Of a stretch of DNA of 64,000 nucleotides, positions 1-64,000 are shown piece by piece; positions within the stretch are counted from its first letter, which is position 1, and each line of letters opens with the position of its first letter. Both the position numbers and the translations under genes were made by a program. Under the pieces are notes generated by a model. The model saw only the letters and a list, made by a program, of their open reading frames with translations, had not been told where the DNA came from and made no database searches. The DNA is from a bacterium (GTDB lineage Bacteria; Hydrothermota; UBA3073; JACQXS01; JAGMCI01): assembly GCA_030018315.1 (NCBI GenBank), contig JASEGA010000006.1, positions 1,271 through 65,270 of the forward strand, in the 5' to 3' direction.

Positions 1-489
1 TTTTTCGTCAGGGAGTTCACCTTTCTCCTTACTATACATTTCTATCAGTTGACGCATATCTTCTATCTTTAAAATATATGTCTTATATTCACCAATTTTA
101 CCCATACCTTCATATTTAGGGTTAACAAGAGTTGCGAATTGTTCATATATCTGGTAAGGATTACGGCTTGCTTTCTTATTTTTGGGCTCCCCGGATACAG
201 AGTCAAGCCACCATTCATACACACCATCATAGATAGTGACAAATTTCTTACCCATTACCTCAGTCTCTGACCTTGTCTTGTATATTGGCTTACCAGCCAG
301 AATTGCACGCTTCTGATAAAGTGTATACATATCTGTGACAATAGTAATATCATTTACACCTTTCATTTGTTTCTCGTATGCAGTTATCGCATTCTGTATA
401 ATCTCACCCGCTGTATATTCTTTTGCTAATGCAAGGATAGGCAGTATGCCGACAACTGCTATTGTATAAAGTATCTTCTGTTTCATCTT
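1..489 (-). CDS. partial secreted protein (3' end beyond window edge), LolA-like lipoprotein-sorting fold suspected
   Basis: Not in the ORF track because no stop lies inside the window. The reverse complement from ATG 487-489 reads MKQKILYTIAVVGILPILALAKEY... (signal peptide) and stays open to position 1. A GGAGG-type RBS sits ~5 nt upstream. Confidence 0.4.
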
Positions 490-686
490 TACCTCCTATA
501 CTAATCGGTTAAATTCAACCTTCTTCTCATAAGGGATGAGAGAGGGGTTGTTTATCTCTTCATCCCCACTTTGCCACAATAAAATTGAGACAGCTCCAAT
601 TACTACCATAAGCCTCGCCTCCTTTAAAACTCATTTAACTGACTTTCTCTAAAATCTATTATTCCTCATTTTTATCCGAGAGTCTT

Positions 687-1244
687 CTACGAGTTTCCAT
701 ATTTGTCCCAATAAAGTATCTTTTCTATACCAAGCCTTTCTTTTTCATGTTCTTTTAATTCTTCCTCAGGATAGCCAAGAGTAATTAAAGCTACAACCTT
801 TGTACCTCTTGGTATTTTTAATATGTTTCTAACTGCACGCTCATTAAACCAACCAATCCAGCAAGTGCCTAACCCGAGCTCAGTTGCCATCAAAACCAGA
901 TGTTCTACCGCTATCCCCATATCAAGTAGATGATACTCAATCCCCTTTATACCAGCACCTACTCTGTGTGTAATAAAACTTAAATCAGCACACGCCACAA
1001 TTATAATAGGCGCAGTCTTTGCCCATGCATTTGAGACTACTATTCCACCTAATGCGTTTTTTGTAATTTGGTCTTTAATATCTTTATCCTTGACTACAAC
1101 AAACCGCCAGCATTGTGAATTGCAGGCAGATGGTGCAAGTCTTGCCGCCTCTATAATCTGCTCTATCTTATCATCTTCAACAGGCTTATCAAGATACGAT
1201 CTGACGCTACGCCTCTTCTTAATAATATCCATCAACACTGCCAT
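687..1244 (-). CDS. nitroreductase family protein
   Basis: 185 aa with KKRRSVRSY, LAPSACNSQCWRFVVV and GYPEE motifs, typical of the NADH/FMN nitroreductase fold. Confidence 0.85.
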   Translation of the reverse strand: MAVLMDIIKKRRSVRSYLDKPVEDDKIEQIIEAARLAPSACNSQCWRFVVVKDKDIKDQITKNALGGIVVSNAWAKTAPIIIVACADLSFITHRVGAGIKGIEYHLLDMGIAVEHLVLMATELGLGTCWIGWFNERAVRNILKIPRGTKVVALITLGYPEEELKEHEKERLGIEKILYWDKYGNS

Positions 1245-1246
1245 AA

Positions 1247-1284
1247 ACTTTTAGACTAATAACTCTTAGACTTTTAGACTATTT
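1247..1284 (-). promoter_or_regulatory. TTTTAGACT-type iterated motif (site F1) immediately upstream of nitroreductase 687-1244
   Basis: aacttttagactaataactcttagacttttagactattta: three TAGACT cores at ~10-11-nt phasing. Confidence 0.5.
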
Positions 1285-2064
1285 ACTCCACTTTGGCTTC
1301 CTTTTCTCAAGAAATGCTGCCATCCCCTCTTGTCCCTCTTCAGATACACGCAACGATGCAATAACTTTAGCTGTATATTTCTTGACTTCATCAAAACTCA
1401 TCCCCGGTACATTTCCAAGTAACTCCTTACATACAGCTATTGCATTTGGACCACTTGAAAGTAGTTGGCTTACCAAATCATCCACTGCCTTGTCAAGCCC
1501 TTCTAGCGACACTACCTGATTAACAAGCCCCGCCTCTAAAGTCCTATCTGCAGTCAGCCTCTCACCTGTAAGAAAGAACTCTCGTGTCCTGCCTTCACCG
1601 CATTTCCTGATTACATACGGTGATATACAAGCAGGGATGAGACCGAGCTTGACTTCACTGAAGCTAAACTTTGCATCACTTGATGCAATTGCAATATCAC
1701 ATACAGCTACAAAGCCAGTCCCTCCACCAATAGCTGCACCATTAACCCTTGCAATAACTGGCTTAGGTAAAGAGTAAATAAGATAAAATAGTTCTGCTAA
1801 CTCCAATGCTTCATTGAGGTTTTCATCAAACGAGTAATCTTTAACCCTTCTCATCCAGTTCAAGTCTGCACCCGCACAGAATGACTTACCTTCTCCTGTT
1901 AGCACCGCAACACGAACATCGTTTCTTGTCTTTATGTCTTTAAATACCTGTGTCAGTTCTTTAATCATCACCTCATTAAATGCATTATGGACTTCAGGCC
2001 GATTAAAAGTAACCCTTGCTACAAGCCCTTCTACTTTATAAGTTATAGTGTCAAATGTTCCCAT
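1279..2064 (-). CDS. enoyl-CoA hydratase/isomerase (crotonase family)
   Basis: 261 aa with FNRPEVHNAFN, GEGKSFCAGADL oxyanion-hole motifs and AAIGGG. Confidence 0.9.
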   Translation of the reverse strand: MGTFDTITYKVEGLVARVTFNRPEVHNAFNEVMIKELTQVFKDIKTRNDVRVAVLTGEGKSFCAGADLNWMRRVKDYSFDENLNEALELAELFYLIYSLPKPVIARVNGAAIGGGTGFVAVCDIAIASSDAKFSFSEVKLGLIPACISPYVIRKCGEGRTREFFLTGERLTADRTLEAGLVNQVVSLEGLDKAVDDLVSQLLSSGPNAIAVCKELLGNVPGMSFDEVKKYTAKVIASLRVSEEGQEGMAAFLEKRKPKWSK

Positions 2065-2067
2065 ACC

Positions 2068-2535
2068 TTATATAGTACTTTTTATCTTATTCAACCAATA
2101 TACATCTGCTTTATCCCTTTCTCTGTATGAATTCTTTTTGCTCTCTATAAGTTTATCAATACTTAACACCGGAATTTCAACACCTTCTACTTTTTCTATC
2201 ACTGTATCCTGGGTGGATGTTTCATAATTTATATTCCATAAAGTAGAGATAAGGTCTATCTCAGTCTTCCCTACAATCTTTACAGTTTGGCACTTTTTAA
2301 ACTCGTCTTCTTTTAGCTCTCTTACTCTTGGATAGATATCTTTCAGTGCTTCCTTTATCCGGCGAATGTTCTCAGCCGCAGGCTCTATAATGAAATCACA
2401 GTCATTTGTAAACCTTTCCTGCTTGGAAATTTCTTCAATCCCATGTAATTTACACGCATATGCACCACAAACTATGTATTTAACATCGTATTTGTTAAAT
2501 CTTTTGCATACCTCTAAGAAACTCTTATCTATCAT
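2068..2535 (-). CDS. Pol-beta-superfamily nucleotidyltransferase-fold protein (putative toxin/antitoxin-like)
   Basis: 155 aa carrying G-x-Y...DCDF (GS-x9-13-DxD-like) as in the CGAYACKLHG...NDCDFIIE segment. It overlaps the upstream small ORF by 4 bp (ATGA). Confidence 0.45.
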   Translation of the reverse strand: MIDKSFLEVCKRFNKYDVKYIVCGAYACKLHGIEEISKQERFTNDCDFIIEPAAENIRRIKEALKDIYPRVRELKEDEFKKCQTVKIVGKTEIDLISTLWNINYETSTQDTVIEKVEGVEIPVLSIDKLIESKKNSYRERDKADVYWLNKIKSTI

Positions 2536-2759
2536 TTCTTAGTAAGTTCTTCCCACGCTTTCATAACTCTACGGAATTCATCTTCCTGCTTTTCCTGTAA
2601 GTTCTTATACCGATAAATACCAGGGGGATAAGGTTTGACTTTTAATCGCATATATTCATATCTGTCAATTTCGTCTATTCTATTTTTTGTTATCCTATGG
2701 CTTAATTCCCATCTATTCTGTTCTTCTACTGTTTTAAATCTGTGAATTGAACTACTCAT
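2532..2759 (-). CDS. small hypothetical protein (75 aa), translationally coupled partner of the NTase-fold gene
   Basis: Charged 75-aa ORF with a 4-bp overlap onto the downstream gene; no recognisable motif. Confidence 0.35.
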   Translation of the reverse strand: MSSSIHRFKTVEEQNRWELSHRITKNRIDEIDRYEYMRLKVKPYPPGIYRYKNLQEKQEDEFRRVMKAWEELTKK

Positions 2760-2771
2760 TTTTCTGCTTTC

Positions 2772-3245
2772 CTAATCCCGCAACTTATTTCCGCACCAGT
2801 GACAATTCTTGAAATCAGAGGAGATGATAATTGGATTACCACATTTTAGACAACGCCATTTTTTATCCTGGTCCAAAAGCCATTCTTTAACTTTTCCTTC
2901 TTTAATCATCTGGAGATTTCTCCTCAGGTCCATACCTATCCCATCGCAAATCTTGGCAAATTTATCAAATATTTGACAAGTACCGTATTCAACACATTCA
3001 TAGCAAAAGTTTAGTTTTCTGGCATTCAAACATTTTAAAACCTTACAATTACTACCCCATTCCTTGTCATAAGACCATCCATAAACACCTATCGCCTGAC
3101 AGCCTTCGCATCTAACTTCTTCAGGAGAACAATTATGCCTTTTTGCTATTTCTTTTTGGAGTTCTTTTGAATCTTTATATGCCCGATAAATCTCACAGAT
3201 TCCACAGTAGAGACCGCATCTACCTATAAGATTTCCATTCACCAA
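2772..3245 (-). CDS. DUF3795-like Cys-rich zinc-binding protein
   Basis: 157 aa with CGLYCGIC near the N-terminus and many CxxC pairs. Confidence 0.55.
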   Translation of the reverse strand: MVNGNLIGRCGLYCGICEIYRAYKDSKELQKEIAKRHNCSPEEVRCEGCQAIGVYGWSYDKEWGSNCKVLKCLNARKLNFCYECVEYGTCQIFDKFAKICDGIGMDLRRNLQMIKEGKVKEWLLDQDKKWRCLKCGNPIIISSDFKNCHWCGNKLRD

Positions 3246-3379
3246 TTTTCACCTCCTTTATTTCTTGGCATTTCGCATAACTCAGTGATAAACGCATTGC
3301 GATTATCACTCTCCCGCTCAGTGGGATTATACACAATTAGGCTTATTTTTCACCTTCCCTGTGCAATCTGTATCTTCAT

Positions 3380-4730
3380 TCACATTCTAAATACTCCAAA
3401 CTTATGGTCCGGAATAGGTGCATTAAGGGACATTGAGATGCCTAACCCAAGCACTGTCCTTGTATCAACTGGGTCAATTATTCCATCATCCCATAGCCTG
3501 GCAGTTGAATAATAAGCACTGGATTGCTCCTCATACTCTCTTAATATAGGCTCACGCAGTTTTTCTCTCTCCTCATCAGTCAATTCCTTACCCTCTTTTT
3601 TAAGTGCTTCTATCTTCACATCTAAAAGAACATCAGCTGCCTGCTCACCACCCATCACACATATTTTAGCATTCGGCCACATCCATAATAACCTCGGTTC
3701 ATATGCTCTGCCACACATCCCATAGTTGCCTGCCCCATAAGAGCCACCTATAATAACTGTAAACTTGGGCACATCTGCATTAGCGACTGCATGCACCATC
3801 TTAGCACCATCTTTGGCTATACCTTGATGCTCATACTTTTTACCTACAATAAAGCCAGTTATATTTTGTAAGAAAACAATATGCTGGCTCGCCAGGCTCT
3901 AAGCGCTCAAGGTCAAACTTCTTTGGTAGAGGTAGATTCTGGACAATATTTCTTGTTATCTCCAAAGCATGCTCATCATTAACCGCATAGTGGTCAGTAA
4001 CACCCGAAATCCGACAGTGAACATCAGCACCACCAAGCTCCTCAACAGTTACTACCTCACCAGTAGCCGCCTTAACAAGCGGCGGCCCCCCAATATAAAT
4101 TGTGCCCTCCTCTTTTACAATAACTACTTCATCACTCATCGCCGGCTGATATGCACCGCCAGCAGTACAGAAGCCCATAACTGCTGAAATCTGTGGTATG
4201 TTCATTGCCGACATGCGTGCCTGATTGTAAAAGATACGTCCAAAGTGGTATTTATCAGGAAAAGTGCCTGCCTGTAATGGTAAAAATATTCCACCCGAAT
4301 CTACGAGATATATACAGGGGAGCCTATTCTCCATCGCAATCTCTTGCGCTCGTATATGTTTTTTAATAGTCTCAGGCACATAAGTGCCACCCTTAACAGT
4401 GGCATCGTGTGCAACTACCATAACTTCTCTGCCATGAACTACACCTATTCCTGTAACTATACCTGCACATGGGTGCTCGTTGTTATACATACCACAACTC
4501 GCAAGTGGTGATAATTCAAGGAATGGTGTATTTGGGTCAAAAAGTAGTTTCAGCCTATCCCTGACAAACAGCTTACCACGTGCCTTATGCTTCTCATGCA
4601 TCTTAGAGGGCCCACCTTTTTTAACCTCAGAAAGCCGTTCCTTTAACTCCTTAACAAGCGACTTCAGGTGCTCCTTGTTTTCATTAAACTCTGAACTATT
4701 TGAATTTATCTTTGACTCTATCTTATACAT
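3380..4730 (-). pseudogene. methylcrotonyl-CoA carboxylase beta / acyl-CoA carboxyltransferase, disrupted by an internal deletion plus frameshift
   Basis: The N-terminal piece (3840-4730) matches the carboxyltransferase N-domain up to ...[11 protein letters not shown]. The C-terminal piece is open from 3899 in another frame ([38 protein letters not shown]...GIFRM). About 65-75 residues of the conserved YGIV...RNIP segment are missing between the pieces, and the junction is not a homopolymer. An intact paralog lies at 25769-27319. Confidence 0.75.
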
Positions 4731-4868
4731 AGCAACTCCCTGTTAAATTACAACATTAAATAAGTTTTTACTCAACGAAGTAGTAATTTAACTTACTCTA
4801 AACCAATCTGCTAAACCCACTGTAGTCAATGGGACTAAAATATCCGCTATCATACTTAAACTAATACT

Positions 4869-4917
4869 ACCTTATACCCGTAGTATAAAATACCTGTTTT
4901 ACCTTCCTCTTGAATCT
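4869..4917. repeat. 49-bp direct repeat (left copy), a duplicated 3' end of the DUF35 gene
   Basis: 41/49 identical to 5687-5735 inside the DUF35 CDS. Reverse-complement translation gives KIQEEGKTGILYYGYKVVLV*, versus KIQEEGKTGILCYGYKAVLK* in the gene. Confidence 0.65.
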
Positions 4918-4947
4918 TCCCATTATATCACCTTAATCTCTCTGCTT

Positions 4948-5280
4948 TCATCTTTCATAAATTATCTCCCCCCCTTTAGCATATTGAGAAATGGGAGAAA
5001 CACCTTTTTTGAAATCTTCTGGCGACATAGTAATGATGTCGAGTGGAATTAAAAATTTATCCATTAACTTCCATTCTATATCTCCTAACATCCTTGCTCT
5101 TTCAAATATTCCTTTGCCACTAAAACTTTTGGAGATTATAACTATGTCAATATCGCTATCTCCTCTGTAATTCCCTCTCGCATAGGAACCGAATAAAATT
5201 ATCTTATCTATCTCAAACCCACTGTTTTCTAATAGATTTTTCAAATACCCTATTATTTTTTCAATCTTTTCTTTAGCCAT
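4948..5280 (-). CDS. minimal nucleotidyltransferase (MntA-like antitoxin)
   Basis: ILFGSYARGNYRGDSDIDIVIIS, a GSxxxG...DxD motif. Confidence 0.85.
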   Translation of the reverse strand: MAKEKIEKIIGYLKNLLENSGFEIDKIILFGSYARGNYRGDSDIDIVIISKSFSGKGIFERARMLGDIEWKLMDKFLIPLDIITMSPEDFKKGVSPISQYAKGGEIIYER

Positions 5281-5648
5281 TTTAATATCTCCTTAGTGTT
5301 TTTGAGAATATCGTTCACTTTTTGTTTATTATATTCTTTTAACAAAACTCTCAATTCTTCGGGATATCTTGTAGGAATGCTAACACGATTAAGTTCTGTG
5401 ACAAACTCTTTTAAGTTATCTGGAAGTGATAGTTCTATCTTTTTAACCAAATAAATAAGGTTATGAACTTTTGGTGGGAGCTCGTTTAATTTCTGAGTAT
5501 ACAATCCTTTCAACGCTTTCTCAATAGATAAATGGCACATAAAAACTGTATAAATATATCTGCCTGTCTTAAACATTGCTTCCGCTGTTTCTACATCATA
5601 CTCAGCCTGCTTAAACCACTCATTAGGCAGTTTTAATTTTTTACCCAT
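5253..5648 (-). CDS. HEPN domain protein (HepT-like toxin)
   Basis: 131 aa with helical HEPN architecture; it overlaps the MNT partner. Confidence 0.75.
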   Translation of the reverse strand: MGKKLKLPNEWFKQAEYDVETAEAMFKTGRYIYTVFMCHLSIEKALKGLYTQKLNELPPKVHNLIYLVKKIELSLPDNLKEFVTELNRVSIPTRYPEELRVLLKEYNKQKVNDILKNTKEILKWLKKRLKK

Positions 5649-5672
5649 TATTTTAGCTAACTCAATTAGAAC

Positions 5673-6062
5673 CTACTTCAATACCGCCTTATACCCATAG
5701 CACAGGATACCGGTCTTACCTTCCTCTTGAATTTTACGAAATACAAGTTTCACTTTCTTGCCAATTTCAACAGCTTCTGGCTTACAATCTACAACTTGTG
5801 TCGTCAATCGGACACCATCGTTTGTCTCAATTACTGCAATAACATAAGGTATCTGAGTTGCAAATTGCTCAGGTGCCACTCTGACTACTGTAAAAGTAAC
5901 TATTTTACCTTCATCACTTAACTGCACAGTTTCAAACTCTTTTGACCTACATTTAGGGCAAATAAGACGGGGTGGAAAAAGTATCTTACCGCATTTCTTG
6001 CATTTACCTGCCTCTAATCTATATCTTTGCGGTATCTCTCTTGTATATCTTGGTGATGGCAT
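5673..6062 (-). CDS. DUF35 Zn-ribbon/OB-fold protein, the third subunit of the archaeal-type thiolase/HMG-CoA synthase complex
   Basis: CKKCGKILFPPRLICPKCRS zinc ribbon followed by an OB fold. It sits directly downstream of the thiolase. Confidence 0.85.
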   Translation of the reverse strand: MPSPRYTREIPQRYRLEAGKCKKCGKILFPPRLICPKCRSKEFETVQLSDEGKIVTFTVVRVAPEQFATQIPYVIAVIETNDGVRLTTQVVDCKPEAVEIGKKVKLVFRKIQEEGKTGILCYGYKAVLK

Positions 6063-6063
6063 A

Positions 6064-7211
6064 TCAATAAACTCTAAATATATGGACTACAGACGATGCA
6101 CCTGAGCCACCCATATTCTGAGTAAGCCCTATTTTGGCACCTTTAACTTGCCGCTTGCCAGCTACACCACGTAGCTGTTCTACTATCTCAACTACTTGAG
6201 CTACACCAGTAGCACCTACAGGATGACCTTTAGCTTTTAAGCCACCAGATGGATTAACAGGAATTTTGCCGTCCAGTGCTGTATATCCCTTTTCTGTGAA
6301 CTCGCCACCCTTACCTTTTGGGACAAACCCTAACTCCTCAATAATACATATCTCAGCTATTGTGAAACAGTCGTGAACTTCAGCTCATCAATATCATCTG
6401 GCTTTAAGCCCGCCTGCTTAAAAGCTGTCTCACCCGCAACTCTAACTGCTTTCAATGAAGTTATATCCTCCCTTTGATGCAAAGCAATAGTATCAGTAGC
6501 TGCACCTGAAGCAAGTATCTTGACAGGTTTATTAGTGTATTTTTTTGCAACCTCAAGTGGACAGAGTATAACACAGGCAGCACCATCTGATACAGGTGAG
6601 CAATCCATCAATGTAAGCGGGTCTGATACCAGCGTAGACTTCACAACTGTATCTACTGTAATCTCACGCTGGAATTGTGCATTTGGGTTAAGTGCACCAT
6701 TCTTATGATTCTTAACTGCCACAAGGGCAAGCTGCTCCCTCGTCGTCCCATACTTATGCATATGAGCTCTCGCAATCATTGCATATAAAGCTGGAAAAGT
6801 CATACCTTCATAAACCTCATACTCCTGGTCAGCAGCCGTTGATAATGCATAAGTTACATCTGCACCATCAGTCATCTTCTCTACACCACCTACAAGAACT
6901 ATATCACTCATACCAGAAGCCACATCCATAAACCCATGCCTCAACACCATACCACCAGAAGCACAAGCAGACTCAATCCTTACGGCTGGAATAGGGGTAA
7001 CACCTAAATAATCAGCCATCAGTGCTCCTACATGCTCCTGACCTACAAATAAGCCAGCAGTCATATTACCAACATACATAGAATCTATATGGTCAACTCC
7101 TGCATCATTTATCGCTTTGAGTGCTGCCTCTACAAATATATCACGAATTGACTTAGTCCAGAGCTCACCAAACTTTGTCATCCCAACCCCTATAATTGCT
7201 ACTTCACACAT
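6064..7211 (-). CDS. acetyl-CoA C-acetyltransferase (thiolase, archaeal type), with an apparent 1-bp frameshift near 6383-6388
   Basis: The track ORF 6357-7211 carries the N-terminal 284 aa ([16 protein letters not shown]...). The missing C-terminus [18 protein letters not shown]...[17 protein letters not shown]...[15 protein letters not shown] is intact in the -1 frame at 6064-6390. The shift is consistent with a single missing G (GAGG to GAG). Confidence 0.8.
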
Positions 7212-7213
7212 AC

Positions 7214-7546
7214 TTACCTTCTTTCTACTCCGCTACCTTCAAAAAAGTATTCTGGGTATCTTAGTTCCGTAGCATAGATAGTGAGTTCGTGAACTCTAAA
7301 GTCTCGTAACTTATCGAAATCTATATCAATTTCTTTGCATAAATTAATTATTTCAGATAAGTCATGAGTTTTTCTAAAAATCTTTCGGTGAAACACAAGG
7401 TATGCTTTGAGATACTTCTCAATGCATTGTTGACAATGAAAACAGATTGTATCAGTAGCAGGTTCTTGAGTATTTATTTCGTCTCGGGCAACTTTTAAGT
7501 CATTTTCCGCCTTCTTTATCCATTTCTTAACATCCTCTTCTTTCAT
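7214..7546 (-). CDS. HEPN domain protein
   Basis: 110 aa with an R-x4-H signature (RKTHDL) and HEPN helices. Confidence 0.8.
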
Positions 7547-7731
7547 ATCTCTACCCCTTCTTTATGTGCGAAAAATGAAATACAACCAATACTGTTTTTA
7601 TTAAGGAAATCCCAATCACTGCCTTGGTTGTAATCGCCTCTTGCCATACTGCCGAAAAGAATGATTTTTACTATTTCTAAGCCGTTTGTTTCTATCACTT
7701 TCCTAATTACTTTTACAGCAGTTTCTAACAT
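7543..7731 (-). CDS. minimal nucleotidyltransferase (short, possibly degraded MntA)
   Basis: ILFGSMARGDYNQGSDWDFL; only 62 aa; 4-bp overlap with the HEPN gene. Confidence 0.55.
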   Translation of the reverse strand: MLETAVKVIRKVIETNGLEIVKIILFGSMARGDYNQGSDWDFLNKNSIGCISFFAHKEGVEI

Positions 7732-7752
7732 ATCTTTCGTCTTTCCCTTTAA

Positions 7753-8799
7753 CTACTCATTCATTATTATCTTTCCCCTAAATTTAGCATACTGACCATA
7801 ATCTAAGTATATACGGTTGGTCTCAAGCAGTTCCTTAACTTTGACTGCTTTATCCCTTACTTCATCAATTCTATCTGTAACTTTAAACACAAATGCATCA
7901 CTGCCAGCACCTGACCCAAATGAGACAAGTAAAATAAGGTTGCCCACTTTTGCTACATCAAGGATAGCTGAAAACCCAGTAGGTGAAGACCCAGAGTAAG
8001 TATTACCCATCAATGGCACTATCCAGCCAGGTTCAATCTGCTCCTCTGAGAAGCCAAGTCTCTTGCCAACCTCCCTCGGAAACCTACCGTTTGGCATATG
8101 GAATACAGCATAAGTAAAATCACTTGGCTTAAGACCCGTCTTTTTAAAAATGCCATTACCTGCCCCCAATATATGCTTGAAGTAAGCAGGCTCACCGGTA
8201 AATCTGCCACCATGGCGTGGATAGAATGCACCTTCTCTTCGCCAAAAGTCAGGTGTATCAGTAGCAAAAGAATAAGTATCTATAACTTCTGCAATTACTT
8301 TATCTTTACCAAAAATGAAAGCTGACCCACCAGCAGAAGCAGAATATTCAAGTGCATCACCAGGTGCACCCTGTGATGTATCAGCCCCTATTGCTAATGC
8401 ATACTTCATCTCATTTGCTTTAACAAGACTATATGCAACATACATTGCCTCAGTCCCCGCCTTACACGCAAACTCATAACTCGCTATGTGGACTTCAGGA
8501 GTTATACCAAGAGCCTCAGCCACCACTGTCCCCGATGGCTTCACTGCATAAGGATGAGATTCTGACCCTACATACACTGCACCTATTTCTTTTGGGTCAA
8601 TATCTGCACGCTTAATAGCATTCTTAGATGCCTCAACTGATATAGTGATTGTATCCTCATCAATGCCTGGAACAGTCTTCTCTTTTAATAAGAGCCCACG
8701 CTTTACAGCCTCAGGGTCCATCCCCCATTGTTTAGCAATATCATCTACCTTAATCCTATATCTCGGCAGATACGAGCCATAGCCTACAATTCCAACCAT
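7753..8799 (-). CDS. hydroxymethylglutaryl-CoA synthase (archaeal/PksG-like type)
   Basis: 348 aa starting MVGIVGYGSYLPRYRIKVDDIA..., with a thiolase-fold catalytic Cys region (ASYEFACKAG). Confidence 0.85.
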   Translation of the reverse strand: MVGIVGYGSYLPRYRIKVDDIAKQWGMDPEAVKRGLLLKEKTVPGIDEDTITISVEASKNAIKRADIDPKEIGAVYVGSESHPYAVKPSGTVVAEALGITPEVHIASYEFACKAGTEAMYVAYSLVKANEMKYALAIGADTSQGAPGDALEYSASAGGSAFIFGKDKVIAEVIDTYSFATDTPDFWRREGAFYPRHGGRFTGEPAYFKHILGAGNGIFKKTGLKPSDFTYAVFHMPNGRFPREVGKRLGFSEEQIEPGWIVPLMGNTYSGSSPTGFSAILDVAKVGNLILLVSFGSGAGSDAFVFKVTDRIDEVRDKAVKVKELLETNRIYLDYGQYAKFRGKIIMNE

Positions 8800-8809
8800 T
8801 TTATTTATT

Positions 8810-9195
8810 TTACTCTAATTTTATCATTTCAAGATAATTTTTCAACTTCTCAACAAAATTCTTTGCTGTTTCTAACAAATCTTTAGCTTTTTCTTTAGTA
8901 AATGTAAAACCTCCACTATAATCTCCAACAACTCTCTTATCATAGGCGTCATTAAGTGCTTTTCCCAAATCTTTTTCAAAAATTCCTGTTTTTACAAAAT
9001 GCTCACCAAACAAACTTATCACGCCTTTATGGGAGGAGGCACTCAAACCTTTAGGAAGAAGCACCGCTTCCGCCATAAAAACATTGCATAATAACACCTG
9101 GAAGCACAGGAATCATAATCCTCAATATTTGAAGTATGTTCGGCTGTGATTAGGAATTTCTCTGCTTTTTCTATAGGATCTCTTATTTCTTTCAA
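8810..9195 (-). CDS. HEPN domain protein, with an apparent 1-bp frameshift in a T5/A5 run (~9077-9081)
   Basis: The track ORF 8810-9097 is the C-terminal part. The N-terminal part (KEIRDPIEKAEKFLITAEHTSNIEDYDSCASRCYYAMF) is open in a neighbouring frame from a TTG at 9195. T6 instead of T5 would restore one ORF. Confidence 0.6.
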
Positions 9196-9521
9196 ACTCT
9201 TACACCTTCTTTCTTTACATTCAACATCAATGGGGAATTGTAATTTTCAAAGAAATATTCGGGAACTGCTATAACCGAAACAAATTTACCTTCTTCAAGA
9301 AGCATGTCAAACAAAAGGTCACTCAAGCCTCTTCTAACCTCAAAAGGATTAAGGGACTCATCAACCACTACAAGTATATCAACATCTGAATCACTTACAG
9401 CTTCCCCCCTTACATGAGAACCATACAGTATGATATGTTTGATCTTTCCTCCATACATCTTTAACAAGTGCCCTTTTATTCGATTCACTAAATCTTTTAC
9501 TCTCGCATCCATTTTCTTCAC
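9192..9521 (-). CDS. minimal nucleotidyltransferase (MntA-like)
   Basis: ILYGSHVRGEAVSDSDVDILVVV. Confidence 0.85.
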   Translation of the reverse strand: MKKMDARVKDLVNRIKGHLLKMYGGKIKHIILYGSHVRGEAVSDSDVDILVVVDESLNPFEVRRGLSDLLFDMLLEEGKFVSVIAVPEYFFENYNSPLMLNVKKEGVRV

Positions 9522-9582
9522 CTCTTAGCAGGGTTCAGTATACCATTTTATTCCAATTTTATCATTTGTCAAAAGAAAATTT

Positions 9583-9610
9583 CTTGACTTTTATAAAATA
9601 GTTAGTAAAG
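9583..9610 (+). promoter_or_regulatory. candidate sigma70 promoter (TTGACT / TAAAGT) for the Kelch-repeat gene
   Basis: TTGACT at 9583-9588; a TAAAGT-like -10 about 16-17 nt downstream. Confidence 0.35.
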
Positions 9611-9631
9611 TTATTTTAATAGGGGGAAGAA

Positions 9632-10870
9632 ATGAAAAGAGTATTTATAGGGATAATTTGTTATTTTATAACAAATGGATACGCTTTTACACAGGGTATG
9701 GATTGGGTATGTGCGACAGACAGTGCACCATGGCATGGAAGAGCATTCCATTCATCAGTTGTATTTGATAACAAGATGTGGATTATAGGCGGTGGGTGTG
9801 AAGAGGGTGGGATGGTATTAAATGATGTCTGGTATTCTTCTAATGGAGTCAAATGGGTATGTGCTACAGAGAATGCTGAATGGCTGCCAAGATGGGGACA
9901 TACATCAGTTGCATTTGATAATAAGATTTGGGTTATTGGAGGACTTGATGCTAATTTTGAGTTTAAAAATGATGTCTGGTATTCTTCTGATGGAACTAAA
10001 TGGGTATGTGCTACAGAGAATGCGGAATGGTCGCCAAGGATTGCACATACATCAGTTGTATTTGACGACAAGATTTGGGTTATTGGTGGATTTGGCTTTC
10101 CTTTTGAGTTTAAAAATGATGTCTGGTATTCTGCTACCGGAGATAGTTGGACACTTGCTACAGATAGTGCTGAATGGAATCCAAGAGCTGCACATTCATC
10201 AGTTATATTTGATGACAAAATTTGGGTTATTGGTGGATTTGACACCACTTTTATGGTTACAAACGATGTCTGGCATTCTACTAATGGAATTAAATGGGTA
10301 TGCGCAACAAATGACGCAGAATGGAGTGCAAGATATAGTCACTCATCAATCGTATGTGAGGATAAGATTTGGGTTATTGGGGGAATAGATGACTACGAGT
10401 ATATGAACGATGTTTGGTACTCAGATAATGGAAGCAATTGGTTATGTGCAACAGAAAGTGCACAGTGGTCACCAAGATATGCACATACATCATTAGTATT
10501 TGATAACAAAATGTGGGTCATTGGAGGTGAAGAAATAATAGGAGACAGTGTGAGTTATCCAACTGATGTATGGTATTCAGTTATTGCAGGAATTACAGAA
10601 AATAATGTCCAATCAGATAGACTCTATCTTAATGTTACACCAGTTATTGCAAGAGACTATGTAAAAATAAGATACAAAAATAACGGGGATGTAAAAATAT
10701 TTAATATATTAGGGAATACGGTAAGGAACTTTAAAACCGTAGACGACAGAGATGAAATAATTGTAGAATTAAAAGATAACAATGACAAAAGATTACCTCA
10801 AGGTGTATATTTTATTCAACTTAAAACCAAAGCTACCAGTGCAACTGCTAAATTCATAATCATGCAGTAG
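9632..10870 (+). CDS. Kelch/galactose-oxidase-type beta-propeller repeat protein with a T9SS C-terminal sorting domain
   Basis: Six or more repeats of NDVWYSS.G.KWVCATENAEW.PR..HTSVVFD.KIWVIGG. The C-terminal ~90 aa match the T9SS CTD pattern (LYLNVTPV...FIQLKT). Confidence 0.75.
   Translation: MKRVFIGIICYFITNGYAFTQGMDWVCATDSAPWHGRAFHSSVVFDNKMWIIGGGCEEGGMVLNDVWYSSNGVKWVCATENAEWLPRWGHTSVAFDNKIWVIGGLDANFEFKNDVWYSSDGTKWVCATENAEWSPRIAHTSVVFDDKIWVIGGFGFPFEFKNDVWYSATGDSWTLATDSAEWNPRAAHSSVIFDDKIWVIGGFDTTFMVTNDVWHSTNGIKWVCATNDAEWSARYSHSSIVCEDKIWVIGGIDDYEYMNDVWYSDNGSNWLCATESAQWSPRYAHTSLVFDNKMWVIGGEEIIGDSVSYPTDVWYSVIAGITENNVQSDRLYLNVTPVIARDYVKIRYKNNGDVKIFNILGNTVRNFKTVDDRDEIIVELKDNNDKRLPQGVYFIQLKTKATSATAKFIIMQ
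9700..10560 (+). repeat. intragenic tandem repeats of ~141 bp (Kelch blades)
   Basis: Near-identical nucleotide units repeat through the gene. They generate the spurious antisense/alternate-frame ORFs 9661-10248 and 9822-10388. Confidence 0.6.
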
Positions 10871-10975
10871 CGTAAGATATTGATAGCTCAATAAACTTAA
10901 CAACTCCCATTTATCAATTAAACTTTTTATTTAACTTTTTGTAATTTGGATTTTGTAATTTGGCATTTATCCGCC

Positions 10976-11563
10976 TTAGGCGGATTTACCGTATCTATCT
11001 TTATACACAAATGTAGATAGTTCCTTCCTCAGCGGTGGCTCCGGATATTCAGCCGGATAGCCGACTGGCATAAGCTCAACTACAGCAATACCATCTGGGA
11101 CACCAAGTATTTTAGCTGCCTCTTTTGCATCAAATGCACCTACATGGACTGTACCAAGTCCATATGAATATGCGGCAAGTGTCAGATTTTGCAGTGCTAA
11201 TGCGACATCAAACATAAACCAGTCCCCTTTATCTGTCCTCGGCTCACCTTTATAGAAGCCAGCCTTCTTAAGCTCGGCACAAGCTACAAGAACAACAGGT
11301 GCCTCAACAATACCGGGACGGGCAGGATTACGCTCAGATAAAGTAGTAACAAGCCTCTCCTTTACTGATTTATCTCTTACTACAATAAACTCCCAGCACT
11401 GAGTATTTGCCCATGAAGGTGCCCAACGAGCAGCTTCAAGTAACTCATTTAGTAAATTATCAGCAATATCATCAGGCTTATACTTCCTTATACTACGCCG
11501 CTTCTTAATTGCTTGCATTACATCTCCACAGGTCATACGACCCGTATGGAATCCTTCGGACAT
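10976..11563 (-). CDS. nitroreductase family protein; the N-terminal 14 codons derive from an inserted mini-element
   Basis: MSEGFHTGRMTCGDV then MQAIKKRRSIRKY, a paralog of 687-1244. The true start may be the internal ATG (MQAIKK), which has a GGAG RBS inside the element. Confidence 0.85.
   Translation of the reverse strand: MSEGFHTGRMTCGDVMQAIKKRRSIRKYKPDDIADNLLNELLEAARWAPSWANTQCWEFIVVRDKSVKERLVTTLSERNPARPGIVEAPVVLVACAELKKAGFYKGEPRTDKGDWFMFDVALALQNLTLAAYSYGLGTVHVGAFDAKEAAKILGVPDGIAVVELMPVGYPAEYPEPPLRKELSTFVYKDRYGKSA
11524..11560. repeat. family-A miniature palindromic element, long form (ctccacaggTCATACGACCCGTATGGaatccttcgga)
   Basis: Near-identical to 14253-14288. It contains the palindrome AGGATCC(T) split by a nested hairpin CATACG-ACC-CGTATG. 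Confidence 0.8.
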
Positions 11564-11575
11564 AATCCCTCCTTA

Positions 11576-11607
11576 AACTTTTAGACTTTTAGACTATTAG
11601 ACTTTTA
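11576..11607 (-). promoter_or_regulatory. TTTTAGACT motif site F2, upstream of nitroreductase 10976-11563
   Basis: aacttttagacttttagactattagacttttaa. Confidence 0.5.
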
Positions 11608-11609
11608 AT

Positions 11610-12017
11610 TTACTTCTCACATAGCTCAATAAGTACACCATGAACAGCACTCGGGTGCAAGAATGCCACCTTCTTAGTAAATGCACCCTTACTTGGTACT
11701 TCGTCTATTAATTTAATACCCTTAGATTTAAGCTCAGTTAATACTTTTTCAATATCTTTGACTTCAAAGCATAAATGATGTAACCCCTCCCCTTTCTTTT
11801 CTAAAAACTTCGCTATTGGACTATCCTCTCCTATAGGTTCAATAAGTTCAATCTTAACGCTACCTGCATCTCCACAGGATCCTTCGGAAAGCACAGCAAC
11901 CTTAACCTTCCGATAATCTACTTTAGCAAACTTCTCAACTTTAAGTCCAAAAGAAGCCCAAATCTTAATCCTATCCTCAATACTCCTCACCGCTATCCCA
12001 ATATGGTCAAGTTTCAT
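11610..12017 (-). CDS. methylmalonyl-CoA epimerase / VOC (glyoxalase-fold) protein
   Basis: 135 aa; MKLDHIGIAV...HHLCFEV...HGVLIELCE. It carries the short family-A insert (LSEGSCGDAG). Confidence 0.7.
   Translation of the reverse strand: MKLDHIGIAVRSIEDRIKIWASFGLKVEKFAKVDYRKVKVAVLSEGSCGDAGSVKIELIEPIGEDSPIAKFLEKKGEGLHHLCFEVKDIEKVLTELKSKGIKLIDEVPSKGAFTKKVAFLHPSAVHGVLIELCEK
11869..11889. repeat. family-A element, short form (ctccacaggatccttcggaa), in frame inside the epimerase CDS
   Basis: Same sequence as the arms of the long form but without the nested hairpin. Confidence 0.75.
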
Positions 12018-12029
12018 CTTTCACCTATC

Positions 12030-12086
12030 GTAGGGGTTTGATTTATCAAACCCAAACTTATTGGGCACGATAAATCGTACCCCTAC
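12030..12086. repeat. large imperfect inverted repeat (GTAGGGGTTTGATTTATC ... GATAAATCGTACCCCTAC)
   Basis: Arms of 18 nt with 2 mismatches. The core resembles the GGGGTTTGATTAATCAAACCCC palindrome found in the T9SS CTD copies. Confidence 0.5.
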
Positions 12087-12126
12087 ATTTAAAAACAAAA
12101 TGCCATGAATGTGCGAACTCAATTAA

Positions 12127-13437
12127 CTATAGCAATTTTCTTTTCTTTGCTTCCTCTTCAAGCCATGGCCTAAACTTTGGGTGTGCTACTTTAATTAAGG
12201 ACTCAGCACGCTCTCTTAAGTTTTTGCCATGTAAGTATGCGACTCCATACTCTGTAACCACATAATGGACATCCGCCCTTGTTGTTACCACTCCTGCACC
12301 TAACTTAAGTGATGATACAATCCTTGATACTTCACCCCCTTTAGCTGTTGATTGTAATGCAATTATAGGCTTACCACCTTTGGATTGAGCCGCACCACGA
12401 ATAAAATCTACTTGACCACCAAACCCAGAATATATCTTAACCCCAATTGAGTCTGCACAGACCTGACCCGTCAAGTCTACTTCAATAGCAGAGTTTATTG
12501 CAACCATCCTTTCATTTTGTGATATTATAAACGGATGGTTTGTATAATTTGCGGGATGTAGTTCAAATACAGGATTATTATGTGCATATCCATATGCTCG
12601 TTTTGACCCCAATATAAAAGTAGCAATTACTTTGTAAGGGTGTAAAGTCTTCTTTGCACCAGTTATTATTCCAGCTTCAATAGCCTCTATTATACTGTCA
12701 GATACCATCTCAGTATGTATACCGAGGTCTCTTTTATCTTTCATTGCCTTAAGGGCAGCATTTGGGATACCACCTATACCAAGCTGAAGTGTGGAACCAT
12801 CCTCTACAAGGTCTGCTATATGAGCGCCTATACTCTTCTCTGTATCAGTTAACTCTTTTACAACTAATTCGGGTAACTCCTCTGAGACTTCCACAATTTT
12901 ATCCACCTGAGACACATGAATAAACGAATCACCAAGTGTCCTCGGCATCTTATCATTAACCTGTGCTACCACAAGATTAGCAGTCTCAGCCGCCGCCTTA
13001 GATGCTAAACACTCAACTCCAAAACTCATAAATCCATGCTCGTCAGGAGGTGAAAGATGCAAAAGGGCAACATCAGGTTTCATAGCACCTGAGTAAAACA
13101 GGTCCGGTATCTCGTATAAGAATACAGGAATATAGTCAGCACGCCCCTCATTTACTACTTTCCTATCTGCAGGTCCGACAAAAAGTGAGTTGTGTCTAAA
13201 GTGACCTTCCATATCAGGCTTTGAAAGCGGGTCTTCACCAAGCAAAAGGACATGGGTTATCTCAACATCATATAGCTTATCTTTACGCTCGGCGAGTGCA
13301 TCCAGCAACTTTAATGGAGTAGCTGCATTCCCACTTATGTACACACAGTCGCCACTCTTTATCACAGAGACTGCCTCTTCAACAGAGACAAGCTTCTTCT
13401 TGTAATCGTCAAACCAGCTTGAGGTCGCACCTCTCAT
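12127..13437 (-). CDS. acetyl-CoA hydrolase/transferase family CoA-transferase (4-hydroxybutyrate / succinyl-CoA:acetate CoA-transferase-like)
   Basis: 436 aa with conserved N- and C-terminal CoA-transferase family I-like blocks (GDCVYISGNAATP...; ...SGFGGQVDFIRGA). Confidence 0.85.
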   Translation of the reverse strand: MRGATSSWFDDYKKKLVSVEEAVSVIKSGDCVYISGNAATPLKLLDALAERKDKLYDVEITHVLLLGEDPLSKPDMEGHFRHNSLFVGPADRKVVNEGRADYIPVFLYEIPDLFYSGAMKPDVALLHLSPPDEHGFMSFGVECLASKAAAETANLVVAQVNDKMPRTLGDSFIHVSQVDKIVEVSEELPELVVKELTDTEKSIGAHIADLVEDGSTLQLGIGGIPNAALKAMKDKRDLGIHTEMVSDSIIEAIEAGIITGAKKTLHPYKVIATFILGSKRAYGYAHNNPVFELHPANYTNHPFIISQNERMVAINSAIEVDLTGQVCADSIGVKIYSGFGGQVDFIRGAAQSKGGKPIIALQSTAKGGEVSRIVSSLKLGAGVVTTRADVHYVVTEYGVAYLHGKNLRERAESLIKVAHPKFRPWLEEEAKKRKLL

Positions 13438-14555
13438 TTTATGTACTCCTTCTTTATACTTCCTTTATAAATATAAACCCCTCTATTAAGAGCCGAATCC
13501 TCTTTTAACGCTTTATCTATTCCAAACTTAACTATATTCTTAAGGTATGGAAGAATTGCCCCGGTTAGCGCATGAGTTGAAGTCCTCGCTACAAGTGTTG
13601 GCGTATTAGGCATACAGAAGTGGATTACACCTTCCACTGTATACACAAATTTGCCAGCCGGTGCAAGCTTAGCTGTCTCAACACACCCACCTTGGTCTAT
13701 GTCAAAATCTATAATTACCGCTCCTTTCTTCATAGATTTGACCATATCTTTAGACACAAGGATAGGTGTCCTTTCACCGACCACAAAGACTGCACCTATC
13801 AAAACATTGGCAAATTTGACAAGTTTCTCTATGTTATACTTGGTAGCAAAAAGTGTAGTCACCTTGTGTTCCATATGACAAGCAATATCTTCCAACTTGT
13901 CACGACTTATGTCCATCACATATACATTAGCACCAAGACCGGCAAGACTCTTAGCTGCATTACAACCTAATGTGCCACCACCAAATATGACAACCTCAGC
14001 CGGTGGGACACCGGGTATGCCACCAAGCAAGATGCCACGCCCACCACTTGAGGACTCAAGAAGCCTTCCCGCTATCTGCGGTGCAAGCTTACCTGCTATC
14101 TCACTCATCGGGATAAGGACTGGAAGCTTACCATCATCCTTCTGAATTATCTCATAACCAATAATTGTAGTCTTTTTATTAATAAGCACATCTATCAGTG
14201 CTTTTGGGGCAGCTACAAGATTAAAAAAGCCCATTATAACTTTACCTTCATCTCCACAGGTCATACGACCCGTATGGGATCCTTCGGAAATAATTTTATA
14301 CTCCAACTCTTGCGGCTCCCTCACTTTAACGATTATTTCAGCCCTCTTATAGACCTCGTCTTTAGAATACACAATCTTAGCACCTACAGTCTCATAATCA
14401 ACATCTGTAAACCCAACACCAGAACCAGCACCACTCTCAACATAAACAGTTGTGCCAAGCTCAATAAGCTCCCTCACGCCCATGGGAGAGAGTCCTACCC
14501 GATACTCTGGTATATCCTTAAATATAGGCAACTCCTTCGGTACCCCTATAATCAT
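13434..14555 (-). CDS. alanine dehydrogenase, carrying an in-frame 14-17-aa insertion from a family-A element
   Basis: MIIGVPKE...VKVREP ... PMSEIAG ... GGGTLGCNAAK (Rossmann) ... IDQGG. The extra SEGSHTGRMTCGDEGKV lies between conserved blocks, compared with Bacillus Ald. Confidence 0.85.
   Translation of the reverse strand: MIIGVPKELPIFKDIPEYRVGLSPMGVRELIELGTTVYVESGAGSGVGFTDVDYETVGAKIVYSKDEVYKRAEIIVKVREPQELEYKIISEGSHTGRMTCGDEGKVIMGFFNLVAAPKALIDVLINKKTTIIGYEIIQKDDGKLPVLIPMSEIAGKLAPQIAGRLLESSSGGRGILLGGIPGVPPAEVVIFGGGTLGCNAAKSLAGLGANVYVMDISRDKLEDIACHMEHKVTTLFATKYNIEKLVKFANVLIGAVFVVGERTPILVSKDMVKSMKKGAVIIDFDIDQGGCVETAKLAPAGKFVYTVEGVIHFCMPNTPTLVARTSTHALTGAILPYLKNIVKFGIDKALKEDSALNRGVYIYKGSIKKEYIK
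14253..14288. repeat. family-A element, long form, in frame inside alanine dehydrogenase
   Basis: ctccacaggtcatacgacccgtatgggatccttcgga, identical at all but 1-2 positions to 11524-11560. Confidence 0.8.
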
Positions 14556-14577
14556 TTAAACCTCCTCACCACTTTAT

Positions 14578-14608
14578 GACTTTTAGTCTATTACACTTTT
14601 AGATTTCC
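14578..14608 (-). promoter_or_regulatory. TTTTAGACT motif site F3, upstream of alanine dehydrogenase
   Basis: gacttttagtctattacacttttagatttcc. Confidence 0.5.
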
Positions 14609-14647
14609 TTATTAAAAATCAAACCTGACACCAAAGATTCTCATTAA

Positions 14648-17620
14648 TCATGCCATCGCTTCTAACATCTTTTCAATGTTATCAAACCAATATTGTTTAT
14701 ACTCAGTAAGAGCTTTCGAAACGTCCTCTGGTCTTAGGAGCAATTTTATTCTGACTTTGAATCCGTTGTGATTAAAAACCCTTTCTTCTCCGTTTTCCTC
14801 GAATAATGCTTTATACCCATCAATTTTCCTGTAAGCACTTGTATGTTCTGTCCCCTTTGGATCAACAAAAACAATAAAGTAGTTATCTCCTTTCTTTAAC
14901 CAGAAAATAAAATCTGGGTAAAATCTGCTGATTTTATTCACATTAGGATTATAATACGGAATATAAATTTCGTCTAAACTTTCATCCAATTTGCTAAACA
15001 ACCACCAATCGAACATTTTAAATTTGTTAGCATTTTTAACTAAATAATTTTCCAAATCATTAATGAACTTTACCTCGCTTGAAGTCTTGATAACGTGCTT
15101 GATGTAATCTATCTTTTCGTCATCAGACAGTATAAGTGGAAGGTAGTAATGATTAGCAATGTACTTAATTCTCAGTTGTTTACTTTGATACTCTACTCTT
15201 TCCTCTCTGACCATCCGAGCAGATTCCTTGATACCTTCCGTGTATTGTTCTAAAGTAATTTCCCTACGCCCGTATTTCTCCTTCAACTCTCTTTCCAATA
15301 CAGAGGGGTCTTTGAATTGGCGGATAGCTTCAATTTTCTTTTGTATTTCGTTGATATCTTTCAAATACACCCTGATATTCTTAAAATGTTTTATCTCTTT
15401 CTCTAATTCTTTAAGCCCTTCAAATTCCTCTGGAACGACACTGAGGTAATCAAAAAATCTTTGAATAAGCAAATCTACATTTTTAAAACCTTTTTCACCA
15501 AACTTAAAATTGCTTTGATTATTCAATCTCCTTCTTAAAAGTTCTATTTTTATGGGTTCTGTGTTATATCTCATCAAGAATACTCTGTCATCTGGGACAA
15601 ACTCATTAAATTTATTAAGTACCTCAAAATCCTTAGTGGAAATCTCAAACTTTATTGGTTCTTCGGTCTTCAAAAGAGGATAATTTGCTGATTTGTATGT
15701 TGGCACCAGCAATTTATGTTTTCGAGCCTCATCATTCACAAAGAGAGAAAGTTGAGCCTCCCCCTCTCTTTTTCTTTCTCTCTCCAACTCCTGAACTACT
15801 TTAGCTAAAGCACTCCTGTTTGTTGCAAAAATAAATAGAGTTTCTATTGGTAAGACTTTATTTTTGATTTTGTTGAATAACTCCTCCCCATCTATCTCCT
15901 TTGCATTGTAAACTTGTAATAACCTCTTTCTTTTGTCCCTTATTGGTTCAATTCTTACTCCTCTCCCAACAGATTGTAAAATAAATTTTTTTGCATCCTC
16001 TCCCATTCCTATATTGATAAAATTGATTACATTGGGTCTATTAGAATCCCACCCTTCATAAAAACCACGAGAGCCCATCAAGATATTGATCTCAGAATTT
16101 TCTCTATTCAAATTTTCAAAATAACTTTCATCTTCAAATCTTTCTTGAACTTCGTATCCTGCAAGTTTTTCTTTTAGCCATCCTGATATATCACCTATTT
16201 TTATCAATGCAAAATGTTTATCGCTTGTCTTTAACTTAAACGCCAGCTCCTTCTTATTGGATGGTCTTCTTAAGATTTCAATTTCTCCACCTGATTTTGA
16301 GTTGTAAACATAGTTCAAAATATCTTCTTTTGTAATGTTTTTAAAAATTGTTTCGTCTATTTTTATTTTCCTGCCATCTTCAAATATAAACTCAGGCTCT
16401 TGCTTTAACTCATCCCATAGTTCGTTAAGAGCATTCTTAAAAACTTCTTGTTCAATCTCTTGTTTTCCAATTTTTTCAAGTTCTCTAAAAAACAGCTTTA
16501 GGTCAGCATCTTCCTTATTAACAGAGTTGACAAGGGTCAAAAGCAATGGCTTATGATATAAATCTGATCGGATATTCTTAATATCTTCATAAAATTTTTT
16601 CACATAAGTCAGAAGGATTAATGATTTTAAGACTATCTTCTGCTTCTCATCACCGCTATAATCTTCCTCATTTCTAAATGCCCTTATTTCTTGCTTTAAA
16701 ATAGTAATGTGCTTTCCGTATCCAGAATTTATAAAACTTGATAGGTTAAATTCAAAAGCACATGTGATAACATCTCTTGGGTCTATAAAGGTTGCTGAGG
16801 AATTAAATAGAAACCCCTGTCTTGATAGGATGGAATAAATATGCTGTCTTTTTGACTCTTCCTTATCTCCTTTATGTGCCTCATCGAGAAAAATATACCA
16901 TTTCCCATCGTTGTCGTAATTTTTGAAGTCTATAATTTTTTCTTTCTGCTCATCACTTAAGTTATCTGAGCGGTAATAAAATACGGTAATCCCGAATAAT
17001 GTTGGTTGTCTTTTAACCTCAGGATAATCTTTGAGCTCTTTTAGAATTATTCTGGGTTCGTTTACATAGTTGAATTCATCTACATGGTGTTTAAGTTGCC
17101 CTATTAAGTCGTCCCTGTGAGTTAAAATTAGAATATCGTATAGTGGAATTTCTTTTCTTTTAATTAACTCTGCTAAAATTTGGATAAGTTTAATGATAAC
17201 AAGGCTCTTTCCACTTCCTGTTGCCATCCAAAAACACATCCGATTGATAAGATGCTCATAAGGGATTTTCCCATCTTCTCGAGGATAATATCCTGTAAGA
17301 AGGTTATAGATGTTCCTTTTCCTCTTATCTAACTTAATATCTAAATTTTCATCTAATCCATTATCTTTATACCAGTTGAAAAACTTTTGTTTTCTTTCTT
17401 GATAGATTTCTAATCTTTCACCGTCTTGATAATCTACAAAATCTTCAAAATACTTCCAGATAACCTTTACAGCATTTTTAACTGCCTCTTGCTGATAATC
17501 CCAGAGTTTCTTGTTCTTGGAAAAACTCTCCAAATCAAAAGAATTCCAGTTAGCAGGTAAATCTTCAAATCTTAAATCTTCAATTATGTCCTGTAAGAAT
17601 ATTCTTACCATTTTTACCAC
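14648..17620 (-). CDS. Type III restriction enzyme Res subunit (SF2 helicase plus C-terminal PD-(D/E)xK nuclease)
   Basis: 990 aa with Walker A MATGSGKS, DEAH box FLDEAHKGD, a helicase C-domain, and a C-terminal VFVDPKG motif. The start overlaps the Mod stop. Confidence 0.8.
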   Translation of the reverse strand: MVKMVRIFLQDIIEDLRFEDLPANWNSFDLESFSKNKKLWDYQQEAVKNAVKVIWKYFEDFVDYQDGERLEIYQERKQKFFNWYKDNGLDENLDIKLDKRKRNIYNLLTGYYPREDGKIPYEHLINRMCFWMATGSGKSLVIIKLIQILAELIKRKEIPLYDILILTHRDDLIGQLKHHVDEFNYVNEPRIILKELKDYPEVKRQPTLFGITVFYYRSDNLSDEQKEKIIDFKNYDNDGKWYIFLDEAHKGDKEESKRQHIYSILSRQGFLFNSSATFIDPRDVITCAFEFNLSSFINSGYGKHITILKQEIRAFRNEEDYSGDEKQKIVLKSLILLTYVKKFYEDIKNIRSDLYHKPLLLTLVNSVNKEDADLKLFFRELEKIGKQEIEQEVFKNALNELWDELKQEPEFIFEDGRKIKIDETIFKNITKEDILNYVYNSKSGGEIEILRRPSNKKELAFKLKTSDKHFALIKIGDISGWLKEKLAGYEVQERFEDESYFENLNRENSEINILMGSRGFYEGWDSNRPNVINFINIGMGEDAKKFILQSVGRGVRIEPIRDKRKRLLQVYNAKEIDGEELFNKIKNKVLPIETLFIFATNRSALAKVVQELERERKREGEAQLSLFVNDEARKHKLLVPTYKSANYPLLKTEEPIKFEISTKDFEVLNKFNEFVPDDRVFLMRYNTEPIKIELLRRRLNNQSNFKFGEKGFKNVDLLIQRFFDYLSVVPEEFEGLKELEKEIKHFKNIRVYLKDINEIQKKIEAIRQFKDPSVLERELKEKYGRREITLEQYTEGIKESARMVREERVEYQSKQLRIKYIANHYYLPLILSDDEKIDYIKHVIKTSSEVKFINDLENYLVKNANKFKMFDWWLFSKLDESLDEIYIPYYNPNVNKISRFYPDFIFWLKKGDNYFIVFVDPKGTEHTSAYRKIDGYKALFEENGEERVFNHNGFKVRIKLLLRPEDVSKALTEYKQYWFDNIEKMLEAMA

Positions 17621-20210
17621 CAGATTAAAGGTTTAATGAGTTTGTAATCTAAATTTTTAAGGTCTATTTTTTCTCCATCCTCAAATTCCACTTCATCAGC
17701 AGATATTCTCTTTATCCACTTTCCTAAAATGTTAGAAAGTGTCTCTGGAACGTCTATGTTTGGATAAAGTTTTGATAAATCCACCTTTACTTTATTATTC
17801 TCATAATCTATTTCTAACGCAGAAAGCATTTTCAAATCCCGCATAAAAACATATTGATTGTATGGGTCTTCATAAGGATTTTCAAATAAATCTGAATCCT
17901 CATATTTCGCTCTCCTTAAAGTATCCTCGTATTGCTCAAGTTCGTAGTATTTGAAAAATCCTCCACCTTGCCAGTTTACTTCTTTGGAGATACCACAAGG
18001 TTCATGATTGCCTTTACCTGCCAACACTTCTTTCATTCTCGGAAGAATAGTATCATAAAAATAGTTGCCCATTTCAATCCCAAGCCATTTCCCCCTAACT
18101 TTTGCATTACTGCGGTGGTCGTTCCAGAACCCAGGAAAAAGTCCAATATTAAATTTCGTTTTTCGTAATTCGATAGCTCCATTACTTTATTAATAAATGC
18201 TTCGGGTTTTTTACCGCTTCCAAAATAAGCAGGACCTTCATATCCAGTTCTATTGAATTCATTAACCATATCAAAATAGTTTGGATAAGGTATCTCTTTG
18301 ATTTCACGTTTATTTACTGGAATCCCTTGAAAATAATCACCATTGTTCCTTTTTGATGACTTATCAGGGATACAAAAATAACGGTAACCTAATCCATCAT
18401 TTCCCATCTCATGAACTTTAAATAAGTAACCTCTATAATTTTCAAAATTCGGTTCGAGATACTTTACATAAAATCTCCCACTAGAATTCCCTTGTCGAAT
18501 AGACCCTCGTATATTGATTCTTTTTAGCTGTTTTTCGCCTGGATTTAGCTGTACAAATTCATATGAACCAGGTTTAAATACCTCCACTTTTTTACTGCTG
18601 AAATTCAGAACTAAATCTGCTCTCTTTTGTTCTTTTACTTGCCAAATGTATTCATTTATTGATGTATTCTCCTTTTTTATTTTTTTAATCATATGATTTT
18701 TACTTTTTCTATAATATAAAAGATTCTCTACAACTTCATGGACTTCCTTGTCACCTTTCAGTATTCTTTCTTCATGTCTAACTTTAATAACAAAATTTGC
18801 CAGGTAATTAGCGTCAGTAAATACCATATCTGTAATATGCTTTAAGTTATAAAGTTCATTTTCATTAATACTTACACAGATATTTCCTGTATCTCTTAGA
18901 AATTCTTTTGCCATTTGTAGCCTATTTAATATCATTGTTAGCCAAGTAGAATGTTGAAACTTGTCTTTATAAATAAATTCATCACTGCCAGTATTATAAG
19001 GCGGGTCAATGTAAATCGTCTGCACCTTTTCTTTAAACTTCGGCAAGATCGTTTGCAATGCTTGATAGTTTTCGCTTTTTATCAGCCAGCCATCTAAGGC
19101 GTTATCTAAATCGTCAAACAAGCCTAAAATTTCAAGTTCTAAATCCTTAAAGTATTTTGTATCAATTGGCAGATGCTGGTATTTAGAATTTAGAGATTCT
19201 TCGCTATCGCTCAGAATGTCAGAAGAGGCGAAGTTATCAGCCACAATCCCTAATTCTTTCCAATCTTTTACCTGTTCATTAAAGTTCTTGTGATTTAATA
19301 TTTTCTCTACAACTTCAATGCTTTTATCTGCTATCTTATCCAGAGTTATCACATAGTTTGAGTTTAAAGCAAACTTTGGCTTATTCCAGATTTTTACAAG
19401 CTCGTCTTCAAATTGAGAAATAAAATTAATTATCTTAAATGCTATATCTTTTAAGGTTTGTAATTGTTTTATCCTTTCTTCTGTCCAATCGCTTTCACCA
19501 GAGAAAACATACTGATAAAGCCAGATATTAAATTGCTCTTTTAAAAATTCTTTTGCATTTTTGTTGATGAAAAAATCTACCTCGCTCTGCTTCTCAAAAA
19601 CTCTAAAAGCATTCTCTAATATATCATCCGTTATTCTTATCCCTTCTTTCTTTAATGTCTTCAAAATCTCATCAATTTTTGTTATCTTACCTCGCTCAGA
19701 ATAAGAAACATTGAAAACAATTATCCCATCATTCCTTTTCTTTTTAAATTCAAAAATTATCTCTTTTTTCTCAAAGGCTTTCTTATGCTCTAATCGTGAG
19801 ACATCAAAGAAGAATTTGAAACCGTCTATTTCTACTTCCAGATTTTTAAACAACCTATCAGTTTTGACATAATAAAGCATATGCGTTTTCCAGAAGAGCA
19901 TCGTATCTTTATCATCGGTATATACATTCTCATAGACATTTTGATGAATTGGGGTATATCTAAAATAAATAGAACCGCTTTCTGAAAAATAACGATTGAA
20001 GAAGGTGTAGAGTTTATCAAAAAGCTCTTCTCTAAATCCTGGAAACGGATTTAATGCCTCTTCTAAGTCCTTTTGAAGTTTTGGAAAGATACCTTTTTCA
20101 TAGTATCTTGATTTAATCCTCATCAAATTGATGTATCCAGATTCTCCTTCTACCTTTGCACCTACAAAGATGTCTTTTAATGCGTTATAGAATTTTTCTT
20201 CCTTAGTCAT
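17614..20210 (-). CDS. Type III R-M Mod N6-adenine DNA methyltransferase, with an apparent 1-bp frameshift in a G5/C5 run (18091-18095)
   Basis: DPPY motif IV (YIDPPYNTGSDEF) precedes the FFLGSGTT AdoMet motif, i.e. beta-class order. The track splits it into 18033-20210 and 17614-18072; G6 instead of G5 would read ...KLGGKWLGIEMGNYFYD... continuously. Confidence 0.8.
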
Positions 20211-20741
20211 TTTTACCTCCTTTTATCATTGCGCCGGGCATTTCATAAACGGATTGCGGATAAGGGAAGTTCAGATTTTCCGAATTTGGCGGAGCGAGGC
20301 ATAGTCGTATGTCCGCTGTTGTCCGAGTGCGATGGCATCGAGCAATCCAAAGGATTGCGAGAGTTCCGAACCCTGCTCATATTTTCCCCTCTTTTTCAAT
20401 GAGAGAGAATATCATTTTAGTTGAAATTCCCTTAATATCTCCTATCTCTTTCAACCTCATATCCATTTTTATATTTTTATCGCCCCTCTCGTCCAATCAC
20501 TCCATTATTTTAATATAATCACTAAAATCCCCTTGTCAAGTTAGAAATTCTTAATACTCCAATTTTTCTCATTCCTTAAAAATCAGCATATACAAGGAGC
20601 AAACTCCATAATCTCCTGCACCTCCAGTATTTAGATTTTAGGAGATACCTCATAAATTTCAACTAAAATTAGCACACCTTCTGGTTTCTATGTCAACTAC
20701 TTCAAAATTGTCCGCCTCTTTTTCTTCTTCAGCATGGCGTG

Positions 20742-20993
20742 TCAACTCATAGTGACCGCCTCGTATTTTCTCTCTTTAAGACTCCGTGCCTGCACCTCAA
20801 GATGCTTATACCGCTCAAAATCTGCAATATCCTCAACTACTCCTTCTTTCCATTTATACCTCCTTTTACTCAAACATATTAACAAAATTTCGTGAAGAGA
20901 AAACTTAGAGGTCTCACCTTTAATCCACACATCACTATCATTTTCTTGCTTCGTCATTCGACATTCGCCCTGAATCAAGTTCAGGGTCGTCAT
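20742..20993 (-). CDS. small hypothetical ORF coupled to the MCM stop (TAATG); doubtful
   Basis: 83 aa with no motif. Its 5' region overlaps a hairpin/heptamer-repeat element (20949-20986), so it may be non-coding. Confidence 0.25.
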   Translation of the reverse strand: MTTLNLIQGECRMTKQENDSDVWIKGETSKFSLHEILLICLSKRRYKWKEGVVEDIADFERYKHLEVQARSLKERKYEAVTMS

Positions 20994-22576
20994 TAAAACA
21001 CAAACTTCTCTTTGTATTCACCAAACACTTCCCTTAATACACTACAGATCTCACCCAATGTAGCGTAGCACTTGACACAGTCAATGATTGGTTCCATAAG
21101 GTTGCCATTATCTTCTGTTGAACCTCTGCCCTGAGCAGAGCGAAGGGAAAGTGAAGCATCTCGAAGAGTCTTTAAAGATGCATTCACTTTACGATTATCC
21201 CTTGTTGACTTCAACTTTTTTAGTCTTACTATCTGCTCTTCTCTTACCTTTGGGTCTACTTTCAGTATATTTTTAGTGTAGTCCTCTTCACCTTCTACAA
21301 ATCTGTTAACCCCAACAACTACTTTTTTACCACTCTCAATTGCTTTCTGGTATTCATACGCACTATTATGAATTTCATGCTGAAAGTAACCAATCTCAAC
21401 TGCCTTTAAGGCGCCACCAATTGAGTCTATCTTGTTTATATACTCCATAGCTTTTGCTTCAATATCTTTAGTAAGCGATTCTATATAATAAGAACCACCA
21501 AGTGGGTCAATAGTGTTAGGGACACCGCTCTCATATGCAATTAGCTGCTGTGTCCTCAATGCAAGCCTAACCGCTTCTTCACTTGGCAATGCGAGTGCCT
21601 CATCCATTGAATTAGTATGTAAACTCTGTGTGCCACCAAGAACAGCAGCAAGTGATTGGAATGCAACTCTTACAGCATTGTTTTCGGGCTGCTGAGCAGT
21701 CAATGTACAGCCGGCAGTCTGGGCATGAAATCTCAGCATCCATGACTTTGGGTCTTTAGCATTAAATCTTTCCTTCATTATCTTTGCCCATAGCCGCCTG
21801 GCAGCACGAAATTTAGCTATCTCTTCAAAGAAATCGTTGTGTGCATTAAAGAAGAATGATAGCCTTGGTGCAAATGAGTCTACGGTAAGCCCACGCGCAA
21901 TAGCTGCCTCTACATAAGCTATAGCATTAGCAAGTGTAAATGCAAGCTCCTGTACTGCAGTTGCACCTGCCTCTCTTATATGATAACCGGAGATTGAGAT
22001 TGTATTCCATTTAGGTAAATATTTACTACAATACTCAAATATATCTATTGTAAGCCGCATTGATGGGACAGGTGGAAATATATATGTGCCACGTGCAATG
22101 TATTCCTTTAATATATCATTTTGAACAGTGCCCGAAAGTAGCTCCCTTGATACACCTTGCTTATTAGCGACTGCTATATACATTGCAAGTAGTATAGGAG
22201 CAGTTGAATTTATTGTCATTGAAGTGCTTACTTTATCAAGAGGGATGCCATCAAATAAAGCCTCCATATCCAAAAGTGAATCAATAGCGACACCAGTTTT
22301 ACCAACTTCTCCCTCAGAAAGTGGATGGTCTGAGTCGTAACCCATCTGAGTCGGTAAATCAAATGCTACTGATAGCCCTGTCTGTCCCTGTGCAAGTAAA
22401 TATTTATATCGCTTATTAGACTCCTTTGCACTCGCATAGCCAGCATACTGACGTATAGTCCATAGTCTACCACGATACATATTAGGATAAATACCACGTG
22501 TAAATGGATACTCACCAGGAAACCCAATGTCCCTTAAGTAATCTAAATCTTTTATATGTTTAGGAGTGTATAACAT
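20993..22576 (-). CDS. methylmalonyl-CoA mutase-family large subunit (catalytic TIM-barrel domain, split type), with an in-frame family-B element insertion near the C-terminus
   Basis: 527 aa with [23 protein letters not shown] and [14 protein letters not shown]. The extra ~15-17 aa [15 protein letters not shown](NG) near the C-terminus are absent from the paralog at 30172-31785. Confidence 0.9.
21124..21168. repeat. family-B palindromic element (reverse orientation), in frame within the MCM CDS
   Basis: ctctgccctgagcagagcgaagggaaagtgaagcatctcgaagag. It shares GAGATGCTTCAC and GCCCTGAGC modules with 31797-31875 and 40361-40415. Confidence 0.75.
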
Positions 22577-22577
22577 T

Positions 22578-22605
22578 GAAAGTCTAAAAGTTCTTAACTT
22601 TTGAG
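22578..22605 (-). promoter_or_regulatory. AGTCTAAAAG motif site F4 (inverted orientation), between the four-helix gene and the MCM start
   Basis: gaaagtctaaaagttcttaacttttgag. Confidence 0.4.
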
Positions 22606-22946
22606 ATTAACACATTTAACATTTTTATTATTTCATTTAACAAAGCTATCTGGTCTCTCACTATACTCTTATCAAGAAAACTAACCTCCCTACATTTAAT
22701 ATACCAATCTCGACTCTCGGTAGCTTCCCCTTTTGCCACTCCTAAGTGATAACTAAATTCTTTACGACTTTTTCTACCAAACTCCTCTGCTATGTTAGCA
22801 CTGATAGAACCGACAGCTGATATAAGTTGATTAGCAATTATCTTTGCCGCAACAGTTGCTGGAAACTTCTCAACATCTTTAACAGCAAGGGCAAACAGTT
22901 CCACAGCCTTCTGCTAGACAACTAAGTCCTGAAACTTTCTCACCCT
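22584..22946 (-). CDS. four-helix-bundle protein (PF05635 / 23S rRNA-IVS family), with an in-frame TAG at the conserved Trp codon
   Basis: The upstream extension reads [23 protein letters not shown]...; the family consensus is LxVWQKA, so TGG appears changed to TAG. The track ORF restarts at a CTG at 22904. Confidence 0.55.
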
Positions 22947-22952
22947 CTCCAT

Positions 22953-22980
22953 ACTTTTAGACTCTTAGACTCTTATTCTA
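22953..22980 (-). promoter_or_regulatory. TTTTAGACT motif site F5, upstream of the four-helix-bundle gene
   Basis: acttttagactcttagactcttattcta. Confidence 0.5.
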
Positions 22981-23467
22981 TTATTACTAATGTATCGCCC
23001 CCATTTACCGTCATCCCCTGTTTGACAAGTACCTGCTTAACAAGCCCATCTCTTGGTGCCTTCATCTCATTTTGCATCTTCATCGCCTCAACTATCAAAA
23101 GACCACTACCCGCTTTTACTGTATCACCTGGCTTTACCCCTACTTCTATAACTAACCCTGGCATGGGAGCAGTGACCTTAACTTCACCAACATGAGTAAT
23201 CTCAGGCTTGAGTTTAGTGAGTGCTTGTACTTGCTCATCCTCAACACTTACCTTGAATCTCTCACCATCTACCGAAATAGTATTCTCATCCTCAATAATA
23301 ACATCATACGACTTGTTATCAACTATCAGTGATAAATGTGAATTACTGCCAACCTCCACAACAGTAGCTTTCATAGGCTTGTTATCTATATAAACTTTGA
23401 ATCCATTACCTTCTTTTTCTAACTCAACTTTGAACTCCTTATCATCAACTTTAGCAATATATGCCAT
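22973..23467 (-). CDS. biotin carboxyl carrier / biotinyl-domain subunit
   Basis: C-terminal EAMKM biotinylation motif (VEAMKMQNEM) plus a ~90-aa N-terminal extension. Confidence 0.85.
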   Translation of the reverse strand: MAYIAKVDDKEFKVELEKEGNGFKVYIDNKPMKATVVEVGSNSHLSLIVDNKSYDVIIEDENTISVDGERFKVSVEDEQVQALTKLKPEITHVGEVKVTAPMPGLVIEVGVKPGDTVKAGSGLLIVEAMKMQNEMKAPRDGLVKQVLVKQGMTVNGGDTLVIIE

Positions 23468-23480
23468 TTATACTGTCTTA

Positions 23481-23511
23481 CTTTTAGACTATTAGACTTT
23501 TAGTCTATTAT
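23481..23511 (-). promoter_or_regulatory. TTTTAGACT motif site F6, upstream of the biotin carrier gene
   Basis: acttttagactattagacttttagtctatta. Confidence 0.5.
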
Positions 23512-25010
23512 CACATCTTTCTCAATTCTGCCTGCCTCGCTGCAAACTTCCATGCACTGTAACGGGATTCGGATACTTTTGGGATAACTGAAACTTTCTT
23601 CTCTTTTAATGTCATCGCAATGGTTGCCCCTATAGCGGCAATGGGCTGGTTTGTCTTCTTTAATTCTGTGCTACCAAGCATCTTATCTACAAATGTTGTA
23701 TTATACTCACCACTTATAAAATATTGATTATTCATTACAAGCTGATGAAATGGTATACTTGTCTTAATCCCTATTATCTTATATTCAGAGAGTGCTCTCC
23801 TCATCCTTGATATAGATTCATCTCTCGTAGGTGCCCATACAAGTAACTTTGCAATCAACGGGTCATAAAACATAGGAACTTCAAATCCAGCAAATACTCC
23901 ACTATCTACTCTAACACCAGGTCCATTAGGCTCTATTAACTCAACTATTTTACCAGTTGATGGCATAAAGTTATTATCCGGGTCCTCAGCAGTTATCCTG
24001 CACTCTATAGCTGCACCTGATAATTTTACATCCTCTTGCTTAATTGATAGACGCTCACCTGCTGCTATCTTAAGCTGCTCCTTTACAATATCTATTCCGG
24101 TGACAAGCTCAGTTACAGGATGCTCAACCTGTAGCCTTGTATTCATCTCAAGGAAGTAGAAGTTCCTGTCTTTGTCTACCATAAACTCAACTGTCCCCGC
24201 ATTTGTATAACCTGACGCCTTAACTGCCTTGACTGCAGCAGCACCCATCTTAGCTCTAAGCTCTTTAGTCATCAAAGGTGAAGGCGACTCCTCTACTAAC
24301 TTCTGATACCTACGCTGAATAGAACACTCACGCTCACATAGATGGACTGCATTCCCATAGTTATCGGCAAGTATTTGAAACTCTATATGACGAGGAGAGT
24401 CAAGATACTTCTCAATATATATTGTTGGATTACCAAATGCAGACTTGGCTTCTGACATCGCTTGCTTCATAGCTGGCTTAAGCTCAGACTCAGACTTCAC
24501 TACCCTCATCCCTTTGCCACCACCACCAGCAGCCGCTTTTATAAGAACAGGAAAACCTACTTCATTCACAACCTTAATGGCTTCAGCTTCACTTGTAAGC
24601 CCTTTACTGGAACCGGGAGTCACAGGCACTTTAGCTTTAGTTATCGTCTTCCTTGCTTCAATTTTATCACCAAGTAGCCTTATAGCTTTGGAGTTGGGAC
24701 CAATGAATATTATATTATGAGACTCACAAGCCTCTGCAAAATATTCGTTTTCAGCTAGAAAACCATAACCTGGATGAATAGCGTCAGCATCCGTCTTCTT
24801 AGCTACTTCTATAATCTTGTCTATCTTAAGGTAGCTCTCAGCTGCAGGTGCCGGCCCTATCTCATATGCCTCATCTGCATACCTTGTATGCAATGCACTC
24901 CTGTCAGCTTCTGAATAAACTGTAGCTGTAAGTATACCAAGCTCCTTACACGCCCTAAGTACCCTTATTGCAATCTCACCACGATTCGCTACTAAAACCT
25001 TCCTAATCAT
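23511..25010 (-). CDS. biotin carboxylase subunit (acetyl/propionyl-CoA carboxylase or pyruvate carboxylase A-type)
   Basis: 499 aa; MIRKVLVANRGEIAIRV..., an ATP-grasp fold, GGGGKGMR. Confidence 0.92.
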   Translation of the reverse strand: MIRKVLVANRGEIAIRVLRACKELGILTATVYSEADRSALHTRYADEAYEIGPAPAAESYLKIDKIIEVAKKTDADAIHPGYGFLAENEYFAEACESHNIIFIGPNSKAIRLLGDKIEARKTITKAKVPVTPGSSKGLTSEAEAIKVVNEVGFPVLIKAAAGGGGKGMRVVKSESELKPAMKQAMSEAKSAFGNPTIYIEKYLDSPRHIEFQILADNYGNAVHLCERECSIQRRYQKLVEESPSPLMTKELRAKMGAAAVKAVKASGYTNAGTVEFMVDKDRNFYFLEMNTRLQVEHPVTELVTGIDIVKEQLKIAAGERLSIKQEDVKLSGAAIECRITAEDPDNNFMPSTGKIVELIEPNGPGVRVDSGVFAGFEVPMFYDPLIAKLLVWAPTRDESISRMRRALSEYKIIGIKTSIPFHQLVMNNQYFISGEYNTTFVDKMLGSTELKKTNQPIAAIGATIAMTLKEKKVSVIPKVSESRYSAWKFAARQAELRKM

Positions 25011-25020
25011 TTTTCTTCGT

Positions 25021-25059
25021 TTCCTAATTTCTAATTCCTATTTTCCAATTTCTATTTCC
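25021..25059. repeat. iterated TTTCTAATTCC-like motif upstream of the biotin carboxylase start
   Basis: tcctaatttctaattcctattttccaatttctatttccc: four imperfect ~10-nt iterations. Confidence 0.4.
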
Positions 25060-25130
25060 CAAACTATACACTCACTACTCCTCAAATGTCAAGCTTTTTC
25101 CACCCTTCTTTAATCACAAGATGACAACAA

Positions 25131-25226
25131 AATTGTCATTGTGAGCCCCAACAACGGCGGGGCGTGGCAATCTCATCAGTTAGAGAAAAATGAGATTGCT
25201 TCGTTTCACTCGCAATGACATTTCTG
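25131..25226. repeat. MITE-like element with ~12-bp terminal inverted repeats (TTGTCATTGTGAGC ... GCTCGCAATGACA); family C
   Basis: The arms GTCATTGTGAG / CTCGCAATGAC match at 10 of 11 positions. The internal GAGATTGCTTCG...CTCGCAATGACATTT module recurs at 53868-53900 and, diverged, at 31995-32025. Confidence 0.5.
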
Positions 25227-25388
25227 GTGAAATCCCGTGGTTCACCACGACCTTCACGGTTCGACTGAGCTCACCGAAGTTCGGTTAGTTTTACAGAGAG
25301 GCGCTTGGGCCATGTGCTGTCAGTTTCGGCATCAGGTTTGATTCAGGAAGTGGCGAGGTCTATTTTGCGAAAGGCACAGTTATAGGAA

Positions 25389-25670
25389 TTGAAGAAAGCA
25401 AATCCCAAATCCAAAATATCCGCAGGATCCTGTGGATTGGAGGCATATCCTAATCCATTTAGGGATAAAACAGTGATTAGGGTTCAGGGATTAGGTAGGG
25501 GTTTGATTAATCAAACCCCTACACTACAAATTTATGATTTAGCTGGCAGAATAGTTAAGTCGTTCCCACTAATCACTAGCCACTTATCACTATCCACTGC
25601 TGTTTACTGGGACGGAAGTGATAACGATGGCAAGAAGCTCGGTACCGGAAAAATGCTAATTTTGAGATAG
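25389..25670 (+). pseudogene. orphan T9SS C-terminal sorting-domain fragment, a duplicate of the CTD of 27570-28121
   Basis: AYPNPFRDKTVIRVQGLGRGLINQTPTLQIYDLAGRIVKSFPLI... is ~85-90% identical at the nucleotide level to the reverse complement of 27640-27850. It has no cargo domain and starts at a TTG. Confidence 0.45.
25496..25521. repeat. perfect 26-bp palindrome TAGGGGTTTGATTAATCAAACCCCTA inside T9SS CTD coding sequence
   Basis: Self-complementary; a second exact copy lies at 27764-27789. It encodes GLINQTP. Confidence 0.8.
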
Positions 25671-25768
25671 ACCTCTGGTTAGCTGTCTATAAAAGTTTTT
25701 TCAGTTCACACAGTTGAACTCTAAGAACTTAATATAATCTTACATTTTGATACTTTATTTTTGAATTT

Positions 25769-27319
25769 TCATAACGGTATATTACCGTGCTTTCTTGCCG
25801 GATTTGTATCACGCTTGTTATCAGTTAACTCAAGTGCCTCAATTAGACGTGGCCTTGTATCCCTTGGCCTTATGACTTCGTCTATGTAGCCCTTACTCGC
25901 AGTTATGTATGGGTTAGCAAACTTCTCAGTATAATCAGATACAAGTTTACTCTCTAATGCTTTTGGGTCTTTAGCTTCTTTCAGCTCTTTTCTATAAAGT
26001 ATCTTAACTGCACCCTCGGGTCCCATAACTGCTATCTCACCAGTTGGCCATGCAAAGTTGACATCTGCCCTTGTATGCTTTGAACTCATAACACAGTATG
26101 CACCACCATAAGCTTTACGCGTTATCACAGTCATCCTTGGTACAGTTGCTTCACAGAATGCATAAAGGAGCTTAGCACCATTCTTTATTACACCACCCCA
26201 CTCCTGAGCAGTTCCTGGAAGGAAACCTGGCACATCTACAAATGTAACAATTGGTATATTAAAGCAGTCACAAAATCTGACAAACCTTGCCCCTTTTATT
26301 GCCGAATTTATATCAAGCACACCTGCAAGTACTGATGGCTGGTTTGCTACTATTCCTACAGACCTACCACCAAGTCTTGCAAACCCAATAATAATATTTT
26401 TAGCAAAGTGCGGTTGGACTTCAAAGAAGTCACCATCATCTACTACCTTTCTTATTATCTCGCTCATATCATAAGGCTTTATAGGACTATCTGGTACAAT
26501 ATTATCAAGTGCATCATCTATACGGTTCGGATCATCTCTACACTCAACTAAAGGTGGGTCTTCAAGATTATTTTGTGGTATATAGCTGAACAGCTTTTTA
26601 ATTAACTCTATACACTCCACTTCACTCTCTGCTGCAAAGTGCGCAACACCAGATTTCTCATTGTGGACCATAGCACCACCAAGCTCCTGAAATGTCACAT
26701 CCTCATGTGTAGCTGCCTTCACAACATCAGGGCCTGTCAAAAACATATAAGAAGTCTCCTTTACCATAAATACAAAGTCAGTTATAGCAGGTGAATAAAC
26801 TGCACCACCCGCACACGGTCCCATAATAGCAGAAATCTGTGGCACTACACCTGATGCAAGCACATTGCGTAAGAATACATCTGTGTAGCCTGCAAGACTA
26901 TCTACACCTTCCTGAATACGAGCACCACCTGAATCCTTTATCCCAATAATTGGACAGCCATTTTTCATCGCCATATCCTGTAGCTTACATATCTTTTCAG
27001 CATAAGCCTTAGAAAGTGAGCCACCAAATACAGTGAAGTCTTCCGAGAATATATACACTAACCTACCATTTATTTTGCCATAGCCAGTAACAACACCATC
27101 CCCGGGTATCTTTTTCTTGTCCATATCAAAGTCAGTACAGCGATGAGTGACAAACATATCAGTTTCTCTAAAACTGCCTTTATCAAGCAATAGGTCTATC
27201 CGCTCCCTTGCAGTAAGTTTACCAGCGGAATGTTGTTTATCTATTCTCTCTTTGCCACCACCAAGTAGAGCCTGCTTCTTAAACTCATCAAGCTCTTTAA
27301 GTTTATCATTTTCTTTCAT
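25769..27319 (-). CDS. acyl-CoA carboxyltransferase (propionyl-CoA carboxylase beta / methylmalonyl-CoA decarboxylase alpha type)
   Basis: 516 aa; the carboxyltransferase N- and C-domains are intact (GGARIQEG...; ...GGAYCVM...). Confidence 0.9.
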
Positions 27320-27569
27320 AATCCCCCCTTAATATAACCACATTTAATATCATTGGATTATTTGCATAGTTCAAAATACAGCTCCTGATTTTTAGTACAT
27401 ATAGTCACAAAATATGCACCAGCTTGAGAATAGTCATACTCCTTTAGCCTAATGGACCGCCGTTTGTATTTTGTAGAATTCACTATATTTTTGCCTCCAT
27501 TATTACAGAGTCAAATAGAAAGCAATTTAAGTTTACCTTCCTCTTTATGCCAACTTTTGAGTTTTAGTA

Positions 27570-28121
27570 TTATCTCACAACAATTATTTTCTTTGTTATA
27601 CTTTTATTACCAGTAGTAAGCTTGCAAAAGTATACACCTGAGTCAACAAATTTTCCAGCTTCATCCTTACCATCCCAAGAAACAGCAGTGATTAGTAAGA
27701 AGTGATCAGTGATAAGTGGAAAAGACTTAACTAATCTACCAGCCAGATCATAGATTTGTAGTGTAGGGGTTTGATTAATCAAACCCCTACCTAATCCCTG
27801 AATCCTAATCACTGTTTTCCCACTGAATGGATTAGGATATACTTCTAACAATTCGTCATTCGTCATTCGGATTTCGGATTTTACCGTCTCTTCTACTCCA
27901 TAAGCATCAACCTTTATAAGATATACATCAGACTCTCCTGCCCCATATGACCAAGTAGATCCAGCTATAATATAGCCACCGTCTCTCGTCTGTGCCACTG
28001 AGTAACCGAAGTCCCAATGAGTTCCGCCATATGTCTTTTCCCAGCCAGCAGATACTACATTAGCCAAACCTGGTAACCCCAATATAGTCACTATTACAGC
28101 CTTAGCAATCAACCTTAACAT
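27570..28121 (-). CDS. small secreted repeat protein with a T9SS C-terminal sorting domain
   Basis: Signal peptide; YGGT.WDFGYSVAQTRDGGYIIAG repeat; C-terminal CTD VYPNPFSGKTVIRIQGLGRG... Confidence 0.7.
   Translation of the reverse strand: MLRLIAKAVIVTILGLPGLANVVSAGWEKTYGGTHWDFGYSVAQTRDGGYIIAGSTWSYGAGESDVYLIKVDAYGVEETVKSEIRMTNDELLEVYPNPFSGKTVIRIQGLGRGLINQTPTLQIYDLAGRLVKSFPLITDHFLLITAVSWDGKDEAGKFVDSGVYFCKLTTGNKSITKKIIVVR
27764..27789. repeat. second copy of the 26-bp perfect palindrome TAGGGGTTTGATTAATCAAACCCCTA
   Basis: Exact match to 25496-25521. Confidence 0.8.
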
Positions 28122-28170
28122 ACTGCACCCCTTCTCATTGATTTAGACTGAAAAATGAACTCTGTCTACC

Positions 28171-29022
28171 TCAATGAATAGGATTCAATTTAAGCTTGCC
28201 TTCATCTTCACTTAAATACCCCATCCCAATTTTTGGGTCATGCTCAAATATAAGTAGCCAGTGTTCTTTAACTGCTATATTTAATAACTCTCTCTTCTTT
28301 TTCATTGTCTCTAATGGATACAAGTCATAACCCATCACATAGGGTAGTTTGATATGTGATGTTGTTGGAATCAAGTCAGCAAGATATAAAGCTTTTCCAC
28401 AGGATCCTTCGGAATTACCATGTGACTCAATTAACACAACTTGATGTCCTGCTGTATGCCCACCAGTCACAATAGTTTTAACACCCGGCACAATTTCTGT
28501 ATCCCCATCTATTAGATTAAGTAAACCAGCCTCTTCAATAGGGACCAAATTCTCTTTTAAATAGCTGGCACGAGTACGCTCATTTGGGTTGATGGCAGCA
28601 TCCCACTCACCACGTTGTATTACATATTTAGCATTCGGAAATGATGGAACAAGCTTGCCATTTTCAATCCTTGTGTTACCGCCACAGTGGTCAAAGTGGA
28701 GGTGTGTATTTATAACAACACCTATAGAGTCGTGGCTAAGTCCAAGCTTTTGTAAAGAGTCATTTAAATTACAAGTCTTATCTACCCTATACATACCCTT
28801 AAATTTTTCATCCATTTTTTCGCCAATCCCTGTATCTACAAGTATATTTTTATCACCTACTTGTATCAATAAGCAATTAAGACCAAGCTCAATCCTGTTT
28901 TCACTATCTGCAGGATTAAGTCTGTTCCAGATGACCTTAGGCACTATACCAAACATAGCACCACCATCAAGCCAAAACTTGCCATCTGAAAGGAGTTCTA
29001 AATTAGACTCGCCAAATCTCAT
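28171..29022 (-). CDS. MBL-fold metallo-hydrolase, with an in-frame short family-A insert
   Basis: [10 protein letters not shown] (HxHxDH) motif. The likely start is ATG 29020-29022, in an ATGA overlap with the upstream B12 subunit stop. [13 protein letters not shown] contains the family-A short form. Confidence 0.8.
28396..28414. repeat. family-A element, short form (tccacaggatccttcggaa), in frame inside the MBL hydrolase
   Basis: Same 19-mer core as 11869-11889. Confidence 0.75.
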
Positions 29023-29414
29023 TTCTTTACCACCCCCTTTATCCACTTCACTATTTCAGTAGTTGGAGTCCCGGGTCCAAATAGCTTTTTAACGCCTTGT
29101 TTCTCAAGTGCCTCCATATCTTCTTTTGGAATTATGCCACCACCACAAACAACTATATCAGCTGCACCTTTAGACTTAAGTAGTTTAACAATCTTTGGGA
29201 ATATAGTCATATGGGCACCGGATAGGATTGATACCCCTATCACATCTACATCCTCCTGAATCGCAGCCTCTACAATTTGCTCAGGTGTCTGGTGCAGTCC
29301 AGTATATATGACCTCCATCCCCGCATCTCTTAAGGCAGCAGCTACTACTTTTGCCCCCCTATCGTGACCGTCAAGCCCCGGCTTCGCTACTAATACTCTT
29401 ATCTTCTTTGCCAT
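29019..29414 (-). CDS. methylmalonyl-CoA mutase small subunit (cobalamin-binding domain)
   Basis: 131 aa; [19 protein letters not shown]... carries the DxHxxG B12-binding motif. Confidence 0.9.
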
Positions 29415-29470
29415 AATACCCCCTATACATTACATGCTTAATATTTTATCTTAATCATTACAGCCTTCTT

Positions 29471-29764
29471 TTATACAGTAATTATTTGACCATCCCTCCC
29501 TATATTCAAATCAGGCTTGCCACCAAAAGTTTTAGCAAATGCATTTGTTAGTTTAACATTATCACCTTCCTTTACCAAATCAATCTGCTGTCTCCAGAGG
29601 CTGAGACTAATTGAACCTGTCTCATCCTCTAATGTAGCTGTAACTACATCAGCAGGCCCAAATCTTGTTTGAACCTGCCTCCGCCCACTTATCTTAACTA
29701 TCCGACCCATTACCTCAATATTACTCATCCCGGGTTGAATATCGCAAATTTTTACCTGTGGCAT
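29471..29764 (-). CDS. small OB-fold protein (RPA/SSB-like nucleic-acid-binding fold suspected)
   Basis: 97 aa with a beta-rich pattern resembling stand-alone OB-fold proteins; weak. Confidence 0.4.
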   Translation of the reverse strand: MPQVKICDIQPGMSNIEVMGRIVKISGRRQVQTRFGPADVVTATLEDETGSISLSLWRQQIDLVKEGDNVKLTNAFAKTFGGKPDLNIGRDGQIITV

Positions 29765-29808
29765 AATTCACCTCCAACTTTATCCTGTTATCTAAAACCC
29801 AACCCCAA

Positions 29809-30123
29809 TTAGTGCGATGGAAAGTATATTTTTGCTTTCTCTTTAATATTTTTTTCTAAATTTAGGTATTTTTCGAGCATTGCTGCAAATTCAGGCTCTA
29901 TTTCAATTTCTTTGGTCTTTTTGGATTGCCTTGGCTCTTTTAATTTGAATACATTCAATCTATCGTTAACCAGATTAAATCCAATTCCATAGTGTGGAAT
30001 AAATATTTCTTCAATTTCATGAGAAAAGCCGTGACTCCACGCCAGCGCTCCATCATAAACATCGGTCTTATATTTTAAAGCTTTCATAGTTATACCTCCA
30101 ATTGTGAGCTTAGGGTGAGCCAC
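29809..30123 (-). CDS. hypothetical protein
   Basis: 104 aa, no motif; non-ATG start in the track, likely start at the internal MKALKYK. Confidence 0.3.
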   Translation of the reverse strand: MAHPKLTIGGITMKALKYKTDVYDGALAWSHGFSHEIEEIFIPHYGIGFNLVNDRLNVFKLKEPRQSKKTKEIEIEPEFAAMLEKYLNLEKNIKEKAKIYFPSH

Positions 30124-30171
30124 CTTTACCTAAAAATCAAACCTGACACCGATTACCACATAATTCCAATA

Positions 30172-31785
30172 TTACCAGAATATCGGTGGCTCTTCGTATT
30201 CACCAAATTCTTCACGCAAGACATCACACATCTCACCAAGTGTAGCATAGACTCTGACAGCATCCAATATCTTAGGCATCAGATTATCACCACCCTTAGC
30301 TGCATCCCGTAATTCACGGAGTGTCTCCTTTACTTTAGTTGTGTTCCTTTCCTTCTTTAATTGCTTAAGACTTTCTATTTGTTGCTTTTCTACTTCGGGT
30401 GGTATCTTAAGTAGCTCTATCTTAGCTGGCTCTTCTTCTACGAACTCGTTTACACCTACAATTATTCGCTCTTTTTTTTCTATCTCTTTTTGGTACCTAT
30501 GTGCAGCTTTTGCTATCTCAAGCTGGAAGAAGCCTTTCTCAATTGCTGGAATCACTCCGCCAAGGGCAGAAATCTTATCAAAGTATTCATAGGCTTGGTG
30601 TTCTAATTTATTTGTTAATGCCTCAACATAATAAGAGCCACCAACTGGGTCTATAGTATTGGCAACACCTGTCTCGTATGCTATGAGTTGCTGTGTCCTC
30701 AGTGCTATTCTCACTGCCTTCTCTGTCGGTAAAGCATAAGTCTCATCCATTGAATTTGTATGCAAAGATTGAGTTCCACCTAAGACTGCAGAAAGTGCCT
30801 CAAATGCTGTCCTTATAATATTATTTTCAGGCTGTTGTGCAGTTAAAGTGCAGCCAGCTGTCTGTGTATGGAATCGCATAAGTAATGACCTTGTGTCTTT
30901 AGCCCCATATTTATTACGCATCTCCCTCGCCCATATACGACGGGCAGCTCTATACTTAGCAATCTCTTCAAAGAAGTCAATATGTGAATTGAAAAAGAAT
31001 GAAAGCCGAGGTGCAAACTTATCCACTGGAAGACCAGCCTTCATCCCATACTCTACATATGTAAACCCATTTGCTAAAGTAAAAGCAAGCTCTTGAGTAG
31101 CAGTTGAGCCTGCCTCCCTTATGTGATAACCGGAGATAGAAATAGTATTCCACTTTGGGACATAGTCTGAACAGTATGCGAGTATATCTGTAATAATACG
31201 CATAGAAGGCTCAGGTGGATATATCCATGACTTTTGTGCCTGATACTCTTTAAGGATGTCATTTTGGATAGTGCCTGTCAGGACTTCGGATGGTACACCT
31301 TGTTTCTCACCTACTACTATATACATAGCAAGTAGCATAGCAGCAGGTGCGTTTATAGTCATTGATGTAGAGATACGGTCAAGTGGTATACCATCAAATA
31401 TTATCTCCATATCACGAAGTGAGTCTACTGCTACACCACAACGGCCAACTTCACCCTGTGAGAGTGGGTGGTCTGAATCCCTGCCATAAAGGGTAGGAAA
31501 GTGAAATGCAACAGAGAGACCAGTCTGCCCCTTGCTTAATAAGTATTTGTATCTCTTATTTGTATCACGAGGAGTGCCGAAGCCAGAAAACTGACGCATC
31601 GTCCAAAGTCTGCCACAATACATTGTAGAATAGACACCTCTTGTAAACGGATACTCACCAGGGAAACCGAGTGCCTCCGTATAATCAAGGTCCTTAATAT
31701 CCTCTGGAGTATACAAAATTTTTACTGGCTCACCTGACACTGACTTAAATTGAGACCTCTTATCTTTTAGATTCTGTGTATCCAT
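30172..31785 (-). CDS. methylmalonyl-CoA mutase-family large subunit paralog (catalytic domain; MCM or ICM-like acyl-CoA mutase)
   Basis: 537 aa, ~65% identical to 20993-22576 over conserved blocks; it lacks the family-B insertion. Confidence 0.9.
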
Positions 31786-31796
31786 CTTTTCCTCCC

Positions 31797-31875
31797 GAGG
31801 AGATGCTTCACTACGCTTGCCCTGAGCCTGTTGAGATTCTTTCCTTCGCTACGCTCAGGATCAGAGTGACAGGCG
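31797..31875. repeat. family-B element (two tandem modules) in the 5' leader of the MCM paralog
   Basis: gaggagatgcttcactacgcttgccctgagcctgttgagattctttccttcgctacgctcaggatcagag, with CCTGAGC / GCTCAGG inverted arms. Confidence 0.7.
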
Positions 31876-32120
31876 AAAAGTTCAGCATGACATACATCAT
31901 TTTTACACCAAAAAACTCAAAAGTCAAGAAAAAGCTGCTTTGTTGAATAATTCACTTTACAAAACTTGCAACACCTTGATTGACACCGATTTATGAGATT
32001 CTTCACTTCGTTCAGAATGACAAGGTCAAAATTGTCTAAAACCGAGTCAAAGGTTGAAAATCAAAGGTGCCAAAAATATTTATTCAACAAAGCAAGAAAA
32101 AGCAAAAATTATCAAATTTA

Positions 32121-32148
32121 TTGACTTTTTGTAATGAGGTATTAAAAT
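32121..32148 (+). promoter_or_regulatory. sigma70-type promoter (TTGACT-16-TAAAAT) for the sensor kinase, possibly leaderless
   Basis: TTGACT at 32121-32126 and TAAAAT at 32143-32148. The ATG at 32156 lies ~8 nt past the -10, with no SD. Confidence 0.5.
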
Positions 32149-32155
32149 TAAGTTT

Positions 32156-33403
32156 ATGCCATATTTTATCGTTGCAGTTGGACTTGCTGTAGTAATTACT
32201 CTCCTATATCTTTTGCTCCGAAGATATACTCCAAAATTTAGGTCAAAATTGATACTCATTTTTATTTGTTTTTTGCTTATACCAACTATACCACTTACTT
32301 TCCTGACCTTAAATCTGCTTACGAGGAACATAGATGTGTGGTCAAACAAGAGAATAGTAAGTGCACTTGAAGACTCATTTACTATATCAGAAAAGCTTAA
32401 GGAGACACAAGGAGAGGAAGGATTAGATTTAAAGACAAGGAATAAAATACAAAACATAGTAGGGGTGCTTCAAATTGTAAAGCAGTTACAGTTGTTTAAA
32501 AAGTCGATTAAAGTAATACTATGGCTTTTATTTTCTGTCGGTGTGATTATGTTGGTTGTTGCAGGTGTAGTTATTGCTTCAAGACTGAGTAAAGGGATTG
32601 AAAGACCTATTCATAACTTAGTTCAGGGGACACAGAAAATTACACAAGGTGACTTTGGTTATCAAATTCCTGTAGAATCAAAAGACGAAATTGGGAATCT
32701 AACCGACTCCTTTAATAAGATGAGTAAGGACCTCGAGACACAGCGAGAAGCTCTTAAAACTACAGAGCGATTAAAAGCGTGGCAAGAGATAGCAAGAAGA
32801 GTATCACATGAGATAAAAAACCCACTCACTTCTATTGGAATTTCTATTGATAGGTTGACTCCAAATTTAAAAGAAGAAAGAGATAAGGAATGTTTAACTA
32901 CAATAAAAGAAGAGTTAGAAAATTTACGGCATCTTGCAACCGAATTCTCAGAATTTGCAAGAATGCCAGAGCCAAACTTTGTGCGATGTGATTTAAATGA
33001 GATTGTAAAGAGTGTAGTTGAGCTTTATAGTGGAGAGCAAAAAATAAAAGTGAATTACTTTAAAGATATTCCTGATATTTTTATTGATAAGAACGGTATT
33101 AGAAGGGTGCTTACAAATTTGATAAAAAATAGTATAGAAGCAGCTGGCCAGATATCTGTATCCACATCAGTGGATAACGAGTGGGCAATAGTTACAGTAG
33201 CCGATACCGGGAGTGGAATCTCAAAAGATGTTTTAGCTAAAATATTTGACCCCTATGTAACTACAAAATATAAAGGGACTGGACTTGGCTTCACTATAGC
33301 AAAAAAGATAATAGTAGACCATCAAGGAGAGATAACTATAAATTCAGAAGAAGGAAGAGGCACAATAGCAGTAGTTAAGTTACCAATAAAGAAGAAGGTC
33401 TAA
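32156..33403 (+). CDS. sensor histidine kinase (TM - HAMP - HisKA - HATPase)
   Basis: Two TM segments; H-box SHEIKNPLTSI; G1/G2 boxes (DTGSGI, GTGLGF). Confidence 0.85.
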   Translation: MPYFIVAVGLAVVITLLYLLLRRYTPKFRSKLILIFICFLLIPTIPLTFLTLNLLTRNIDVWSNKRIVSALEDSFTISEKLKETQGEEGLDLKTRNKIQNIVGVLQIVKQLQLFKKSIKVILWLLFSVGVIMLVVAGVVIASRLSKGIERPIHNLVQGTQKITQGDFGYQIPVESKDEIGNLTDSFNKMSKDLETQREALKTTERLKAWQEIARRVSHEIKNPLTSIGISIDRLTPNLKEERDKECLTTIKEELENLRHLATEFSEFARMPEPNFVRCDLNEIVKSVVELYSGEQKIKVNYFKDIPDIFIDKNGIRRVLTNLIKNSIEAAGQISVSTSVDNEWAIVTVADTGSGISKDVLAKIFDPYVTTKYKGTGLGFTIAKKIIVDHQGEITINSEEGRGTIAVVKLPIKKKV

Positions 33404-33407
33404 AAAC

Positions 33408-34781
33408 ATGGCAGTCCGTATTTTAGTTGTAGACGATGAACCTAATATCAGAAAATCTATAAAAGGATTACTTGAAGATAAAGGCTACGAACTCGAGACA
33501 GTTGCTACTGGTGAGGATGCACTTTTTTGTATAGAGAAAAACAACTTTGATATCGTCTTACTTGATATTGTCTTACCCGGAATTGATGGGATTCAGGTAC
33601 TTGAAAAGATTAAACAAAACAAACCTTATCTTCCTGTAGTTATGATTTCAGGTCAGGCTACAATTGATAATGCAGTAAAAGCGACTAAACTTGGTGCTTA
33701 CGATTTCTTAGAGAAACCAATAATAGGCGAAAAACTGCTACTCCTCATAACACATCTTCTTGAGCATGAAGGGCTTAAAAGACAGGTTGCCAAGCGATAC
33801 ACAATGGTTGGGTCAAGCAATGCCATAAAAAAACTTTACGAAGAGCTTAAAAGAGCTGCCCAATCCAATAGCCGTGTCCTTATTCATGGTGAGAGTGGCA
33901 CAGGCAAAGAACTTGTAGCTCGTGCTATACATGACTACAGTCCTCGAAAAACACAGCCTTTCATAACAGTAAATTGTGCTGCTCTCCCTAAAGAACTTAT
34001 AGAAAGCGAGCTTTTTGGCTACGAGAAGGGTGCATTTACAGGCGCTATTACAAAGAAAGAGGGTAAATTCATTTTAGCAAATACTGGCACTCTATTTTTG
34101 GATGAGGTAGGTGATATGAGTCTTGAGACACAAGCTAAGTTGTTGCGAGTGCTGGAAGAGGGTGAAATAGAGCCATTGGGTGGCAAAACGCCGATAAAAG
34201 TGGATGTAAGAGTTATCTCTGCTACTAACAAGAATCTGGAGTATGAGACTCAAAAAGGAAATTTCAGACAAGATCTACTCTTCAGAATAAATGTAATCCC
34301 TATTTTTGTGCCTCCGCTACGGGAGCGAATTGAGGATATAGGGATTCTATCTAAATATTTTATTAAGTTATTTTGTGAAGAAAACGGTAAACGGTCAAAA
34401 GATATAGAGTCAAGTGCTATAAAAGAACTTGAAAAATATAACTGGCCAGGTAATGTAAGGGAGTTAAAGAATCTTATGGAGCGTCTTGTAATTATGGTAC
34501 CCAGAGATACGATTACTGTAAACGATGTAGTCTCACTATCCCGACCTGTCGGGATAGGAAGCAAGGAAATGATTGTAGGGCAAGGCTTTAGCCTTGCAAA
34601 AAATGAAGAGTTGTCACTTCGGCAGAGAGTAGATAACTTTGAGCGCACACTTATCCAGCAAGCACTTATAGCAGCTGACTGGAATATTAAGAAGGCAGCA
34701 GCCATACTTAAAACTGACCGTGCTAACCTTTATCGTAAGATTAGAGAGTATGGTCTAACTGATTGTAGGGGTAATTCATGA
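33408..34781 (+). CDS. sigma54-dependent response regulator (NtrC family: REC - AAA+ - Fis HTH)
   Basis: ILVVDDE...D receiver; GESGTGKE Walker A; GAFTGA sigma54-contact motif; ELKNLMER; C-terminal HTH. Confidence 0.9.
   Translation: MAVRILVVDDEPNIRKSIKGLLEDKGYELETVATGEDALFCIEKNNFDIVLLDIVLPGIDGIQVLEKIKQNKPYLPVVMISGQATIDNAVKATKLGAYDFLEKPIIGEKLLLLITHLLEHEGLKRQVAKRYTMVGSSNAIKKLYEELKRAAQSNSRVLIHGESGTGKELVARAIHDYSPRKTQPFITVNCAALPKELIESELFGYEKGAFTGAITKKEGKFILANTGTLFLDEVGDMSLETQAKLLRVLEEGEIEPLGGKTPIKVDVRVISATNKNLEYETQKGNFRQDLLFRINVIPIFVPPLRERIEDIGILSKYFIKLFCEENGKRSKDIESSAIKELEKYNWPGNVRELKNLMERLVIMVPRDTITVNDVVSLSRPVGIGSKEMIVGQGFSLAKNEELSLRQRVDNFERTLIQQALIAADWNIKKAAAILKTDRANLYRKIREYGLTDCRGNS
34576..34598. 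repeat. family-D palindromic 23-mer (TAGGGCAAGGCTTTAGCCTTGCA), in frame within the NtrC linker
   Basis: An exact 23-nt match lies at 44431-44453 (intergenic). It encodes VGQGFSLA between the AAA+ and HTH domains. Confidence 0.75.
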
Positions 34782-35095
34782 ATTACCCCTATAACATTAG
34801 TGTCAGACTACAACACCTTTGTGTCAAATTGCTACACAAATAAAAGTTTTAGATACTCTTAAATATTTTACATAAAACACTAAAAACCCATCCCCACAAT
34901 AATTCAGGGAAATAGCTACCAAATTATTGCCCAAATGTCACAGAAGTTGCTATGTTAAGAAAGAGGGTGATTGTAATGAAGAAGAAGTTAGAAGTAGCGG
35001 CAGTTGGGATTGGAGGGTTAGTTCTTTATACCCTCGCTATGGGGATAATGCTTTTTATTAACGCACTAATATTGGTGCGTTAAAGGAGGTGAACT

Positions 35096-35386
35096 ATGTT
35101 TATATTAAAGAGATTTTGGTGGCTACCCGTTATCCTATTCCTATCAACTGGATTGGAGGGTCGTGCAATTAATCAGGATGTAGTTACTCAATCTATAAGG
35201 AATTGTGAGCTAAAGGATACAGGTGTTAGTGATAATGTAGATGGATGGGTTGGCTGTTCTATTGATAAGATAGAGTTTGACAAAAATAGACTCACTCTGA
35301 AGCAGAAGGTTGAACCAACAAAAGTAAGCTTAATGAAGTTTCTCTCTTACACTTTAAGTGGGGTAGTAATTTTTTTACTAATGTAG
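35096..35386 (+). CDS. small secreted protein; a paralogous duplication of the 5' end (RBS plus signal peptide) of the following Omp85 gene
   Basis: aaaggaggtgaac-ATGTTT and MF..KRFWWLPVILFLS mirror 35408-35470. Confidence 0.4.
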   Translation: MFILKRFWWLPVILFLSTGLEGRAINQDVVTQSIRNCELKDTGVSDNVDGWVGCSIDKIEFDKNRLTLKQKVEPTKVSLMKFLSYTLSGVVIFLLM

Positions 35387-35420
35387 AGGAGCAAAAGCAT
35401 CGTTTTAAAGGAGGTGAACA

Positions 35421-37613
35421 ATGTTTAGCTCAAATAAATTTTGGTGTCTAACCATTATCTTGCTTCTATCTAATACATTAAATGCAAAGGTTAGACAAGG
35501 GATAGCACAGTCTACAGGCAATGTTTATGTTGCCACTGAGGATACAATCAAAGGAGATGTTAGGTGTGAGGTAGGTAACATAGTTATCGATGGTGTGGTT
35601 GATGGTGATGTTGAATGTGAGATTGGTGAAGTGAAAGTCAATGGGATTGTGACTGGTGATGTAAGAGTTAAGGTTGGCGAGATTTATAATTATGGAGAAA
35701 TAATGGGTAATACTACAGTGTCTATTGGTGAGGTCTACGGAGCTGAAATCGAGGAAAAAGGAGATGTAAAAGCTGCTAAAAAAGTTTTAGAAGGTATAGC
35801 ATTCAATTTCCCGATAGTTAGCATAAAAGTGTCGGGTATGGTAAATGTTCCTGGGCAAGTAATTCGTGATACAATGGCTATACATATAGGTGATACCGTT
35901 GATATTGATAAACTGATAAGAACTAAAAAGAACATAGAGGCACTACAGTATTTCAAAACTGTAGCTCTTAATGTAGTCAGAGAAGACAAAGGTGTTAGAC
36001 TTGAGGTTAAAGTTGAAGAAAATCCTAAGATTGAGGAAGTAAAAATAGAGGGAAAGTCAGTATTTTCAACTGATGAGCTACTTAAAGAATTAGCAATCCC
36101 TATTGGGGAAGTGTTGAAAGGGAGTGTTGATGAGAAAAAGAGGGTCATTGAGTCAATGTATCACAAGCAAGGATATAAGTTAGCCAAGGTAACAACAGCT
36201 TGTGAAGGCGGGGTACTCACTTTTAAGATTGACGAAGGCTACATTGATAAGATAGAAATCACAGGGAATAAAAGGATATCTACCAAAGCCATTTTTGAGA
36301 CACTTGCTATAAAAGAGGGTGATTTATACAATGAGGATAAAGTCAAAGAAGCTGTGAAAAGATTAGAGGAACAATTTCCAGTAAAAGTGAGAGAAAAGCA
36401 TAAAGTGAAAGCATTAATTGAAGGAGGTAAAGAAGGAGAGGCTGTTGAGAGACATAAAGTAAAGGTATTTAAATTAGGGACTGGTGAAGAGGGAGAAGAG
36501 TCAATTGAGGAAGCTCTTAAATGTGTAAAGCATGAGAAAGGAGTAGAGAAGGCGTATACAATTTATGAGGAAAAAGGTAAAAATGTGCTAAGAATCCCTA
36601 TCGAAGAGAAAGACTTTGCAAAAACTGACTTTTTTGATTTAAGATACAACCGAGTTGAAGGCTTATGGTGGGCTGCTAATTTTGAGACAAGAACTTTTAT
36701 GCCTAATGATTGGAAGCTTAAAATTATGGGTGGCTATGCCTTCACTCCTAAGCTATGGGAATACAGAGGTAGCATAGAGAAGCCATTTTTCTATCCGCAT
36801 ACCTTTACTATCGGGGGTGAATATCGCAATATTGTAGATACACAGGATAGCTGGATTATCAGTGAGGGTGAAGAGACAGCATCATCATTTTTCTTAAACA
36901 GAGATTATTATGATTATTACACTAGACAAGGTGCTGGTATTTGGCTGTCACAGGTGGTGATTCCCAAGCACAAAGTAAAGATTGAATACAATGCAGACAA
37001 ATACGGAAACATTGAGGCAAGTGATGTATGGACTATGTTCAATAAGGACAGGCCTACACGCGAAAATCCACAAATTGATGAGGGCTATCTTAAAAGTATC
37101 GCTGTAGCTTATAGTTGTGAGATTGGTAATAAAACGCACAGTATAAAATCATGGATTGGAGTTGAAAAAGCAGGAGACCAGTTAGGTGGTGACTTTGAGT
37201 TCACTCGCTACATACTGGACTTACGAAGCTATAATGAATTATTTGCTTCTAATTTTCTTGACTTCCGAGTTAGAATAGGGTATTCTAATAATACATTACC
37301 TATGCAAAGGAGATTTTACCTTGGAGATGTTGGCACTTTACATGGCTACTACTATAAAGAGTTCTCTGGCAATACTATGTTTCTTGGTAACATAGAGTAT
37401 AGACTTGGGAGCAAGACACCTCAACTCGCCATTTTGGCTGATGCCGGTAATGCATGGGAGAGAGGGGGTGACTTTAGTTTATCCGAGTTAAAGCCAAGCA
37501 TTGGATTAGGGATTCAGAGTTATGGCGGCGGATTTAGAATCAGTGTACATAGACGACTGGATAAGGAAAATGCTCCTTTAATAACATATGTTAGGTTTAG
37601 TAAAACTTTTTAG
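35421..37613 (+). CDS. Omp85-family outer-membrane protein with an N-terminal bactofilin-like beta-helical repeat region and POTRA domains
   Basis: N-terminal GDVRCEVGNIVIDGVVDGDVECEIGEVKVNGIVTGDVRVKVGEI (G-x-V repeats); two or more POTRA-like segments; a C-terminal beta-barrel ending ...VRFSKTF (aromatic beta-signal). Confidence 0.6.
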   Translation: MFSSNKFWCLTIILLLSNTLNAKVRQGIAQSTGNVYVATEDTIKGDVRCEVGNIVIDGVVDGDVECEIGEVKVNGIVTGDVRVKVGEIYNYGEIMGNTTVSIGEVYGAEIEEKGDVKAAKKVLEGIAFNFPIVSIKVSGMVNVPGQVIRDTMAIHIGDTVDIDKLIRTKKNIEALQYFKTVALNVVREDKGVRLEVKVEENPKIEEVKIEGKSVFSTDELLKELAIPIGEVLKGSVDEKKRVIESMYHKQGYKLAKVTTACEGGVLTFKIDEGYIDKIEITGNKRISTKAIFETLAIKEGDLYNEDKVKEAVKRLEEQFPVKVREKHKVKALIEGGKEGEAVERHKVKVFKLGTGEEGEESIEEALKCVKHEKGVEKAYTIYEEKGKNVLRIPIEEKDFAKTDFFDLRYNRVEGLWWAANFETRTFMPNDWKLKIMGGYAFTPKLWEYRGSIEKPFFYPHTFTIGGEYRNIVDTQDSWIISEGEETASSFFLNRDYYDYYTRQGAGIWLSQVVIPKHKVKIEYNADKYGNIEASDVWTMFNKDRPTRENPQIDEGYLKSIAVAYSCEIGNKTHSIKSWIGVEKAGDQLGGDFEFTRYILDLRSYNELFASNFLDFRVRIGYSNNTLPMQRRFYLGDVGTLHGYYYKEFSGNTMFLGNIEYRLGSKTPQLAILADAGNAWERGGDFSLSELKPSIGLGIQSYGGGFRISVHRRLDKENAPLITYVRFSKTF

Positions 37614-37624
37614 AGGAGGGTAAG

Positions 37625-39391
37625 ATGAAAAGAGTGTATATTTTTATTCGCAGAATCCTGTGGATAAGTTTGCTTCTTATTTCTAACGTGATAGAGGCAA
37701 ACTCGAAAGGATTAGGTGATCCCAGCAAAGGGTTTGGTATGCTTAACCTTCAATTGAGGCAAATTTTTCAATCCGATAGGTTAGGATATGAGCCTGCCCC
37801 GACTTGTCGGGATTTGGCAATCTCACAGTATAAGGATGGCGATTATACTTTTAGCAAGAACATTCAGGTAAACGATGATCCAGCAGGTACAGCAGAGCAT
37901 TTCACAAAGATTGGAGGAGCTAATATCATTGTAGCACGTGGTGACACGCTATATATTGTGTGGTCAGATGCTCGTGAGGGTACAACTGGGTCACAGATTT
38001 ACTTTGCTAAAAGTATAAATGGTGGACAAAGTTTTCTACCAAATGTTAAAGTAGGCGATATGCCGCCAAATACAGCGATTATGTTTTTTCCTTCTATAGC
38101 AGTAGATGCTATTGGGAGAATCTATGTAGCATGGTCAGATTCAAGAAACTCATCAGGAGATACGGCTACTTTTGATATATATTTTGCAAAGAGTGATGAT
38201 GGTGGTTTGACTTTCAGCCAAAATAGATGTGTAACTGACACGAGTAGCAGAGAAATTCAGTATGGGGTGAGCATAGGAGTGGCTGGTGATAATGTTTACA
38301 TTGTATGGGCTGACGCGAGACACTGGGATGGTTCTGGTGACCCTAAATTTCATATCTATTCTGATAGAAGTAGAGATGGTGGACTCACATTTAGTAAAGA
38401 TATAAAAGTTGACGACTTTCCTGTTGACGTTCCGCCATACGGTGAGATTTTTCCATGTATTAATGTATTAGATGATACTGTATATGTTATATGGTCTCAC
38501 TTGAATTTAGATGCGTTGGAGTGCGACATTAGGCTTGACAAGAGCGTTGATGGTGGTGTGACATTTGGAACTGACATTAAGGTTACGGTATCTGGATTAG
38601 CGCAGATTTTCCCCTCTCTTACAATTGATAAGAATAGAGCCATCCACATAGCCTTTTATAATGTGAATCTTACAGGTCGCTGGCAGATTCTGTACGCAAA
38701 GAGTACAGATGGTGGTGCTTCATTTAGTCAAATTACGGAAGTTACAGATACAACATTTACTTATAATGGTATGAGTATAAATATAACTACTGATACAGAC
38801 TGCAACCCATATTGTGTGTGGGAAGACTTAAGAGAGTCACTGAACATTTCTCATCCATACTTTAGCTATAGCGATGATGGCGGTAATTCATTTAGCAAGA
38901 ATGTGCGAGTAGTGGATAAACCGGGTACAATAGGTGATGTTGACCAGTTTGGAGTTGGATTAGCAGTAGATGATAACAAAAATGTCTATGCAGTGTGGAG
39001 TGATAGACGCAACCATGCACAATGGTACGATATATATTTTGCTAAAGGAACACAAGCAGGAATAGAAGAGAGCCAAAGCTCAAAGCTCAACCCCGACCTT
39101 GTCGGGACAAAACTGGAAATCTATCCTACCCCATTTAGACAGACAACAAGTATCAGCTATCAATTGCCAGCAAGAGGTCGTATTTCACTAAAGGCTTACA
39201 ATTTAGCGGGTGGGTTAATTGAAGTACTGATAGATGATATAAGAGATTGTGGGACTCATACATTAGGATGGACTCCTGAAGGATTCTCAACTGGAGTATA
39301 TTTCTTGAGACTTGAGTTCTCTCCATTTTCACAAAAGGATGAGTTAGTCAATGACTTTGTAACCACAAAAAGGGTAGTGATACTGAAGTAA
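37625..39391 (+). CDS. BNR/Asp-box repeat (sialidase-like beta-propeller) protein with a T9SS C-terminal sorting domain
   Basis: Six or more S-x-D-G-G-x-T/S-F boxes (SINGGQSF, SDDGGLTF, SRDGGLTF, SVDGGVTF, STDGGASF, SDDGGNSF); C-terminal LEIYPTPFRQTTSISYQL... Confidence 0.75.
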   Translation: MKRVYIFIRRILWISLLLISNVIEANSKGLGDPSKGFGMLNLQLRQIFQSDRLGYEPAPTCRDLAISQYKDGDYTFSKNIQVNDDPAGTAEHFTKIGGANIIVARGDTLYIVWSDAREGTTGSQIYFAKSINGGQSFLPNVKVGDMPPNTAIMFFPSIAVDAIGRIYVAWSDSRNSSGDTATFDIYFAKSDDGGLTFSQNRCVTDTSSREIQYGVSIGVAGDNVYIVWADARHWDGSGDPKFHIYSDRSRDGGLTFSKDIKVDDFPVDVPPYGEIFPCINVLDDTVYVIWSHLNLDALECDIRLDKSVDGGVTFGTDIKVTVSGLAQIFPSLTIDKNRAIHIAFYNVNLTGRWQILYAKSTDGGASFSQITEVTDTTFTYNGMSINITTDTDCNPYCVWEDLRESLNISHPYFSYSDDGGNSFSKNVRVVDKPGTIGDVDQFGVGLAVDDNKNVYAVWSDRRNHAQWYDIYFAKGTQAGIEESQSSKLNPDLVGTKLEIYPTPFRQTTSISYQLPARGRISLKAYNLAGGLIEVLIDDIRDCGTHTLGWTPEGFSTGVYFLRLEFSPFSQKDELVNDFVTTKRVVILK

Positions 39392-39475
39392 AAGATACTT
39401 GAGGAGTAGCGAAAGTTTTTTAAACTCAATTTTTGTTATAAAGTTTACACAATCAAAAGTTTAGAAATTTAATAG

Positions 39476-40111
39476 GTGAGTAGTATACTATTTACAGTTT
39501 CCTTTATTATTTTACAAAGTGGTGCACAAAATCCAAATATATCCATCGTTATTACACAATCTAAAAAGGAAGTATTTGTTAATCTTGAAATAGATAATTT
39601 ATTCACTTATGAGATACTTGAGGGTATAAACAGAGGGTTTACTTCCTGCATTGAGTATACAGTGGATTTGTGGTGGGATAGAGCCCTATGGCTTGACCAG
39701 CTGATACAGCGAAAGGAGTTTGCTTTTTTTATAAATTATAACCTGTGGGATAAAGAATACAAGGTAACGGATATTTATGGAGCCATTAATAGGTTTACTA
39801 ATTTTACTGATGTATTGGATAAAGTATGTGTGCAACCCAATGTCAATATTTGTGCAACTAATATATTGGACATTAATAAGACTTATTATGTAGCAGCAAG
39901 AATTGTCCTAAAGCCTTTGGTGACCGAAGACTTAAATGAGATGCTTAGTTATGCGATGGGTGAAATACGGGAAGCAAGAAAAAAGGAGAAGACGAGTCTA
40001 TTTACATACCTTATAGGACAGGCGAGAAATTTTGTAGGCTTAGGAGATAAAGTAATTACGGGAAAAAGTGAACCAATCAAAGTAACTCAAGAAGAGAAAC
40101 ATAGTAACTAA
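39476..40111 (+). CDS. hypothetical secreted protein
   Basis: 211 aa with an N-terminal hydrophobic segment; no catalytic motif recognised. Confidence 0.35.
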   Translation: MSSILFTVSFIILQSGAQNPNISIVITQSKKEVFVNLEIDNLFTYEILEGINRGFTSCIEYTVDLWWDRALWLDQLIQRKEFAFFINYNLWDKEYKVTDIYGAINRFTNFTDVLDKVCVQPNVNICATNILDINKTYYVAARIVLKPLVTEDLNEMLSYAMGEIREARKKEKTSLFTYLIGQARNFVGLGDKVITGKSEPIKVTQEEKHSN

Positions 40112-40360
40112 AAGGCAGAGACAAACCCTGCCTCTACATTCCTGTCTGCCGACAGGCAGGGCGGAAATAAACGGTAACTGACTACTCCTTCGTAATCCAA
40201 TTTTAAAACAAGAAAGCTATTTCCAAATATAGACTTATGAGACTGTCCGATAATTTAAAGATTGCTACTAAAATGGTAGTTATCCCGATAAAATCGGGAA
40301 CCCGCATAAAATATGGTGGTCAGGAGACCACCATATTTGAAGGAGGAACTAAAACCTATT

Positions 40361-40415
40361 GAGATGCTTCACAGAGCCTGCCCTGAGCCAATCCGCCTGA
40401 GGCGGAGAAGGGTTC
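40361..40415. repeat. family-B element copy in a convergent intergenic region
   Basis: gagatgcttcacagagcctgccctgagccaatccgcctgaggcggagaagggttcag, including the CCGCC-TGA-GGCGG hairpin. Confidence 0.7.
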
Positions 40416-40419
40416 AGTA

Positions 40420-40650
40420 TTAAACTATTATAGAAGTAGTTGTAGAACGCACACCGTCTATCTCATGTATCTTTTCGGCAACTACTTCACCAAGTTTTAA
40501 TAGGTCATCAGCTTGCACGCGGACTATTACATCATAATATCCTGTAACTATATGAGCTTCTTTTACATCAGGAAGCTTCTTCACCTTTTCTAAAACCTTA
40601 TCAACTTTTCCTGCATCCGTGTTTATAAACACATAAGCTGATATTGCCAT
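40420..40650 (-). CDS. stand-alone Lrp/AsnC-type RAM (ligand-binding) domain protein
   Basis: 76 aa; beta-alpha-beta-beta-alpha-beta ACT-like pattern (VFINTDAGKVDKV...HIVTGYYDVIVRV). Confidence 0.65.
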   Translation of the reverse strand: MAISAYVFINTDAGKVDKVLEKVKKLPDVKEAHIVTGYYDVIVRVQADDLLKLGEVVAEKIHEIDGVRSTTTSIIV

Positions 40651-40718
40651 TTCTTACCTTTTTCTTGCTATGTATATTTACATTATAAAAAGAATAACTA
40701 TTTTGTCAAGGAAAAAGG

Positions 40719-40747
40719 TTGACAATGTTTAAAATCTTAATTAGAAT
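40719..40747 (+). promoter_or_regulatory. sigma70 promoter TTGACA-17-TAGAAT for the acyl-CoA dehydrogenase operon
   Basis: TTGACA at 40719-40724, TAGAAT at 40742-40747; AAGAGGA RBS; ATG at 40757. Confidence 0.6.
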
Positions 40748-40756
40748 AAGAGGACA

Positions 40757-41872
40757 ATGGAGCTAACTCAGGAACAAAAGCTTATCCAAGATATGGTAAG
40801 AAAATTTGCATCATCTGAACTACTCCCAGTAGTAGCAGAACTTGACAAAAGTGCTACTTATCCACATGAGATAATTAAAAAGCTTGCCGAACTCGGCTTC
40901 CTTGGAATAACTATACCTGAAAAGTACGGTGGTGCTAATCTTGATACGGTCAGTTACTGTATAATTATTGAGGAATTGTCAAGAATTTTTGGCTCAATTG
41001 GGACAATCCTTATAGTAAATAATGCACTTGTAGCTTATCCTATCCTTAAGTATGGCAATGAAGGACAAAAGAGTCAATGGCTTACTCCACTTGCAAAAGG
41101 TGATATTATAGGCGCATTTGCAATTACAGAGGGGACAGGTTTTAACTTCTCTGATATAGAAACTAAAGCAACTAAAATTAATAATGGATATGGAATTTCA
41201 GGCAAAAAGGATTTTATCCCAAATGCTGAGGCTGCAAAGCTATTTGTCATATTTGCGAATACTGAAAATGGGGTAACTGCTTTCCTTGTTGATAGGGAGA
41301 GTGCAGGACTTAAGGTAACTGAAAAAGAAGATACACTCGGTATAAGGTCAGCCGGTATATGTAATTTAGAATTCAATGAACTTAAAGTTAGTGCCAATGC
41401 TATACTTGGCAAGGAAGGCGATGGCTTAAAGATAAGCGAAGAAGCAATTAATCTTGCAAGTATTGGAACAGGGGCACAAGCAGTAGGAATTGGACAGGCA
41501 GCACTTGATGACTCTATAAAATATTCTAAAGAACGACACCAGTTTGGTCGTCCAATATGTGAGTTCCAACTCGTCCAGGATATGCTTATAGAGATGAAAA
41601 TAAAGGTAGAGGCTGCAAGGCTACTCGTATACGATACTGCTATTAAATGTGACTCAGGTAGTAGCTTTGGACAAGATGCCGCTATTGCAAAATTATTTGC
41701 TACAGATGCAGCTATGGTTGCAGGAATCAAGTCAATACAGGTATATGGTGGTTATGGATATACAAAGGATTACCCAGTAGAACGATACTTTAGGGATGCA
41801 AAGGTTATACAAGTATGGGGTGAGTCTTCAATAGCACAAAAGATTAAAATAGCAAAAGCATTGCTAGAATAA
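40757..41872 (+). CDS. acyl-CoA dehydrogenase family protein (divergent paralog)
   Basis: 371 aa; ACAD fold with atypical active-site-region motifs (FAITEGTGFNFSD in place of EPGAGSD; VWGESSIAQ). Confidence 0.8.
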   Translation: MELTQEQKLIQDMVRKFASSELLPVVAELDKSATYPHEIIKKLAELGFLGITIPEKYGGANLDTVSYCIIIEELSRIFGSIGTILIVNNALVAYPILKYGNEGQKSQWLTPLAKGDIIGAFAITEGTGFNFSDIETKATKINNGYGISGKKDFIPNAEAAKLFVIFANTENGVTAFLVDRESAGLKVTEKEDTLGIRSAGICNLEFNELKVSANAILGKEGDGLKISEEAINLASIGTGAQAVGIGQAALDDSIKYSKERHQFGRPICEFQLVQDMLIEMKIKVEAARLLVYDTAIKCDSGSSFGQDAAIAKLFATDAAMVAGIKSIQVYGGYGYTKDYPVERYFRDAKVIQVWGESSIAQKIKIAKALLE

Positions 41873-42049
41873 AAATCAAATTGATTTTTGATTTTGAGGG
41901 ACGGGTAGTCCTGTTATATTATCACGATACTCAGTAGACACCATAAAGAGTTCCAAGAAAAAGTAAGAAGATTTGCTCAAGAGGAATTAGCCCCAAGAGC
42001 ACAAGAAATTGATAAAAAAGGAGAATTTCAGTTTGATATTTTTAAGCGG

Positions 42050-43078
42050 ATGGCTGAATTAAACCTTTTAGGGATACCTATTCCTAAAAAGTATGGTGGT
42101 GCAGGGCTTGACACACTTTCTTATACTATTGCTGTAGAAGAGGTAGGACGTGTCTGTGGCTCTACAGGGATAACACTTGCTGCTCATACATCACTTGGCT
42201 GTTATCCAATTTATATTGCTGGAAATGAAGGCCAGAAGAAGAAATGGCTTATCCCATTAGCAAAGGGTGAAAAGATAGGCTCATTTGGACTTACTGAGCC
42301 AAATGCAGGCTCAGATGCTGCTGCTACTGAAACTACTGCAAAACTTGAGGGTAACAAATACATAATAAATGGGACTAAAAGATTCATAACATCGGGTGCG
42401 ATAGCAGATATAATAGTATTTACTGCTACACAGGACCGCTCAAAAGGAGTGCACGGTATATCTGCATTTGTAGTTGAGAAAGGGACACCCGGATTCTCAG
42501 CAGGTAAAGAAGAGGATAAACTTGGGCTACGTGGCTCAGTTACTTCTGAACTTATATTTGAAGATTGTGCAATTCCGTGTAAAAACTTGCTCGGTAAAGA
42601 GGGTGATGGCTTCAAAATATTTATGCAAACACTTGATGGCGGTAGAATATCAATAGGCGCACTTGGAATTGCACAGGGAGCGCTTGATGCCTGCATTGAA
42701 TATGTGAAAGAAAGTAAGCCCTCTAACCTGCCTAGCCAAGTCAAGGTGGGTAAACCACTGTATAAATCACAATTCGTTCGAGGTAGAATAGCTGATATGG
42801 TAACAGAGATTGAGGCGGCACGTGGTCTAATTTACAATGCAGCTATACTTAAAGACAGCGGGAAACCGTATACTAAAGAAGCGGCTATGTCGAAACTATA
42901 CGCATCAGAGGTTGGGATGAGAGCTACAACTATGGCAGTTGAGTTACATGGGATAATGGGACTTACAAAGAAATACGAAGTAGAGCGATTTATGCGAGAT
43001 GTTAAGCTTATGGAGATTGGAGAAGGGACATCTGAAATACAGCGTGTAGTCATTGCAAGAGAAATACTGGGTAAATGA
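42050..43078 (+). CDS. acyl-CoA dehydrogenase (the conserved N-terminus extends upstream to ~41909 without a canonical start codon)
   Basis: The frame is open and homologous from 41909 (…HHKEFQEKVRRFAQEELAPRAQEIDKKGEFQF…), with no ATG/GTG/TTG before 42050. EPNAGSD and YEGTSEIQ-like motifs are present. Confidence 0.85.
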   Translation: MAELNLLGIPIPKKYGGAGLDTLSYTIAVEEVGRVCGSTGITLAAHTSLGCYPIYIAGNEGQKKKWLIPLAKGEKIGSFGLTEPNAGSDAAATETTAKLEGNKYIINGTKRFITSGAIADIIVFTATQDRSKGVHGISAFVVEKGTPGFSAGKEEDKLGLRGSVTSELIFEDCAIPCKNLLGKEGDGFKIFMQTLDGGRISIGALGIAQGALDACIEYVKESKPSNLPSQVKVGKPLYKSQFVRGRIADMVTEIEAARGLIYNAAILKDSGKPYTKEAAMSKLYASEVGMRATTMAVELHGIMGLTKKYEVERFMRDVKLMEIGEGTSEIQRVVIAREILGK

Positions 43079-43090
43079 AAAGGGGGGAAG

Positions 43091-44233
43091 ATGAATTTTG
43101 ATTTAACTGCTGACCAGAAGATGCTACAGGAGACAGTGAGAAAGTTTGCTAAGACAGAACTTGAGCCTGTAGCAGCTGAACTGGACAAGACACAGGAGTT
43201 TCCGTGGCTGAATATTAAGAAGCTTGCTAAACTTGGGCTACTTGGTGTGATAGTGCCAGAAAAGTATGGGGGTGCAGGATTTGACTTTGTATCTCTTGCA
43301 ATAGCGATTGAAGAGATATCAAGAGTTTGTGCCACTACAGGCGTGATTGTAGCAGTCAATAACTCACTTACTGCGTATCCTATTTATCAATTTGGGAATG
43401 AAGAACAAAGAAATAAGTGGCTACCCCCACTATGCAAAGGTGAAAAACTTGGTGCTATCGGGATAACTGAGCCAAATGCAGGCTCTGATGTTGCGAGTAT
43501 GGAGTCAACTGCAAGACTTGACGGCAATTCCTATATACTTAATGGGACAAAGAGATTCATTACAAATGCAGGTGAGGCAGGTATATTTGTTGTCTTTGCG
43601 TATACTAATAAAGAAATGAAACACAAAGGAATAAGTGCATTTGTAGTTGAACGGGATACACCAGGATTTACACTCGGAAAGCACGAAGACCTTATGGGTA
43701 TACGAGCAACTGCTAACTGTGAACTTATCTTTGAAGATGCTAAGATACCAAAAGAAAACTTACTTGGTAAAGAAGGTAATGGCTTCAAGATATGTATGCA
43801 TACACTTGATGTGTCAAGAATAGACATAGGAGCGCAAGCAGTAGGCATAGCTCAAGGTGCGCTTGATTCAGCACTGAGCTATTCAAAAGAGCGTAGGGCT
43901 TTTGGTCAGCCAATATGTGAGTTTGAGATGGTCCAGTCAATGCTTGCTGATATGGCAACACAGATACAGGCGGCAAGGTTACTTGTGTATTATGCGGGCT
44001 TCTGTAAAGATAAAGGGATGCCAAGATTCTCAAAAGAAGCCTCTATGGCAAAATGGTTTGCATCTGAGGCTGCAGTGAATGTCACAAGAAAGGCAGTCCA
44101 AATCTATGGCGGCTATGGATATACTAAAGATTATCCGGTAGAGCGATACTATCGTGATGCTAAGATACTTGAGCTTTATGAAGGGACATCAGAGATACAA
44201 AAGATAGTGATTGCAAGAGACTTGTTAAAATAA
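43091..44233 (+). CDS. acyl-CoA dehydrogenase (short/branched-chain type)
   Basis: 380 aa; MNFDLTADQKMLQETVRKFA...; TEPNAGSDVASM; LYEGTSEIQKIVIARDLLK. Confidence 0.9.
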   Translation: MNFDLTADQKMLQETVRKFAKTELEPVAAELDKTQEFPWLNIKKLAKLGLLGVIVPEKYGGAGFDFVSLAIAIEEISRVCATTGVIVAVNNSLTAYPIYQFGNEEQRNKWLPPLCKGEKLGAIGITEPNAGSDVASMESTARLDGNSYILNGTKRFITNAGEAGIFVVFAYTNKEMKHKGISAFVVERDTPGFTLGKHEDLMGIRATANCELIFEDAKIPKENLLGKEGNGFKICMHTLDVSRIDIGAQAVGIAQGALDSALSYSKERRAFGQPICEFEMVQSMLADMATQIQAARLLVYYAGFCKDKGMPRFSKEASMAKWFASEAAVNVTRKAVQIYGGYGYTKDYPVERYYRDAKILELYEGTSEIQKIVIARDLLK

Positions 44234-44297
44234 AGCAGTTGTTAGAAGAGAGAGAAATTGAGCAGCTTAAATATCTTCTGAAATTTTAGAGAAGAAA

Positions 44298-44340
44298 CGT
44301 TTAGAGGCAGGTCTCCTGACCTGCCTCTAAACGAAAATTT
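44298..44340 (+). terminator. rho-independent terminator candidate (14-bp perfect stem)
   Basis: CGTTTAGAGGCAGG-TCTCCTGA-CCTGCCTCTAAACG followed by AAAATTTT. Confidence 0.55.
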
Positions 44341-44430
44341 TGGTTGGGAGACCAAAAACTACCCAAGTAGATTAAAGGAGGTGATGTGTATAATTGGATA
44401 ATAGAAGTTGCTGTGGCATAGAGGCAATGG

Positions 44431-44453
44431 TAGGGCAAGGCTTTAGCCTTGCA
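44431..44453. repeat. family-D palindromic 23-mer, intergenic copy
   Basis: Exact match to 34576-34598. Confidence 0.75.
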
Positions 44454-44479
44454 GGAGTAAGATAAGTACGAAAAGTGGA

Positions 44480-45774
44480 GTGTCCCACCGTAATGGGACA
44501 GAGAATAGACTTGATGCCCCGCACAAGATCAACTATCAAGGCTGGCTTGCAAATGCAGAGGATACTGCTGGGGTGACAGGTAGTTTTGATATGGTGTTTA
44601 GACTATATAATGTACCAACAGGAGGCAGCTCTTTATGGGAGGGAACACAAACCAGTGTTGTAGTGGATAAGGGGATATTCAATGTATATCTTGGAAATGT
44701 TAATCCTATACCTGCAACTCTATTCACTGGAGTACCCTTTATCTTCAGATTCAGGTGGGGAGTGAAGTTCTATCTCCAAGGAAGAAGTTAGTCTCTGTTG
44801 GCTATGCAATGAAAGCAAAGAATGCTAATAATGCTATCTATGCAGATACTGCTAATTATGCACAAAACTTGATTGGTAAAGTCTCATATGCTGATTCAGC
44901 TGGACACATTGTACCACCTGATTCTGTAATCGGAGTAGTATCCAATAATGCACTACTTTACATCAGAAATGACGGTATGGGAGGGTATGGACTCAAGATA
45001 CGTGCCTCATCGGAGGGCATCCATATAGATTCTACATATTATGGAGTTTATATTTACAGTCCAGTATTTGGGGTCAAGATTGATATGCCAATTTACGATG
45101 GTCTCTGTATTGACCAAGCAGGCAACAATGGAGTCTGGATTAATGGAGCGGGTGGAGATGGGGTTTATGCTGTGGCAACACAGCGTGGAGGATATTTTTA
45201 TAACAATAGCACTGGAACAAACTATCCTACTCTTTGGGTTAGAAATGCATACAATAGTACAAGCAGTGAAAGAATTGCTAACTTCTATGCAGGAGTACCA
45301 GAAAAACTAAGATTCTATTTCCAGGGAGATGGTAATGCTTATGCAGATGTTGGATGGAATACATTCAAGAAAAACTCTAAAGGGAGTTATGAATCATACT
45401 CAGCAGTTGAGTCGCAATATAAAGAACTTATAGCTCATAGGACTGGTAAACTTGTAAATGGTGAAGCTTATGTTAAATTTGATGCCTCATTTGCTGAATT
45501 TGTATCTGCTCAATTACCAATTGAGATTACACTGACTCCAGTTGGTTCTTATAGTGGACTATATGTTGTGGAGAAGGATAAATATGGCTTTACTGTCAAG
45601 TCAGGTGCAGGTGATAATAATTGTGAATTTTCATACCTTGCTATTGGGAGAGAGAAAGGCTGCGAACAAAGAGCAGTGGTTGGTAACATTGATGAAGAGG
45701 AGAGACAGGCTCAACTTATGGATGAAATGAAGAGAGCTGAGCATGAGAGGAGGATGGAGTCAAAGAAATATTAA
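44480..45774 (+). CDS. tail-fibre-like surface protein, with an apparent 1-bp frameshift in a C-run (44735-44737)
   Basis: The track splits it into 44480-44791 and 44755-45774. A CCCC in place of CCC gives ...TGVPLYLQIQVGSEVLSPRKKLVSVGYAMKA..., the motif (W)LEI.V...LSPR.KL.SVPYA typical of tail-fibre-domain proteins. Confidence 0.5.
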
Positions 45775-45825
45775 GACATCCTAAATCTATGTAATATTGA
45801 ACAAGCTGGCTTCTACTCGTATCCA

Positions 45826-46170
45826 ATGGGACCTGTTGTTAGTATAGAAGAAACTGAATTATTTAACCCAATCCCAAAGGTATTCAGCTTATCACAGAAC
45901 TGGCCTAATCCAACAACCGGGCTCACAACCATCAGATATGGACTTCCAAAAGAGGTATCACCTCAAGATAGCTATGTAGATATCAGAATATACGACATTA
46001 GTGGCAGAGTGGTAAGAAGATTAGTAAATGGTTTCCAGCCTGCCGGCTACTATACTATCAACTGGGATGGCAAGGATGATGAAGGTAAATCGCTACCGTC
46101 TGGCATGTATTTTTACCATCTTGAATCCGATGGTTATACGGCAGCTAGAGTACTCGTCCTGATGAGATAA
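45826..46170 (+). CDS. T9SS C-terminal sorting domain, in the same frame as the tail-fibre-like ORF and separated from it by a single TAA
   Basis: NWPNPTTGLTTIRYGLP...YDISGRVVRRLV...GMYFYHLESDGYTAARVLVLMR. Only 16 sense codons lie between the TAA at 45775 and this ATG. Confidence 0.5.
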   Translation: MGPVVSIEETELFNPIPKVFSLSQNWPNPTTGLTTIRYGLPKEVSPQDSYVDIRIYDISGRVVRRLVNGFQPAGYYTINWDGKDDEGKSLPSGMYFYHLESDGYTAARVLVLMR

Positions 46171-46195
46171 GATGTAATTCACACTAAATGTAGGA

Positions 46196-46217
46196 GCAAC
46201 CCTTGCGGTTGTTTTTT
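46196..46217 (+). terminator. rho-independent terminator candidate
   Basis: CAACC-TTGC-GGTTG followed by a T6 run. Confidence 0.55.
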
Positions 46218-46316
46218 GGAGTGCAAAATCGGTGATTTTGCAACAACACCGTTGTTGCATTCCATATTAAAAAATCATATTTTTGACAGTACTCATTTTA
46301 TATCTGGAGGTGAAAC

Positions 46317-46808
46317 ATGGGTGATAAATTTAAATCACGCACGTTTTGGCGAGAAAAATTAGAAAAAGAACTCCCAAGTCACGGTAAATTAGTTGATATT
46401 CCGCCAAAGATGCAAAAAAGATTTGGTATAGGTAAAATGCTTATCCCTAAGCCTCTTGATGTAGATGCTCTAATACGCAAGATTCCGGAAGGAAAGCTTG
46501 TCACAGTAGAGCAAATTAGAGAGCGGTTAGCTAAGGATTATCATGCTGATACTACTTGTCCACTGACAACTGGAATTTTTATCAGGATAGCAGCTGAGAC
46601 ATCGGAAGAAGACCTAATAAATGGAGAGAAAAAAATAACACCGTATTGGCGGGTAATCAAGAGAGATGGTAGCCTAAATGAAAAATTACCCGGTGGCATA
46701 GAGGCACAAGCGACGCGTTTAAGGCGGGAAGGACACTTAATTGAACCGGGAAGGGGAAAGAAGCCGCCTAAGGTGAGAGATTTTGAAAAATATTTGCAAA
46801 AGCTGTAA
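46317..46808 (+). CDS. hypothetical protein; the C-terminal half faintly resembles the MGMT/ATL DNA-binding domain but lacks the catalytic Cys
   Basis: ITPYWRVIKRDGSL is reminiscent of the P(C/W)HRV motif of alkyltransferase-like proteins; weak. Confidence 0.3.
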   Translation: MGDKFKSRTFWREKLEKELPSHGKLVDIPPKMQKRFGIGKMLIPKPLDVDALIRKIPEGKLVTVEQIRERLAKDYHADTTCPLTTGIFIRIAAETSEEDLINGEKKITPYWRVIKRDGSLNEKLPGGIEAQATRLRREGHLIEPGRGKKPPKVRDFEKYLQKL

Positions 46809-46840
46809 TTAGTAATCAGTCTATTTTCCTGTCCCCAATT

Positions 46841-47080
46841 TTATCTCTTCCCATAAATAAATATAAGCCATGATAGTGTAACCACACACCAAATAATGAA
46901 AATACTAAACATCCCTCCTCTTATTAAACCATCCAAAAACCCTACAAAGAAAATCATACCTAAAAGAATTACGACGCATACTGCCAAGAATACCCTCATT
47001 TCTACTATAAGTTTATTTAAGATATTTTTATAATCCATGCCCTTTGAAAAGTCAAGCAAAAAGTAGTTGTGTGGTGCCAA
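46841..47080 (-). CDS. small hydrophobic membrane protein (hypothetical)
   Basis: 79 aa with two predicted TM helices. Confidence 0.3.
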   Translation of the reverse strand: MAPHNYFLLDFSKGMDYKNILNKLIVEMRVFLAVCVVILLGMIFFVGFLDGLIRGGMFSIFIIWCVVTLSWLIFIYGKR

Positions 47081-47089
47081 AATTATTTA

Positions 47090-47118
47090 TTGACTTTTTA
47101 TTGGTATTTTGTTATAAT
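47090..47118 (+). promoter_or_regulatory. sigma70 promoter TTGACT-17-TATAAT for the etfBA operon
   Basis: TTGACT at 47090-47095; a perfect TATAAT at 47113-47118; ATG at 47139. Confidence 0.65.
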
Positions 47119-47138
47119 ACACACAATTGTTAGGGTGA

Positions 47139-47921
47139 ATGATGGACATAATTGTTTGTATAAAGAGAGTGCCAGAAACTGCAGAGTCAGAGATTAAAGT
47201 AGATGCCTCTGGTAAGGATATAATAAAGGAACGGCTTACTTTTGACATCAACGAATCCGATAACTACGGCCTTGAGGAGGCAATCCTACTAAAAGAAAAG
47301 TTTGGTGGCTCAGTTACATTAGTGTCAGTTGGGCCACCTGAGGTCGAAGATATACTCCGAATGGGGCTTGCTAAAGGTGCAGATACAGCAATAAGGGTGA
47401 CAGATGAAAAGTTTAAGGAGCTCGATGCATTTGCGACTGCAAAGCTACTTCAGTCTGTGGTCAAAGTGGCTTGCAGTAAGTTTGATATTATTTTTACTGG
47501 CTGTATGGCTAACGATGATGGATGCTCTCAAGTTGGACCTACACTTGCTGAATTACTCGGTATCCCACATGCTACATTAGTAACTAATATTGAGATAAAA
47601 GAGAGTATAGCTAAAGTACAGAGGGAACTTGAAGGTGGCTTACTTGAGGTTTTAGAAATAAAACTACCCGCCCTATTCACTATTCAGACAGGTATCAACG
47701 AGCCAAGATATGCTTCTCTCATTGCTATAAGAAGGGCAGCGGCTAAAGAAATCAAAGTGATTGATGCAAAAATGTTAGGAATTGATGAATTAGCGACAAA
47801 AACAAGAATTGATAGCTTGTTCCCACCCCCTATTGGGAAGCGGGCACAAATTATAGAAGGGACACCAGATGAAGTAGCAACTAAAGTTACAGGTATATTT
47901 AAAGAAAAGGGATTGGTGTGA
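47139..47921 (+). CDS. etfB: electron transfer flavoprotein beta subunit
   Basis: MMDIIVCIKRVPETAESEIKVD...; ETF-beta/FixA family. Confidence 0.9.
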   Translation: MMDIIVCIKRVPETAESEIKVDASGKDIIKERLTFDINESDNYGLEEAILLKEKFGGSVTLVSVGPPEVEDILRMGLAKGADTAIRVTDEKFKELDAFATAKLLQSVVKVACSKFDIIFTGCMANDDGCSQVGPTLAELLGIPHATLVTNIEIKESIAKVQRELEGGLLEVLEIKLPALFTIQTGINEPRYASLIAIRRAAAKEIKVIDAKMLGIDELATKTRIDSLFPPPIGKRAQIIEGTPDEVATKVTGIFKEKGLV

Positions 47922-47922
47922 A

Positions 47923-48918
47923 GTGACAAAAAGGGTATTTGTATTAGTTGAACATAGACGTGGTGAAATTAGAGATATAACTTATGAATTACTTACTAAA
48001 GGAAGAGAACTGGCCAGTAAATTAGGAGGTAGCACCTCAGGAGGTGAACTCGTTGCTTTACTATTGGGATACAATGTAGAAAAGTTTGCAGATAAGATTA
48101 AATCACAATCGCATAAGGTGTTTGTCATAGAGGATGAGAAGCTTAAAAACTTCAATGCTGAGTCATACCAAATTGTCCTTTCTAATATATTAAAAAAAGA
48201 AAAACCATCCCTTACACTTATTGGTCATACTGCATTTGGGATAGACCTTGCACCTGCTATTGGGACTGAACTTAATATACCAGTTGCTACAGATTGTATA
48301 GGAATAGATGTAGAGGACAATAACTTAATTACAATACGCCAGATGTATGGTGGCAAATTGAATGCAAGATTATGTTTCAGTAAGAGTGAACAATTTGTGA
48401 TAACAGTGCGACAAGGAGCTTTCGTACCACAAGAAGCGAATTTGAATGGAGAACTCGTAACTATACAATCACCACTCACACAAGAACCTGATTATAGAAA
48501 GTTTGTTGAATACCTTGAAGCAGTAGTTGGTGAAATAGATATAACAAAGGCAGATATTGTTGTAGCAGTAGGCAGAGGGATAAAAGAGCAAGGGAACCTA
48601 CATTTAGTTGATGAGCTTGCCAAGTCACTTGGTGGCGTCCTTGCCTGCTCACGGCCAATTGTAGATGCAGGCTGGCTCCCAAAGGATAGGCAAGTGGGTT
48701 CATCTGGTAAGACAGTGAAGCCAAAGCTCTACATAGCTGTCGGAATATCGGGTGCATTCCAGCATATTACAGGGATGAAAGGGGCAGATACTATTGTAGC
48801 TATAAACAAAGACCCAAATGCACCTATATTTAACGAGGCAGATTACGGGATAGTAGGTGACTTATTCAAAGTAGTACCTGCAATTAAAGAAAAAATAGCT
48901 GAATTAAAGCCAAGCTGA
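47923..48918 (+). CDS. etfA: electron transfer flavoprotein alpha subunit
   Basis: FAD-binding C-terminal domain (VAVGISGAFQHITGMKGADTIVAINKD); adjacent to etfB. Confidence 0.9.
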   Translation: MTKRVFVLVEHRRGEIRDITYELLTKGRELASKLGGSTSGGELVALLLGYNVEKFADKIKSQSHKVFVIEDEKLKNFNAESYQIVLSNILKKEKPSLTLIGHTAFGIDLAPAIGTELNIPVATDCIGIDVEDNNLITIRQMYGGKLNARLCFSKSEQFVITVRQGAFVPQEANLNGELVTIQSPLTQEPDYRKFVEYLEAVVGEIDITKADIVVAVGRGIKEQGNLHLVDELAKSLGGVLACSRPIVDAGWLPKDRQVGSSGKTVKPKLYIAVGISGAFQHITGMKGADTIVAINKDPNAPIFNEADYGIVGDLFKVVPAIKEKIAELKPS

Positions 48919-48965
48919 CCAAGGAGAAGACAAGTTACTACTTAAAGCCCTGGTGTTCCTAATTT

Positions 48966-50111
48966 TTAGTTTCCATTTAACATAACTAATTTCTTGAAGC
49001 TAATGGACTTCCCAGTCTCTAACTTACAGAAGTAAATGCCTGATGCAACTCTATTCCCAAAATCATCCTCTCTATTCCAAACAACCGTGTATACTTCCGT
49101 GTTCTCCTTCTTATCTATTAGAGTTTTTACCAATCTACCAGCCATATCATACACTCTTACACTAACTGGCATTTTAGGAGTCCCATTTAGGATTTGGAAT
49201 CTGATTTCTGTCATTTGAGCAAATGGATTAGGATAGACTTCAAGTTTTGGGTTTTCTTTCACTCCCACATAGGGGTCAGTATTAGTAAATTCATATATGC
49301 TGCCATTTCTATGTGTAGCATAGATTCGGTTTGTATCATCATTTCTACCTCTACCAACAGTCAAATCAGCAGACGCACCTGTAACAGCGTCAACAACAGT
49401 GTCAACCCATGCACTACCATCCCATGAGTGCTCACGGATATTACCAAATTGTGCTGTAGTGTATACTCGTATTTTACTGTTTTTACTGTCACTCTTTGTT
49501 CTACCAAGCCATAATCCGTAACGGCTGAGCATAGGCGCACTTGGGCATATGTCAACCTGTTGCCAATTCCCTGCAGAGTATGTGAGTTCATAAACATACC
49601 CCCCTCCACAAGAAACATAAACTCTGTTCACTAAATCATTCCTACCAGAGCCAACAGCTGCTTTACACAACCGATACGAGGGTAAAGTGATGACTGACTC
49701 CTCATAATAGGAGCTATTCCAACTGTACTCTCTGAGGTATGGAGAATGCCCATCAGGACAATAGACTCTATTCATATCATACCATCGTTTCGTCCATTCC
49801 CCAATTGCAACTGCTGCAAAAGCTGTATAGGGAGGACCCAAATTAGCCTTTAAATAAGTCCATTCGTATATATGACCATTGAACCCCGATACATACACCC
49901 TTTGTATACCATCATTTCTACCATCTCCCACCACTTGGTAAAGCCAACCAGGGCATGTCCCTATTCTTACTGCGTTCCAACCACACCATACGCAATTGAA
50001 GAGAGTAACAACTGATATCATCGCTATCAATATCAACATGAGCATCCTCCTTCCTGCCTTGACGCGAGGCAGACGAGACAGGAACTCACTCATTGTGCTA
50101 AACTTTTTCAT
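48966..50111 (-). CDS. repeat (VG.GRND...RVY...G.IYE.TY) beta-propeller-like secreted protein with a T9SS C-terminal sorting domain
   Basis: Four internal repeats; C-terminal LEVYPNPFAQMTEIRFQ...FCKLETGK. Confidence 0.65.
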   Translation of the reverse strand: MKKFSTMSEFLSRLPRVKAGRRMLMLILIAMISVVTLFNCVWCGWNAVRIGTCPGWLYQVVGDGRNDGIQRVYVSGFNGHIYEWTYLKANLGPPYTAFAAVAIGEWTKRWYDMNRVYCPDGHSPYLREYSWNSSYYEESVITLPSYRLCKAAVGSGRNDLVNRVYVSCGGGYVYELTYSAGNWQQVDICPSAPMLSRYGLWLGRTKSDSKNSKIRVYTTAQFGNIREHSWDGSAWVDTVVDAVTGASADLTVGRGRNDDTNRIYATHRNGSIYEFTNTDPYVGVKENPKLEVYPNPFAQMTEIRFQILNGTPKMPVSVRVYDMAGRLVKTLIDKKENTEVYTVVWNREDDFGNRVASGIYFCKLETGKSISFKKLVMLNGN

Positions 50112-50230
50112 TTTACCCCCTTTAAATTTGATTCACTTTATACTTAATGTCAAGAAAAATTACTTTGTTTTGATTCAACAAGCAGCATCTTTTACTTGAC
50201 CTAAACGAACCATAGGCTATACTTTACTAT

Positions 50231-52048
50231 ATGATTTTACTCATTTTGAGGTGCTACCTCCTTCTCCTTATTGGACAGGAATTTGATGCTCCTGCTGTGT
50301 CTGACCCTTTAATAGAGGAGCTACAAAGTTTGGAGTCCCATCCGATTGACATTAACAAAGCTAAAAAGGAAGATTTTCTTAAGATATACTGGGTTTCACC
50401 TGGGCTTGCAGAGTCCATTATTAAGACGAGAAAAGAAGTTGGCAGCTTTGATAAGATTGAGGATTTGAGAAAGGTACAGGGTGTGACAGATGAGCTTTTA
50501 GAGTGCATCCGTCCCTATATAACGGTTAAACTACAACGGCAACAAATTTTGGAGGTTAGACCTCAAATTGAACTCAGGTCAAGGGTTCAACAGACTTTTC
50601 CTAAAGTTAAAGGTAATTGGCCGGGTAGCCCAATAAAATCTTACCAGAGGCTTAAATTAAGTAGTAAAAATATTTCTGGATTTGCACTTCTTGAGAAAGA
50701 CCCCTACGAAGCATCGTATTCAGACTTTGCCACTTATGGAATAATGGTGCAGGCGCTCCCAATGGCTCAAAAGATTATACTTGGCGATTACAGGCTTGAA
50801 TTTGGTGAAGGTCTATTGTTTGGCTTTCCTCCTATTGTTACTTTCAAGCAGCAGGGTGTAATTAAAGGGAAAGAGCGGGGACTTCAACTATACACTATTA
50901 CTGGTGAAAATACATATTTACATGGTGTAGCAGTAGAGTCCAAATCCTATCGTGGGATTAAGAATTTCGTAATCCTATCAAATACAAAAATTGATAATGG
51001 TGGTGGCGTATCGCAATACGCCCCTACCATCTATGATTATGAAGGAGACCACTCAACTGAGTCAGGCGAAGCTAAAAAAGACAGAGTAAGAGAGTGGCTG
51101 ATTGGGACAAGATTTGAGTACCATGGTCCAATTAAACTTGGGCTTACATGGTATAAAAATACGCATTTCTTAAATCCAGAAGAGGTTAGACCTCAAGGCA
51201 CTAAAATAGGGACTCATAGCTTATGGAGTGTGAGTAGTTCAACCTCATTAGCTGGATTTGAGGTGTTACCTCTTAACTGGTTTAGTGAATTTGGCTGGTG
51301 TGATAAAAGTTGGGCAACAGTGCTTGGTACAGAATACGGGAAAGAAAAATTAAGACTTGGCACTCTATTTAGATATTATCCACCCGATTTCCCTGTGTTC
51401 CATTCGGCACCATTTTCTGACAGCTACAAGCTTGCTGAAAAAGGTAATTATCTATATGGAGCGTATCAGATTTCAAAATACACAAAATTAACAGGCTATA
51501 CAGATTATTGCACACGATATTCTACTGAGTTACCAACTTTGCATGCTGAACATTCTATTGAGTTACAGCATAAGTTTACACCGCATTTTTGGCTTACAAG
51601 TAGATACTCTTTTAAAAAGGTAGAGGTATCACCTCGAGGTGAGTCTGAATGCAAATGGTTTAGATTACAAGCAGATATTGAAGCCGCCAAACTTAATATG
51701 AGAGTCAGACTTGATAGAGGCTATGAGGCTGGGTCTCAAGAGGTTAGACCTCAAGGTGAGCTTTTGTACGGCGATATAGGAGTTAAGTTTTCAAAATACT
51801 TATCATTTACTACGAGGTTGATTTTATTTGATTCTGAACTCGACAAGTTTGGTCTTTATGAGTATGAGCAAGACTTACCAGGTCTTATGACAAACCAGTT
51901 TATAAGTGATAAAGGGACAAGACTATATTTGCTTTTGAAAAATAGAATTGCATCCAGCTACACGGTTACTGTGAAATATGCAATAACATCAAAGATAGCT
52001 AAGCCCGTGACACAAAAATACGGCATCCAATTTGATTTAGAGCACTAA
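50231..52048 (+). CDS. ComEA-like helix-hairpin-helix domain protein fused to a large beta-rich (outer-membrane-like) region
   Basis: The N-terminal INKAKKEDFLKIYWVSPGLAESIIKTRKEVGSFDKIEDLRKVQGVTDELLECI matches the HhH DNA-binding domain. The C-terminus has alternating beta-strand patterns. Confidence 0.45.
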   Translation: MILLILRCYLLLLIGQEFDAPAVSDPLIEELQSLESHPIDINKAKKEDFLKIYWVSPGLAESIIKTRKEVGSFDKIEDLRKVQGVTDELLECIRPYITVKLQRQQILEVRPQIELRSRVQQTFPKVKGNWPGSPIKSYQRLKLSSKNISGFALLEKDPYEASYSDFATYGIMVQALPMAQKIILGDYRLEFGEGLLFGFPPIVTFKQQGVIKGKERGLQLYTITGENTYLHGVAVESKSYRGIKNFVILSNTKIDNGGGVSQYAPTIYDYEGDHSTESGEAKKDRVREWLIGTRFEYHGPIKLGLTWYKNTHFLNPEEVRPQGTKIGTHSLWSVSSSTSLAGFEVLPLNWFSEFGWCDKSWATVLGTEYGKEKLRLGTLFRYYPPDFPVFHSAPFSDSYKLAEKGNYLYGAYQISKYTKLTGYTDYCTRYSTELPTLHAEHSIELQHKFTPHFWLTSRYSFKKVEVSPRGESECKWFRLQADIEAAKLNMRVRLDRGYEAGSQEVRPQGELLYGDIGVKFSKYLSFTTRLILFDSELDKFGLYEYEQDLPGLMTNQFISDKGTRLYLLLKNRIASSYTVTVKYAITSKIAKPVTQKYGIQFDLEH

Positions 52049-52146
52049 TCAATTTTGCTTGGTAGAGAGAATAACAACCAATAAAATAATTATAGTGGTG
52101 GCTTTTGCAAAATAAAAAGAACCGTCCCCATTATTTAGGGCAGTAA

Positions 52147-52659
52147 TCAGCTTCTCAAATGTTTTATAAGTTCAGTGATTTGCTCAGCAGTTCCCTGATT
52201 GGTTTCTTGAATGCCCACTGGAATGATGGGTACTTTTGCTGTATGAGTGAGAAAGAGGGCTCCTCGCTTAACTTCTTGCATCTCTTTTGTTAATCTAACA
52301 CCACCCTCAGGGAAAATTCCTATCACTTTTCCATTCTTTAACATACTTAATGCTTTTTTGAGCGCTTTTATTGCTTGTACAGAGTCAACTGGAATACAAC
52401 CTATTCTGGATAAGAATGCTCCGACTACGGGTTTTTCAAACAGGTAAGATGCAACTAAAAATGTAATTTTTTCTTTAAATGAAGCAATTAAAACAAGGCC
52501 ATCAATCACACTGATATGATTTGATACAATAATATAGGCGCCCTTTCCCAAGACATTCTCTACCCTTCTTATCTTAAGTGAGCAAAATATTATAAGGACT
52601 ATTCGAGTAGCCAGGCGAACTATGTAATAAAAAACTGGTTTGCTATTTTGGTGTTTCAT
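52147..52659 (-). CDS. plsC: 1-acyl-sn-glycerol-3-phosphate acyltransferase (LPLAT family)
   Basis: NHISVIDGLV (HX4D) and FPEGG motifs. Confidence 0.8.
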   Translation of the reverse strand: MKHQNSKPVFYYIVRLATRIVLIIFCSLKIRRVENVLGKGAYIIVSNHISVIDGLVLIASFKEKITFLVASYLFEKPVVGAFLSRIGCIPVDSVQAIKALKKALSMLKNGKVIGIFPEGGVRLTKEMQEVKRGALFLTHTAKVPIIPVGIQETNQGTAEQITELIKHLRS

Positions 52660-52867
52660 TTGGAAGATAATACTCCAACTTTGCTATTTTGCAAATAAAA
52701 TAATAGGCGCCTTGCCCTTGTATGATGCGTGGGATACCCCTCGCGCTGCAAAAATATCCCGGATATACACGGACAGTGACTGGATTTTATGGAAGAATAA
52801 AAAATGGGGAAACTCCAAAGGTTTATTTTACTTGACAAAGGCAGTGAATGTCCAATATAATGGATGA

Positions 52868-53836
52868 GTGCTTTTTTTATTAGTATTTTTTACTTTTACA
52901 GTTCAAGGCGATACCTCCCCTAAGCGGTTCCTTTATGGAGTAAATGTAGAACATGGTGAGAACTTGACACAGGTAGCAGAAAAACTTTATGCCCAAGGTA
53001 TAATAGAACACAAATTTTGGTTTAAGGTGTGGGCTAAAGTTACAAACCAAGACCGTAATATTAAGGCTGGTTACTACATTTTTAAAAAGCCTACCCCAAT
53101 TCGTGAAGCGTTAAGAACACTTGTTGAGGGCAGGAATGCAGGTATAAGAGTTACAATCCCTGAAGGTGCAACACTTCGTGAAATTGCGTGGCTATTCAGG
53201 AGATATGGGGGAGTCAATAAAGAAGAGTTTATTAGGCTTGCACATGACACTTCTTATATAAGAAGCTTTGGTATACAAGCGAGCTCCCTTGAGGGCTACC
53301 TTTTTCCGAAGACTTATTTTATTCCATATGGAACGAATCCAAGAGAAGTGATACCATTTATGATTGAGCAGTTTTTTCAAGTCTTTGGTGAAGATTTTTA
53401 CAATAGGTCAAAAGAAATAGGGTTTACACTTGAGGAGGTAGTAACTTTTGCCTCCCTTATTGAGAAAGAGGCTGTATGTGATTCTGAGAAGCCTATAATA
53501 TCAGGAGTCTACCATAAGCGGCTTAAGCATAAATGGCCACTCCAGTGTGATGCTACTATTCAATACATTTTACCTGAACGAAAGCCGCGTCTTACTTACT
53601 CTGACCTTTCCATCCATTCCTTATATAACACTTATATTTATCAAGGTTTACCTCCCGGTCCTATATGTTCACCTGGGGAGAGTTCTATCAGAGCTGCATT
53701 ATGGCCGGATGAGACTGATTATTTATACTTTGTTGCACGTGGTGATGGCACACATATATTTTCGAAAACCTTGAAAGAGCATCAAATTGCAAAAGAGAAA
53801 GTTAGAGAGAAACAAGAAATGACGAAATCCAAATGA
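52868..53836 (+). CDS. mltG: endolytic murein transglycosylase MltG (YceG family)
   Basis: N-terminal TM; YceG-like domain (…GYLFPKTY…; …YFVARGDGTHIFS…). Confidence 0.85.
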   Translation: MLFLLVFFTFTVQGDTSPKRFLYGVNVEHGENLTQVAEKLYAQGIIEHKFWFKVWAKVTNQDRNIKAGYYIFKKPTPIREALRTLVEGRNAGIRVTIPEGATLREIAWLFRRYGGVNKEEFIRLAHDTSYIRSFGIQASSLEGYLFPKTYFIPYGTNPREVIPFMIEQFFQVFGEDFYNRSKEIGFTLEEVVTFASLIEKEAVCDSEKPIISGVYHKRLKHKWPLQCDATIQYILPERKPRLTYSDLSIHSLYNTYIYQGLPPGPICSPGESSIRAALWPDETDYLYFVARGDGTHIFSKTLKEHQIAKEKVREKQEMTKSK

Positions 53837-53839
53837 CGA

Positions 53840-56176
53840 ATGACGAAAAATGACAGTCTCAAAGAGCGAGATTGCTTCGCTATCGCTCGCAATGACATTT
53901 ACGGAGTGAAGCATCTAATGTGTAGAACTTTAAGCTGGCTTGTAATTTTTACTTTCTATTTCATACTTCCCACTTTCATTTATGCTGAAATAATTGTAGA
54001 GCTTAAAGTAGAGGGGATAGAAAATGTAGCCCCTGGTCTTGTAATTTCAACATCAGGTTTAGAAATAGGGGATGAGTTAACTGTGGAGAGTGTAAGGAAT
54101 GCTGTCAAGCAAATTTATAGGACACAGTTGTTTAAAGATGTTGAGATACAGTACGAAAAAGAGGGTGGTGGGGTAAAGCTTACTATATTGGTCAAGGAAT
54201 ACCCACGTATATCTAAGATTGGGTTCAAATGGAATAAAAAATTTAAGGATAAGAAGCTACTTGAACTATGTGGCTTAAAAGAGGGTGACATTGGAGTTGA
54301 GACATCAATTTTTAATGGAGCAGTAAAGATACGCAAGGCTTATAAGAAGGATGGTTATTATTTGGCAGAAGTTAAACCTGTTACAGAAGAGGTCAATAAA
54401 GAGCTCAAGGTGGAATACCTAATTACAGAGGGTAAGCGTGTTAAGATTCGCTCAATTGAAATTATTGGTAATCGTGCTTTTAAAGATGACGAACTTGAAA
54501 AGAGGCTAAAAAATAGAGAAAAGAGATGGTACAGGTCAGGTAATTTTAGTGGAGAAGAATTTGAAAATGACCCAGATAAGATTGTTGAGTTTTATCGGAA
54601 TCATGGGTATCCGAACTGTAAAGTTGTGGATGTGAATATAGTGCCTGATGAAAATAAAGAATGGGTTAGAATATACATTAAGATTGATGAAGGTAGTAAG
54701 CTATTTTTGGGTAATGTAGGTTTTGATGGTAATAAAGTTATAGATACAAGAGATTTAATTAAAGAAGTGAAGTTTAAAAGGCTCTCCCTTTATTCAAGTA
54801 ATGCCTTATCAAAGACATTAGAAGGTATCTATAGTCTTTATGGGAATCGTGGCTACATATATGCAATCGTTGACCCTGTAGAAGAGTTAAGTGACAGTGT
54901 TGTAGATATAACTTATAAAATCAAAGAAGGCAAACCGGCAAGGATACATAAGATTATAATTGAAAATAATACAAAAACACACGAAAAAGTTATACGACGC
55001 GAACTCACAATATTTCCCGGTGATATACTGTCTCGTAAAGAATTAATAAATTCACAGCGTAAGGTGTTTAATTTAGGGTTCTTCAAGAACATAACCCTTG
55101 ATACAAAGCCTGCCTCGCCAAGTCAAGGTGGGCAAGCCAATGAGCAAGGGGATATAGACCTTATAATTAAAGTAGAAGAGAAACCAGCAGGCCAAGCCTC
55201 TCTTGGTGCCAGTTATTATCCGAAGCATGGCCTTGTGGGTAATCTTGGTTTATCTACTCCTAATTTTAGAGGTATGGGTGAGCTATTATACATCAACTTA
55301 CAGAAAGGTGAAAAGTTACAGACTCTTGAAGCAGGTTACAACAGGCCATGGCTATTTGATACACCTATGAGTGTAGGGTTAGACGCATTTCATACTTTTG
55401 AGAAGCGCCCGTTATATAAAACACAGAGAACAGGTGGCAATGTTAAGGTTGGTAGGCCTATACCAAGACTTACATTCACAAAAGGGTACATTTCGTATAA
55501 ACTTGAGCGTGTGAAAGCATCAGCTGATGATACTGCTTCGTTAAGTTCTTATATAAAAGAGAGCCTTGGCGACCGTATTAGGAGTGTAGCTACATTTGAA
55601 GTTGTAAGAGACTCGCGTGATAATTTCCTTAATCCGACAACAGGGACACGTAATGATGCAGAAATTGAACTCTCAGGCGGTCCTTTAGGTGGTAGTGTAG
55701 ATTACCATAAGGAGATATTTGAAACTTCTACTTATCACAAACTTTTTTGGCGTTTTGTGCTTGGCTTAAGGGGTAAGTTTGGCGCTATAGATGGATACAG
55801 AACACCGGCTGATGTCCCTTTATATGAGCGGTTTATACTTGGTGGTATAGGAGAATGGGGGCTAAGAGGGTACAGGGACTGGTCAATAGGACCTGAAAGG
55901 GATGGTGAAGTAATAGGTGGCAGATTTGCATCCTTGTTCACAATTGAGACTAAAATTTCTTTTGAAGAAAATCTTTATCCACTTGTATTTTTAGATGCCG
56001 GTAATACATGGGAATGTTTCAAAGAGGCTAATTTTCAGGACCTAAAGCGGGGGGTGGGGGTTGGGTTTAGGATAGAGATACCAATGATGGGACTGGTAGG
56101 GTTTGATTTTGGCTATGGTATAGATAAGAAACCAAGAGGATGGGAGTTCCATTTGCAGATGGGGAAGCTGTTTTAA
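53840..56176 (+). CDS. bamA: outer membrane protein assembly factor BamA
   Basis: 778 aa; five POTRA-like segments followed by an Omp85 beta-barrel; C-terminal GWEFHLQMGKLF. Confidence 0.9.
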   Translation: MTKNDSLKERDCFAIARNDIYGVKHLMCRTLSWLVIFTFYFILPTFIYAEIIVELKVEGIENVAPGLVISTSGLEIGDELTVESVRNAVKQIYRTQLFKDVEIQYEKEGGGVKLTILVKEYPRISKIGFKWNKKFKDKKLLELCGLKEGDIGVETSIFNGAVKIRKAYKKDGYYLAEVKPVTEEVNKELKVEYLITEGKRVKIRSIEIIGNRAFKDDELEKRLKNREKRWYRSGNFSGEEFENDPDKIVEFYRNHGYPNCKVVDVNIVPDENKEWVRIYIKIDEGSKLFLGNVGFDGNKVIDTRDLIKEVKFKRLSLYSSNALSKTLEGIYSLYGNRGYIYAIVDPVEELSDSVVDITYKIKEGKPARIHKIIIENNTKTHEKVIRRELTIFPGDILSRKELINSQRKVFNLGFFKNITLDTKPASPSQGGQANEQGDIDLIIKVEEKPAGQASLGASYYPKHGLVGNLGLSTPNFRGMGELLYINLQKGEKLQTLEAGYNRPWLFDTPMSVGLDAFHTFEKRPLYKTQRTGGNVKVGRPIPRLTFTKGYISYKLERVKASADDTASLSSYIKESLGDRIRSVATFEVVRDSRDNFLNPTTGTRNDAEIELSGGPLGGSVDYHKEIFETSTYHKLFWRFVLGLRGKFGAIDGYRTPADVPLYERFILGGIGEWGLRGYRDWSIGPERDGEVIGGRFASLFTIETKISFEENLYPLVFLDAGNTWECFKEANFQDLKRGVGVGFRIEIPMMGLVGFDFGYGIDKKPRGWEFHLQMGKLF

Positions 56177-56184
56177 AAACATTG

Positions 56185-57264
56185 ATGAATACAGATAATC
56201 CTAAACTAAATTTTTTCATTTTTCATTTTTTATTTTTCATTTTGTTATCCGGTTGTGGCAAGAAGGAGCCGATTGGGTATGAGATTGTGAAACCGAGGGA
56301 GGGTGAAATTAGACAAGCGCGGGGTTTCGTGGTTAGGTGGAATAATTATTCAGAGTTTGCATCTATGAGTAGAGCTACAGAGTTATTTGCGGGAGAGGAG
56401 TGTGACTTTAAGGCGATGGCTTTCATTTGCTTTGAATTTGATACTACTCTTTTACCTGATTCACTTTGGCTACTTGGAGTGAATTCTGGTAAAGTGAAAG
56501 TTTGTAAAGTCACAGGATTATGGAACCCGGACTCTATAAATTGGAGTCATATTCCGGATACAGGTGAGATATTTGATACTGTTGAAATTAAAGAAGGTGA
56601 TACCTGTTTGGTTTACATACAGGATTCAGTACCGGATTCAGTATTCTCTATTGGCTTCTTACCATATATTGGGATGGCAAGCTTTAAACCACTACGACTG
56701 TCAGTAAAGGAGGATACAAATTTCTATTCTCCAAGTAAGAAAGTGTACATTGATACAAGTTATTTTACACAAGATTTGCCAATGATTGAGACAGGTGCTT
56801 ATACTACACAATGTACACTTTGGTTTAGTTTGGAGATACCAGTGTTTCTCAAGGAGACCACTTATATTCCAATTGACTCTTTTTTAGGTGATACTGTGTT
56901 TCCATGCACTTTGGTTGTAGGTGATTCTTTTATTACTGATACTTCTGTGATTAATTACATCCTTAACTTTAAATCTGCTACCGTAAATGATGCGTCATTT
57001 TATATTCCTATAGATACAACTAATTCTTACAAATGGGATATAGGGATTTATGCTGGCTGTAGAGGTGTGTATTCATCAAGTTCTCACCCAAAAGGTGACA
57101 CACTTAGTTTATCAATTGAGAGAATAGTAGATAGGTGGTTTAAAGAAGGCGACTGCTGGCTTGTTTTGAAAGGTGATGCACAGAAGATTGGACGTGTTGT
57201 GTTTGATATAGAGGGTGCTCAGCTTTCTATAACTTATATACTACCACCTAAAAGAAGGGAATGA
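56185..57264 (+). CDS. hypothetical lipoprotein
   Basis: MNTDNPKLNFFIFHFLFFILLSGCGKK (lipobox LSGC). The start at 56185 is preferred over the track start at 56140, which overlaps bamA. Confidence 0.5.
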   Translation: MNTDNPKLNFFIFHFLFFILLSGCGKKEPIGYEIVKPREGEIRQARGFVVRWNNYSEFASMSRATELFAGEECDFKAMAFICFEFDTTLLPDSLWLLGVNSGKVKVCKVTGLWNPDSINWSHIPDTGEIFDTVEIKEGDTCLVYIQDSVPDSVFSIGFLPYIGMASFKPLRLSVKEDTNFYSPSKKVYIDTSYFTQDLPMIETGAYTTQCTLWFSLEIPVFLKETTYIPIDSFLGDTVFPCTLVVGDSFITDTSVINYILNFKSATVNDASFYIPIDTTNSYKWDIGIYAGCRGVYSSSSHPKGDTLSLSIERIVDRWFKEGDCWLVLKGDAQKIGRVVFDIEGAQLSITYILPPKRRE

Positions 57265-58355
57265 ATAAACTTAAAATGCAAAACTCAAACCTACAGCTCA
57301 AAATGCAAAATTATAAACCACAAGATTTACACGAGATTAACACCAGATTGATTTTTTCTCTTGTGAAAATTTGTGTAATCTGTGGTTTCTTATTGCTTGG
57401 TTCGGCTTATTGTTATTCACTCTTCTCTGGCGGTGGATTAGGTGAGCCAGTAGAGGTGCAGAATGCGGCTTACATTGGGATGGGAGGGATACAAAAGTTT
57501 AAACTGCCGAGTCAATTAACATTTGAGTTCTCTATGGTATTGGAAATTGTAGATGAGGATGGTAAGGCTACGAACTTTGATTTCACACTCCCATATGTGA
57601 GATATGTGCTACCCTTGCCTAAAGAGGTAGCACCTCAAGGTATGGGAATAGACATTGGTCTAAATGAAGTATTAAATTTAAATTTTGACATCCATAGTCC
57701 ATGGGAAGAGTTGTATGGTGACTCAGTTCAACGCCGTGTTAAAAGTAGAGGCAGTGCAAGTATAGGGAAGATAGGAATTGGCAAGAACTTCAGCTCTATC
57801 GCAGTTGAACTTGGTGGCTTTGTAGTTTTTGGGTCAGCTCAAGAGGAGTGGGTTACAGACTTTAAGACTATGCATGATGCATATGATACGCTGAGATTAA
57901 AATTTTTTGGTCCCGGGTATTTGGCATCTATAGGATTGGATTTTTGGAAATTTGGCTTAAGTGCAAGCTATCTATCACATGCTAAACTTACTTCTAATAC
58001 CAACCTTCCGTCAAGAGTTGTTGCATCGATAAGTTATACTCCTATTGAAAAAGCTACAGTCGAAATAGGGGTTACAAGTTGGCAGTGGAGTAGTCCATTT
58101 AAGCCAATGAATAGAGTATCAGTGGGGGGTAAGTATGAAATTAGTCCATTGATATTACGGTGTGGTTTTTACACTAACAACTGGTATTATGGAGATATAA
58201 AAGAACGGGTTGGTGCATTAGGCTTGGGTATTCCACTTAAATCACTTTGTACGATTGATTTGAGCTTTGAGTTTGGTAAAAGGTGGAACCCTATCCTTGA
58301 AGAGAGGATTTACAGGGCTTGTATAACCTTACAGGGAAAAGAATCATTGATGTAG
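57261..58355 (+). CDS. hypothetical outer-membrane beta-barrel-like protein; the C-terminal SLM* is supplied by the E-family repeat
   Basis: Signal/TM N-terminus and alternating beta patterns; ATGA overlap with the upstream gene. Confidence 0.4.
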   Translation: MNKLKMQNSNLQLKMQNYKPQDLHEINTRLIFSLVKICVICGFLLLGSAYCYSLFSGGGLGEPVEVQNAAYIGMGGIQKFKLPSQLTFEFSMVLEIVDEDGKATNFDFTLPYVRYVLPLPKEVAPQGMGIDIGLNEVLNLNFDIHSPWEELYGDSVQRRVKSRGSASIGKIGIGKNFSSIAVELGGFVVFGSAQEEWVTDFKTMHDAYDTLRLKFFGPGYLASIGLDFWKFGLSASYLSHAKLTSNTNLPSRVVASISYTPIEKATVEIGVTSWQWSSPFKPMNRVSVGGKYEISPLILRCGFYTNNWYYGDIKERVGALGLGIPLKSLCTIDLSFEFGKRWNPILEERIYRACITLQGKESLM

Positions 58356-58393
58356 ACAGAAATGTATGGGCGGGGTAACCCCGCCCCTACGAA
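58344..58393 (+). repeat. E-family REP-like element (TCATTGATGTAGACAGAAATGTA-GGGCGGGGTAACCCCGCCC-CTAC), copy 1
   Basis: GC hairpin GGGCGGGG-TAA-CCCCGCCC followed by a T6 run. Its first 12 nt encode S-L-M-stop of the preceding gene. A partial copy lies at 58436-58447. Confidence 0.8.
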
Positions 58394-58422
58394 GTGATTT
58401 TTTACCTTGACTTGGTAAATAA

Positions 58423-58877
58423 GTTGAGTATAATTTTATCATTGATGTAGCGCCCGATTTATCGGATTCAGTCTACCTCAATGATAAAGGGATAAAAGTA
58501 GCAGTTATAGAAAAACCTATAAAGCTCAGTGGTTCTGTAGGAGAGGAGGATGTTGTAGCAATCTTTGACTCTGGCTCCACATATTCTTGCATTAAGTTAG
58601 AATTGGCAAAGAGACTTGGGATAGTAGAACCTCTTCCTAAGCCTAAGGAGTTGGGCACAGATGGAAAAGGGAGAAAAGTAACCACAAAGAAGGCGGTAAG
58701 ACTTGATTTCGATCTCAACGGGTACACATTCAGTGATGAGTTTATGATTGTTCCAAAGCTTTCCGACCCTGTAATCATCTCGGAGCTAAGACACTGCAGG
58801 CGTGGAGAATGAAGCTCAATTTTGAGACAGAGGAGGTAATTATTGACCCAAGGGTGACAAAACTTAGGCTTTTGTAA
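58423..58877 (+). CDS. retropepsin-like (clan AA) aspartyl protease domain protein, frameshifted and without a canonical start
   Basis: …VAIFDSGSTYSCIKLELAKRLG… (D-S/T-G-S motif). The C-terminus ALQAWRMKLNFETEEVIIDP continues in another frame after ~58775. The track lists only 58603-58812. Confidence 0.45.
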
Positions 58878-58901
58878 ATGGGATAAGTTAGGGAGGATAA
58901 G

Positions 58902-59870
58902 ATGAAGAAGTATATTTTGGCTTTTATACTTTTGCTGTTAACTATTTTTGCACTTGCCTCGCCGAGTCAAGGCGGGGAGGCTAAAATTGGATACATTGAC
59001 TCTAAGCGTATTTTTGACGAATACAAAGGTAAGGATGAGCTTGCCCAAAAGATGCAAAAAGAACTTGATAGCTGGCAAAATGAAGCGATAAAGAGAAAGC
59101 AGGAAGTCCAAAACCTTATAAAGGAGTTTGATTCTCAGTTTCTTATGTTATCAGAAGAAGCAAGGGAGAGGAAGCGTAGAGTTATAGAACAAAAGCAAAG
59201 AGAGTATGAAGATTTTGTTCAAAGGATATGGGGACCTGATGGTGAGGCTCAAAAGCAGAACGAAAAGATTATGAAGCCATTTATTGACAAGGTGAACTCA
59301 ATATTACGAAAGATAGGTGAGGATGGTGATTATGCGATAATATTTGATGTTGCAAGTACTGGTGTTGTGTATGCAAAAGAAGGTATGGATTTATCGTCTC
59401 AGGTGATTGCTGAATTGAACCAAGAATATGCACCTACTGTGGCAGCAAAAGAGAAGGCTAATTTTTGCGTATTTAAGTTTAAAGAGCTAACAGCTGAAGC
59501 CAGAGATTATGGACACGGAACACAAGTGGCTCAGGTCTTGAAGGCAGGTTTAATTAAGACTGGTAAGTTTGAGGAGTCTAAGAAGCTACCCGATGCTTTG
59601 CGTGAAGCAAACATAGGTAAAAAGGAGGAAGATTTTACGCAGGAGGAGGCGGCAAGGGTTGGTAAATTAGCTATGGCAAAATTGGTAGTAATTGGTGAAG
59701 TGACGAGAGTAGGTGATAAAGTTGATATTACCTGTAAAGTTGTAAACCCAAACACAAGTGAAATAATAGCGCAAGAAATTGGGAGTAGTGTGAGTGGTGA
59801 GAGGGAAGATATTATAAATATGGTAGGTGAAGTACTGTCTAAGTTAGTTCCCAAAATATCATTGATGTAG
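58902..59870 (+). CDS. OmpH/Skp-like periplasmic chaperone with a ~150-aa C-terminal extension
   Basis: The N-terminal 170 aa are coiled-coil Skp-like (KIGYIDSKRIFDEYKG…). It lies between bamA and lpxD as in the canonical cluster. The extra C-terminal domain is of unknown function. Confidence 0.7.
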   Translation: MKKYILAFILLLLTIFALASPSQGGEAKIGYIDSKRIFDEYKGKDELAQKMQKELDSWQNEAIKRKQEVQNLIKEFDSQFLMLSEEARERKRRVIEQKQREYEDFVQRIWGPDGEAQKQNEKIMKPFIDKVNSILRKIGEDGDYAIIFDVASTGVVYAKEGMDLSSQVIAELNQEYAPTVAAKEKANFCVFKFKELTAEARDYGHGTQVAQVLKAGLIKTGKFEESKKLPDALREANIGKKEEDFTQEEAARVGKLAMAKLVVIGEVTRVGDKVDITCKVVNPNTSEIIAQEIGSSVSGEREDIINMVGEVLSKLVPKISLM

Positions 59871-59909
59871 ACAGAAATGTAGGGGCGGGGTAACCCCGCC
59901 CCTACAATG
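59859..59909 (+). repeat. E-family REP-like element, copy 2
   Basis: TCATTGATGTAGACAGAAATGTAGGGGCGGGGTAACCCCGCCCCTACAATG. It overlaps the skp-like stop (…ISLM*) and ends 2 nt before the lpxD ATG. Confidence 0.8.
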
Positions 59910-59911
59910 CT

Positions 59912-60910
59912 ATGAAATTAGCAGAGATTGCAAAACTTGTTACCGGTAAATTAAATGGTGACCCAGAGCTTGAAGTTAGTAGAATTGCAAGAATTGAGGA
60001 AGCTGAATCTGGTGATATAACTTGGTTCTCACATCCAAGGTATCGCAAATGGCTTAATAAAACACATGCCTCTTGTATAATTGTACCTAAAGGGATGAGT
60101 GGGGCATCAATTTCTACAATAGAACTAGAGAATCCATCTCTTGCAATTGCTAAGCTTTTACAAGAATTTTATCCTAAACCTATTCCACAAAAAGGTATAA
60201 GTAAACTTGTCCAAATTGATGCAACTGCTAAAATTGGTAAAGGAGTGAGTATAGGGGCATTTGTTTATATAGGTAAAGACTCTGTTGTTGGCAATAGGGT
60301 TACTATTTTCCCGCATGTATATATTGGTGACAATGTCGCAATTGGGGATGATACCCATATCTATCCAAATGTGACAATTGAGGACAATGTAGTTATTGGG
60401 AACAGGGTAATAATTTATTCAGGTGCTGTAATTGGGAGCGACGGTTTTGCTTATACGCGAGTGAAAGGGAAGCATGAGCGAATTCCTCATTGTGGTGGTG
60501 TTATCTTAGAGGATGATGTTGAGATAGGTGCATTATCAACTGTGGACAGGGCTGTTATTGGAAATACAATAATCAAAAAAGGGACAAAAATTGATAATTT
60601 AGTCCATATCGCACATAATGTTGTGATTGGTGAGCACTCTATAATTGTAGCACAAGTTGGGATTGCAGGTAGTACTCGGATTGGTAAAAATGTGACAATT
60701 GCGGGGCAGGCTGGTCTTACTGACCATTTAATAATTGGCGATAATGTAGTTATAGGAGCACAGGCAGGGGTGACAAAAGATGTCAGAAATGGGATGACTG
60801 TATCCGGCTATCCTGCCAGACCACATTTAGCGTCAAAAAAAGCGTACGGGTTATTGATAAAGCTACCGGAGTTATTTAAAAGAGTTAGAAGACTTGAACG
60901 AGGTCATTGA
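59912..60910 (+). CDS. lpxD: UDP-3-O-acylglucosamine N-acyltransferase
   Basis: N-terminal LpxD domain plus a left-handed beta-helix of hexapeptide repeats. Confidence 0.92.
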   Translation: MKLAEIAKLVTGKLNGDPELEVSRIARIEEAESGDITWFSHPRYRKWLNKTHASCIIVPKGMSGASISTIELENPSLAIAKLLQEFYPKPIPQKGISKLVQIDATAKIGKGVSIGAFVYIGKDSVVGNRVTIFPHVYIGDNVAIGDDTHIYPNVTIEDNVVIGNRVIIYSGAVIGSDGFAYTRVKGKHERIPHCGGVILEDDVEIGALSTVDRAVIGNTIIKKGTKIDNLVHIAHNVVIGEHSIIVAQVGIAGSTRIGKNVTIAGQAGLTDHLIIGDNVVIGAQAGVTKDVRNGMTVSGYPARPHLASKKAYGLLIKLPELFKRVRRLERGH

Positions 60911-60955
60911 TGTAAACAGAAATGTAGGGGCGGGGTTACCCTTGTCCCTACAATG
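60904..60955 (+). repeat. E-family REP-like element, copy 3 (diverged hairpin)
   Basis: TCATTGATGTAAACAGAAATGTAGGGGCGGGGTTACCCTTGTCCCTACAATG. It supplies the lpxD stop (GH*) and overlaps the lpxC start. Confidence 0.75.
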
Positions 60956-61786
60956 ATTATAATGCAGGCTACGATAAAAGAAACATTTTCAATAAAGGGG
61001 ATTGGGGTTCATACAGGTACTTATGCTAAAGTAACTATAAAACCGGCTCCTGTTGGAAATGGTATAACTTTTAATCACTCTAATGTGATTATACCGGCAA
61101 TAGTTGATAGAGTCAACAACACTGGGCATGGGGTGAGTTTAAAATTTGGGAGTTATGAGATAAGGACATGTGAGCATTTGTTATCTGCACTTTATGGGTC
61201 AGGTATAGACAATGCGATATGCGAGCTTGATGAGGTAGAACTGCCTGCACTTGATGGTAGTAGCTTAGAATTTGCGAAGCTTATAAGAGAAAAAGGAATA
61301 AAAAGCCAAAATGTGGAAGAGAAAAAGATCGAAATAAAGGAGCCTATATTACTAACTAAGGGAGACGCAGGTATATTTGCGATACCATACAAAGGATTTA
61401 GAGTCTCATTTATAATAGATTATCCGTATCAAGGGATTAGGACTCAGTATTGTAGTTTTGATATAACACCAGAAGTTTATTTTAATGAGATTGCACCTGC
61501 GCGTACTTATACATTTATGGGCTGGATAGGAGAGTTAAGAGAGAAAGGGCTTATTAAGGGCGGTAGTCTTGAGAATGCAATAGTGATTGATGAAAATGGG
61601 CCACTTAATCCGTTGAGGTTTAGTGACGAACCAGTTCGTCATAAGATACTTGACCTAATTGGGGACCTTGCCTTACTTGGTGCAAGACTAAAAGGCTGGG
61701 TTTTTGGGATAAAGTCAGGTCATGCTCTAAATATTGAACTTGTCCGCAGGATTCTGCGAATTAGGAGGCTCAAATATGGAATTTGA
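60953..61786 (+). CDS. lpxC: UDP-3-O-acyl-N-acetylglucosamine deacetylase
   Basis: GIGVHTG…, EHLLSAL, HAL motifs. Confidence 0.92.
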   Translation: MIIMQATIKETFSIKGIGVHTGTYAKVTIKPAPVGNGITFNHSNVIIPAIVDRVNNTGHGVSLKFGSYEIRTCEHLLSALYGSGIDNAICELDEVELPALDGSSLEFAKLIREKGIKSQNVEEKKIEIKEPILLTKGDAGIFAIPYKGFRVSFIIDYPYQGIRTQYCSFDITPEVYFNEIAPARTYTFMGWIGELREKGLIKGGSLENAIVIDENGPLNPLRFSDEPVRHKILDLIGDLALLGARLKGWVFGIKSGHALNIELVRRILRIRRLKYGI

Positions 61787-62207
61787 TATAAAGAAGATAC
61801 TTGAAATAATGCCGCATCGGTACCCAATGCTACTCGTTGATAGGATAGTTAAACTTGAGGATGACGAAGTTATAGGTGAGAAATGTGTTAGTATAAATGA
61901 GCCATTCTTTCAGGGCCATTTCCCTGGTCATCCAATTATGCCGGGTGTCCTGATTATTGAGGCTATGGGGCAGGTAGGCGGTTTTTTGCTACTAAAGAGG
62001 GTGAAAGATAAGAGTGATAAGGTAGTATATTTCTTAAAGATAGATAAAGTAAAATTCAGGAAGCCAGTTGTACCTGGGGATGTCTTGAGAAGTGAGCTTA
62101 AGTTGCTGAAATATAAAGGTGGTTTATGTGTGATGGCGGCTAAAGCCTATGTGGGTGATACACTTGTAGCAGAGGGTGAATTTACAGCTAAGGTAGTGGA
62201 GAAATGA
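61776..62207 (+). CDS. fabZ: 3-hydroxyacyl-ACP dehydratase FabZ
   Basis: MEFDIKKILEIMPHRYPMLLVDRI…GHFPGHPIMPGVLIIEAM. AGGAGG RBS upstream of the ATG at 61776 (the track start at 61734 is likely too long). Confidence 0.9.
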   Translation: MEFDIKKILEIMPHRYPMLLVDRIVKLEDDEVIGEKCVSINEPFFQGHFPGHPIMPGVLIIEAMGQVGGFLLLKRVKDKSDKVVYFLKIDKVKFRKPVVPGDVLRSELKLLKYKGGLCVMAAKAYVGDTLVAEGEFTAKVVEK

Positions 62208-62614
62208 CAAATAGCATTGATTCTGTAATCAGAGAATATCTCAAGAAGCGGAAAGAAGTAATTTTTGCTTACTTGTTTGGGTCATATGCTAAAGGCACCG
62301 TAAATAAGCTATCGGATATAGATATTGCCATTTTTGTAAACCCTAAACTTTGCAAAGAAATAAATTTTGGGTATAGAGCAAACTTGCTTGCAGAGCTGAT
62401 GACTTTGTTGCACACCAATAATTGTGACCTTGTAATTCTAAACTACGCCTCCCCTTTACTCTTGCATCAAGTAATAAGATATGGGAAGCGCATTTTCTCA
62501 AGGGATGAGAAAAAGAGAGTTGAGTTTGAAGTAAACTCTTTTAAGAAATATGTGGATACTAAAAAACTCCGTGATATACAAATGAAATATGTTTATGAAA
62601 GAATAGGTGTATGA
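62204..62614 (+). CDS. minimal nucleotidyltransferase (MntA-like antitoxin)
   Basis: YLFGSYAKGTVNKLSDIDIAIFV. Confidence 0.85.
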   Translation: MTNSIDSVIREYLKKRKEVIFAYLFGSYAKGTVNKLSDIDIAIFVNPKLCKEINFGYRANLLAELMTLLHTNNCDLVILNYASPLLLHQVIRYGKRIFSRDEKKRVEFEVNSFKKYVDTKKLRDIQMKYVYERIGV

Positions 62615-63026
62615 TTGACAAACCGTTAATAGAGAAGCATTTAAAAGAAATTGAAAAAAATGTATCTATTTTAAAGAGGTTTAGAAGGTATAAAAAGAAG
62701 AAATTATTGAGGATGAAGAACTGCTCTGGAAAATAAATTATGGACTTGTTATTACCATTCAGCATGTTTTAGATATAGGCAACCATATACTTGCAGCAGA
62801 AGGGAAAAATGAATTTGATGATTACATCACCCTTATAGATGTTCTTGGTAAATACGAGATAATACCTAAGGCTTTTGCTAAAAAGATACGAGGAATAGCT
62901 GGGTTTAGGAATATTTTAGTACACGAGTATCTTGAAGCAGATGTTAATGAAGTATACAAATGTTTGCAGAGCGGATTAGATGATTTTTTAGATTTTGTAA
63001 AGTATGTTAAACACTATCTGAAATAG
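62611..63026 (+). CDS. HepT/DUF86 HEPN toxin, with an apparent 1-bp frameshift in an A5 run (62692-62696)
   Basis: ATGA overlap with the MNT gene. N-terminal MIDKPLIEKHLKEIEKNVSILKRFRRYKK, then the +/-1 frame reads EEIIEDEELLWKINYGLVITIQHVLDIGNHILAAEG…IAGFRNILVHEY… (R-x4-HEY HepT motif). It is absent from the track because neither piece has an ATG-initiated ORF of 60 aa or more. Confidence 0.65.
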
Positions 63027-63045
63027 GGGGAGAAATGGCAGGTTT

Positions 63046-63328
63046 ATGGAGTCTTATATAGGTTGGGTGTATACTTATCGCACGGCAAAAAAGGAGGAGT
63101 ATCCCATTTGCTGTTCTCCCCGGTTTCTTCTTCGGAATATTTGCGCTTGTTTATTATTTAGCAGTGTCAGTAATTGTCCCACCACCTGTTCGTCCCTGGA
63201 TTGATGAAATTACAGGTAAGAAGAGCACAACTGAAAAACTTGAAGAACTTAAGAAATTATACGAAAAAGGGACACTGTCCGAAGAAGAATATAAAAAGGC
63301 AAAAGAAAAGGTTATTGAGCAAATGTGA
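63046..63328 (+). CDS. SHOCT-domain small membrane protein, with an apparent frameshift in an A6 run (63086-63091)
   Basis: ATG at 63046 (MESYIGWVYTYRTAKK) then a shift into …SIPFAVLPGFFFGIFALVYYLAVSVIVPPP (TM) …EKLEELKKLYEKGTLSEEEYKKAKEKVIEQM (SHOCT). Confidence 0.45.
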
Positions 63329-63404
63329 GTTGCTAAAATAGTAAGACACTGGTAGACACAAACTATAAGCTATAATAGAATGGAATAAAACTAAATGGGG
63401 ATAA

Positions 63405-63635
63405 ATGTTAGGAGCTATTCTTGGAGGTTTTACAATATTAGGAGTATTTCTTACACTTACTGCATGGATTAATGGAAGGAGTATTAAGAAATACATAGGG
63501 GAGAAACTGGACGAGGGATTTAAGAAGATAGACGAAGGATTTAAGAGGATTGATGATAGGACTGCAAAAATTGCTGAGCTTATAGTAGTAGAGGGGGAGA
63601 GGACAAAAGAACTTATAAAAGCTTTAAAAAGTTAA
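63405..63635 (+). CDS. small membrane protein with [16 protein letters not shown] internal repeats (hypothetical)
   Basis: 76 aa; an N-terminal TM helix and a charged repeat tail. Confidence 0.3.
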
Positions 63636-63666
63636 GAAAAAACAGCCTATGCAAGAGGGGATAAAA

Positions 63667-64000
63667 ATGGCAAAGTTAAATCCGTTTAAGATGGCGCAAG
63701 CGCAGTTTGATGAGGTTGCAGACCAGCTTAACCTATCAAATGATATTCGTGCCATCCTTAGAGAACCGTTAAGAGAATTTCACTTTAATATTCCCGTAAG
63801 AATGGATGATGGTTCTATTAAGGTTTTTCGTGGCTTTAGGGTTCAGCACAATGACGCCCGTGGTCCTTGTAAAGGAGGGATTAGATTCCATCCGGAAGAA
63901 ACAATTGATACAGTAAAAGCACTCGCTATGTGGATGACATGGAAGTGTGCAGTTGTTGACATACCGTTAGGTGGTGGTAAAGGTGGTGTAGTGGTTGACC
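63667..64000 (+). CDS. Glu/Leu/Phe/Val dehydrogenase (glutamate dehydrogenase), N-terminal part, continuing beyond the window
   Basis: [21 protein letters not shown]…[14 protein letters not shown]…[13 protein letters not shown]: GDH dimerisation-domain motifs including the catalytic Lys region. Confidence 0.85.

Follow-up and report, generated by a model that had tools for sequence, protein, structure and literature searches.

Two stretches of DNA encoding the C-terminal domain (CTD) of type IX secretion (T9SS) proteins lie within one bacterial metabolic operon region and carry the same perfect palindrome, which raises the question of what a self-complementary sequence is doing inside a sorting signal. 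The preliminary description of this DNA proposed a recombination or protein-binding site that could mediate CTD shuffling between T9SS cargo genes. To answer the question, the two copies, their relatives in the window (the whole 64-kb stretch analyzed) and their counterparts in other genomes were compared.

The exact 26-mer reported at 25496-25521 and 27764-27789 is present at both sites, and the full palindrome is longer still. GTAGGGGTTTGATTAATCAAACCCCTAC is a perfect 28-bp palindrome of two 14-nt arms with a spacer of 0, to which no strand is assigned; one copy lies at 27763-27790 within gene B, where it encodes G-RGLINQTP-T, and an identical second copy at 25495-25522 within an orphan CTD fragment, copy A. 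A copy of the 26-mer with three mismatches is found at 12031-12056, and none is expected by chance in the 64-kb window (100 shuffles). Only one stop-free frame passes through the palindrome, reading (R)GLINQTP(T) on either strand, in agreement with the translation GLINQTP given earlier. As single-stranded DNA, the 28-mer folds with -12.6 kcal/mol (z -4.95). It begins with GTAG on both strands, this tag being base-paired, and its size and shape fit the short (20-40 bp) palindromic stem-loop of a GTAG-tagged REP element. The CTD copies are single 28-mers without the arrangement of a REPIN (REP doublet), a compound structure being seen only at 12030-12086. At gathering thresholds, Rfam yielded no RNA family within the window, which is also devoid of tRNA and tmRNA genes. 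A role of the hairpin as terminator or promoter was considered and dropped, as scans for such signals gave counts at background and no T-run follows the hairpin.

Gene B (27570-28121, minus strand) encodes a 183-aa secreted protein identical to MDI6839878.1, annotated as 'T9SS type A sorting domain-containing protein [bacterium]'. The protein starts with a hydrophobic signal-like helix, continues with a DUF5122-like repeat and a linker, and ends with a T9SS type A CTD (about 27573-27851) that is complete and scores 51.3 bits against TIGR04183 (cut-off 23; profile positions 1-71 of 72) and 38.2 bits against PF18962 (cut-off 27). In an AlphaFold2 model, the CTD forms a beta sandwich (pLDDT 86-98), and the palindrome-encoded residues R112-T120 lie in the beta1-beta2 surface loop (residues 109-119) between strands 103-108 and 120-124. 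Directly before the CTD, a heptamer repeat (TCGTCAT/TCGGATT; 27852-27891, minus strand) encodes the in-frame linker KSEIRMTNDE; related stretches occur in copy A (25398-25415) and in a spacer between two genes (53808-53847).

Copy A (25389-25670, plus strand) is a 93-codon ORF for a partial CTD that has neither signal peptide nor cargo, bearing out its description as an orphan. Its match to TIGR04183 (22.0 bits) falls just below the cut-off of 23 and covers only profile positions 1-38 of 72, and an internal deletion of ~16 aa includes the penultimate beta strand (strand 162-170 in the gene B model). With the palindrome masked, copy A is 73% identical to gene B and 66% identical to P0002 (MDI6839662.1), a paralogue on another contig whose protein also contains GLGRGLINQTPTLQIYD. 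These two are its nearest relatives, and some of its residues are common to other paralogues. The idea that copy A is a fresh duplicate of gene B was rejected on the basis of the masked identity and these shared residues; copy A is probably a decayed pseudogene relic and not a usable cassette.

The CTD-coding duplication, put at ~200 bp and ~87% identity in the preliminary description, is real, but the identity amounts to 83% over 197 gapless nucleotides, and the arms form an inverted repeat, an orientation previously unstated. The left arm (25437-25633, plus strand) and the right arm (27652-27848, minus strand, in the CTD-coding part of gene B) bracket a carboxyltransferase gene (25769-27319, minus strand) in a neighborhood of genes for methylmalonyl-CoA mutase, B12-binding, MBL-fold, carboxyltransferase, biotin carboxylase and BCCP proteins. 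The arms differ at 33 positions (8 of 58 nt in the left flank of the palindrome and 25 of 111 nt in the right), and the longest mismatch-free run, 49 nt at 25483-25531, has the palindrome at its center. Under random placement of the 33 mismatches, such a run has a probability of P = 0.0009, which indicates that something beyond passive descent keeps the palindrome stretch uniform; a pure passenger model leaves this unexplained. Synonymous changes between the two copies affect 0 of 10 codons in the palindrome and 11 of 41 outside (P ~0.04), which taken alone is weak evidence for extra constraint.

The palindrome belongs to a family of hairpins. Five further GTAGGGG...CCCCTAC hairpins begin at 12030, 34766, 58364, 59878 and 60924 of the window, each far more stable than shuffled sequence; their inner stems differ yet remain self-complementary. 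The related imperfect inverted repeat previously noted in a spacer at 12030-12086 was confirmed: it is intergenic, includes the three-mismatch copy and, as the compound hairpin GTAGGGGTTTGATTTATCAAACCC...GATAAATCGTACCCCTAC, folds into a single long GTAGGGG...CCCCTAC structure (-17.5 kcal/mol, z -6.5). At 34766-34791, a perfect palindrome of the same family with another inner stem, TAGGGGTAATTCATGAATTACCCCTA, overlaps the stop codon of the ORF at 33408-34781. The intergenic member TGTAGGGGCGGGGTAACCCCGCCCCTACA (59878-59906) belongs to repeat family D5, as do its degenerate copies at 58364-58390 and 60924-60950. The visible copies of this genome thus comprise two exact, one degenerate and five family members in the window, plus one paralogue.

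Public genome contigs were sampled with the 22-nt core of the palindrome, which gave at least 120 hit stretches and at least 128 sites; the record titles of the matches listed span some 15 phylum-level groups. The full 28-mer with GTA...TAC ends is present at 77 of the 128 sites listed, and several others have compensated GCA...TGC ends. The flanks of these sites are unrelated (no flanking position carries more than 0.13 bit of information), and no target-site motif was found beside the 28-mer among them. Several genomes in the sample contain 5-15 copies each. A search of 2.9 million viral contigs for phage carriage returned no match. No long ORF runs through the palindrome at 96 of the 128 listed sites (about 75%), and the intragenic copies fall in 11-12 RAYT-like ORFs, four CTDs and about 16 other long ORFs, among them in-frame copies in thymidylate kinase, QueA and a TrmH-like gene. 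Transposase and housekeeping genes hold most of the intragenic copies. The palindrome is thus not a CTD-specific feature, and its recurrence at unrelated, mostly extragenic sites takes it beyond the shared codons of two duplicates. Compared with a solved structure, the thymidylate kinase copy causes no net insertion. A clean insertion of 28 bp was ruled out as a description of these copies, the structure alignments of thymidylate kinase and QueA showing a similar-length replacement or two adjacent hairpins.

The intragenic sites also connect the palindrome with a transposase family. In the 11-12 RAYT-like Y1 transposase ORFs among the sites listed, the palindrome is in frame and always at the same place, which falls between the HUH and Tyr motifs. 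Two of the palindrome-bearing ORFs score 29.7 and 27.0 bits against PF01797 (Y1_Tnp, gathering score 23) and a third protein 20.0 bits. In NCBIfam, the palindrome-bearing ORFs match the REP-associated tyrosine transposase model best (E 1e-14 to 3e-16), with NF047646 scores of 51.6 and 59.6 bits that stay under the equivalog cut-off of 80; HUH and WQRNYYEH motifs are visible. A GLINQ-type peptide is located between the motifs in 47 of 77 parsed transposase homologues. The others have RDLINQIPT, RRGEVTSPLRG or further peptides, which at the protein level look palindrome-encoded, or in some cases none. Paired positions of the inter-motif peptide covary, with G..T occurring 64 times, D..I 9 times and mixed combinations 0 times. 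Palindrome-bearing transposase genes mostly lack further flanking copies. A similarity around PN-F-G before the palindrome, shared by CTDs and transposases (E 2.5e-4, no composition correction), was dismissed because it was judged to be driven by the nine shared palindrome-encoded residues.

A trace of such a transposase is preserved next to gene B. The 41-codon remnant KRRSIRLKEYDYSQAGAYFVTICTKNQ (27358-27483, minus strand), 87 bp downstream of the gene B stop codon and 280 bp from the gene B palindrome, corresponds to the N-terminal part of a RAYT-like Y1 (HUH) transposase: by BLASTP, 36 aa align at 64% identity (E 2e-15) with a full-length palindrome-bearing RAYT-like protein, and tblastn with seven palindrome-bearing RAYT-like proteins recovers it at E 1e-7 to 4e-11. 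The HUH and catalytic Tyr motifs are missing from it, and its 36-41 residues alone have no match in Pfam, NCBIfam or PDB. The tblastn searches with the seven relatives detected no intact RAYT-like gene in the window, only the remnant, and a homologue search with the remnant returned other short N-terminal fragments only and no intact gene from this MAG. Many unrelated sites, a stable hairpin and the link to Y1 (HUH) transposases together make a protein-binding or DNA-processing site a reasonable inference, and this half of the original proposal is supported; its other half, a site for recombination between CTDs, is not.

The comparison of CTD paralogues bears directly on that second half. The beta1-beta2 loop is hypervariable among CTD homologues. 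At this position, the paralogue MDI6839456.1, which very probably belongs to the same MAG, has GLG-ISERQTIN-LQIYD in place of the palindrome peptide, and the palindrome loop is one residue longer than its loop; the three other CTDs in the window have no palindrome and ordinary short loops, as do many homologues. A second lineage contains 18 distinct CTD genes with the 28-mer in the same loop, next to paralogues with other GTAG hairpins or none. Two adjacent genes of this lineage share all 168 nt that follow the loop and about 95% of the sequence that precedes it, and their hairpins differ. The presence of different GTAG hairpins in near-identical CTDs suggests hairpin turnover at the loop.

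Could the palindrome nevertheless serve T9SS cargo genes as a recombination site for swapping CTD halves? Identical palindromes do occupy the same structural position behind different cargo, in three copies here and 18 genes elsewhere; the left flanks of copy A and gene B are closer than the right flanks; and in the second lineage, identities on the two sides of the palindrome are only weakly correlated (r = 0.26). The last observation is accounted for by cargo-specific linker sequence inside the left 60 nt. Breakpoints of swaps were looked for at the palindrome and lie elsewhere: in the closest second-lineage pairs, the homology block starts 45-75 nt upstream, at the CTD start, crosses the palindrome without a break and extends for 150-270 nt, with junctions at the CTD boundary and in the last third of the CTD, not at the palindrome. 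Palindrome-mediated shuffling is therefore unsupported, and the comparison of copy A, gene B and P0002 likewise gave no mosaic at the palindrome. Most palindrome copies at the sites listed are unrelated to CTDs, no recombinase, invertase or integrase gene lies within about 4 kb of the inverted repeats, and copy A is decayed, all of which leaves exchange of CTD halves an improbable explanation. Still more improbable is a shufflon-like switch, in which the inverted copies would recombine and flip the 2.2-kb segment, joining the gene B cargo to the truncated end of copy A and turning secretion off. Its attraction lies in the arrangement of a full gene with an inverted, promoterless partial copy 2 kb off, sharing 197 nt and the 49-nt identical core. 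However, the arms are only 83% identical overall, no invertase or integrase is nearby, the single assembly shows one orientation, and a flip would move the carboxyltransferase gene, which is part of a co-directional methylmalonyl/propionyl-CoA operon.

Selection of the hairpin at the RNA level in CTD messages, for example for ribosome pausing or protection of the 3' end, has somewhat more in its favor and is still unlikely. Such roles have been proposed for many REPs (PMC3733652), different hairpins with a common GTAGGGG foot occupy the same loop of paralogous CTDs, their stems covary, and the palindrome region is more conserved between copies A and B than the remaining repeat. Against this, the pseudogene-like copy A still has a perfect palindrome, CTDs with ordinary short loops manage without one, terminator- and promoter-like signals do not exceed background, and the same hairpin is found in unrelated genes and spacers. 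The least credible explanation is a coding coincidence, that is, conserved residues written in identical codons in two recent duplicates. Both copies do come from one CTD subfamily, and the synonymous comparison provides weak evidence for extra constraint, but the encoded loop is hypervariable, chance predicts no copy at all, and the recurrence of the core at 120 or more unrelated places, mostly non-coding, refutes it.

The palindrome is instead probably a dispersed, GTAG-tagged REP-like hairpin mini-element that is tied to RAYT-like Y1 (HUH) transposases and sits as a passenger in the CTD loop. Earlier work has described GTAG-tagged REPs, their link to RAYTs and REPs that lie in frame inside genes (PMC3733652), REPs usually being lineage-specific (PMC5581495), and the combination of GTAG-tagged REPs with RAYT transposases is known as REPtrons (Di Nocera et al. 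2013, PMC3733652; Bertels et al. 2017, PMC5581495). A simple model would suggest that, in the ancestor of a small CTD subfamily, one copy entered the beta1-beta2 loop or replaced an earlier loop sequence, where it could survive because the loop tolerates almost any sequence. Duplication of CTD-bearing genes would then have carried the palindrome to gene B, MDI6839662.1 and copy A, and copy A would afterwards have decayed into a cargo-less, truncated fragment, inverted beyond the carboxyltransferase gene. By analogy with IS608-type elements, the Y1 transposase probably recognizes the hairpin on single-stranded DNA and is predicted to cut at GTAG; such cutting would explain the dispersal, the sharp 28-bp boundaries and the hairpin-for-hairpin replacement in the second lineage. 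The palindrome would be a passenger of the T9SS protein and no functional part of the sorting signal.

Several observations run counter to the REP reading. The window has a transposase remnant but no intact RAYT-like gene, the paired GTAG and the location inside the transposase ORF depart from classical REPs, and the 49-nt mismatch-free run does not fit a pure passenger. In the cases that allow a judgment, the palindrome took the place of a similarly long loop and added no 28 bp, which is not what simple cut-and-paste predicts, and an identical sequence across phyla is unusual for REPs. Alternatively, and tentatively, one GTAG hairpin may take the place of another at fixed 'landing pads', namely the beta1-beta2 loop of T9SS CTDs and the HUH-Tyr spacer of the RAYT-like transposase gene. 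The resident hairpin would then serve the Y1 transposase as a target, the 28-mer would be a self-contained element that has spread across some 15 phyla, with a master copy carried by the transposase ORF, and multi-copy sorting domains would act as reservoirs in which gene conversion spreads each hairpin.

For this locus, the favored interpretation as a REP-like passenger leaves no support for the palindrome as a dedicated site for recombining secretion tags and makes the orphan gene debris in a metabolic operon. In the REP/RAYT literature searched, we did not find an identical, sharply bounded 28-bp hairpin in many phyla, a fixed in-frame site inside the presumed transposase's own gene, or differing GTAG hairpins in the same T9SS loop with one case of replacement. 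Hairpin-for-hairpin replacement, if true, would offer a concrete, testable handle on REP movement, which is still unsettled. For annotation, RGLINQTPT-like peptides in proteins predicted from uncultivated bacteria should be read as signs of embedded repeat DNA and not as conserved protein motifs.

Several known systems resemble the locus in part. The locus resembles shufflons and other invertible C-terminal cassettes in combining a full gene with a nearby inverted, promoterless partial 3' copy, and differs from them in the missing site-specific recombinase, the low arm identity, the operon gene in the interval and the defective spare copy. The C-terminus of the gene B product is a full T9SS type A domain (TIGR04183 / PF18962) with the palindrome in the beta1-beta2 loop, whereas typical members have a loop about 4-5 residues shorter and without repeat DNA, and copy A, below the family threshold, lacks the penultimate strand. 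Rickettsia palindromic elements (RPEs) are likewise palindromic repeats tolerated in frame, where they add or replace surface peptide segments. RPEs are about 100-150 bp long and confined to Rickettsia, and they are not known to have a transposase; the present element is 28 bp long, is found in many phyla and has a connection with a Y1 transposase family. As with the subterminal hairpins at the ends of IS200/IS605 elements (IS608-type), a hairpin on single-stranded DNA would be recognized by a Y1 HUH enzyme and cut beside a short conserved tetranucleotide, but here there are no left and right ends around a gene and no target motif, and the hairpin makes up the entire repeated unit. In classical REPs, the GTAG tail is unpaired and the elements flank the RAYT gene, in contrast to the 28-mer, in which GTAG is paired on both strands of a fully symmetric sequence and which lies at a fixed site inside the transposase ORF; unlike REPs, the same 28-mer sequence is present in many phyla, and its CTD copies are singletons without REPIN doublets. 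With GTAG-tagged REPs it nevertheless shares a short stem-loop starting with GTAG, dispersal among unrelated flanks mostly between genes or at gene ends, subfamilies with compensating stem changes, an association with RAYT-type Y1 (HUH) transposases, and occasional in-frame copies.

The 26-mer TAGGGGTTTGATTAATCAAACCCCTA occurs in the window as exact copies at 25496-25521 and 27764-27789, within both T9SS C-terminal sorting domain (CTD) copies as the preliminary description had it, and in a three-mismatch version at 12031-12056; shuffled sequence is expected to contain no copy. Self-complementarity continues for one more base on either side, so that the palindrome is a perfect 28-mer, GTAGGGGTTTGATTAATCAAACCCCTAC, whose two 14-nt arms directly adjoin. 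A single stop-free frame per strand crosses it, x-RGLINQTP-T, in agreement with the translation GLINQTP proposed earlier. The duplication of about 200 bp reported around the palindromes is present as a gap-free repeat of 197 nt (25437-25633 and 27652-27848), but its identity is 83% rather than about 87%, and the copies are inverted, flanking a carboxyltransferase gene on the minus strand (25769-27319).

Gene B (27570-28121, minus strand) encodes 183 residues that comprise a hydrophobic helix at the N-terminus, a DUF5122-like repeat, and a T9SS type A sorting domain; the last is complete, matching positions 1-71 of the 72 in TIGR04183 with 51.3 bits (cut-off 23). Copy A (25389-25670, plus strand) is indeed an orphan without cargo; its partial sorting domain covers only the first half of the same profile and, at 22.0 bits, falls slightly under the cut-off of 23. 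It is truncated at both domain ends, and in the family alignment about 16 residues are missing; the AlphaFold2 model of B assigns their counterparts to strand 162-170 and to part of the final strand. In that model, where the CTD has pLDDT values of 86-98, residues 109-119 (GLGRGLINQTP) connect strands 103-108 and 120-124, showing, at the level of the prediction, that the palindrome-encoded residues sit in a CTD surface loop. In an alignment of homologues, no other part of the domain varies as much as this loop. The CTD of gene B is preceded by an in-frame linker, KSEIRMTNDE, encoded by the heptamer repeat TCGTCAT/TCGGATT (27852-27891). A degenerate version lies in copy A (25398-25415), and a reverse-complement relative (53808-53847) spans the junction of ORFs 52868-53836 and 53840-56176; the linker is a second instance, in a T9SS gene, of a genome-typical simple repeat translated as protein.

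With the palindrome masked, copy A is 73% identical to B and 66% to the paralogue P0002 (MDI6839662.1), its closest relatives. Contiguous accession numbers indicate that five CTD homologues probably share the MAG with the window. Among them, P0002, on another contig, is 74% identical to B and also contains GLGRGLINQTPTLQIYD; MDI6839456.1 has the loop GLG-ISERQTIN-LQIYD, and two further presumed members of the same MAG have longer, unrelated loops. The three other CTDs of the window (48981-49244, 45901-46167, and 39113-39223) all have ordinary loops. The palindrome is common to the paralogue group of B, P0002, and copy A, and the simplest history is a single acquisition in the ancestor of a small CTD subfamily, followed by gene duplication and decay of copy A. 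Between A and B, a 49-nt run around the palindrome (25483-25531) is free of mismatches (P = 0.0009 for 33 randomly spread mismatches); synonymous sites alone, with 0 of 10 codons changed compared with 11 of 41, provide a weak test (P about 0.04). Something holds this stretch uniform, be it hairpin-level constraint, local conversion, or re-installation, even in an apparent pseudogene, copy A.

The 22-nt core of the palindrome was scanned by exact match in one genome per species, yielding at least 128 sites in at least 120 stretches; none was found in viral contigs. The genomes among the matches listed are labelled Aminicenantes/Acidobacteriota, Nitrospirota, Sumerlaeota, Bacteroidota, Ignavibacteria, Zixibacteria, Dadabacteria, Cyanobacteria-related Melainabacteria and Sericytochromatia, Patescibacteria, Planctomycetota, Chloroflexota, Armatimonadota, Chrysiogenota, candidate Edwardsbacteria, Fischerbacteria, and others. 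Across these listed matches the flanks are unrelated (at most 0.13 bit of information at each of 12 flanking positions), the complete 28-mer is present at 77 of 128 sites, several of the remainder have compensated GCA...TGC ends, and no long ORF runs through approximately 96 of the 128. The 28-mer is shown to be a discrete hairpin-forming element that is dispersed and mostly extragenic. At eight loci (L021, L031, L035, L063, L079, L091, L111, and L117) it lies within a longer shared repeat, ...GATTTCAAGGTCCTTGATCTTGGA-palindrome-TAC...CATTGGAAT; the MAGs concerned are labelled Aminicenantes, Patescibacteria, and Chrysiogenia, so that composite repeats containing the 28-mer are also common to several phyla. 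At L027 (about 1338), L093 (about 5328), L110 (about 6852), L017, L077, L081, and L036, it is in frame in housekeeping or large genes of other phyla: a Roizmanbacteria MAG has it in thymidylate kinase, a Zixibacteria MAG in QueA and in a TrmH-like methyltransferase, and it also lies in the gene of a 2,666-residue surface protein.

The 28-mer is also physically tied to genes resembling those of RAYTs, the REP-associated Y1 (HUH) tyrosine transposases (REP, repetitive extragenic palindrome). At 11-12 of the 128 public sites among the matches listed, it is in frame inside ORFs with Y1 (HUH) motifs, and in L003, L013, L020, L045, L060, L080, L083, L088, L098, and L108 it lies between the HUH and Tyr motifs. 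The carrier ORFs have the layout ...MPNHxHGII-(spacer with RGLINQTPT)-WxLMKNP...LGKIIRxFK...WQRNYYEHIIR. Two score 29.7 and 27.0 bits against Pfam Y1_Tnp (gathering score 23) and a third 20.0; in NCBIfam they match the model for REP-associated tyrosine transposases best (E 1e-14 to 3e-16, under the equivalog cut-off), and relatives are annotated at source as 'REP element-mobilizing transposase RayT'. The family is very large: of 8,000 candidates scored, at least 7,969 match at E <= 1e-10. A GLINQ-type peptide occupies the inter-motif spacer in 47 of 77 parsed members, a figure that is not free of bias because proteins with words in common with the query are favoured among the candidates; other spacers contain RDLINQIPT, GLMNQTPT, RRGEVTSPLRG, GRDESRPY, and others, or no such peptide. 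These variants look palindrome-encoded at the protein level, and the two residues encoded by paired parts of the stem vary together (64 G/T combinations, 9 D/I combinations, and no mixed ones). Some spacers hold several partial or differing hairpins in series.

A fragment of such a gene is present in the window. The 41-codon ORF 27358-27483 (minus strand), 87 bp downstream of the gene B stop codon, is homologous to the RAYT-like N-terminus (64% identity over 36 residues, E 2e-15; tblastn against seven RAYT-like proteins, E 1e-7 to 4e-11), and it is a remnant, since the remainder of the transposase gene is absent. RAYT-like genes seem often to be truncated near the same place, because ORFs of 32-76 residues matching the N-terminus alone (P0174-P0234) are common in public data. 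A tblastn match to the transposase HUH region (SSHIHGIL) at 12090-12143 (minus strand), adjoining the 12030-12086 hairpin, could be a central-part remnant of a second such gene, with an E value of 0.25 that is too weak to rely on.

The preliminary description had proposed that the palindrome mediates CTD shuffling between cargo genes. When metagenomes were scanned for palindromes within 23-48 nt of a Pro-Asn-Pro codon pattern, 26 stretches were returned, and about 24 belong to CTDs of a single other subfamily (xPNPFNSAVTIAVDC-RGLINQTPT-VEIFD...SGVYLVRA...KRIVYLK). They come from 18 distinct genes whose cargo regions differ in size, so the same hairpin occupies the same loop in a second CTD family that is quite different from the first. 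Between the closest paralogues, near-identity sets in at the CTD start, 45-75 nt before the palindrome, and runs through it for 150-270 nt; the whole domain is the unit copied or converted, and the junctions lie elsewhere than at the palindrome. Shuffling through the palindrome is unsupported, because the junctions in these pairs do not fall on it, A, B, and P0002 show no mosaic either, and the window has no recombinase gene near the palindromes, whose neighbours form a methylmalonyl/propionyl-CoA operon.

Other paralogous CTDs of the second lineage have different GTAG hairpins in the same loop (GTAGGGGCGTATTGCAATACGCCCCTAC, GTAGGGGACGGGTCTCCCGTCCC..., GTAGGGGCGGGTTTTACGCC..., and GTAGGGGAGGGTCTTGTGCCCTCCC) or none. 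Two adjacent T9SS genes in locus L138 (11445-11792 and 12973-13293) differ in the hairpin of the beta1-beta2 loop: in one it is the 28-mer, in the other a GTAG hairpin of different sequence starting at almost the same base, with 168 identical nt after the loop and approximately 95% identity over the 60 nt before it. A GTAG-hairpin insertion of 24 nt in the last loop is a further difference between the two. The pattern resembles turnover of hairpins at one fixed site. Wherever a reference exists, the palindrome substitutes for a segment of similar length, with no gain of 28 bp: the net change is 0 in thymidylate kinase, +1 residue relative to a CTD loop of the same MAG, and +10 residues in QueA, where two hairpins are adjacent.

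Five further hairpins in the window share GTAGGGG/CCCCTAC feet with different inner stems (12030-12086, 34766-34791, 58364-58390, 59878-59906, and 60924-60950). Each lies between genes or at the end of one, and the four that were folded are far stabler than shuffled controls. Downstream of each of three tandem paralogous genes (57261-58355, 58902-59870, and 59912-60910) stands ACAGAAATGTAGGGGCGGGGTAACCCCGCCCCTAC or a degenerate version of it; within 57261-60950 the GTAG hairpin was duplicated along with the gene. Between copy A and the biotin carboxylase gene, the spacer contains a compound palindrome of about 85 nt (25135-25219; outer arms GTCATTGTGAG and CTCGCAATGAC, inner arms GCAATCTCAT and ATGAGATTGC), with the minus-strand translation VIASETKQS; similar peptides (VIARRAEPNEAIS and VIPAKAGIQ) occur in the second CTD loop at L127 and L138. 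Arrays of three to five copies of the 8-nt unit TTAGACTN (1262-1294, 11573-11620, 14567-14614, 22949-22993, and 23468-23523) occupy short spacers between consecutive minus-strand genes and may act as an operon signal at the level of translation or mRNA. A 412-residue ORF at 9632-10870 contains six tandem 147-nt (49-residue) repeats of 64-82% identity.

IS200/IS605 and E. coli RAYT enzymes provide a biochemical model of hairpin binding and cutting on single-stranded DNA. By analogy, a Y1 transposase would bind the hairpin on single-stranded DNA and cut at GTAG, which would permit copying or exchange with another hairpin. In coding DNA, the survivors would be copies in the single open frame within tolerant loops. 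T9SS sorting domains are probably such tolerant places, because the PorU sortase removes the domain after export, and multi-copy, concertedly evolving CTDs would then disseminate the hairpin.

For the function originally proposed, the outcome is an ordinary one; hairpin turnover and spread across phyla are of moderate side interest. The full-text literature searched, coverage of which was incomplete, yielded no account of REPs within T9SS sorting domains or RAYT genes. GTAG-tagged REPs are a superfamily of short, mostly extragenic palindromes with complementary stem changes between subfamilies, occasional in-frame copies within genes, and an association with RAYT transposases (Di Nocera et al., PMC3733652). 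Because their properties agree, the 28-mer and the window hairpins match this superfamily, and the 28-mer behaves as a GTAG-tagged REP does and largely qualifies as one. It is neither a REPIN (REP doublet) nor part of a recognisable inversion system, and it resembles the Rickettsia palindromic elements in being tolerated in frame. In contrast to GTAG-tagged REPs, however, it has a symmetric, paired double GTAG, lies inside a transposase ORF, and is identical across phyla; and unlike in classical REPtrons, the RAYT-like carrier genes mostly lack flanking copies and hold the hairpin within the gene itself.

Follow-up and report, generated by a model that had tools for sequence, protein, structure and literature searches.

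A conserved gene order joining a two-component system, a bactofilin-like/Omp85 fusion and a DUF4390 protein: a candidate self-regulating envelope module

Background

A two-component system encoded directly in front of an outer-membrane barrel gene raises the question whether the one controls the other, and what the barrel and its neighbours might do together. Such a locus lies in the 64-kb window studied here (the whole stretch of DNA that was analysed), for which an initial annotation had described an NtrC-type pair followed by an Omp85 protein with a bactofilin-like N-terminus, a BNR-repeat protein and a secreted hypothetical protein. Bactofilins are cytoplasmic, membrane-associated polymers. 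The last gene of the locus belongs to the family of PlrP (DUF4390), which genetic evidence has recently added to the NtrYX-type system PlrSR as a third component that modulates PlrS (PMC13001219). DUF4390 always colocalises with NtrYX-type systems, and it was recognised as a third component only in 2026 and only in proteobacteria (PMC13001219).

Here we describe a histidine kinase and response regulator, a small membrane peptide, an Omp85 paralog and a DUF4390 protein, a gene combination that has not been described before. We propose, with slightly more confidence than doubt, that the locus is a conserved, self-contained and self-regulating envelope signalling and response module.

Results and discussion

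An NtrC-family regulatory pair

The reading of the first two genes as an NtrC-type two-component pair is borne out by Pfam for both proteins. The sensor histidine kinase (32156..33403, + strand, 415 aa) has three predicted transmembrane segments with a ~60-aa periplasmic loop, followed by HAMP (E=6.9e-13), HisKA (1.1e-9) and HATPase_c (6.8e-26) domains. Neither PAS nor NtrY_N was matched in it with Pfam and NCBIfam, which sets it apart from NtrY-type kinases; it has no PDC domain, and it reaches no NCBIfam equivalog cut-off (the best being the LIC_11548 family, 216 vs 750 bits). The response regulator (33408..34781, + strand, 457 aa) combines a receiver domain (Response_reg, 1.4e-30), a complete AAA+ domain with GAFTGA and GESGTGKE (Sigma54_activat, 5e-72) and a Fis-type HTH (HTH_8, 7.4e-10), the composition of an NtrC-family sigma-54 activator, and stays below the NCBIfam equivalog cut-offs for both NtrC (442.8 vs 558.6 bits) and NtrX (416 vs 600).

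An accessory Omp85 with an exported bactofilin-like domain

The Omp85 protein (35421..37613, + strand, 730 aa) starts with a predicted signal peptide (residues 1-22, cleavage context …TLNA/KV), followed by a predicted bactofilin-like beta-helix (residues ~28-105, 35502-35735; Pfam and AF2), a helix at residues 114-123 in the AF2 model, three POTRA domains (residues 131-396, 35811-36608), interrupted at 326-376 by a disordered insert, and a 16-strand barrel in the AF2 model (residues 400-725, 36618-37595). As initially annotated, it is an Omp85/POTRA barrel: Pfam matches Omp85 at 1.9e-9 (37.9 bits vs a threshold of 24) and POTRA at 2.5e-22 in three stretches, the model (pLDDT 77.6) contains three beta-alpha-alpha-beta-beta units, and Foldseek retrieves BamA, TamA and Toc75 with E-values between 1e-26 and 1e-20 (best 2e-26). 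It was not identified as BamA itself, with 106.2 bits against TIGR03303 vs the 297 needed and three POTRA domains, not five; a separate housekeeping copy, a canonical BamA, is encoded at 53840-56176 (Omp85 4.7e-44, POTRA 4e-49), and the gene at 35421-37613 is therefore an accessory paralog. Its L6 motif, (V/I/L)RG(F/Y), reads LHGY with His for Arg, a replacement shared by P0004/5, while P0003 has Met and LRGY is kept in P0002 and in the wider-family consensus. D674 and G676 of the FxDxG-type motif, which on strand 13 forms the lid lock with L6, are conserved, and the C-terminal end is aromatic (…KTF).

The bactofilin-like character of the N-terminus, likewise proposed before, was supported by Pfam and by a PDB profile search in agreement, and the repeats were not assigned to POTRA or another common domain. 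Searched within the whole protein, Pfam Bactofilin covers residues 26-98 (E=7e-5) with 23.4 bits, under the gathering score of 27.9, and the isolated domain scores 28.5 bits (E=1.8e-6), above it; 24 of 26 N-terminal domains of the family match at E<=0.01. A profile of the domain retrieves bactofilins as the top PDB sequences (6RIA, 1e-4; 2N3D, 1.5e-3). The repeat period is 17 residues (G45, G62, G79, G96), and AF2 places short strands throughout residues 28-105 (pLDDT 77-91) in a predicted all-beta ladder, as seen in the whole-protein model only. Profile similarity, a winding of ~17 residues and G-[DN]-V motifs are thus shared with bactofilins (PF04519; BacA 2N3D, Thermus 6RIA), but the Omp85 domain comes after a cleavable signal peptide and is part of one polypeptide chain with an outer-membrane barrel. 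A cytoplasmic cytoskeletal bactofilin was rejected on these same two features, and we infer that the beta-helix lies in the periplasm.

The fusion had been called uncommon, which holds against the published Omp85 classification, where no class has a bactofilin-like domain (PMC4104836), but not in nature: the same N-terminal domain occurs in 69 of the 148 nearest barrel cluster representatives, mostly without POTRA. We found no paper describing a bactofilin-like/Omp85 fusion. The barrel family counts 693 cluster representatives at E<=1e-10 and also matches DUF5686; most members consist of a signal peptide, a beta-helix, a linker and a barrel. In the closest described class, 'BamA-like'/TamA, a 16-strand barrel is preceded by one to three POTRA domains, and the protein is extra to genuine BamA (Heinz & Lithgow 2014, PMC4104836), and the fold of the window protein matches both BamA and TamA. 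Unlike this class, the window protein carries an exported beta-helix before the POTRA domains, belongs to a separate, large and mostly POTRA-less family, has no TamB/DUF490 partner and has His for the L6 Arg.

For the role of this Omp85 there are several candidate readings. In one of them, which we rate as rather unlikely, the protein would be a type Vd-like autotransporter whose own barrel brings the beta-helix to the outside of the cell, where it would serve as an adhesin or build a surface array, the two-component system merely regulating expression and DUF4390 acting as a periplasmic helper or regulator. The succession of signal peptide, beta-helical domain, POTRA and 16-strand Omp85 barrel is that of type Vd, the commonest architecture of the family is likewise in autotransporter order, 14 of 85 family representatives match the TpsB-type ShlB model, passengers of T5SS are typically beta-helices, and a Cys pair (C49/C66), predicted on adjacent rungs, would fit an oxidising compartment. 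PlpD and FplA, which export a patatin passenger, similarly unite a passenger-like N-terminal domain, POTRA and a 16-strand Omp85-type barrel in one polypeptide, but with one POTRA domain vs three, and with a patatin lipase vs an 80-residue beta-helix. The window passenger would be tiny (~80 aa) and lacks a patatin or other effector domain, the link between helix and POTRA1 is only ~25 residues, and BamA-type barrels are closed by L6. Strict type Vd membership was rejected with Pfam on the missing patatin domain and the three POTRA domains.

A conserved gene order with variable inserts

The window, L001, L004 and L006, four of five independent loci, share the order and strand of the kinase, sigma-54 regulator, Omp85 and DUF4390 genes; across all five loci the Omp85 proteins are 34-48% identical. 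In the fifth, L003, no kinase was found next to the regulator gene, and the order is kept from the regulator onwards. The kinase orthologs in L004 and L006 have a periplasmic loop that is ~130 aa longer. More distantly, the GC-rich locus L036 combines a sigma-54 EBP, a bactofilin+barrel gene and a divergent DUF4390 (Pfam 3.5e-4, 20.5 bits, sub-threshold; hhalign 82%, E 1e-5), L042 holds an Omp85 3' end with DUF4390 directly after it (57 bits), and L038 has peptide and barrel with no adjacent two-component system or DUF4390. Within the putative window operon the intergenic gaps are short (12, 34, 11 and 84 nt).

The BNR/Asp-box beta-propeller gene (37625..39391, + strand) had been listed with the locus, but the related loci speak against a place in the conserved unit: L001, L003, L004 and L006 have no such gene between Omp85 and DUF4390, and judged by these comparisons it is a variable insertion that the conserved module does not include. 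The putative L003 operon carries PspC/LiaF-TM/Toastrack genes, which are envelope-stress genes (PMC11237479), in its place. Five S-x-D-G-G-x-(T/S)-F Asp-boxes and one variant confirm the BNR repeats (BNR_2 4.2e-7, 30.0 bits, below GA 31.4). Its annotation as a T9SS cargo is plausible by motif (IYPTPF…GVYFLRL), the probable type A C-terminal domain being sub-threshold (Por_Secre_tail 0.015; PF18962 16 vs 27 bits; TIGR04183 15.5 vs 23); two other window proteins pass the T9SS threshold (35.3 and 38.2 bits).

A second lineage-specific part is a 96-aa ORF that repeats the 5' end of the Omp85 gene in degenerate form, with RBS, signal peptide and first beta-helix rungs, and continues into a new hydrophobic C-terminus. 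It runs from 35096 to 35386 (+ strand), its start having been placed too early, at 35070. A direct repeat of 75 nt (35080-35154 / 35405-35479, 77% identical) spans RBS TTAAAGGAGGTGAAC, ATG and signal peptide, as had been noticed, but the promoter claimed to be duplicated along with them is not, since only 16 nt 5' of the ATG are repeated. The ORF aligns with Omp85 residues 1-74 (BLASTP E=1e-6) and keeps the Cys pair 17 residues apart (C37/C54 vs C49/C66 in the Omp85). With no homolog in any other locus and no Pfam match, it is, on its sequence, lineage-specific and outside the conserved module.

The first gene downstream of the predicted promoter described below encodes a 35-aa single-TM peptide (MKKKLEVAAVGIGGLVLYTLAMGIMLFINALILVR, 34976..35083, + strand) without a Pfam family. 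L003, L004 and L006 encode homologs at the corresponding position, and another precedes the distant bactofilin-barrel gene of L038 (profile E 1e-14 to 1e-17). The peptide co-varies with the Omp85 beta-helix, L001 lacking both. This ORF was missing from the earlier gene list.

A predicted sigma-54 promoter with enhancer-like sites

The initial annotation reported no sigma-54 promoter, which is correct for an exact match only. A sigma-54-type promoter with one mismatch to TGGCAC-N5-TTGC (TGTCAC-N5-TTGC with spacer AGAAG, TGTCACAGAAGTTGC) is predicted at 34936..34950 (+ strand), 25 nt upstream of the 35-aa ORF. Same-position sites occur in L003 (TGTCACGGATGTTGC), L001 (TGTCATACATATTGC) and L004/L006, whose canonical site (TGGCACAGAATTTGC) is 13/15 identical to that of the window; the distance to the small-ORF ATG is 25-41 nt across loci. 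Single-site matches in the 64 kb are not above chance (3 found vs 2.8 expected), so that the case for the promoter rests on position and conservation. GG at -24 is a conserved part of the sigma-54 consensus; in the window, L001 and L003 a T replaces the second G. Such a GT-bearing site may be weak or in need of an unusual RpoN; rpoN is absent from the 64-kb window. The recurrence of GT in an otherwise well-conserved promoter is a small, testable oddity.

Upstream lie tandem enhancer-like (UAS) sites, GTGTCAGACTACAACA and TGTGTCAAATTGCTACACA (34800..34838, + strand), 21 bp apart start to start and 135 and 114 bp from the -24 element. Their composite pattern, GTGTCA-N6-AACA-N4-5-TGTGTCA, is found once in the window (0 expected), once per family locus at the orthologous place, and in none of the 34 other loci, the pattern itself having been derived from these same five family loci (window, L001, L003, L004 and L006). 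A -24/-12 promoter, with its one mismatch, and upstream enhancer sites, as in an NtrC-type target, are thus both present at the sequence level. Regulation by the adjacent activator, previously regarded as unproven, now has good comparative support from sites kept in five loci, and the response regulator presumably uses them.

The DUF4390 protein and its possible partners

The 'secreted hypothetical' of 211 aa (39476..40111, + strand) is a DUF4390 (PlrP-like) protein by Pfam (PF14334, E=4.7e-12, 46.1 bits vs a gathering score of 27) and the most informative partner in the module. Its GTG start aligns with M1 of homologs, and a hydrophobic N-terminus is common to all five homologs. The gene lies on the same strand as the regulator, 4.7 kb from its stop in the window, 2.3-2.6 kb in L001/L004/L006 and 5.2 kb in L003, a colocalisation as known with NtrYX-type systems; 84 nt behind the BNR gene, it could have a promoter of its own. 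As in PlrP-PlrS-PlrR of Bordetella, a gene for a DUF4390 protein whose N-terminus is of export type lies on the same strand as a HAMP-type kinase and its regulator and a few kb from them, and this is kept across relatives. In Bordetella the proposed PlrP target is the PDC domain of the kinase, and beta-proteobacterial NtrX is without a complete sigma-54 AAA+ domain (PMC13001219), whereas the window kinase lacks PAS and PDC and the window regulator has its AAA+ domain complete. Moreover, the gene lies downstream of the two-component system behind Omp85, whereas in Bordetella it immediately precedes the kinase gene; rsmB is absent, and the host is a MAG that looks non-proteobacterial, with T9SS cargo proteins.

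A second reading of the Omp85, which we consider unlikely, starts from this protein: the paralog would bind or thread DUF4390 as BamA handles RcsF, so that a perturbed outer membrane or Omp85 would leave DUF4390 free in the periplasm to switch the kinase, the module reporting outer-membrane integrity. Both genes adjoin in L001, L004, L006, L036 and L042, DUF4390 elsewhere acts on the kinase from the periplasm, and the L003 inserts concern envelope stress. The scheme is purely an analogy to BamA-RcsF, whose structure 6T1W is among the fold matches only because it is BamA; PlrP of beta- and gamma-proteobacteria works without a dedicated Omp85 (PMC13001219), and the DUF4390 model (AF2, pLDDT 44) is unusable and gives no structural backing for any interaction. 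Still less probable is that the Omp85 acts, when induced, as an insertase or translocase of the BAM/TAM kind specialised in particular cargo, e.g. the BNR protein or other outer-membrane proteins. The beta-helix would then be there for periplasmic docking or oligomerisation, and DUF4390 and the peptide only as regulators. Three POTRA domains with a 16-strand barrel as in TamA and the 'BamA-like' class, always beside a true BamA (PMC4104836), the aromatic C-terminus and D674/G676 would suit such a role, but the replaced L6 Arg, the non-conserved neighbouring cargo genes and the T9SS-type tail of the BNR protein, pointing to another export route, all speak against it.

Conclusions

From the gene content, domain assignments, synteny and promoter/UAS conservation observed, the self-regulating module would work as follows. 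The membrane histidine kinase would phosphorylate the NtrC-family regulator, which would bind the tandem TGT-N9-11-ACA sites at 34800-34838 and activate the sigma-54 promoter at 34936-34950, driving an operon of the 35-aa inner-membrane peptide, the window-specific 96-aa duplicate, the Omp85 paralog, the variable insert (BNR/T9SS) and DUF4390. By analogy with Bordetella PlrP, exported DUF4390 would feed back on the kinase/phosphatase balance of the histidine kinase. MgrB exerts small-peptide feedback on the sensor kinase PhoQ, and the membrane peptide would be a second candidate feedback element of this manner: it too is a single-TM peptide (31-43 aa) whose gene comes first in an operon of its own regulon, but it has no sequence relationship to MgrB and co-varies with the Omp85 beta-helix, and a contact with the kinase would be hypothetical. 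The Omp85 paralog would either be the effector that the system induces in the outer membrane or form the terminus of a sensing chain there.

A large Omp85 subfamily thus commonly carries an exported bactofilin-like domain, an architecture that the standard classification lacks and that one would not expect of a fold known from cytoplasmic polymers. The module places PlrP/DUF4390 behind a dedicated Omp85 under predicted sigma-54 control, and as such suggests concrete partners. A bolder and improbable extension is that the bactofilin-tipped Omp85 and DUF4390 form a trans-envelope sensing device. In it the paralog would hold or thread DUF4390, and the sigma-54 two-component system would be as active as the state of the outer membrane dictates; the beta-helices might meet end to end in its assembly, with a possible tie to the small peptide of the inner membrane. 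If true, PlrP-family proteins would gain a mechanistic role, and there would be a new and widespread class of Omp85 proteins whose bactofilin fold, otherwise 'cytoskeletal', is at work outside the cytoplasm.

Gene organization of the locus

The locus opens with a sensor histidine kinase (HK; 32156-33403, + strand) possessing HAMP, HisKA and HATPase_c domains and an NtrC-family response regulator (RR; 33408-34781, +) composed of a REC domain, a sigma-54 AAA+ domain with GAFTGA and a Fis HTH, which bears out the NtrC-type two-component system (TCS) described in the initial annotation. A 195-nt intergenic region separates the RR from a 35-aa ORF (34976-35083, +) which that annotation did not list and which encodes a peptide whose basic N-terminus precedes a single TM segment. 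Downstream, with successive intergenic gaps of 12, 34, 11 and 84 nt, lie a 96-aa ORF (orf96; 35096-35386, +), a 730-aa Omp85 protein (35421-37613, +), a 588-aa BNR protein (37625-39391, +) and a 211-aa protein (39476-40111, +), previously described as a secreted hypothetical and here identified as DUF4390/PlrP by its match to PF14334 (46 bits). The initial observation was largely right, and its interpretation is corrected on three points: the promoter with its enhancer-like sites, the identity of the 211-aa protein, and the lineage-specific character of the BNR gene and orf96.

Rfam and tRNA scans returned no Rfam families or tRNAs in the window. Every long ORF before ~31.8 kb is encoded on the - strand and most of those beyond 32.1 kb on the +, and in the interval ~31786-32155 the GC skew moves from ~-0.25 to +0.25, with the cumulative-skew minimum at the same place; this switch near 32 kb is probably a coding-strand effect, and no DnaA boxes were seen there by eye. 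A REP-like interspersed element (GAGATGCTTCAC…GCCCTGAGCC) is found at 31800-31828, 31995-32023, 40361-40389 and 21151-21162 (- strand); its 12-nt core has six matches in the window compared to 0.7 expected, three of which are intergenic and flank the HK-to-DUF4390 block on both sides. Genes for propionate/acyl-CoA metabolism surround the block (20993-22576, 25769-27319 and 30172-31785, all -; 40757-44233, +), including two methylmalonyl-CoA mutase-like genes, one carboxyltransferase and three acyl-CoA dehydrogenase-like ORFs, and this neighbourhood is unrelated to it.

A gene module is conserved at related loci

The same gene order, HK, sigma-54 RR, small ORF, Omp85 and DUF4390, is present in the window and in the related loci L001, L004 and L006, after merging of duplicates (L001 with L002/L039, L004 with L005/L041). 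L003 keeps this order from the RR onwards, with no kinase next to the RR in its contig. L001, L004 and L006 have no gene between Omp85 and DUF4390; at this position L003 encodes two proteins, one PspC/LiaF-TM and one LiaF-TM/Toastrack, and the window encodes the BNR/T9SS protein. Inclusion of the BNR protein in the unit, as first proposed, is therefore not upheld, the other loci having no BNR gene at this position; both the BNR gene and orf96 are lineage-specific. Elsewhere in the window, T9SS C-terminal sorting domains score above the Pfam threshold in two more proteins (27570-28121 and 48966-50111, both -), one of which has a fucose-lectin-like propeller, which makes a type IX secretion system in the host very likely.

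Partial versions of the module occur more distantly. A GC-rich locus (L036, 3-3551) has consecutive genes for a sigma-54 activator, for P0012 (bactofilin and barrel, no POTRA) and for a divergent DUF4390, and in L042 the 3' end of an Omp85 gene is directly followed by a clear DUF4390. In a Longimicrobiales locus (L038, 5077-6974), the ORF upstream of a bactofilin+barrel gene (P0015) encodes a 43-aa TM homologue of the 35-aa peptide, with neither a TCS nor DUF4390 adjoining these genes, and TCS and DUF4390 are likewise absent alongside the CBM9/POTRA member P0006 (L037). Loci L007-L035 of the genome scan were not counted, as they are ordinary BamA-like or distant relatives without DUF4390 or the small peptide. 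Protein searches seeded with DUF4390 yielded only the same small subfamily. L040 (truncated at its 5' end) and L042 were the only new loci from the metagenome scan, which otherwise gave duplicates of L001 and L004.

The small peptide is conserved in L003, L004, L006 and L038; in L001, where Omp85 is without beta-helix, the ORF at this position is unrelated and non-hydrophobic. A hairpin (TTAACGCACTAAT / ATTGGTGCGTTAA; 35058-35083) takes in the 3' terminus of the 35-aa ORF, stop codon included, directly 5' of the strong RBS of orf96, and may have a role in translational coupling or RNA processing. As a conserved gene, orf96 was ruled out, having no homologue at any related locus: it is a degenerate copy of the Omp85 5' end that retains the RBS, ATG, signal peptide and spaced Cys pair and ends in a new hydrophobic tail. 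Of the promoter, RBS and signal peptide initially described as duplicated in front of Omp85, the latter two were confirmed; since the shared stretch extends just 16 nt 5' of the ATG, the RBS was duplicated and the promoter was not.

Omp85 combines a bactofilin-like domain, three POTRA units and a barrel

Pfam recognizes three POTRA stretches and a partial Omp85 barrel in the whole protein, and Bactofilin on residues 26-98 with E 7e-5 and 23.4 bits, under the 27.9 cut-off; the isolated N-terminal domain scores 28.5 bits, and 24 of 26 related N-terminal domains match Bactofilin as well. A PDB profile search with the N-terminal domains gave the bactofilins 6RIA and 2N3D as the two best sequences. 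The AF2 model (pLDDT 77.6) consists of a signal-peptide helix, a short-strand ladder (28-105, pLDDT 77-91), a helix (114-123), three POTRA units (131-396, of which 326-376 form a disordered insert) and 16 barrel strands (400-725), and its Foldseek matches are BamA, TamA and Toc75. Together these upheld the Omp85/POTRA barrel with a bactofilin-like N-terminus. The outcome that the initial annotation had named as refuting, HMM assignment of the repeats to a POTRA or some other common domain, did not occur.

The beta-helix repeat period read from the sequence is 17 residues, exactly the spacing of C49 and C66 (codons 35565-35567 and 35616-35618); the Cys pair is also present in the homologue P0002 and in orf96 (C37/C54; 35204-35206, 35255-35257) and absent from P0004/P0005. 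Judged from the sequence, this spacing would be consistent with an oxidising compartment and suggests a rung-to-rung disulfide within an exported domain.

As the protein scores well under the BamA equivalog cut-off and a canonical 778-aa BamA with a complete Omp85 domain and at least four POTRA is encoded at 53840-56176, Omp85 at 35421-37613 is an accessory paralog and the latter BamA is the housekeeping copy. A YceG/MltG gene lies immediately upstream of this bamA (52868-56176 for both).

The fusion was originally regarded as uncommon. Only four close homologues of Omp85 (34-48% identity) came from a word-indexed homology search, one of them (P0003) without beta-helix. The standard Omp85 classification has no class with a bactofilin-like domain (PMC4104836), in agreement with the original view. 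Against it, the N-terminal-domain HMM of the window subfamily matches 69 of the 148 best barrel representatives. Used alone as query against 1.84 billion cluster representatives, the barrel region finds 1,571 relatives at E<=1e-3, a number that falls to 693 at 1e-10 and to 116 at 1e-30; the majority are POTRA-less proteins of 480-600 aa with an N-terminal region of 160-250 aa. Among 85 of the 148 representatives, Pfam found Omp85 in 84, DUF5686 in 68, Bactofilin in 15, ShlB in 14, POTRA in 11, CBM9_1 in seven and Toastrack DUF4097 in five. These counts make the bactofilin-like domain a common partner of the barrel; the rarer form is the window version, with three POTRA between beta-helix and barrel. 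Among searchable papers, none joined bactofilin with Omp85 or with Toastrack, and the single one to bring sigma-54, Omp85 and two-component systems together was a general Burkholderia review. While every component belongs to a known family, neither their combination nor the bactofilin-Omp85 architecture has been described.

DUF4390 as a PlrP-like partner

DUF4390/PlrP is the key conserved partner in the module. The Bordetella member was named PlrP by Wolber et al. 2026, who report that plrP homologues in beta- and gamma-proteobacteria almost always adjoin ntrYX-type genes, and give genetic evidence that PlrS, the cognate kinase, has its phosphatase activity curbed by PlrP, probably via the periplasmic PDC domain of PlrS (PMC13001219). 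The window module resembles this system in the association of DUF4390 with a TCS, but differs in that DUF4390 lies downstream of the TCS behind Omp85, that the RR retains a complete sigma-54 AAA+ domain and that the kinase periplasmic loop is only ~60 aa; in L004/L006 this loop is ~130 aa longer. The AF2 model of DUF4390 (four sequences; pLDDT 44) was too poor and was left out of the fold search.

A predicted sigma-54 promoter with enhancer-like sites

No sigma-54 promoter had initially been found by eye, and exact TGGCAC-N5-TTGC is indeed absent from the window, yet a position-conserved candidate, TGTCACAGAAGTTGC, occurs at 34936-34950, 25 nt 5' of the small ORF, with T at -24 where the consensus has G. 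The corresponding sequences are TGTCACGGATGTTGC in L003, TGTCATACATATTGC in L001 and the canonical TGGCACAGAATTTGC in L004 and L006, all orthologous sites being 25-41 nt 5' of the small-ORF ATG; L038 has TGTCGT-N5-CAGC 26 nt 5' of its peptide-ORF ATG. With at most one mismatch, the promoter-type pattern is found three times in the window compared to 2.8 expected; as a lone match is thus not above chance, the case is positional and comparative. In L036, AGGCAC-N5-GTTC, 22 nt before the ATG, is not claimed as promoter, since it is without the -12 GC.

Two TGTCA-N5-7-ACA sites, 21-22 bp apart, lie 69-135 bp upstream of the -24 element in all five family loci. The composite GTGTCA-N6-AACA-N4-5-TGTGTCA occurs once in the window (0 expected) and once per family locus at the same place, and in none of 34 other loci; because it was derived from the family loci, it counts as evidence through its exact conservation and uniqueness and not as an independent prediction. 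Only this comparatively derived pattern is specific, the simple palindrome GTGTCA-N3-TGACAC being rejected as a signal (20 found, 19.7 expected in the window). This comparative evidence places a putative sigma-54 promoter, together with enhancer-like sites, ahead of the small ORF.

Several further elements were observed. A 16+16-nt near-perfect palindrome without T-tract (TTGTAGGGGTAATTCA / TGAATTACCCCTATAA; 34763-34794) spans the RR stop codon just 5' of the first enhancer-like site. TGTCG recurs in the L036 intergenic region, which also has the inverted repeat GTGTCGA…TCGACAC; both resemble the TGTCA sites. The RR-to-promoter spacer of L003 is unusually long (515 nt) and has two copies of a ~30-nt repeat, CCTGTTGATCTTGTTAATCCTGTCAAAGATT (~2465-2495 and ~2665-2695). 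L001 has one more sigma-54 promoter, the canonical TGGCACGAAAATTGC, ~0.9 kb 3' of DUF4390 (13462-13476; L039 9495-9509), followed by genes for a REC+AraC-HTH regulator and two large T9SS-CTD proteins.

Possible function of the module

The accessory Omp85 could act as a specialised insertase or translocase made on induction, as a sensor in the outer membrane that titrates DUF4390, analogous to RcsF and BamA, or as a type Vd-like self-exporter of its own beta-helix. A connection with envelope stress is indicated by the PspC/LiaF/Toastrack genes that lie within the operon in L003 (PMC11237479). The best-supported reading of the HK-to-DUF4390 genes is a self-regulating envelope module, in which HK and RR would drive a sigma-54 operon for the membrane peptide, for the accessory Omp85 carrying an exported bactofilin-like domain, and for a PlrP-like protein that would in turn feed back on the kinase.

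Follow-up and report, generated by a model that had tools for sequence, protein, structure and literature searches.

A GTAG-tagged palindrome of the REP type, probably inserted in frame into the linker of a sigma-54-dependent regulator

REPs and the RAYT enzymes with which they are paired are generally described as vertically inherited and host-specific. REP palindromes measure 20-50 nt and have a stem of 6-13 bp (PMC3733652, PMC8266576). GTAG REPs consist of an unpaired GTAG end, a stem of 6-13 bp and a short loop, and they fall into sub-families related by compensatory changes (Di Nocera et al. 2013, PMC3733652). They form dimers in head-out or tail-out arrangement, are sited mainly between co-oriented or convergent genes, supply stop codons with their ends, and occasionally occur as in-frame intragenic copies (PMC3733652). 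REPs are regarded as substrates of a single-copy RAYT (TnpAREP), which binds the folded single strand and needs GTAG (PMC8266576); an in vitro assay for cleavage and strand transfer is available (Corneloup et al. 2021, PMC8266576). For the TnpAY1 subclass 2.7, REPs flanking the RAYT gene as well as a REP within the gene were reported (Quentin et al. 2018, PMC6006769). Palindromes within genes are also known as Rickettsia palindromic elements (RPE); RPE-1 is described as a longer palindromic insertion and RPE-4 and RPE-6 as intragenic CGTC repeats (PMC3733652).

A 64-kb stretch of bacterial DNA, termed the window, was analyzed here, in which a sequence-only reading had pointed out an exact pair of palindromic 23-mers with the stem GCAAGGC/GCCTTGC, called family D. 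Both copies were recovered at 34576-34598 and 44431-44453, and a search of the window allowing up to three mismatches returned exactly these two copies. The match reaches one base beyond the 23-mer on the 5' side (G at 34575 and 44430); the true block therefore comprises 24 nt, GTAGGGCAAGGCTTTAGCCTTGCA, located on the + strand at 34575..34598 (copy 1) and 44430..44453 (copy 2). A chance match had been regarded as negligible, in agreement with the finding that the 23-mer match did not occur in any of 100 dinucleotide shuffles. Both 24-mers fold into a hairpin with a stem of 7 bp and a loop of 4 nt (DNA, -7.5 kcal/mol; z-scores -2.8 and -3.1), and the GTAG(GG) head is unpaired in both copies, the 3' flank being non-complementary. 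In copy 1, the GTAG(GG) tag occupies 34575-34579, the stem 34580-34586 and 34591-34597, and the loop TTTA 34587-34590. With 23 nt, a stem of 7 bp (GCAAGGC/GCCTTGC) and TTYA as its 4-nt loop, the unit agrees in size with REPs, and we consider it likely that the 23/24-mer is the unit of a GTAG-tagged REP of which one copy was inserted into the linker of a regulator.

Two identical blocks could also result from segmental duplication or gene conversion between the two loci, without any mobile element. The exact 24-nt identity fits such an origin, and a duplication of this kind did occur in the window, where the hairpins at 25495 and 27763 belong to a segment of about 190 nt that is duplicated in inverted orientation. 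When the 60 nt to either side of the family D copies were aligned, however, the flanks proved unrelated beyond the 24-nt block, with similarity stopping at its edges, which rules out a longer duplicated segment as their source; furthermore, the 23-mer is found elsewhere in more than 130 unrelated contexts, and its edges are sharp there too. Duplication or conversion retains hardly any probability, and the pair is best regarded as a dispersed mini-element, as originally proposed.

Copy 1 is located in the gene at 33408..34781 (+), which encodes an NtrX-like sigma-54-dependent response regulator of 457 aa with receiver, AAA+ and HTH_8 domains. The protein had been read as NtrC; it is indeed a sigma-54 activator, closer to what the sources name NtrX. 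The codons GTA GGG CAA GGC TTT AGC CTT GCA are translated in frame as VGQGFSLA, residues 390-397, within the linker that joins the AAA+ domain to the HTH domain, just as the sequence-only reading had it. The best homologue (P0002) shows 69% identity, and the gene order kinase, regulator, small ORF, Omp85 is kept. DNA alignment with a syntenic orthologue (L121) revealed two clean gaps in the orthologue, one in the linker and one at the 3' end. The linker gap comprises 38 nt (34566-34603, approximate boundaries) plus 1 nt at 34545, together 39 nt or 13 codons; the REP accounts for 24 of these 39 nt, the other 15 being non-REP, and at 69% identity the edges of the insert are only approximate. At the protein level, the 13 residues are missing from all four closest orthologues, and the linker between conserved anchors has 44 residues here vs 30-31 in these four; among 71 homologues it ranges from 30 to 44 residues, with the window protein at the top. 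A lengthening by about 8-10 residues had been predicted, so the direction of the prediction was correct and its size too small. According to these alignments, the coding copy is a genuine in-frame insertion relative to the orthologues.

AlphaFold2 modelling with a 72-sequence alignment gave a mean pLDDT of 88.8; values below 50 were obtained for residues 381-399 and 455-457 only, and these are the two places affected by hairpins. Residues 381-399 are thus modelled as disordered. As the linker is naturally variable and predicted to be disordered, the 13 extra residues are probably neutral. Frame 1 is the sole open one among the three forward frames of the TTTA variant, hence the protein stays intact only after insertion in this frame. 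The regulator is the single member of its 90% protein cluster. The 6-nt sequence AAATGA on either side of copy 1 was considered as a target duplication and rejected, because the pattern is missing from 131 other copies.

The second gap in the orthologue corresponds to a second GTAG REP, GTAGGGGTAATTCATGAATTACCCCTA, at 34765..34791 (+), which has a stem of 11 bp and a CATG loop and is located at the end of the regulator gene. L121 lacks 31 nt at the 3' end of the gene (34754-34784 in the alignment) covering most of GTAGGGGTAATTCATGAATTACCCCTA. The 31-nt insert, which consists of upstream bases and most of the hairpin, encodes a new C-terminus, YGLTDCRGNS vs YGLLEE in the orthologue, and the TGA stop codon of the regulator is supplied by the hairpin loop. 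Here, TAAC on either side was rejected as a target duplication for the same reason as AAATGA. A single regulator gene thus bears the marks of two separate REP insertions, one of which lengthened the linker by 13 residues while the other rewrote the C-terminus and brought a new stop; since the empty sites are visible in a syntenic orthologue, it provides a clean, small case of selfish hairpins remodelling a regulator.

Copy 2 is an intergenic singleton without inverted partner, as the sequence-only reading had placed it between genes. It is located 197 nt past the stop of an acyl-CoA dehydrogenase gene (43091..44233) and 27 nt upstream of a GTG start at 44480. Upstream of it, a 16-bp hairpin at 44298-44333 shows a terminator-like score on the - strand only. 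The downstream gene had been read as tail-fibre-like, but a Pfam search with ORF 44755..45774 gave no match. A scan of the whole window against Rfam yielded zero matches at gathering score, and a tRNA scan of the window found none.

The position of copy 2 27 nt before an ORF start, and the fact that one host gene encodes a sigma-54 activator, raise the question of a regulatory site, namely a sigma-54 promoter or a binding site for an enhancer-binding protein that would act autoregulatorily in the activator gene. Moreover, GGCTTTAGCCTTGCA contains GG-N10-GC, and GGC...TTGCA occurs at sigma-54 spacing. The element nevertheless differs from TGGCACGNNNNTTGCW (TGGCACG-N4-TTGCW) at 4 of 12 specified positions; window sites with up to two mismatches are at chance level, and the element is not among them. 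The sister stem variants ACC and CCC, its partners in the dimers described below, are without the -24 GG, the element is palindromic and occurs either way round in diverse gene surroundings, and the receiver and kinase genes nearby simply belong to abundant families. A regulatory role of this kind therefore appears quite improbable.

In the 64 kb, GTAGGG/CCCTAC heads about 11 hairpins with differing stems, the family D variant being two of them. A head-outward REP dimer consisting of GTAGGGGTTTGATTTATCAAACCC, a 9-nt linker and the inverted GTAGGGGTACGATTTATCGTGCCC is located between genes at 12030..12086. The fully palindromic REP GTAGGGGTTTGATTAATCAAACCCCTAC is found at 25495..25522 in the remnant of a T9SS C-terminal domain and again at 27763..27790 in ORF 27570..28121 (-), where it lies within the T9SS sorting domain and is read GRGLINQTP. 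On the - strand, GTAGGGGCGTATTGCGATACGCC at 51005..51027 lies in ORF 50231..52048, coding for an HHH_3 protein, and is read GVSQYAPT, and GTAGGGGCGGGGTTACCCCGCCC at 58368..58390, just past the stop of ORF 57261..58355, belongs to a 53-nt repeat unit. Finally, GTAGGGGCGGGGTAACCCCGCCCCTAC at 59879..59905 is placed between OmpH (gene end 59870) and LpxD, and a degenerate copy, GTAGGGGCGGGGTTACCCTTGTCCCTAC, at 60924..60951 (+) between LpxD (gene end 60910) and LpxC. Whether the 51005 element had been inserted into the 605-aa protein was also examined; the net length difference from homologues is just +1 residue, and the stretch is therefore a replaced segment and no clean insertion.

Family D had been introduced as a third, independent family of mini-elements. 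Its independence did not hold up, since the GTAGGG head and the hairpin plan are common to at least 10 other elements of the window, all of which conform to the GTAG-tagged REP superfamily (PMC3733652); the several families of the sequence-only reading represent one phenomenon, a REP-rich genome with GTAGGG hairpins which stand between genes, supply stop codons and now and then lie inside coding DNA. The 13-kb orthologous locus L121 contains no GTAGGG hairpin, and the expansion of these hairpins is accordingly lineage-specific. Pfam analysis of about 40 ORFs of the window identified ordinary housekeeping genes and no transposase.

To survey other genomes, the pattern GTAGGGCAAGGC-N4-GCCTTGC was scanned with one genome per species, for which about 4 matches are expected by chance at uniform base composition. 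At least 120 loci with at least 134 copies were obtained. Among the matches listed, the hosts are MAGs of WOR-3, Stahlbacteria, Brocadiales (anammox), Nitrospirota, Nitrospinota, Elusimicrobiota, Thermodesulfobacteriota, Omnitrophota, Desantisbacteria, Schekmanbacteria, Firestonebacteria, Ignavibacteria and others, and the exact 23-mer, including its loop, is spread over a dozen or more phylum-level lineages. Two Brocadiaceae bins contain at least 10 family D copies per MAG; genomes rich in family D include Brocadiaceae B4_bin.26, ERP119702_co1_214 and WOR-3 SKW300. In an alignment of 131 copies, conservation ended precisely at the boundaries of the 23-mer, and the loop positions, which are free in the pattern, were T, T, Y, A in at least 94%; the GTAGGG head was fixed in the pattern, so that its invariance in the 131 copies is no independent evidence. 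In the other-genome loci, a perfect hairpin followed GTAGG in 23% of its occurrences vs 1-4.5% for seven control pentamers. The stem triplet covaries with compensatory variants, GTAGGGCAA[GGC/ACC/CCC/GCC]TTYA[GCC/GGT/GGG/GGC]TTGC, and about 23% of the copies listed have an inverted partner, ...TTGCCCTAC with a CCCTAC end, within 40 nt. The Brocadiaceae carry a BIME-like composite in which a REP and its inverted counterpart are separated by a conserved linker of 26 nt. Copies were found in either orientation and next to many different genes. Only three of the 134 copies listed are at least 120 nt inside frames of at least 200 codons, L101 alone being a convincing protein; one of the three, in a T9SS protein of WOR-3, is read in the same frame, VGQGFSLA. 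Judged by these properties, the family D copies across genomes are one element family. It is predominantly extragenic, has compensatory stem variants and forms outward-headed inverted dimers, as GTAG REPs do.

At position -1, the flanks of the 131 copies slightly favored pyrimidines. No neighbor gene recurs around the 134 copies beyond generic receiver, kinase and ABC families. The viral collection yielded three family D matches only, and thus no sign of phage carriage.

Small, palindromic and dispersed as it is, the element might be classified as a MITE. Its 23-nt unit is, however, far under MITE size; the 131 family D copies have no consistent target-site duplication, and neither the window nor the family D loci contained a parent or related IS. 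We regard this classification as very improbable. A more serious alternative is a structural hairpin selected by the host, such as an mRNA 3' stabilizer, an attenuator or a gyrase/IHF site, which would have spread by recombination and would not be a transposase substrate. Both window copies lie among co-oriented genes and on their sense strand, the copies elsewhere are mostly extragenic, compensatory stem changes mean that the structure is maintained, such roles of REPs are documented (PMC3733652, PMC8266576), and the 0.9 Mb around the 134 family D copies yielded no RAYT. Host function alone does not account for an invariant GTAGGG head that stays unpaired, for the conservation of the loop, for the sharp edges of the unit or for the copy in a coding linker; it is, moreover, compatible with RAYT-driven spread, and the sister variant at 34765 has a direct RAYT link. 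On balance, a purely host-selected hairpin is unlikely, though to be taken into account, and a GTAG-tagged REP remains our preferred explanation.

The link to the enzyme was examined with several tools. A regular expression for RAYT motifs gave no match in the window and at least 120 family D loci, phmmer with E. coli RayT likewise found nothing, either in the window or across the 0.9 Mb around the 134 copies, and an HMM of environmental RAYTs revealed nothing convincing in the window and the family D loci (0.9 Mb), the best hit being L070 with E = 9e-4. When metagenomes were scanned for the 34765-type hairpin, at least 120 loci with at least 233 copies were obtained; among the copies listed, the loop was CATG in 210 of 233, and TAC came next in 202 of 233. 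RAYT-like ORFs of 175-207 aa are carried by 11 of the 120 metagenome loci listed. These ORFs show the HUH motif MPNH[VIF]H as well as WQRNYYEHIIR and YIxNNP, and Pfam Y1_Tnp scored above cut-off in all four ORFs tested. The hairpin was located within about 15 nt of the end of the RAYT-like ORF in 7 of the 11 loci, and in 9 of 11 the sister hairpin lies in frame inside the RAYT gene, mostly read VGAIHELPL. Since a RAYT stands beside the 34765-type hairpin, the class of GTAGGG hairpins in the window includes at least one family, the 34765-type, that is a bona fide REPtron. We infer that a RAYT mobilizes family D as well.

According to the current view, REPs are non-autonomous and spread as hairpins of single-strand DNA, in that a single-copy HUH/Y1 enzyme (RAYT, TnpAREP) would bind the hairpin and the GTAG tag and then cut and rejoin the strand. 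A family D copy, probably moved by RAYT as single-stranded DNA, may thus have entered the DNA for the flexible linker between AAA+ and HTH. The insert would have survived because it comprised 39 nt, i.e. 13 codons, in a stop-free forward frame and fell into a variable, disordered linker. Copy 2 is an ordinary extragenic singleton on the sense strand between two genes, and its sole likely effect is that of a small hairpin in RNA or DNA.

REP/RAYT pairs do not usually share one identical sequence across a dozen or more phyla. Family D may, at rather low probability, be a REP lineage that crosses phyla or is propagated without a resident RAYT, or it may have been taken up into proteins more than once, the VGQGFSLA peptide being present in a WOR-3 T9SS protein as well. 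That one exact REP sequence is spread so widely, with no RAYT found in 0.9 Mb of flanking DNA, might repay a dedicated survey. Literature searches with sequence strings retrieved no relevant paper, and searches for REP/RAYT with anammox or candidate phyla retrieved nothing relevant.

Compared with known systems, family D resembles the GTAG REP superfamily and the REP/BIME elements of E. coli and Pseudomonas in being tagged, short-stemmed and short-looped, in its compensatory stem sub-families, its head-out dimers with conserved linkers and its mostly extragenic location between co-oriented genes, and in occasional in-frame intragenic copies; the supply of stop codons by GTAG hairpin ends is likewise common to both (PMC3733652). 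It differs from the superfamily in that its tag is extended to GTAGGG and most of its hosts come from anaerobic or candidate phyla that are uncultivated; neither GTAGGG nor GCAAGG occurs as a string in the text of that paper, which does not mention this stem and loop (PMC3733652). The same source cites RPEs likewise as in-frame palindromes in coding genes which are tolerated in surface or linker regions (PMC3733652). Their sequence is unrelated, and the coding gain here amounts to just 13 residues. RPE-1 has a size of about 100-150 bp. REPINs, which Bertels and Rainey reportedly described in 2011, are said to be inverted REP doublets that form the replicating unit. The inverted doublets of family D in Brocadiaceae are similar, whereas both window copies are singletons and every family D REP is itself a hairpin. 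With the subterminal hairpins of IS200/IS605, family D shares a single-stranded DNA hairpin plus guide/cleavage tetranucleotide, as recognized by Y1 HUH enzymes (PMC8266576); in contrast to these, it is a lone 23-mer with no transposase between hairpins. Like the REPtrons of TnpAY1 subclass 2.7, GTAGGGGTAATTCATGAATTACCCCTAC flanks Y1_Tnp genes with the motifs [ND]H[VIF]H, WQ and YIxNNP, and a related REP occurs inside the RAYT gene itself (PMC6006769); this association, however, was seen in metagenome loci of the sister hairpin, neither for family D nor in the genome of the window. Elements of this kind, their copies inside genes and their partner enzyme have thus been described before, whereas the stem/loop variant and its hosts are new.

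The gene of the NtrX-like sigma-54-dependent response regulator (33408..34781 (+)), which carries REP copy 1 in its linker, contains a second GTAGGG hairpin at 34765-34791, coding for part of the C-terminus and the stop. The TGA stop codon is provided by the hairpin loop, and the C-terminus reads TDCRGNS as compared to LEE in the syntenic orthologue, these residues being coded jointly by the hairpin and by the bases that precede it in the same insert. At this site, 31 nt of the 3' end are missing in the orthologue. Among the matches listed, 11 of 120 metagenome loci have a RAYT gene (Y1_Tnp) flanked by a hairpin of this type.

The linker coding region also harbors CTATCCCGAcctgTCGGGATAG, a perfect hairpin with a 9-bp stem, at 34536-34557; it precedes REP copy 1 by 18 nt, occurs once in the window and lacks the GTAG tag. 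Comparison with the orthologue showed that this hairpin does not itself represent an indel. About 1.7 such perfect 9-bp stems per 64 kb are expected by chance; even so, the closeness of this one to REP copy 1 is odd.

Another GTAGGG hairpin was found within the gene of an HHH_3-domain protein (ORF 50231..52048), at 51005-51027 (-), where it is translated as GVSQYAPT. The homologues P0122 and P0123 carry a different segment of near-equal length at this site, which rules out a clean insertion; because the difference is only a net +1 residue, the hairpin segment is a replacement. The short repeat family CCTGCCTAGCCAAGTCAAGGTGGGTAAACCACTG (42727-42760, 55109-55142 and 58953-58986) lies within coding regions in all three cases, and appears to add PSNLPSQVKVGKPLY to the acyl-CoA dehydrogenase at 42050..43078 as compared to its paralogue at 43091..44233.

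Three successive genes, encoding an unknown protein, OmpH and LpxD, are each followed at the 3' end by a 53-nt repeat unit (..TCATTGATGTAGACAGAAATGTAGGGGCGGGGTAACCCCGCCCCTAC; 58338-58390, 59853-59905 and 60898-60950), which supplies the final codons and stop of all three; two of them terminate in K[EI]SLM*.

A T9SS C-terminal sorting domain is duplicated as an inverted segment of ~190 nt (25380-25620 (+) and 27670-27910 (-)). Both copies contain GTAGGGGTTTGATTAATCAAACCCCTAC, translated as GRGLINQTP; the copy at 25.4 kb resembles a leftover domain that lacks a protein body. Furthermore, a T9SS-sorted protein from WOR-3 (L101; 790 codons, counted stop-to-stop) carries a family D unit at 2436-2458 in the same frame as the regulator copy (VGQGFSLA), immediately ahead of the IYD..GR strand of the sorting domain.

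In-frame internal REPs were also found in nine environmental RAYT genes (L186, L183, L206, L222, L234, L225, L215, L141 and L198). In most of them, the REP is GTAGGGGC[AG]ATTCATGAAT[TC]GCCCCTA, translated as VGAIHELPL; in L141, a frame break coincides with the REP region.

Elsewhere in the window, the motif TTAGACT(A/T)TTAGAC, with a period of 8 nt, forms intergenic runs (1262-1294, 11573-11620, 14567-14614, 22949-22993 and 23468-23523) that adjoin minus-strand genes and are possibly operator or promoter arrays. An apparently split carboxyl transferase (3380-4730; N-terminal part 3840..4730, C-terminal part 3380..3799) and an apparently frameshifted ORF downstream of REP copy 2 (44480-45774; pieces 44480..44791 and 44755..45774) are either pseudogenes or assembly errors. 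Toxin-antitoxin-like genes of the HEPN and nucleotidyltransferase (MNT-type) kind (4948-5648, 7214-7546 and 62204-62614) are dispersed amid CoA-metabolism genes.

Tandem arrays with a period of 266-271 nt, each unit containing one GTAGGGGTAATTCATGAATTACCCCTAC hairpin, were detected in two other loci (L148, 5412-6489 and 8611-9341; L144, 6690-7251). Family D itself forms head-to-tail mini-arrays with spacers of 16-21 nt (L105, 17-105; L007, 463-524), an order reportedly rare among GTAG REPs.

Follow-up and report, generated by a model that had tools for sequence, protein, structure and literature searches.

A composite repeat of about 50 bases, present in three copies, lies in the bamA-skp-lpxD-lpxC-fabZ cluster of an uncultured bacterium, and comparison with relatives shows, at the level of aligned sequence, that it entered three successive junctions between same-strand genes, in this lineage alone, and split an ancestral lpxD-lpxC overlap. 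We consider it fairly probable that the repeat belongs to the GTAG-type REPs as a composite, non-autonomous element, one that a RAYT probably mobilises and that is tolerated at gene junctions. The whole stretch of 64,000 nucleotides that was analysed is called the window here, and its features are collected in Table 1.

Anatomy of the repeat and the gene ends within it

Each copy, on the plus strand, combines a 20-nt 5' module, TCATTGATGTAGACAGAAAT, with a 27-nt palindrome placed directly 3' of it, GTAG-GGGCGGGG-TAA-CCCCGCCC-CTAC, which has a stem of 12-13 bp and a loop of 3 nt. The 5' module contains an additional, unpaired GTAG 8 nt upstream of the palindrome's own. On the right the composite closes with a short AATG(A), the mirror image of TCATT(G) on the left; it measures about 49-57 nt, with a terminal symmetry of 5-9 nt. 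A consensus proposed earlier, in a reading made from the sequence only, has to be amended, as it omitted one base (T/G) between GTA and GGGCGGGG.

The three copies differ mainly in their hairpins. Copy 1 (58344-58390), TCATTGATGTAGACAGAAATGTA-T-GGGCGGGGTAACCCCGCCCCTAC, has the head GTAT and one mismatch in the hairpin, and the T6 run found 3' of it (58398-58403) pairs with an upstream AAAAGAA in the predicted fold. Copy 2 (59859-59905) is copy 1 with a G replacing the T, which gives a 13-bp stem without mismatch, and a mini-ORF at this copy, ATGCTATGA (59907-59915), overlaps the start ATG of lpxD (59912). Copy 3 (60904-60951) has the loop TTA, and its 3' arm, CCCTTGTCCC, keeps the RNA stem through G.U pairs. 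The predicted folding energies of the copies with their flanks range from -26 to -34 kcal/mol (z-scores -3.2 to -7.3), and the stems begin 8-13 nt past the stop codons.

The 5' modules of the three copies are identical at 22-23 of 23 positions. With up to 3 mismatches allowed, the 23-nt 5' module had 3 matches against 0.00 expected and none in shuffled sequence, and the 19-nt hairpin core matched on both strands at 2 sites, those of copies 1 and 2, again against 0.00 expected. When a profile of the three copies was run with nhmmer on the window and all fetched loci, the only full-length matches were these three sites. The flanks of the copies are mutually unrelated, indicating sharp element boundaries. 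An assembly artefact is ruled out by the intact ORFs and by an independent Logan assembly of SRR23186779, which is identical across 15,099 nt with all copies included.

Table 1. Positions of the repeat copies, neighbouring genes and related elements, counted from the first letter of the window.
Feature	Position	Strand	Remarks
E1	28135..28177	-	inverted repeat, minus strand TCATTGAGGTAGAC...GTCTAAATCAATGA
Conserved hypothetical gene ('OMP' in the earlier reading)	57261..58355	+	downstream of bamA; C-terminus GKESLM; TAG stop at 58353-58355, inside copy 1
Copy 1	58344..58394	+	5' module 58344-58363; hairpin 58364-58390
Sigma-70-like promoter	58407..58434	+	TTGACT-16-TATAAT (11/12), between copy 1 and E2
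E2	58439..58484		46-nt inverted repeat TCATTGATGTAG ... CTACCTCAATGA; inner CCGAT/ATCGG hairpin
Retropepsin-like aspartyl-protease pseudogene	58486..58877	+	no start codon, one frameshift; absent from relatives
skp	58902..59870	+	OmpH domain and CsgG/TolB-N-like C-terminal half; ends PKISLM; TAG stop at 59868-59870, inside copy 2
Copy 2	59859..59911	+	5' module 59859-59878; perfect palindrome GTAGGGGCGGGGTAACCCCGCCCCTAC 59879-59905, then AATGCT
lpxD	59912..60910	+	C-terminus truncated and rewritten (LERGH); TGA stop at 60908-60910, inside copy 3; no Shine-Dalgarno before the start
Copy 3	60904..60961	+	5' module with GTAA for GTAG; degenerate hairpin 60924-60951; right end CTACAATGATTATA
lpxC	60962..61786	+	native start MQATIK at 60962 by homology; like lpxD, without a Shine-Dalgarno sequence

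The sequence-only reading had described copies after three successive genes (a hypothetical 'OMP', skp and lpxD) that donate stop codons and SLM or GH ends to them, and both observations hold. All three stops fall within the element's first 12 nt, and the element-derived coding part is limited to the last 2-4 codons plus the stop. At the right end of copy 3, an earlier in-frame ATG for lpxC occurs at 60953. As for the gene names, Pfam confirms BamA, OmpH/Skp, LpxD, LpxC and FabZ, but the 'OMP' label finds no family support: the only match of this protein is to BamG in NCBIfam, far below threshold, and a single-sequence AlphaFold model was uninformative (pLDDT 29).

Comparison with syntenic relatives

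Four syntenic relatives (L108, L110, L111 and L112) were compared, the nearest genome being ~60% identical at the protein level. The composite is absent from all four, and in all four lpxD and lpxC overlap (by 16, 1, 16 and 16 nt, respectively); in L112, skp and lpxD also overlap (ATGA). Opposite copy 3, the alignment with L108 and L112 shows a clean gap of ~57 nt. The native C-termini are different as well. Orthologues of the hypothetical protein end in ...GKEIL or ...GKEAF, those of Skp in ...PKITK, PKIT/SK and similar, and those of LpxD in ...LERKCKQR. The comparison of C-termini suggested earlier as a check found the SLM ending in none of 22 Skp orthologues.

Since the relatives lack the composite, have overlapping lpxD and lpxC genes and carry different native C-termini, the copies are derived, each an insertion of about 50-57 nt that took the place of 1-6 terminal codons. 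The earlier claim that insertion rewrote the protein C-termini is thus upheld, although the extent is small: 1-2 residues were altered in two genes and about 5-6 were lost from LpxD. Other GTAG hairpin families occur both in the window and in the relatives. One of these, a different GTAG hairpin with the same GTAG-N9-GTAG-hairpin...TCAATGA layout, occupies the skp-lpxD junction of L108.

Class of the repeat and competing readings

Calling the repeat REP-like, as was done from the sequence, proved apt, as it has a GC-rich palindrome with a GTAG head. GTAG-tagged REPs are recognised by a stem-loop of 20-40 bp with a GC-rich stem of 6-13 bp and a loop of 2-4 nt, and the 27-nt palindrome falls within these limits. 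GTAG stands at one end (GTAT in copy 1), and its mirror image CTAC closes the other. As for location, REPs of this class favour sites 3' of ORFs, between unidirectional or convergent genes, where their termini may provide a TAG stop; all three copies lie <20 nt downstream of ORFs, between same-strand genes, with TAG, TAG and TGA as stops. It should be noted that only three copies of the composite are known, within 2.6 kb of one operon, so that the high copy number and dispersal by which REPs are defined (tens to hundreds of copies over a genome) are not seen at the scale of the window. The earlier reading's refuting condition, that no other locus has the element, was applied to this window, which yielded no additional composite copy. 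The composite was absent from the other 61 kb of the window, from 46 hairpin-bearing metagenome loci, from the GTDB representative genomes and from IMG/VR, and a 1.7-kb contig reached via T9SS paralogues is without elements.

The palindrome alone is found more widely. The same 27-mer occurs at 46 metagenome loci and three times in L097, in contigs of 35-65% GC and often in frame within genes; this metagenome scan returned the hairpin only, never the 5' module. IMG/VR gave no match for the palindrome or for the composite. An 18-mer of the 5' module had 60 single matches among the GTDB representatives, none with the hairpin; these are attributed to chance, many of them lying within a coding motif conserved in Bacteroidota, and the collection does not include the source species.

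Read in frame, the 27-mer (9 codons) yields the peptides VGAGLPRPY or CRGGVTPPL in many genes, among which are RAYT-like genes carrying the identical 27-mer (L066/L098; L114/L115 with the same TAA loop). The first of these, L066, was reached by phmmer with IS200 and RAYT queries, used as a lead only, and was then checked with Pfam. All five RAYT-like proteins tested match Pfam Y1_Tnp only, and the sole significant PDB match of the family profile is TnpArep (4ER8). The family comprises 2709 homologues, many named RayT by JGI, and palindrome-like peptides after the HUH motif are visible in most of 29 sampled sequences. Neither the window nor some 70 kb of loci from WOR-3 relatives contains a RAYT or Y1 gene.

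We tentatively suggest that the palindrome, GTAGGGGCGGGGTWACCCCGCCCCTAC, could be the cognate REP of a very large, poorly described RAYT clade, lying in frame after the HUH motif of each gene, and that it has here been fused to a lineage-specific inverted-repeat module to give a 'junction-safe' mobile cassette. If true, this would explain an identical 27-mer across phyla and across 35-65% GC. With TGA/TAG in its left inverted-repeat arm and ATG in the right one, such a cassette could then enter overlapping essential genes such as lpxD-lpxC and kill neither.

The repeat could instead be an intercistronic regulatory hairpin under host selection, spread to neighbouring junctions by local duplication or gene conversion and tuning the bamA unit, skp, lpxD and lpxC without being mobile DNA. 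All three copies lie within 2.6 kb and nowhere else in the 64 kb, are oriented with transcription and have near-identical 5' modules; their stems stand shortly past stops and immediately 5' of starts that lack a Shine-Dalgarno sequence; the 3'-arm changes of copy 3 retain pairing in RNA; and L108 has its own GTAG hairpin at the same skp-lpxD junction. Yet the 27-mer behaves as a selfish element: it turns up in many phyla and in dozens of contexts that have nothing in common, among them coding sequences and genes of the RAYT-like kind. Three of the four relatives have overlapping or short junctions with no hairpin, and no flank homology points to a segmental duplication. We regard a host-selected hairpin as rather unlikely.

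Two further elements bear on a transposon of another type. E1 and E2 are 43-46 nt long, and their arms of 12-14 nt are built from the composite's 5' module, a motif enriched in the window (9 matches vs 0.5 expected). E2 starts 5 nt past the -10 box of the skp promoter, and its left arm is what had been taken for a partial fourth copy: the match exists, but at 58439-58450 rather than 58436-47, and it belongs to this inverted repeat. The TCATTGA of E1 gives a TGA stop (...PIH*) to a putative metallo-beta-lactamase-like ORF, 28171..29046(-), and the next gene begins 14 nt after E1.

These arms would suit a MITE of a TIR-recognising (DDE-type) transposase with the ends TCATTGAKGTAGAC / GTCTACMTCAATGA and the GC palindrome as cargo or a secondary REP insertion, as would the motif enrichment, the end of the main copies (CTACAATGA, which mirrors their left end in shortened form) and that of the L108 junction element (...CTCAATGA). 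MITEs usually are elements of 70-300 bp with TIRs of about 15-30 bp and a target-site duplication. The elements here are shorter (46-57 nt), the terminal symmetry of the main copies spans only 5-9 nt, no target-site duplication was detectable at any copy, the window holds neither a matching transposase nor a longer parent element, and GTAG sits inside the arms in REP fashion, all of which makes a MITE distinctly improbable. The 5' module nevertheless has no counterpart in described REPs and resembles small inverted-repeat arms, so that a different transposase, one that recognises TIRs, could be involved.

Copy 1 likely lies at the end of a transcription unit, just upstream of the candidate promoter listed in Table 1, which has a near-identical equivalent upstream of skp in L108 and, from its sequence, marks a transcription-unit boundary. 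The strong stems, with copy 1 closing the bamA unit and followed by T6 and this conserved promoter, might suggest that the main role of the hairpins is intrinsic termination or attenuation, with polarity in the cluster as its result, but this is very improbable: in a Rho-independent terminator the T-run starts 0-2 nt after the GC-rich stem, whereas that of copy 1 starts 7 nt past it and is paired in the extended predicted stem (so that the earlier terminator reading of this copy is not supported in its canonical form), copies 2 and 3 have no T-run, a terminator scan made no plus-strand call at any of the three, and stopping at copies 2 and 3 would silence the essential lpxD, lpxC and fabZ, none of whose own promoters is better than background.

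Possible mechanism and known systems

A GTAG-type REP would be spread by a Y1/HUH transposase of the RAYT type, with the single-stranded hairpin as substrate and GTAG as guide. Biochemical work has demonstrated such GTAG-guided cleavage for the REPs of E. coli, Stenotrophomonas and Marinomonas (Corneloup et al. 2021, PMC8266576). The element is presumably tolerated at gene junctions because it has stop codons in all three frames (TAG in frame 1, TGA in frame 2, loop TAA or right-end TGA in frame 3) and would end any incoming reading frame; such stops are statistically unremarkable in a 50-nt AT-rich flank and are a property, not evidence of design. The right-end ATG, offered beside the downstream start, may add to this tolerance. 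Once transcribed, the copies would form stem-loops that may block 3'-exonuclease, or act as spacers that weaken or re-route translational coupling into lpxD and lpxC. REPs stabilise upstream mRNA, and those that follow a stop codon by no more than about 15 nt can reportedly impede terminating ribosomes (Liang, Rudd & Deutscher 2015). Any such RNA-level effect is probably a side-consequence and not the reason why the element exists.

As a GTAG-type REP, the repeat would widen the range of this class to an uncultured lineage of the FCB group (WOR-3/Stahlbacteria); tagged REPs had been listed in 8 phyla by a 2013 survey (PMC3733652). Stop-codon donation is not new, since GTAG REPs that donate TAG stops and lie inside genes have already been reported (Di Nocera et al. 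2013, PMC3733652); only a new member is added. The locus is a clean natural case of a REP insertion that splits an ancestral overlap of two essential LPS genes and trims the products, useful for thinking about the tolerance of compact operons towards selfish DNA and about the rewiring of translational coupling. If a huge RAYT-like family with in-frame GTAG palindromes indeed shares this 27-mer across phyla, this would bear on REP-RAYT recognition and spread. In the annotation of MAG proteomes, elements of this sort give rise to C-termini that are spurious or altered and to inserted peptides (VGAGLPRPY, CRGGVTPPL, GRGLINQTPT).

Among other repeats, CRISPR is ruled out by the 1.0-1.5 kb spacing and by copies that flank genes, integron attC sites by the absence of R/L core sites, and IS200/IS605 ends by the absence of tnpA/tnpB between copies. 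The best match in Rfam 15 was Termite-leu, at 25 bits vs 51 needed. Neisseria Correia/NEMIS elements and REP2 are likewise small junction repeats from which neighbouring genes obtain signals for their expression (terminators, promoters, translational start sites), but Correia elements are MITEs of 100-150 bp that have 26-bp TIRs and duplicate a TA, features of which none is seen here. Rickettsia palindromic elements (RPE; Ogata 2000; Delihas 2011, PMC3184786) are also palindromic selfish DNA entering or extending coding sequences without destroying them; however, they are 100-150 bp long and encode longer peptide segments.

The E. coli REP/BIME system with TnpA-REP (RAYT; PDB 4ER8) shares the intercistronic site and the hairpin plus GTAG, and its Y1/HUH enzyme recognises ssDNA. 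Unlike our repeat, the REPs of E. coli have an imperfect palindrome, whose bulge is essential, occur as BIMEs in hundreds of copies and lack a TIR-like module. The GTAG-tagged REPs, such as the SMAG repeats of Stenotrophomonas maltophilia and the perfect-palindrome REPs of 'group 3', have, as here, a short, perfect, GC-rich stem-loop that is headed by GTAG and has a loop of 3 nt, a position within 20 nt of ORF 3' ends between unidirectional genes with the TAG of GTAG as stop, sister copies in frame inside genes, several families per genome, and G.U pairs that suggest a relevance at the RNA level. Our repeat differs from them in being tagged at both ends (GTAG/CTAC) and in the extra, unpaired GTAG of its conserved 20-nt module.

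Three copies of a composite repeat at gene ends

The sequence-only reading had described a repeat following three successive genes, and all three copies were found in the window as it stated. The plus-strand copies have in common a 20-nt module, TCATTGATGTAGACAGAAAT, which is followed by a palindrome, GTAG-GGGCGGGG-TAA-CCCCGCCC-CTAC (see table). The 23-nt module gave three matches in the window (0.00 expected), and the hairpin core, at three mismatches or fewer, was matched by copies 1 and 2 only, on both strands each (0.00 expected); the occurrence of the repeat is far above chance. Beyond these sites, an nhmmer search with a three-copy profile revealed no full-length match, either across the window or among ~800 kb of loci that we retrieved. 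Over 15,099 nt the window agrees at every base with an independent Logan assembly (L107).

Three ORFs end within the element's first 12 nt. Pfam confirmed the identities of BamA, OmpH/Skp (with a CsgG-like C-terminal half), LpxD, LpxC and FabZ, while the gene downstream of bamA, named 'OMP' in the sequence-only reading, is still a conserved hypothetical. The right end of copies 2 and 3, CTACAATG(A), mirrors the left TCATTG(ATG)TAG in shortened form and contains an ATG. In copy 2 this codon opens ATG-CTA-TGA, the stop of which overlaps the lpxD start; in copy 3 it shares the reading frame of lpxC, the native start of which is, by homology, the ATG at 60962 (MQATIK). A Shine-Dalgarno sequence, GGAGG, precedes skp and fabZ, and none precedes lpxD and lpxC. 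Moreover, the composite stops all frames (TAG in frame 1, TGA in frame 2, the loop TAA or right-end TGA in frame 3), which is not statistically unusual for a sequence of its length.

Coordinates of the repeat copies and associated features (window positions unless a metagenome locus, L, is named; P, proteins of the RAYT-like family)
Feature	Position	Strand	Remarks
Copy 1	58344-58390	+	palindrome head GTAT
Copy 2	59859-59905	+	perfect 13 bp stem
Copy 3	60904-60951	+	GTAA in module; loop TTA; 3' arm CCCTTGTCCC
Hypothetical ORF	57261..58355		...GKESLM-TAG
skp ORF	58902..59870		...PKISLM-TAG
lpxD ORF	59912..60910		...LERGH-TGA
E1	28135-28177		inverted repeat
E2	58439-58484		46-nt inverted repeat
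GTAGGGGTTTGATTAATCAAACCCCTAC, second GTAG palindrome family	25495-25522, 27763-27790, 12030-12057		within T9SS C-terminal sorting-domain coding sequence
GTAGGGGTAATTCATGAATTACCCCTA palindrome	34765-34791		
L108 GTAG hairpins	8957-9012, 9181-9215		skp-lpxD junction; within lpxD coding sequence
L097 27-mer copies	6456-6482, 7580-7606, 8874-8900		unrelated 38%-GC contig, three in 13 kb
RAYT-like genes/proteins	L066 5686-6226; L114 10001-10555; L115, L116; P0030-P0149		GTAGGGG...CCCCTAC palindromes, in frame

Comparison with syntenic relatives

Skp homologues assign the window to a WOR-3/Stahlbacteria-like MAG, the nearest relative being only ~60% identical. We compared the syntenic loci L108, L110, L111 and L112, in which the junctions are compact: lpxD and lpxC overlap by 16, 1, 16 and 16 nt, respectively, and skp and lpxD overlap (ATGA) in L112 and lie 30–76 nt apart in the remaining three. 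The DNA alignment has a clean gap of ~57 nt opposite copy 3, between CTTGAACG(A/C) and AATGCA(A/G)G. The native C-termini also differ, since the hypothetical protein ends in ...GKEIL or ...GKEAF in relatives, LpxD in ...LERKCKQR, and Skp orthologues in ...PKITK, ...PKISK and similar, with an SLM ending in none of 22. Compact junctions, gap and differing ends together identify the copies as derived insertions, which replaced 1–2 codons in two genes and ~5–6 codons in lpxD, in agreement with the earlier proposal that insertion rewrote the protein C-termini. Segmental duplication is argued against by the flanks of the three copies, which are unrelated to one another.

At the skp-lpxD junction of L108 we observed a GTAG hairpin that differs from that of the window and has the same double-GTAG ... 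TCAATGA layout (GTAG-N9-GTAGGGGCAGAC...GTCTGCCTAC...TCAATGA); skp stops at its first TAG, and lpxD starts at its last ATG.

Predicted folds and other repeats in the window

The predicted folds of copies 1, 2 and 3 reach -33, -34 and -26 kcal/mol (z-scores -6.1, -7.3 and -3.2), with stems starting 8–13 nt past the stop codon; Rfam gave no match for the element. A near-consensus promoter, TTGACT-16-TATAAT (58407-58434), conserved in L108, marks the boundary between the bamA unit and the skp-lpxD-lpxC-fabZ unit; copy 1 thus sits at a place where one would expect a terminator, but is not a canonical one. The suggestion that its hairpin and T-run form an intrinsic terminator was not borne out: a plus-strand terminator scan made no call at any copy, and the T6 of copy 1 begins 7 nt past the stem and is paired with upstream A's in the predicted fold.

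We counted 9 matches to the motif TCATTGAKGTAG in the window, an enrichment over the 0.5 expected; it forms the arms of two small inverted-repeat elements, E1 and E2. What had been taken for a partial fourth copy at 58436-58447 is present at 58439-58450, as one arm of E2. The left arm of E1 likewise supplies a stop, the TGA (...PIH*) of a putative metallo-beta-lactamase-like ORF upstream. Between E2 and skp lies a retropepsin-like aspartyl-protease pseudogene (PF13650; 58486-58877) with a missing start codon and one frameshift, which is not present in the relatives.

GTAG palindromes of other kinds are also found in the window and in relatives. That of the sorting domains encodes the peptide GLGRGLINQTPT, where a paralogue from the same MAG has GLGISERQTIN. 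Two T9SS-CTD-coding segments form a 197-nt inverted repeat (25437-25633 and 27652-27848; 83% complementary) flanking a carboxyltransferase gene (25769..27319), and the left segment is a CTD-only 93-aa ORF. TTCGTCATTCGTCATTCGGATTTCGGATTTTACC (27852-27891) has an inverse copy 26 kb away (53808-53847), which overlaps the beginning of the bamA ORF as listed (53840). Runs of 3–4 units of the octamer TTAGACTW occur on the plus strand at 1262-1294, 11573-11620, 14567-14614, 22949-22993 and 23468-23523; at least those at 11573 and 14567 lie just before the Shine-Dalgarno of minus-strand genes, and the runs may represent an operator or 5'-UTR motif common to several genes. Six tandem 147-nt repeats (9662-10527; 64–82% identity) probably represent a repeated protein domain. 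A 46-nt repeat (11521-11566 and 14249-14294; 96% identity) reads on the minus strand as the start of paralogous genes (MSEGFHTGRMTCGD...).

Distribution of the hairpin and relation to known systems

The hairpin also occurs beyond this genome: scanning metagenomes for AAATGTADGGGCGGGGTWACCC brought up 46 loci with 35–65% GC in unrelated contexts, none of which carries the 5' module, and in 12 of 38 occurrences the palindrome is in frame within a long ORF. Two of the three L097 copies are in frame, encoding VGAGLPRPY and CRGGVTPPL, within a 397-aa ORF and a 465-aa protein.

At the L066/L098 hairpin locus, the palindrome is in frame within a Y1_Tnp gene, whose product has 2709 homologues at E<=1e-10, many named RayT by JGI. 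Palindrome-like peptides, including VGAG[LFS]PRP, CRGGVTPPL, CRGEVxSP and VGAIHELPL, are visible in most of 29 sampled homologues, in a hypervariable stretch or linker right after the HUH motif (MPNHIHGII). At the DNA level, the exact copy-2 27-mer occurs in L114 and L115 and a close variant in L116. Five of five tested family members match Y1_Tnp only in Pfam, near threshold, and the sole significant PDB match of the family profile is E. coli TnpArep (4ER8, E 1e-4). Neither the window nor the loci of the relatives contained a RAYT gene. The window palindrome GTAGGGGTAATTCATGAATTACCCCTA resembles the RAYT-embedded one that encodes VGAIHELPL in P0086 and P0121.

The GTAG REP superfamily was defined by Di Nocera et al. 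2013 (PMC3733652), who also described TAG stop codons supplied by such REPs, intragenic REPs and REPs fused to unrelated stem-loops. Group 3 TnpA-REP cleaves perfect-palindrome REPs in a GTAG-guided manner (Corneloup et al. 2021, PMC8266576), and repeats extending the 3' ends of genes were reviewed by Delihas 2011 (PMC3184786). In the literature searched, we found neither the element's palindrome, nor a discussion of REPs in WOR-3, nor a description of palindromes inside RAYT genes. The element is a real, derived insertion of GTAG-REP type, with three copies rewriting three gene ends. The gene-end phenomenon stressed by the sequence-only reading is previously published. As a lead, greater novelty attaches to the RAYT clade, with its in-frame palindromes, and to the cross-phylum identity of the 27-mer.
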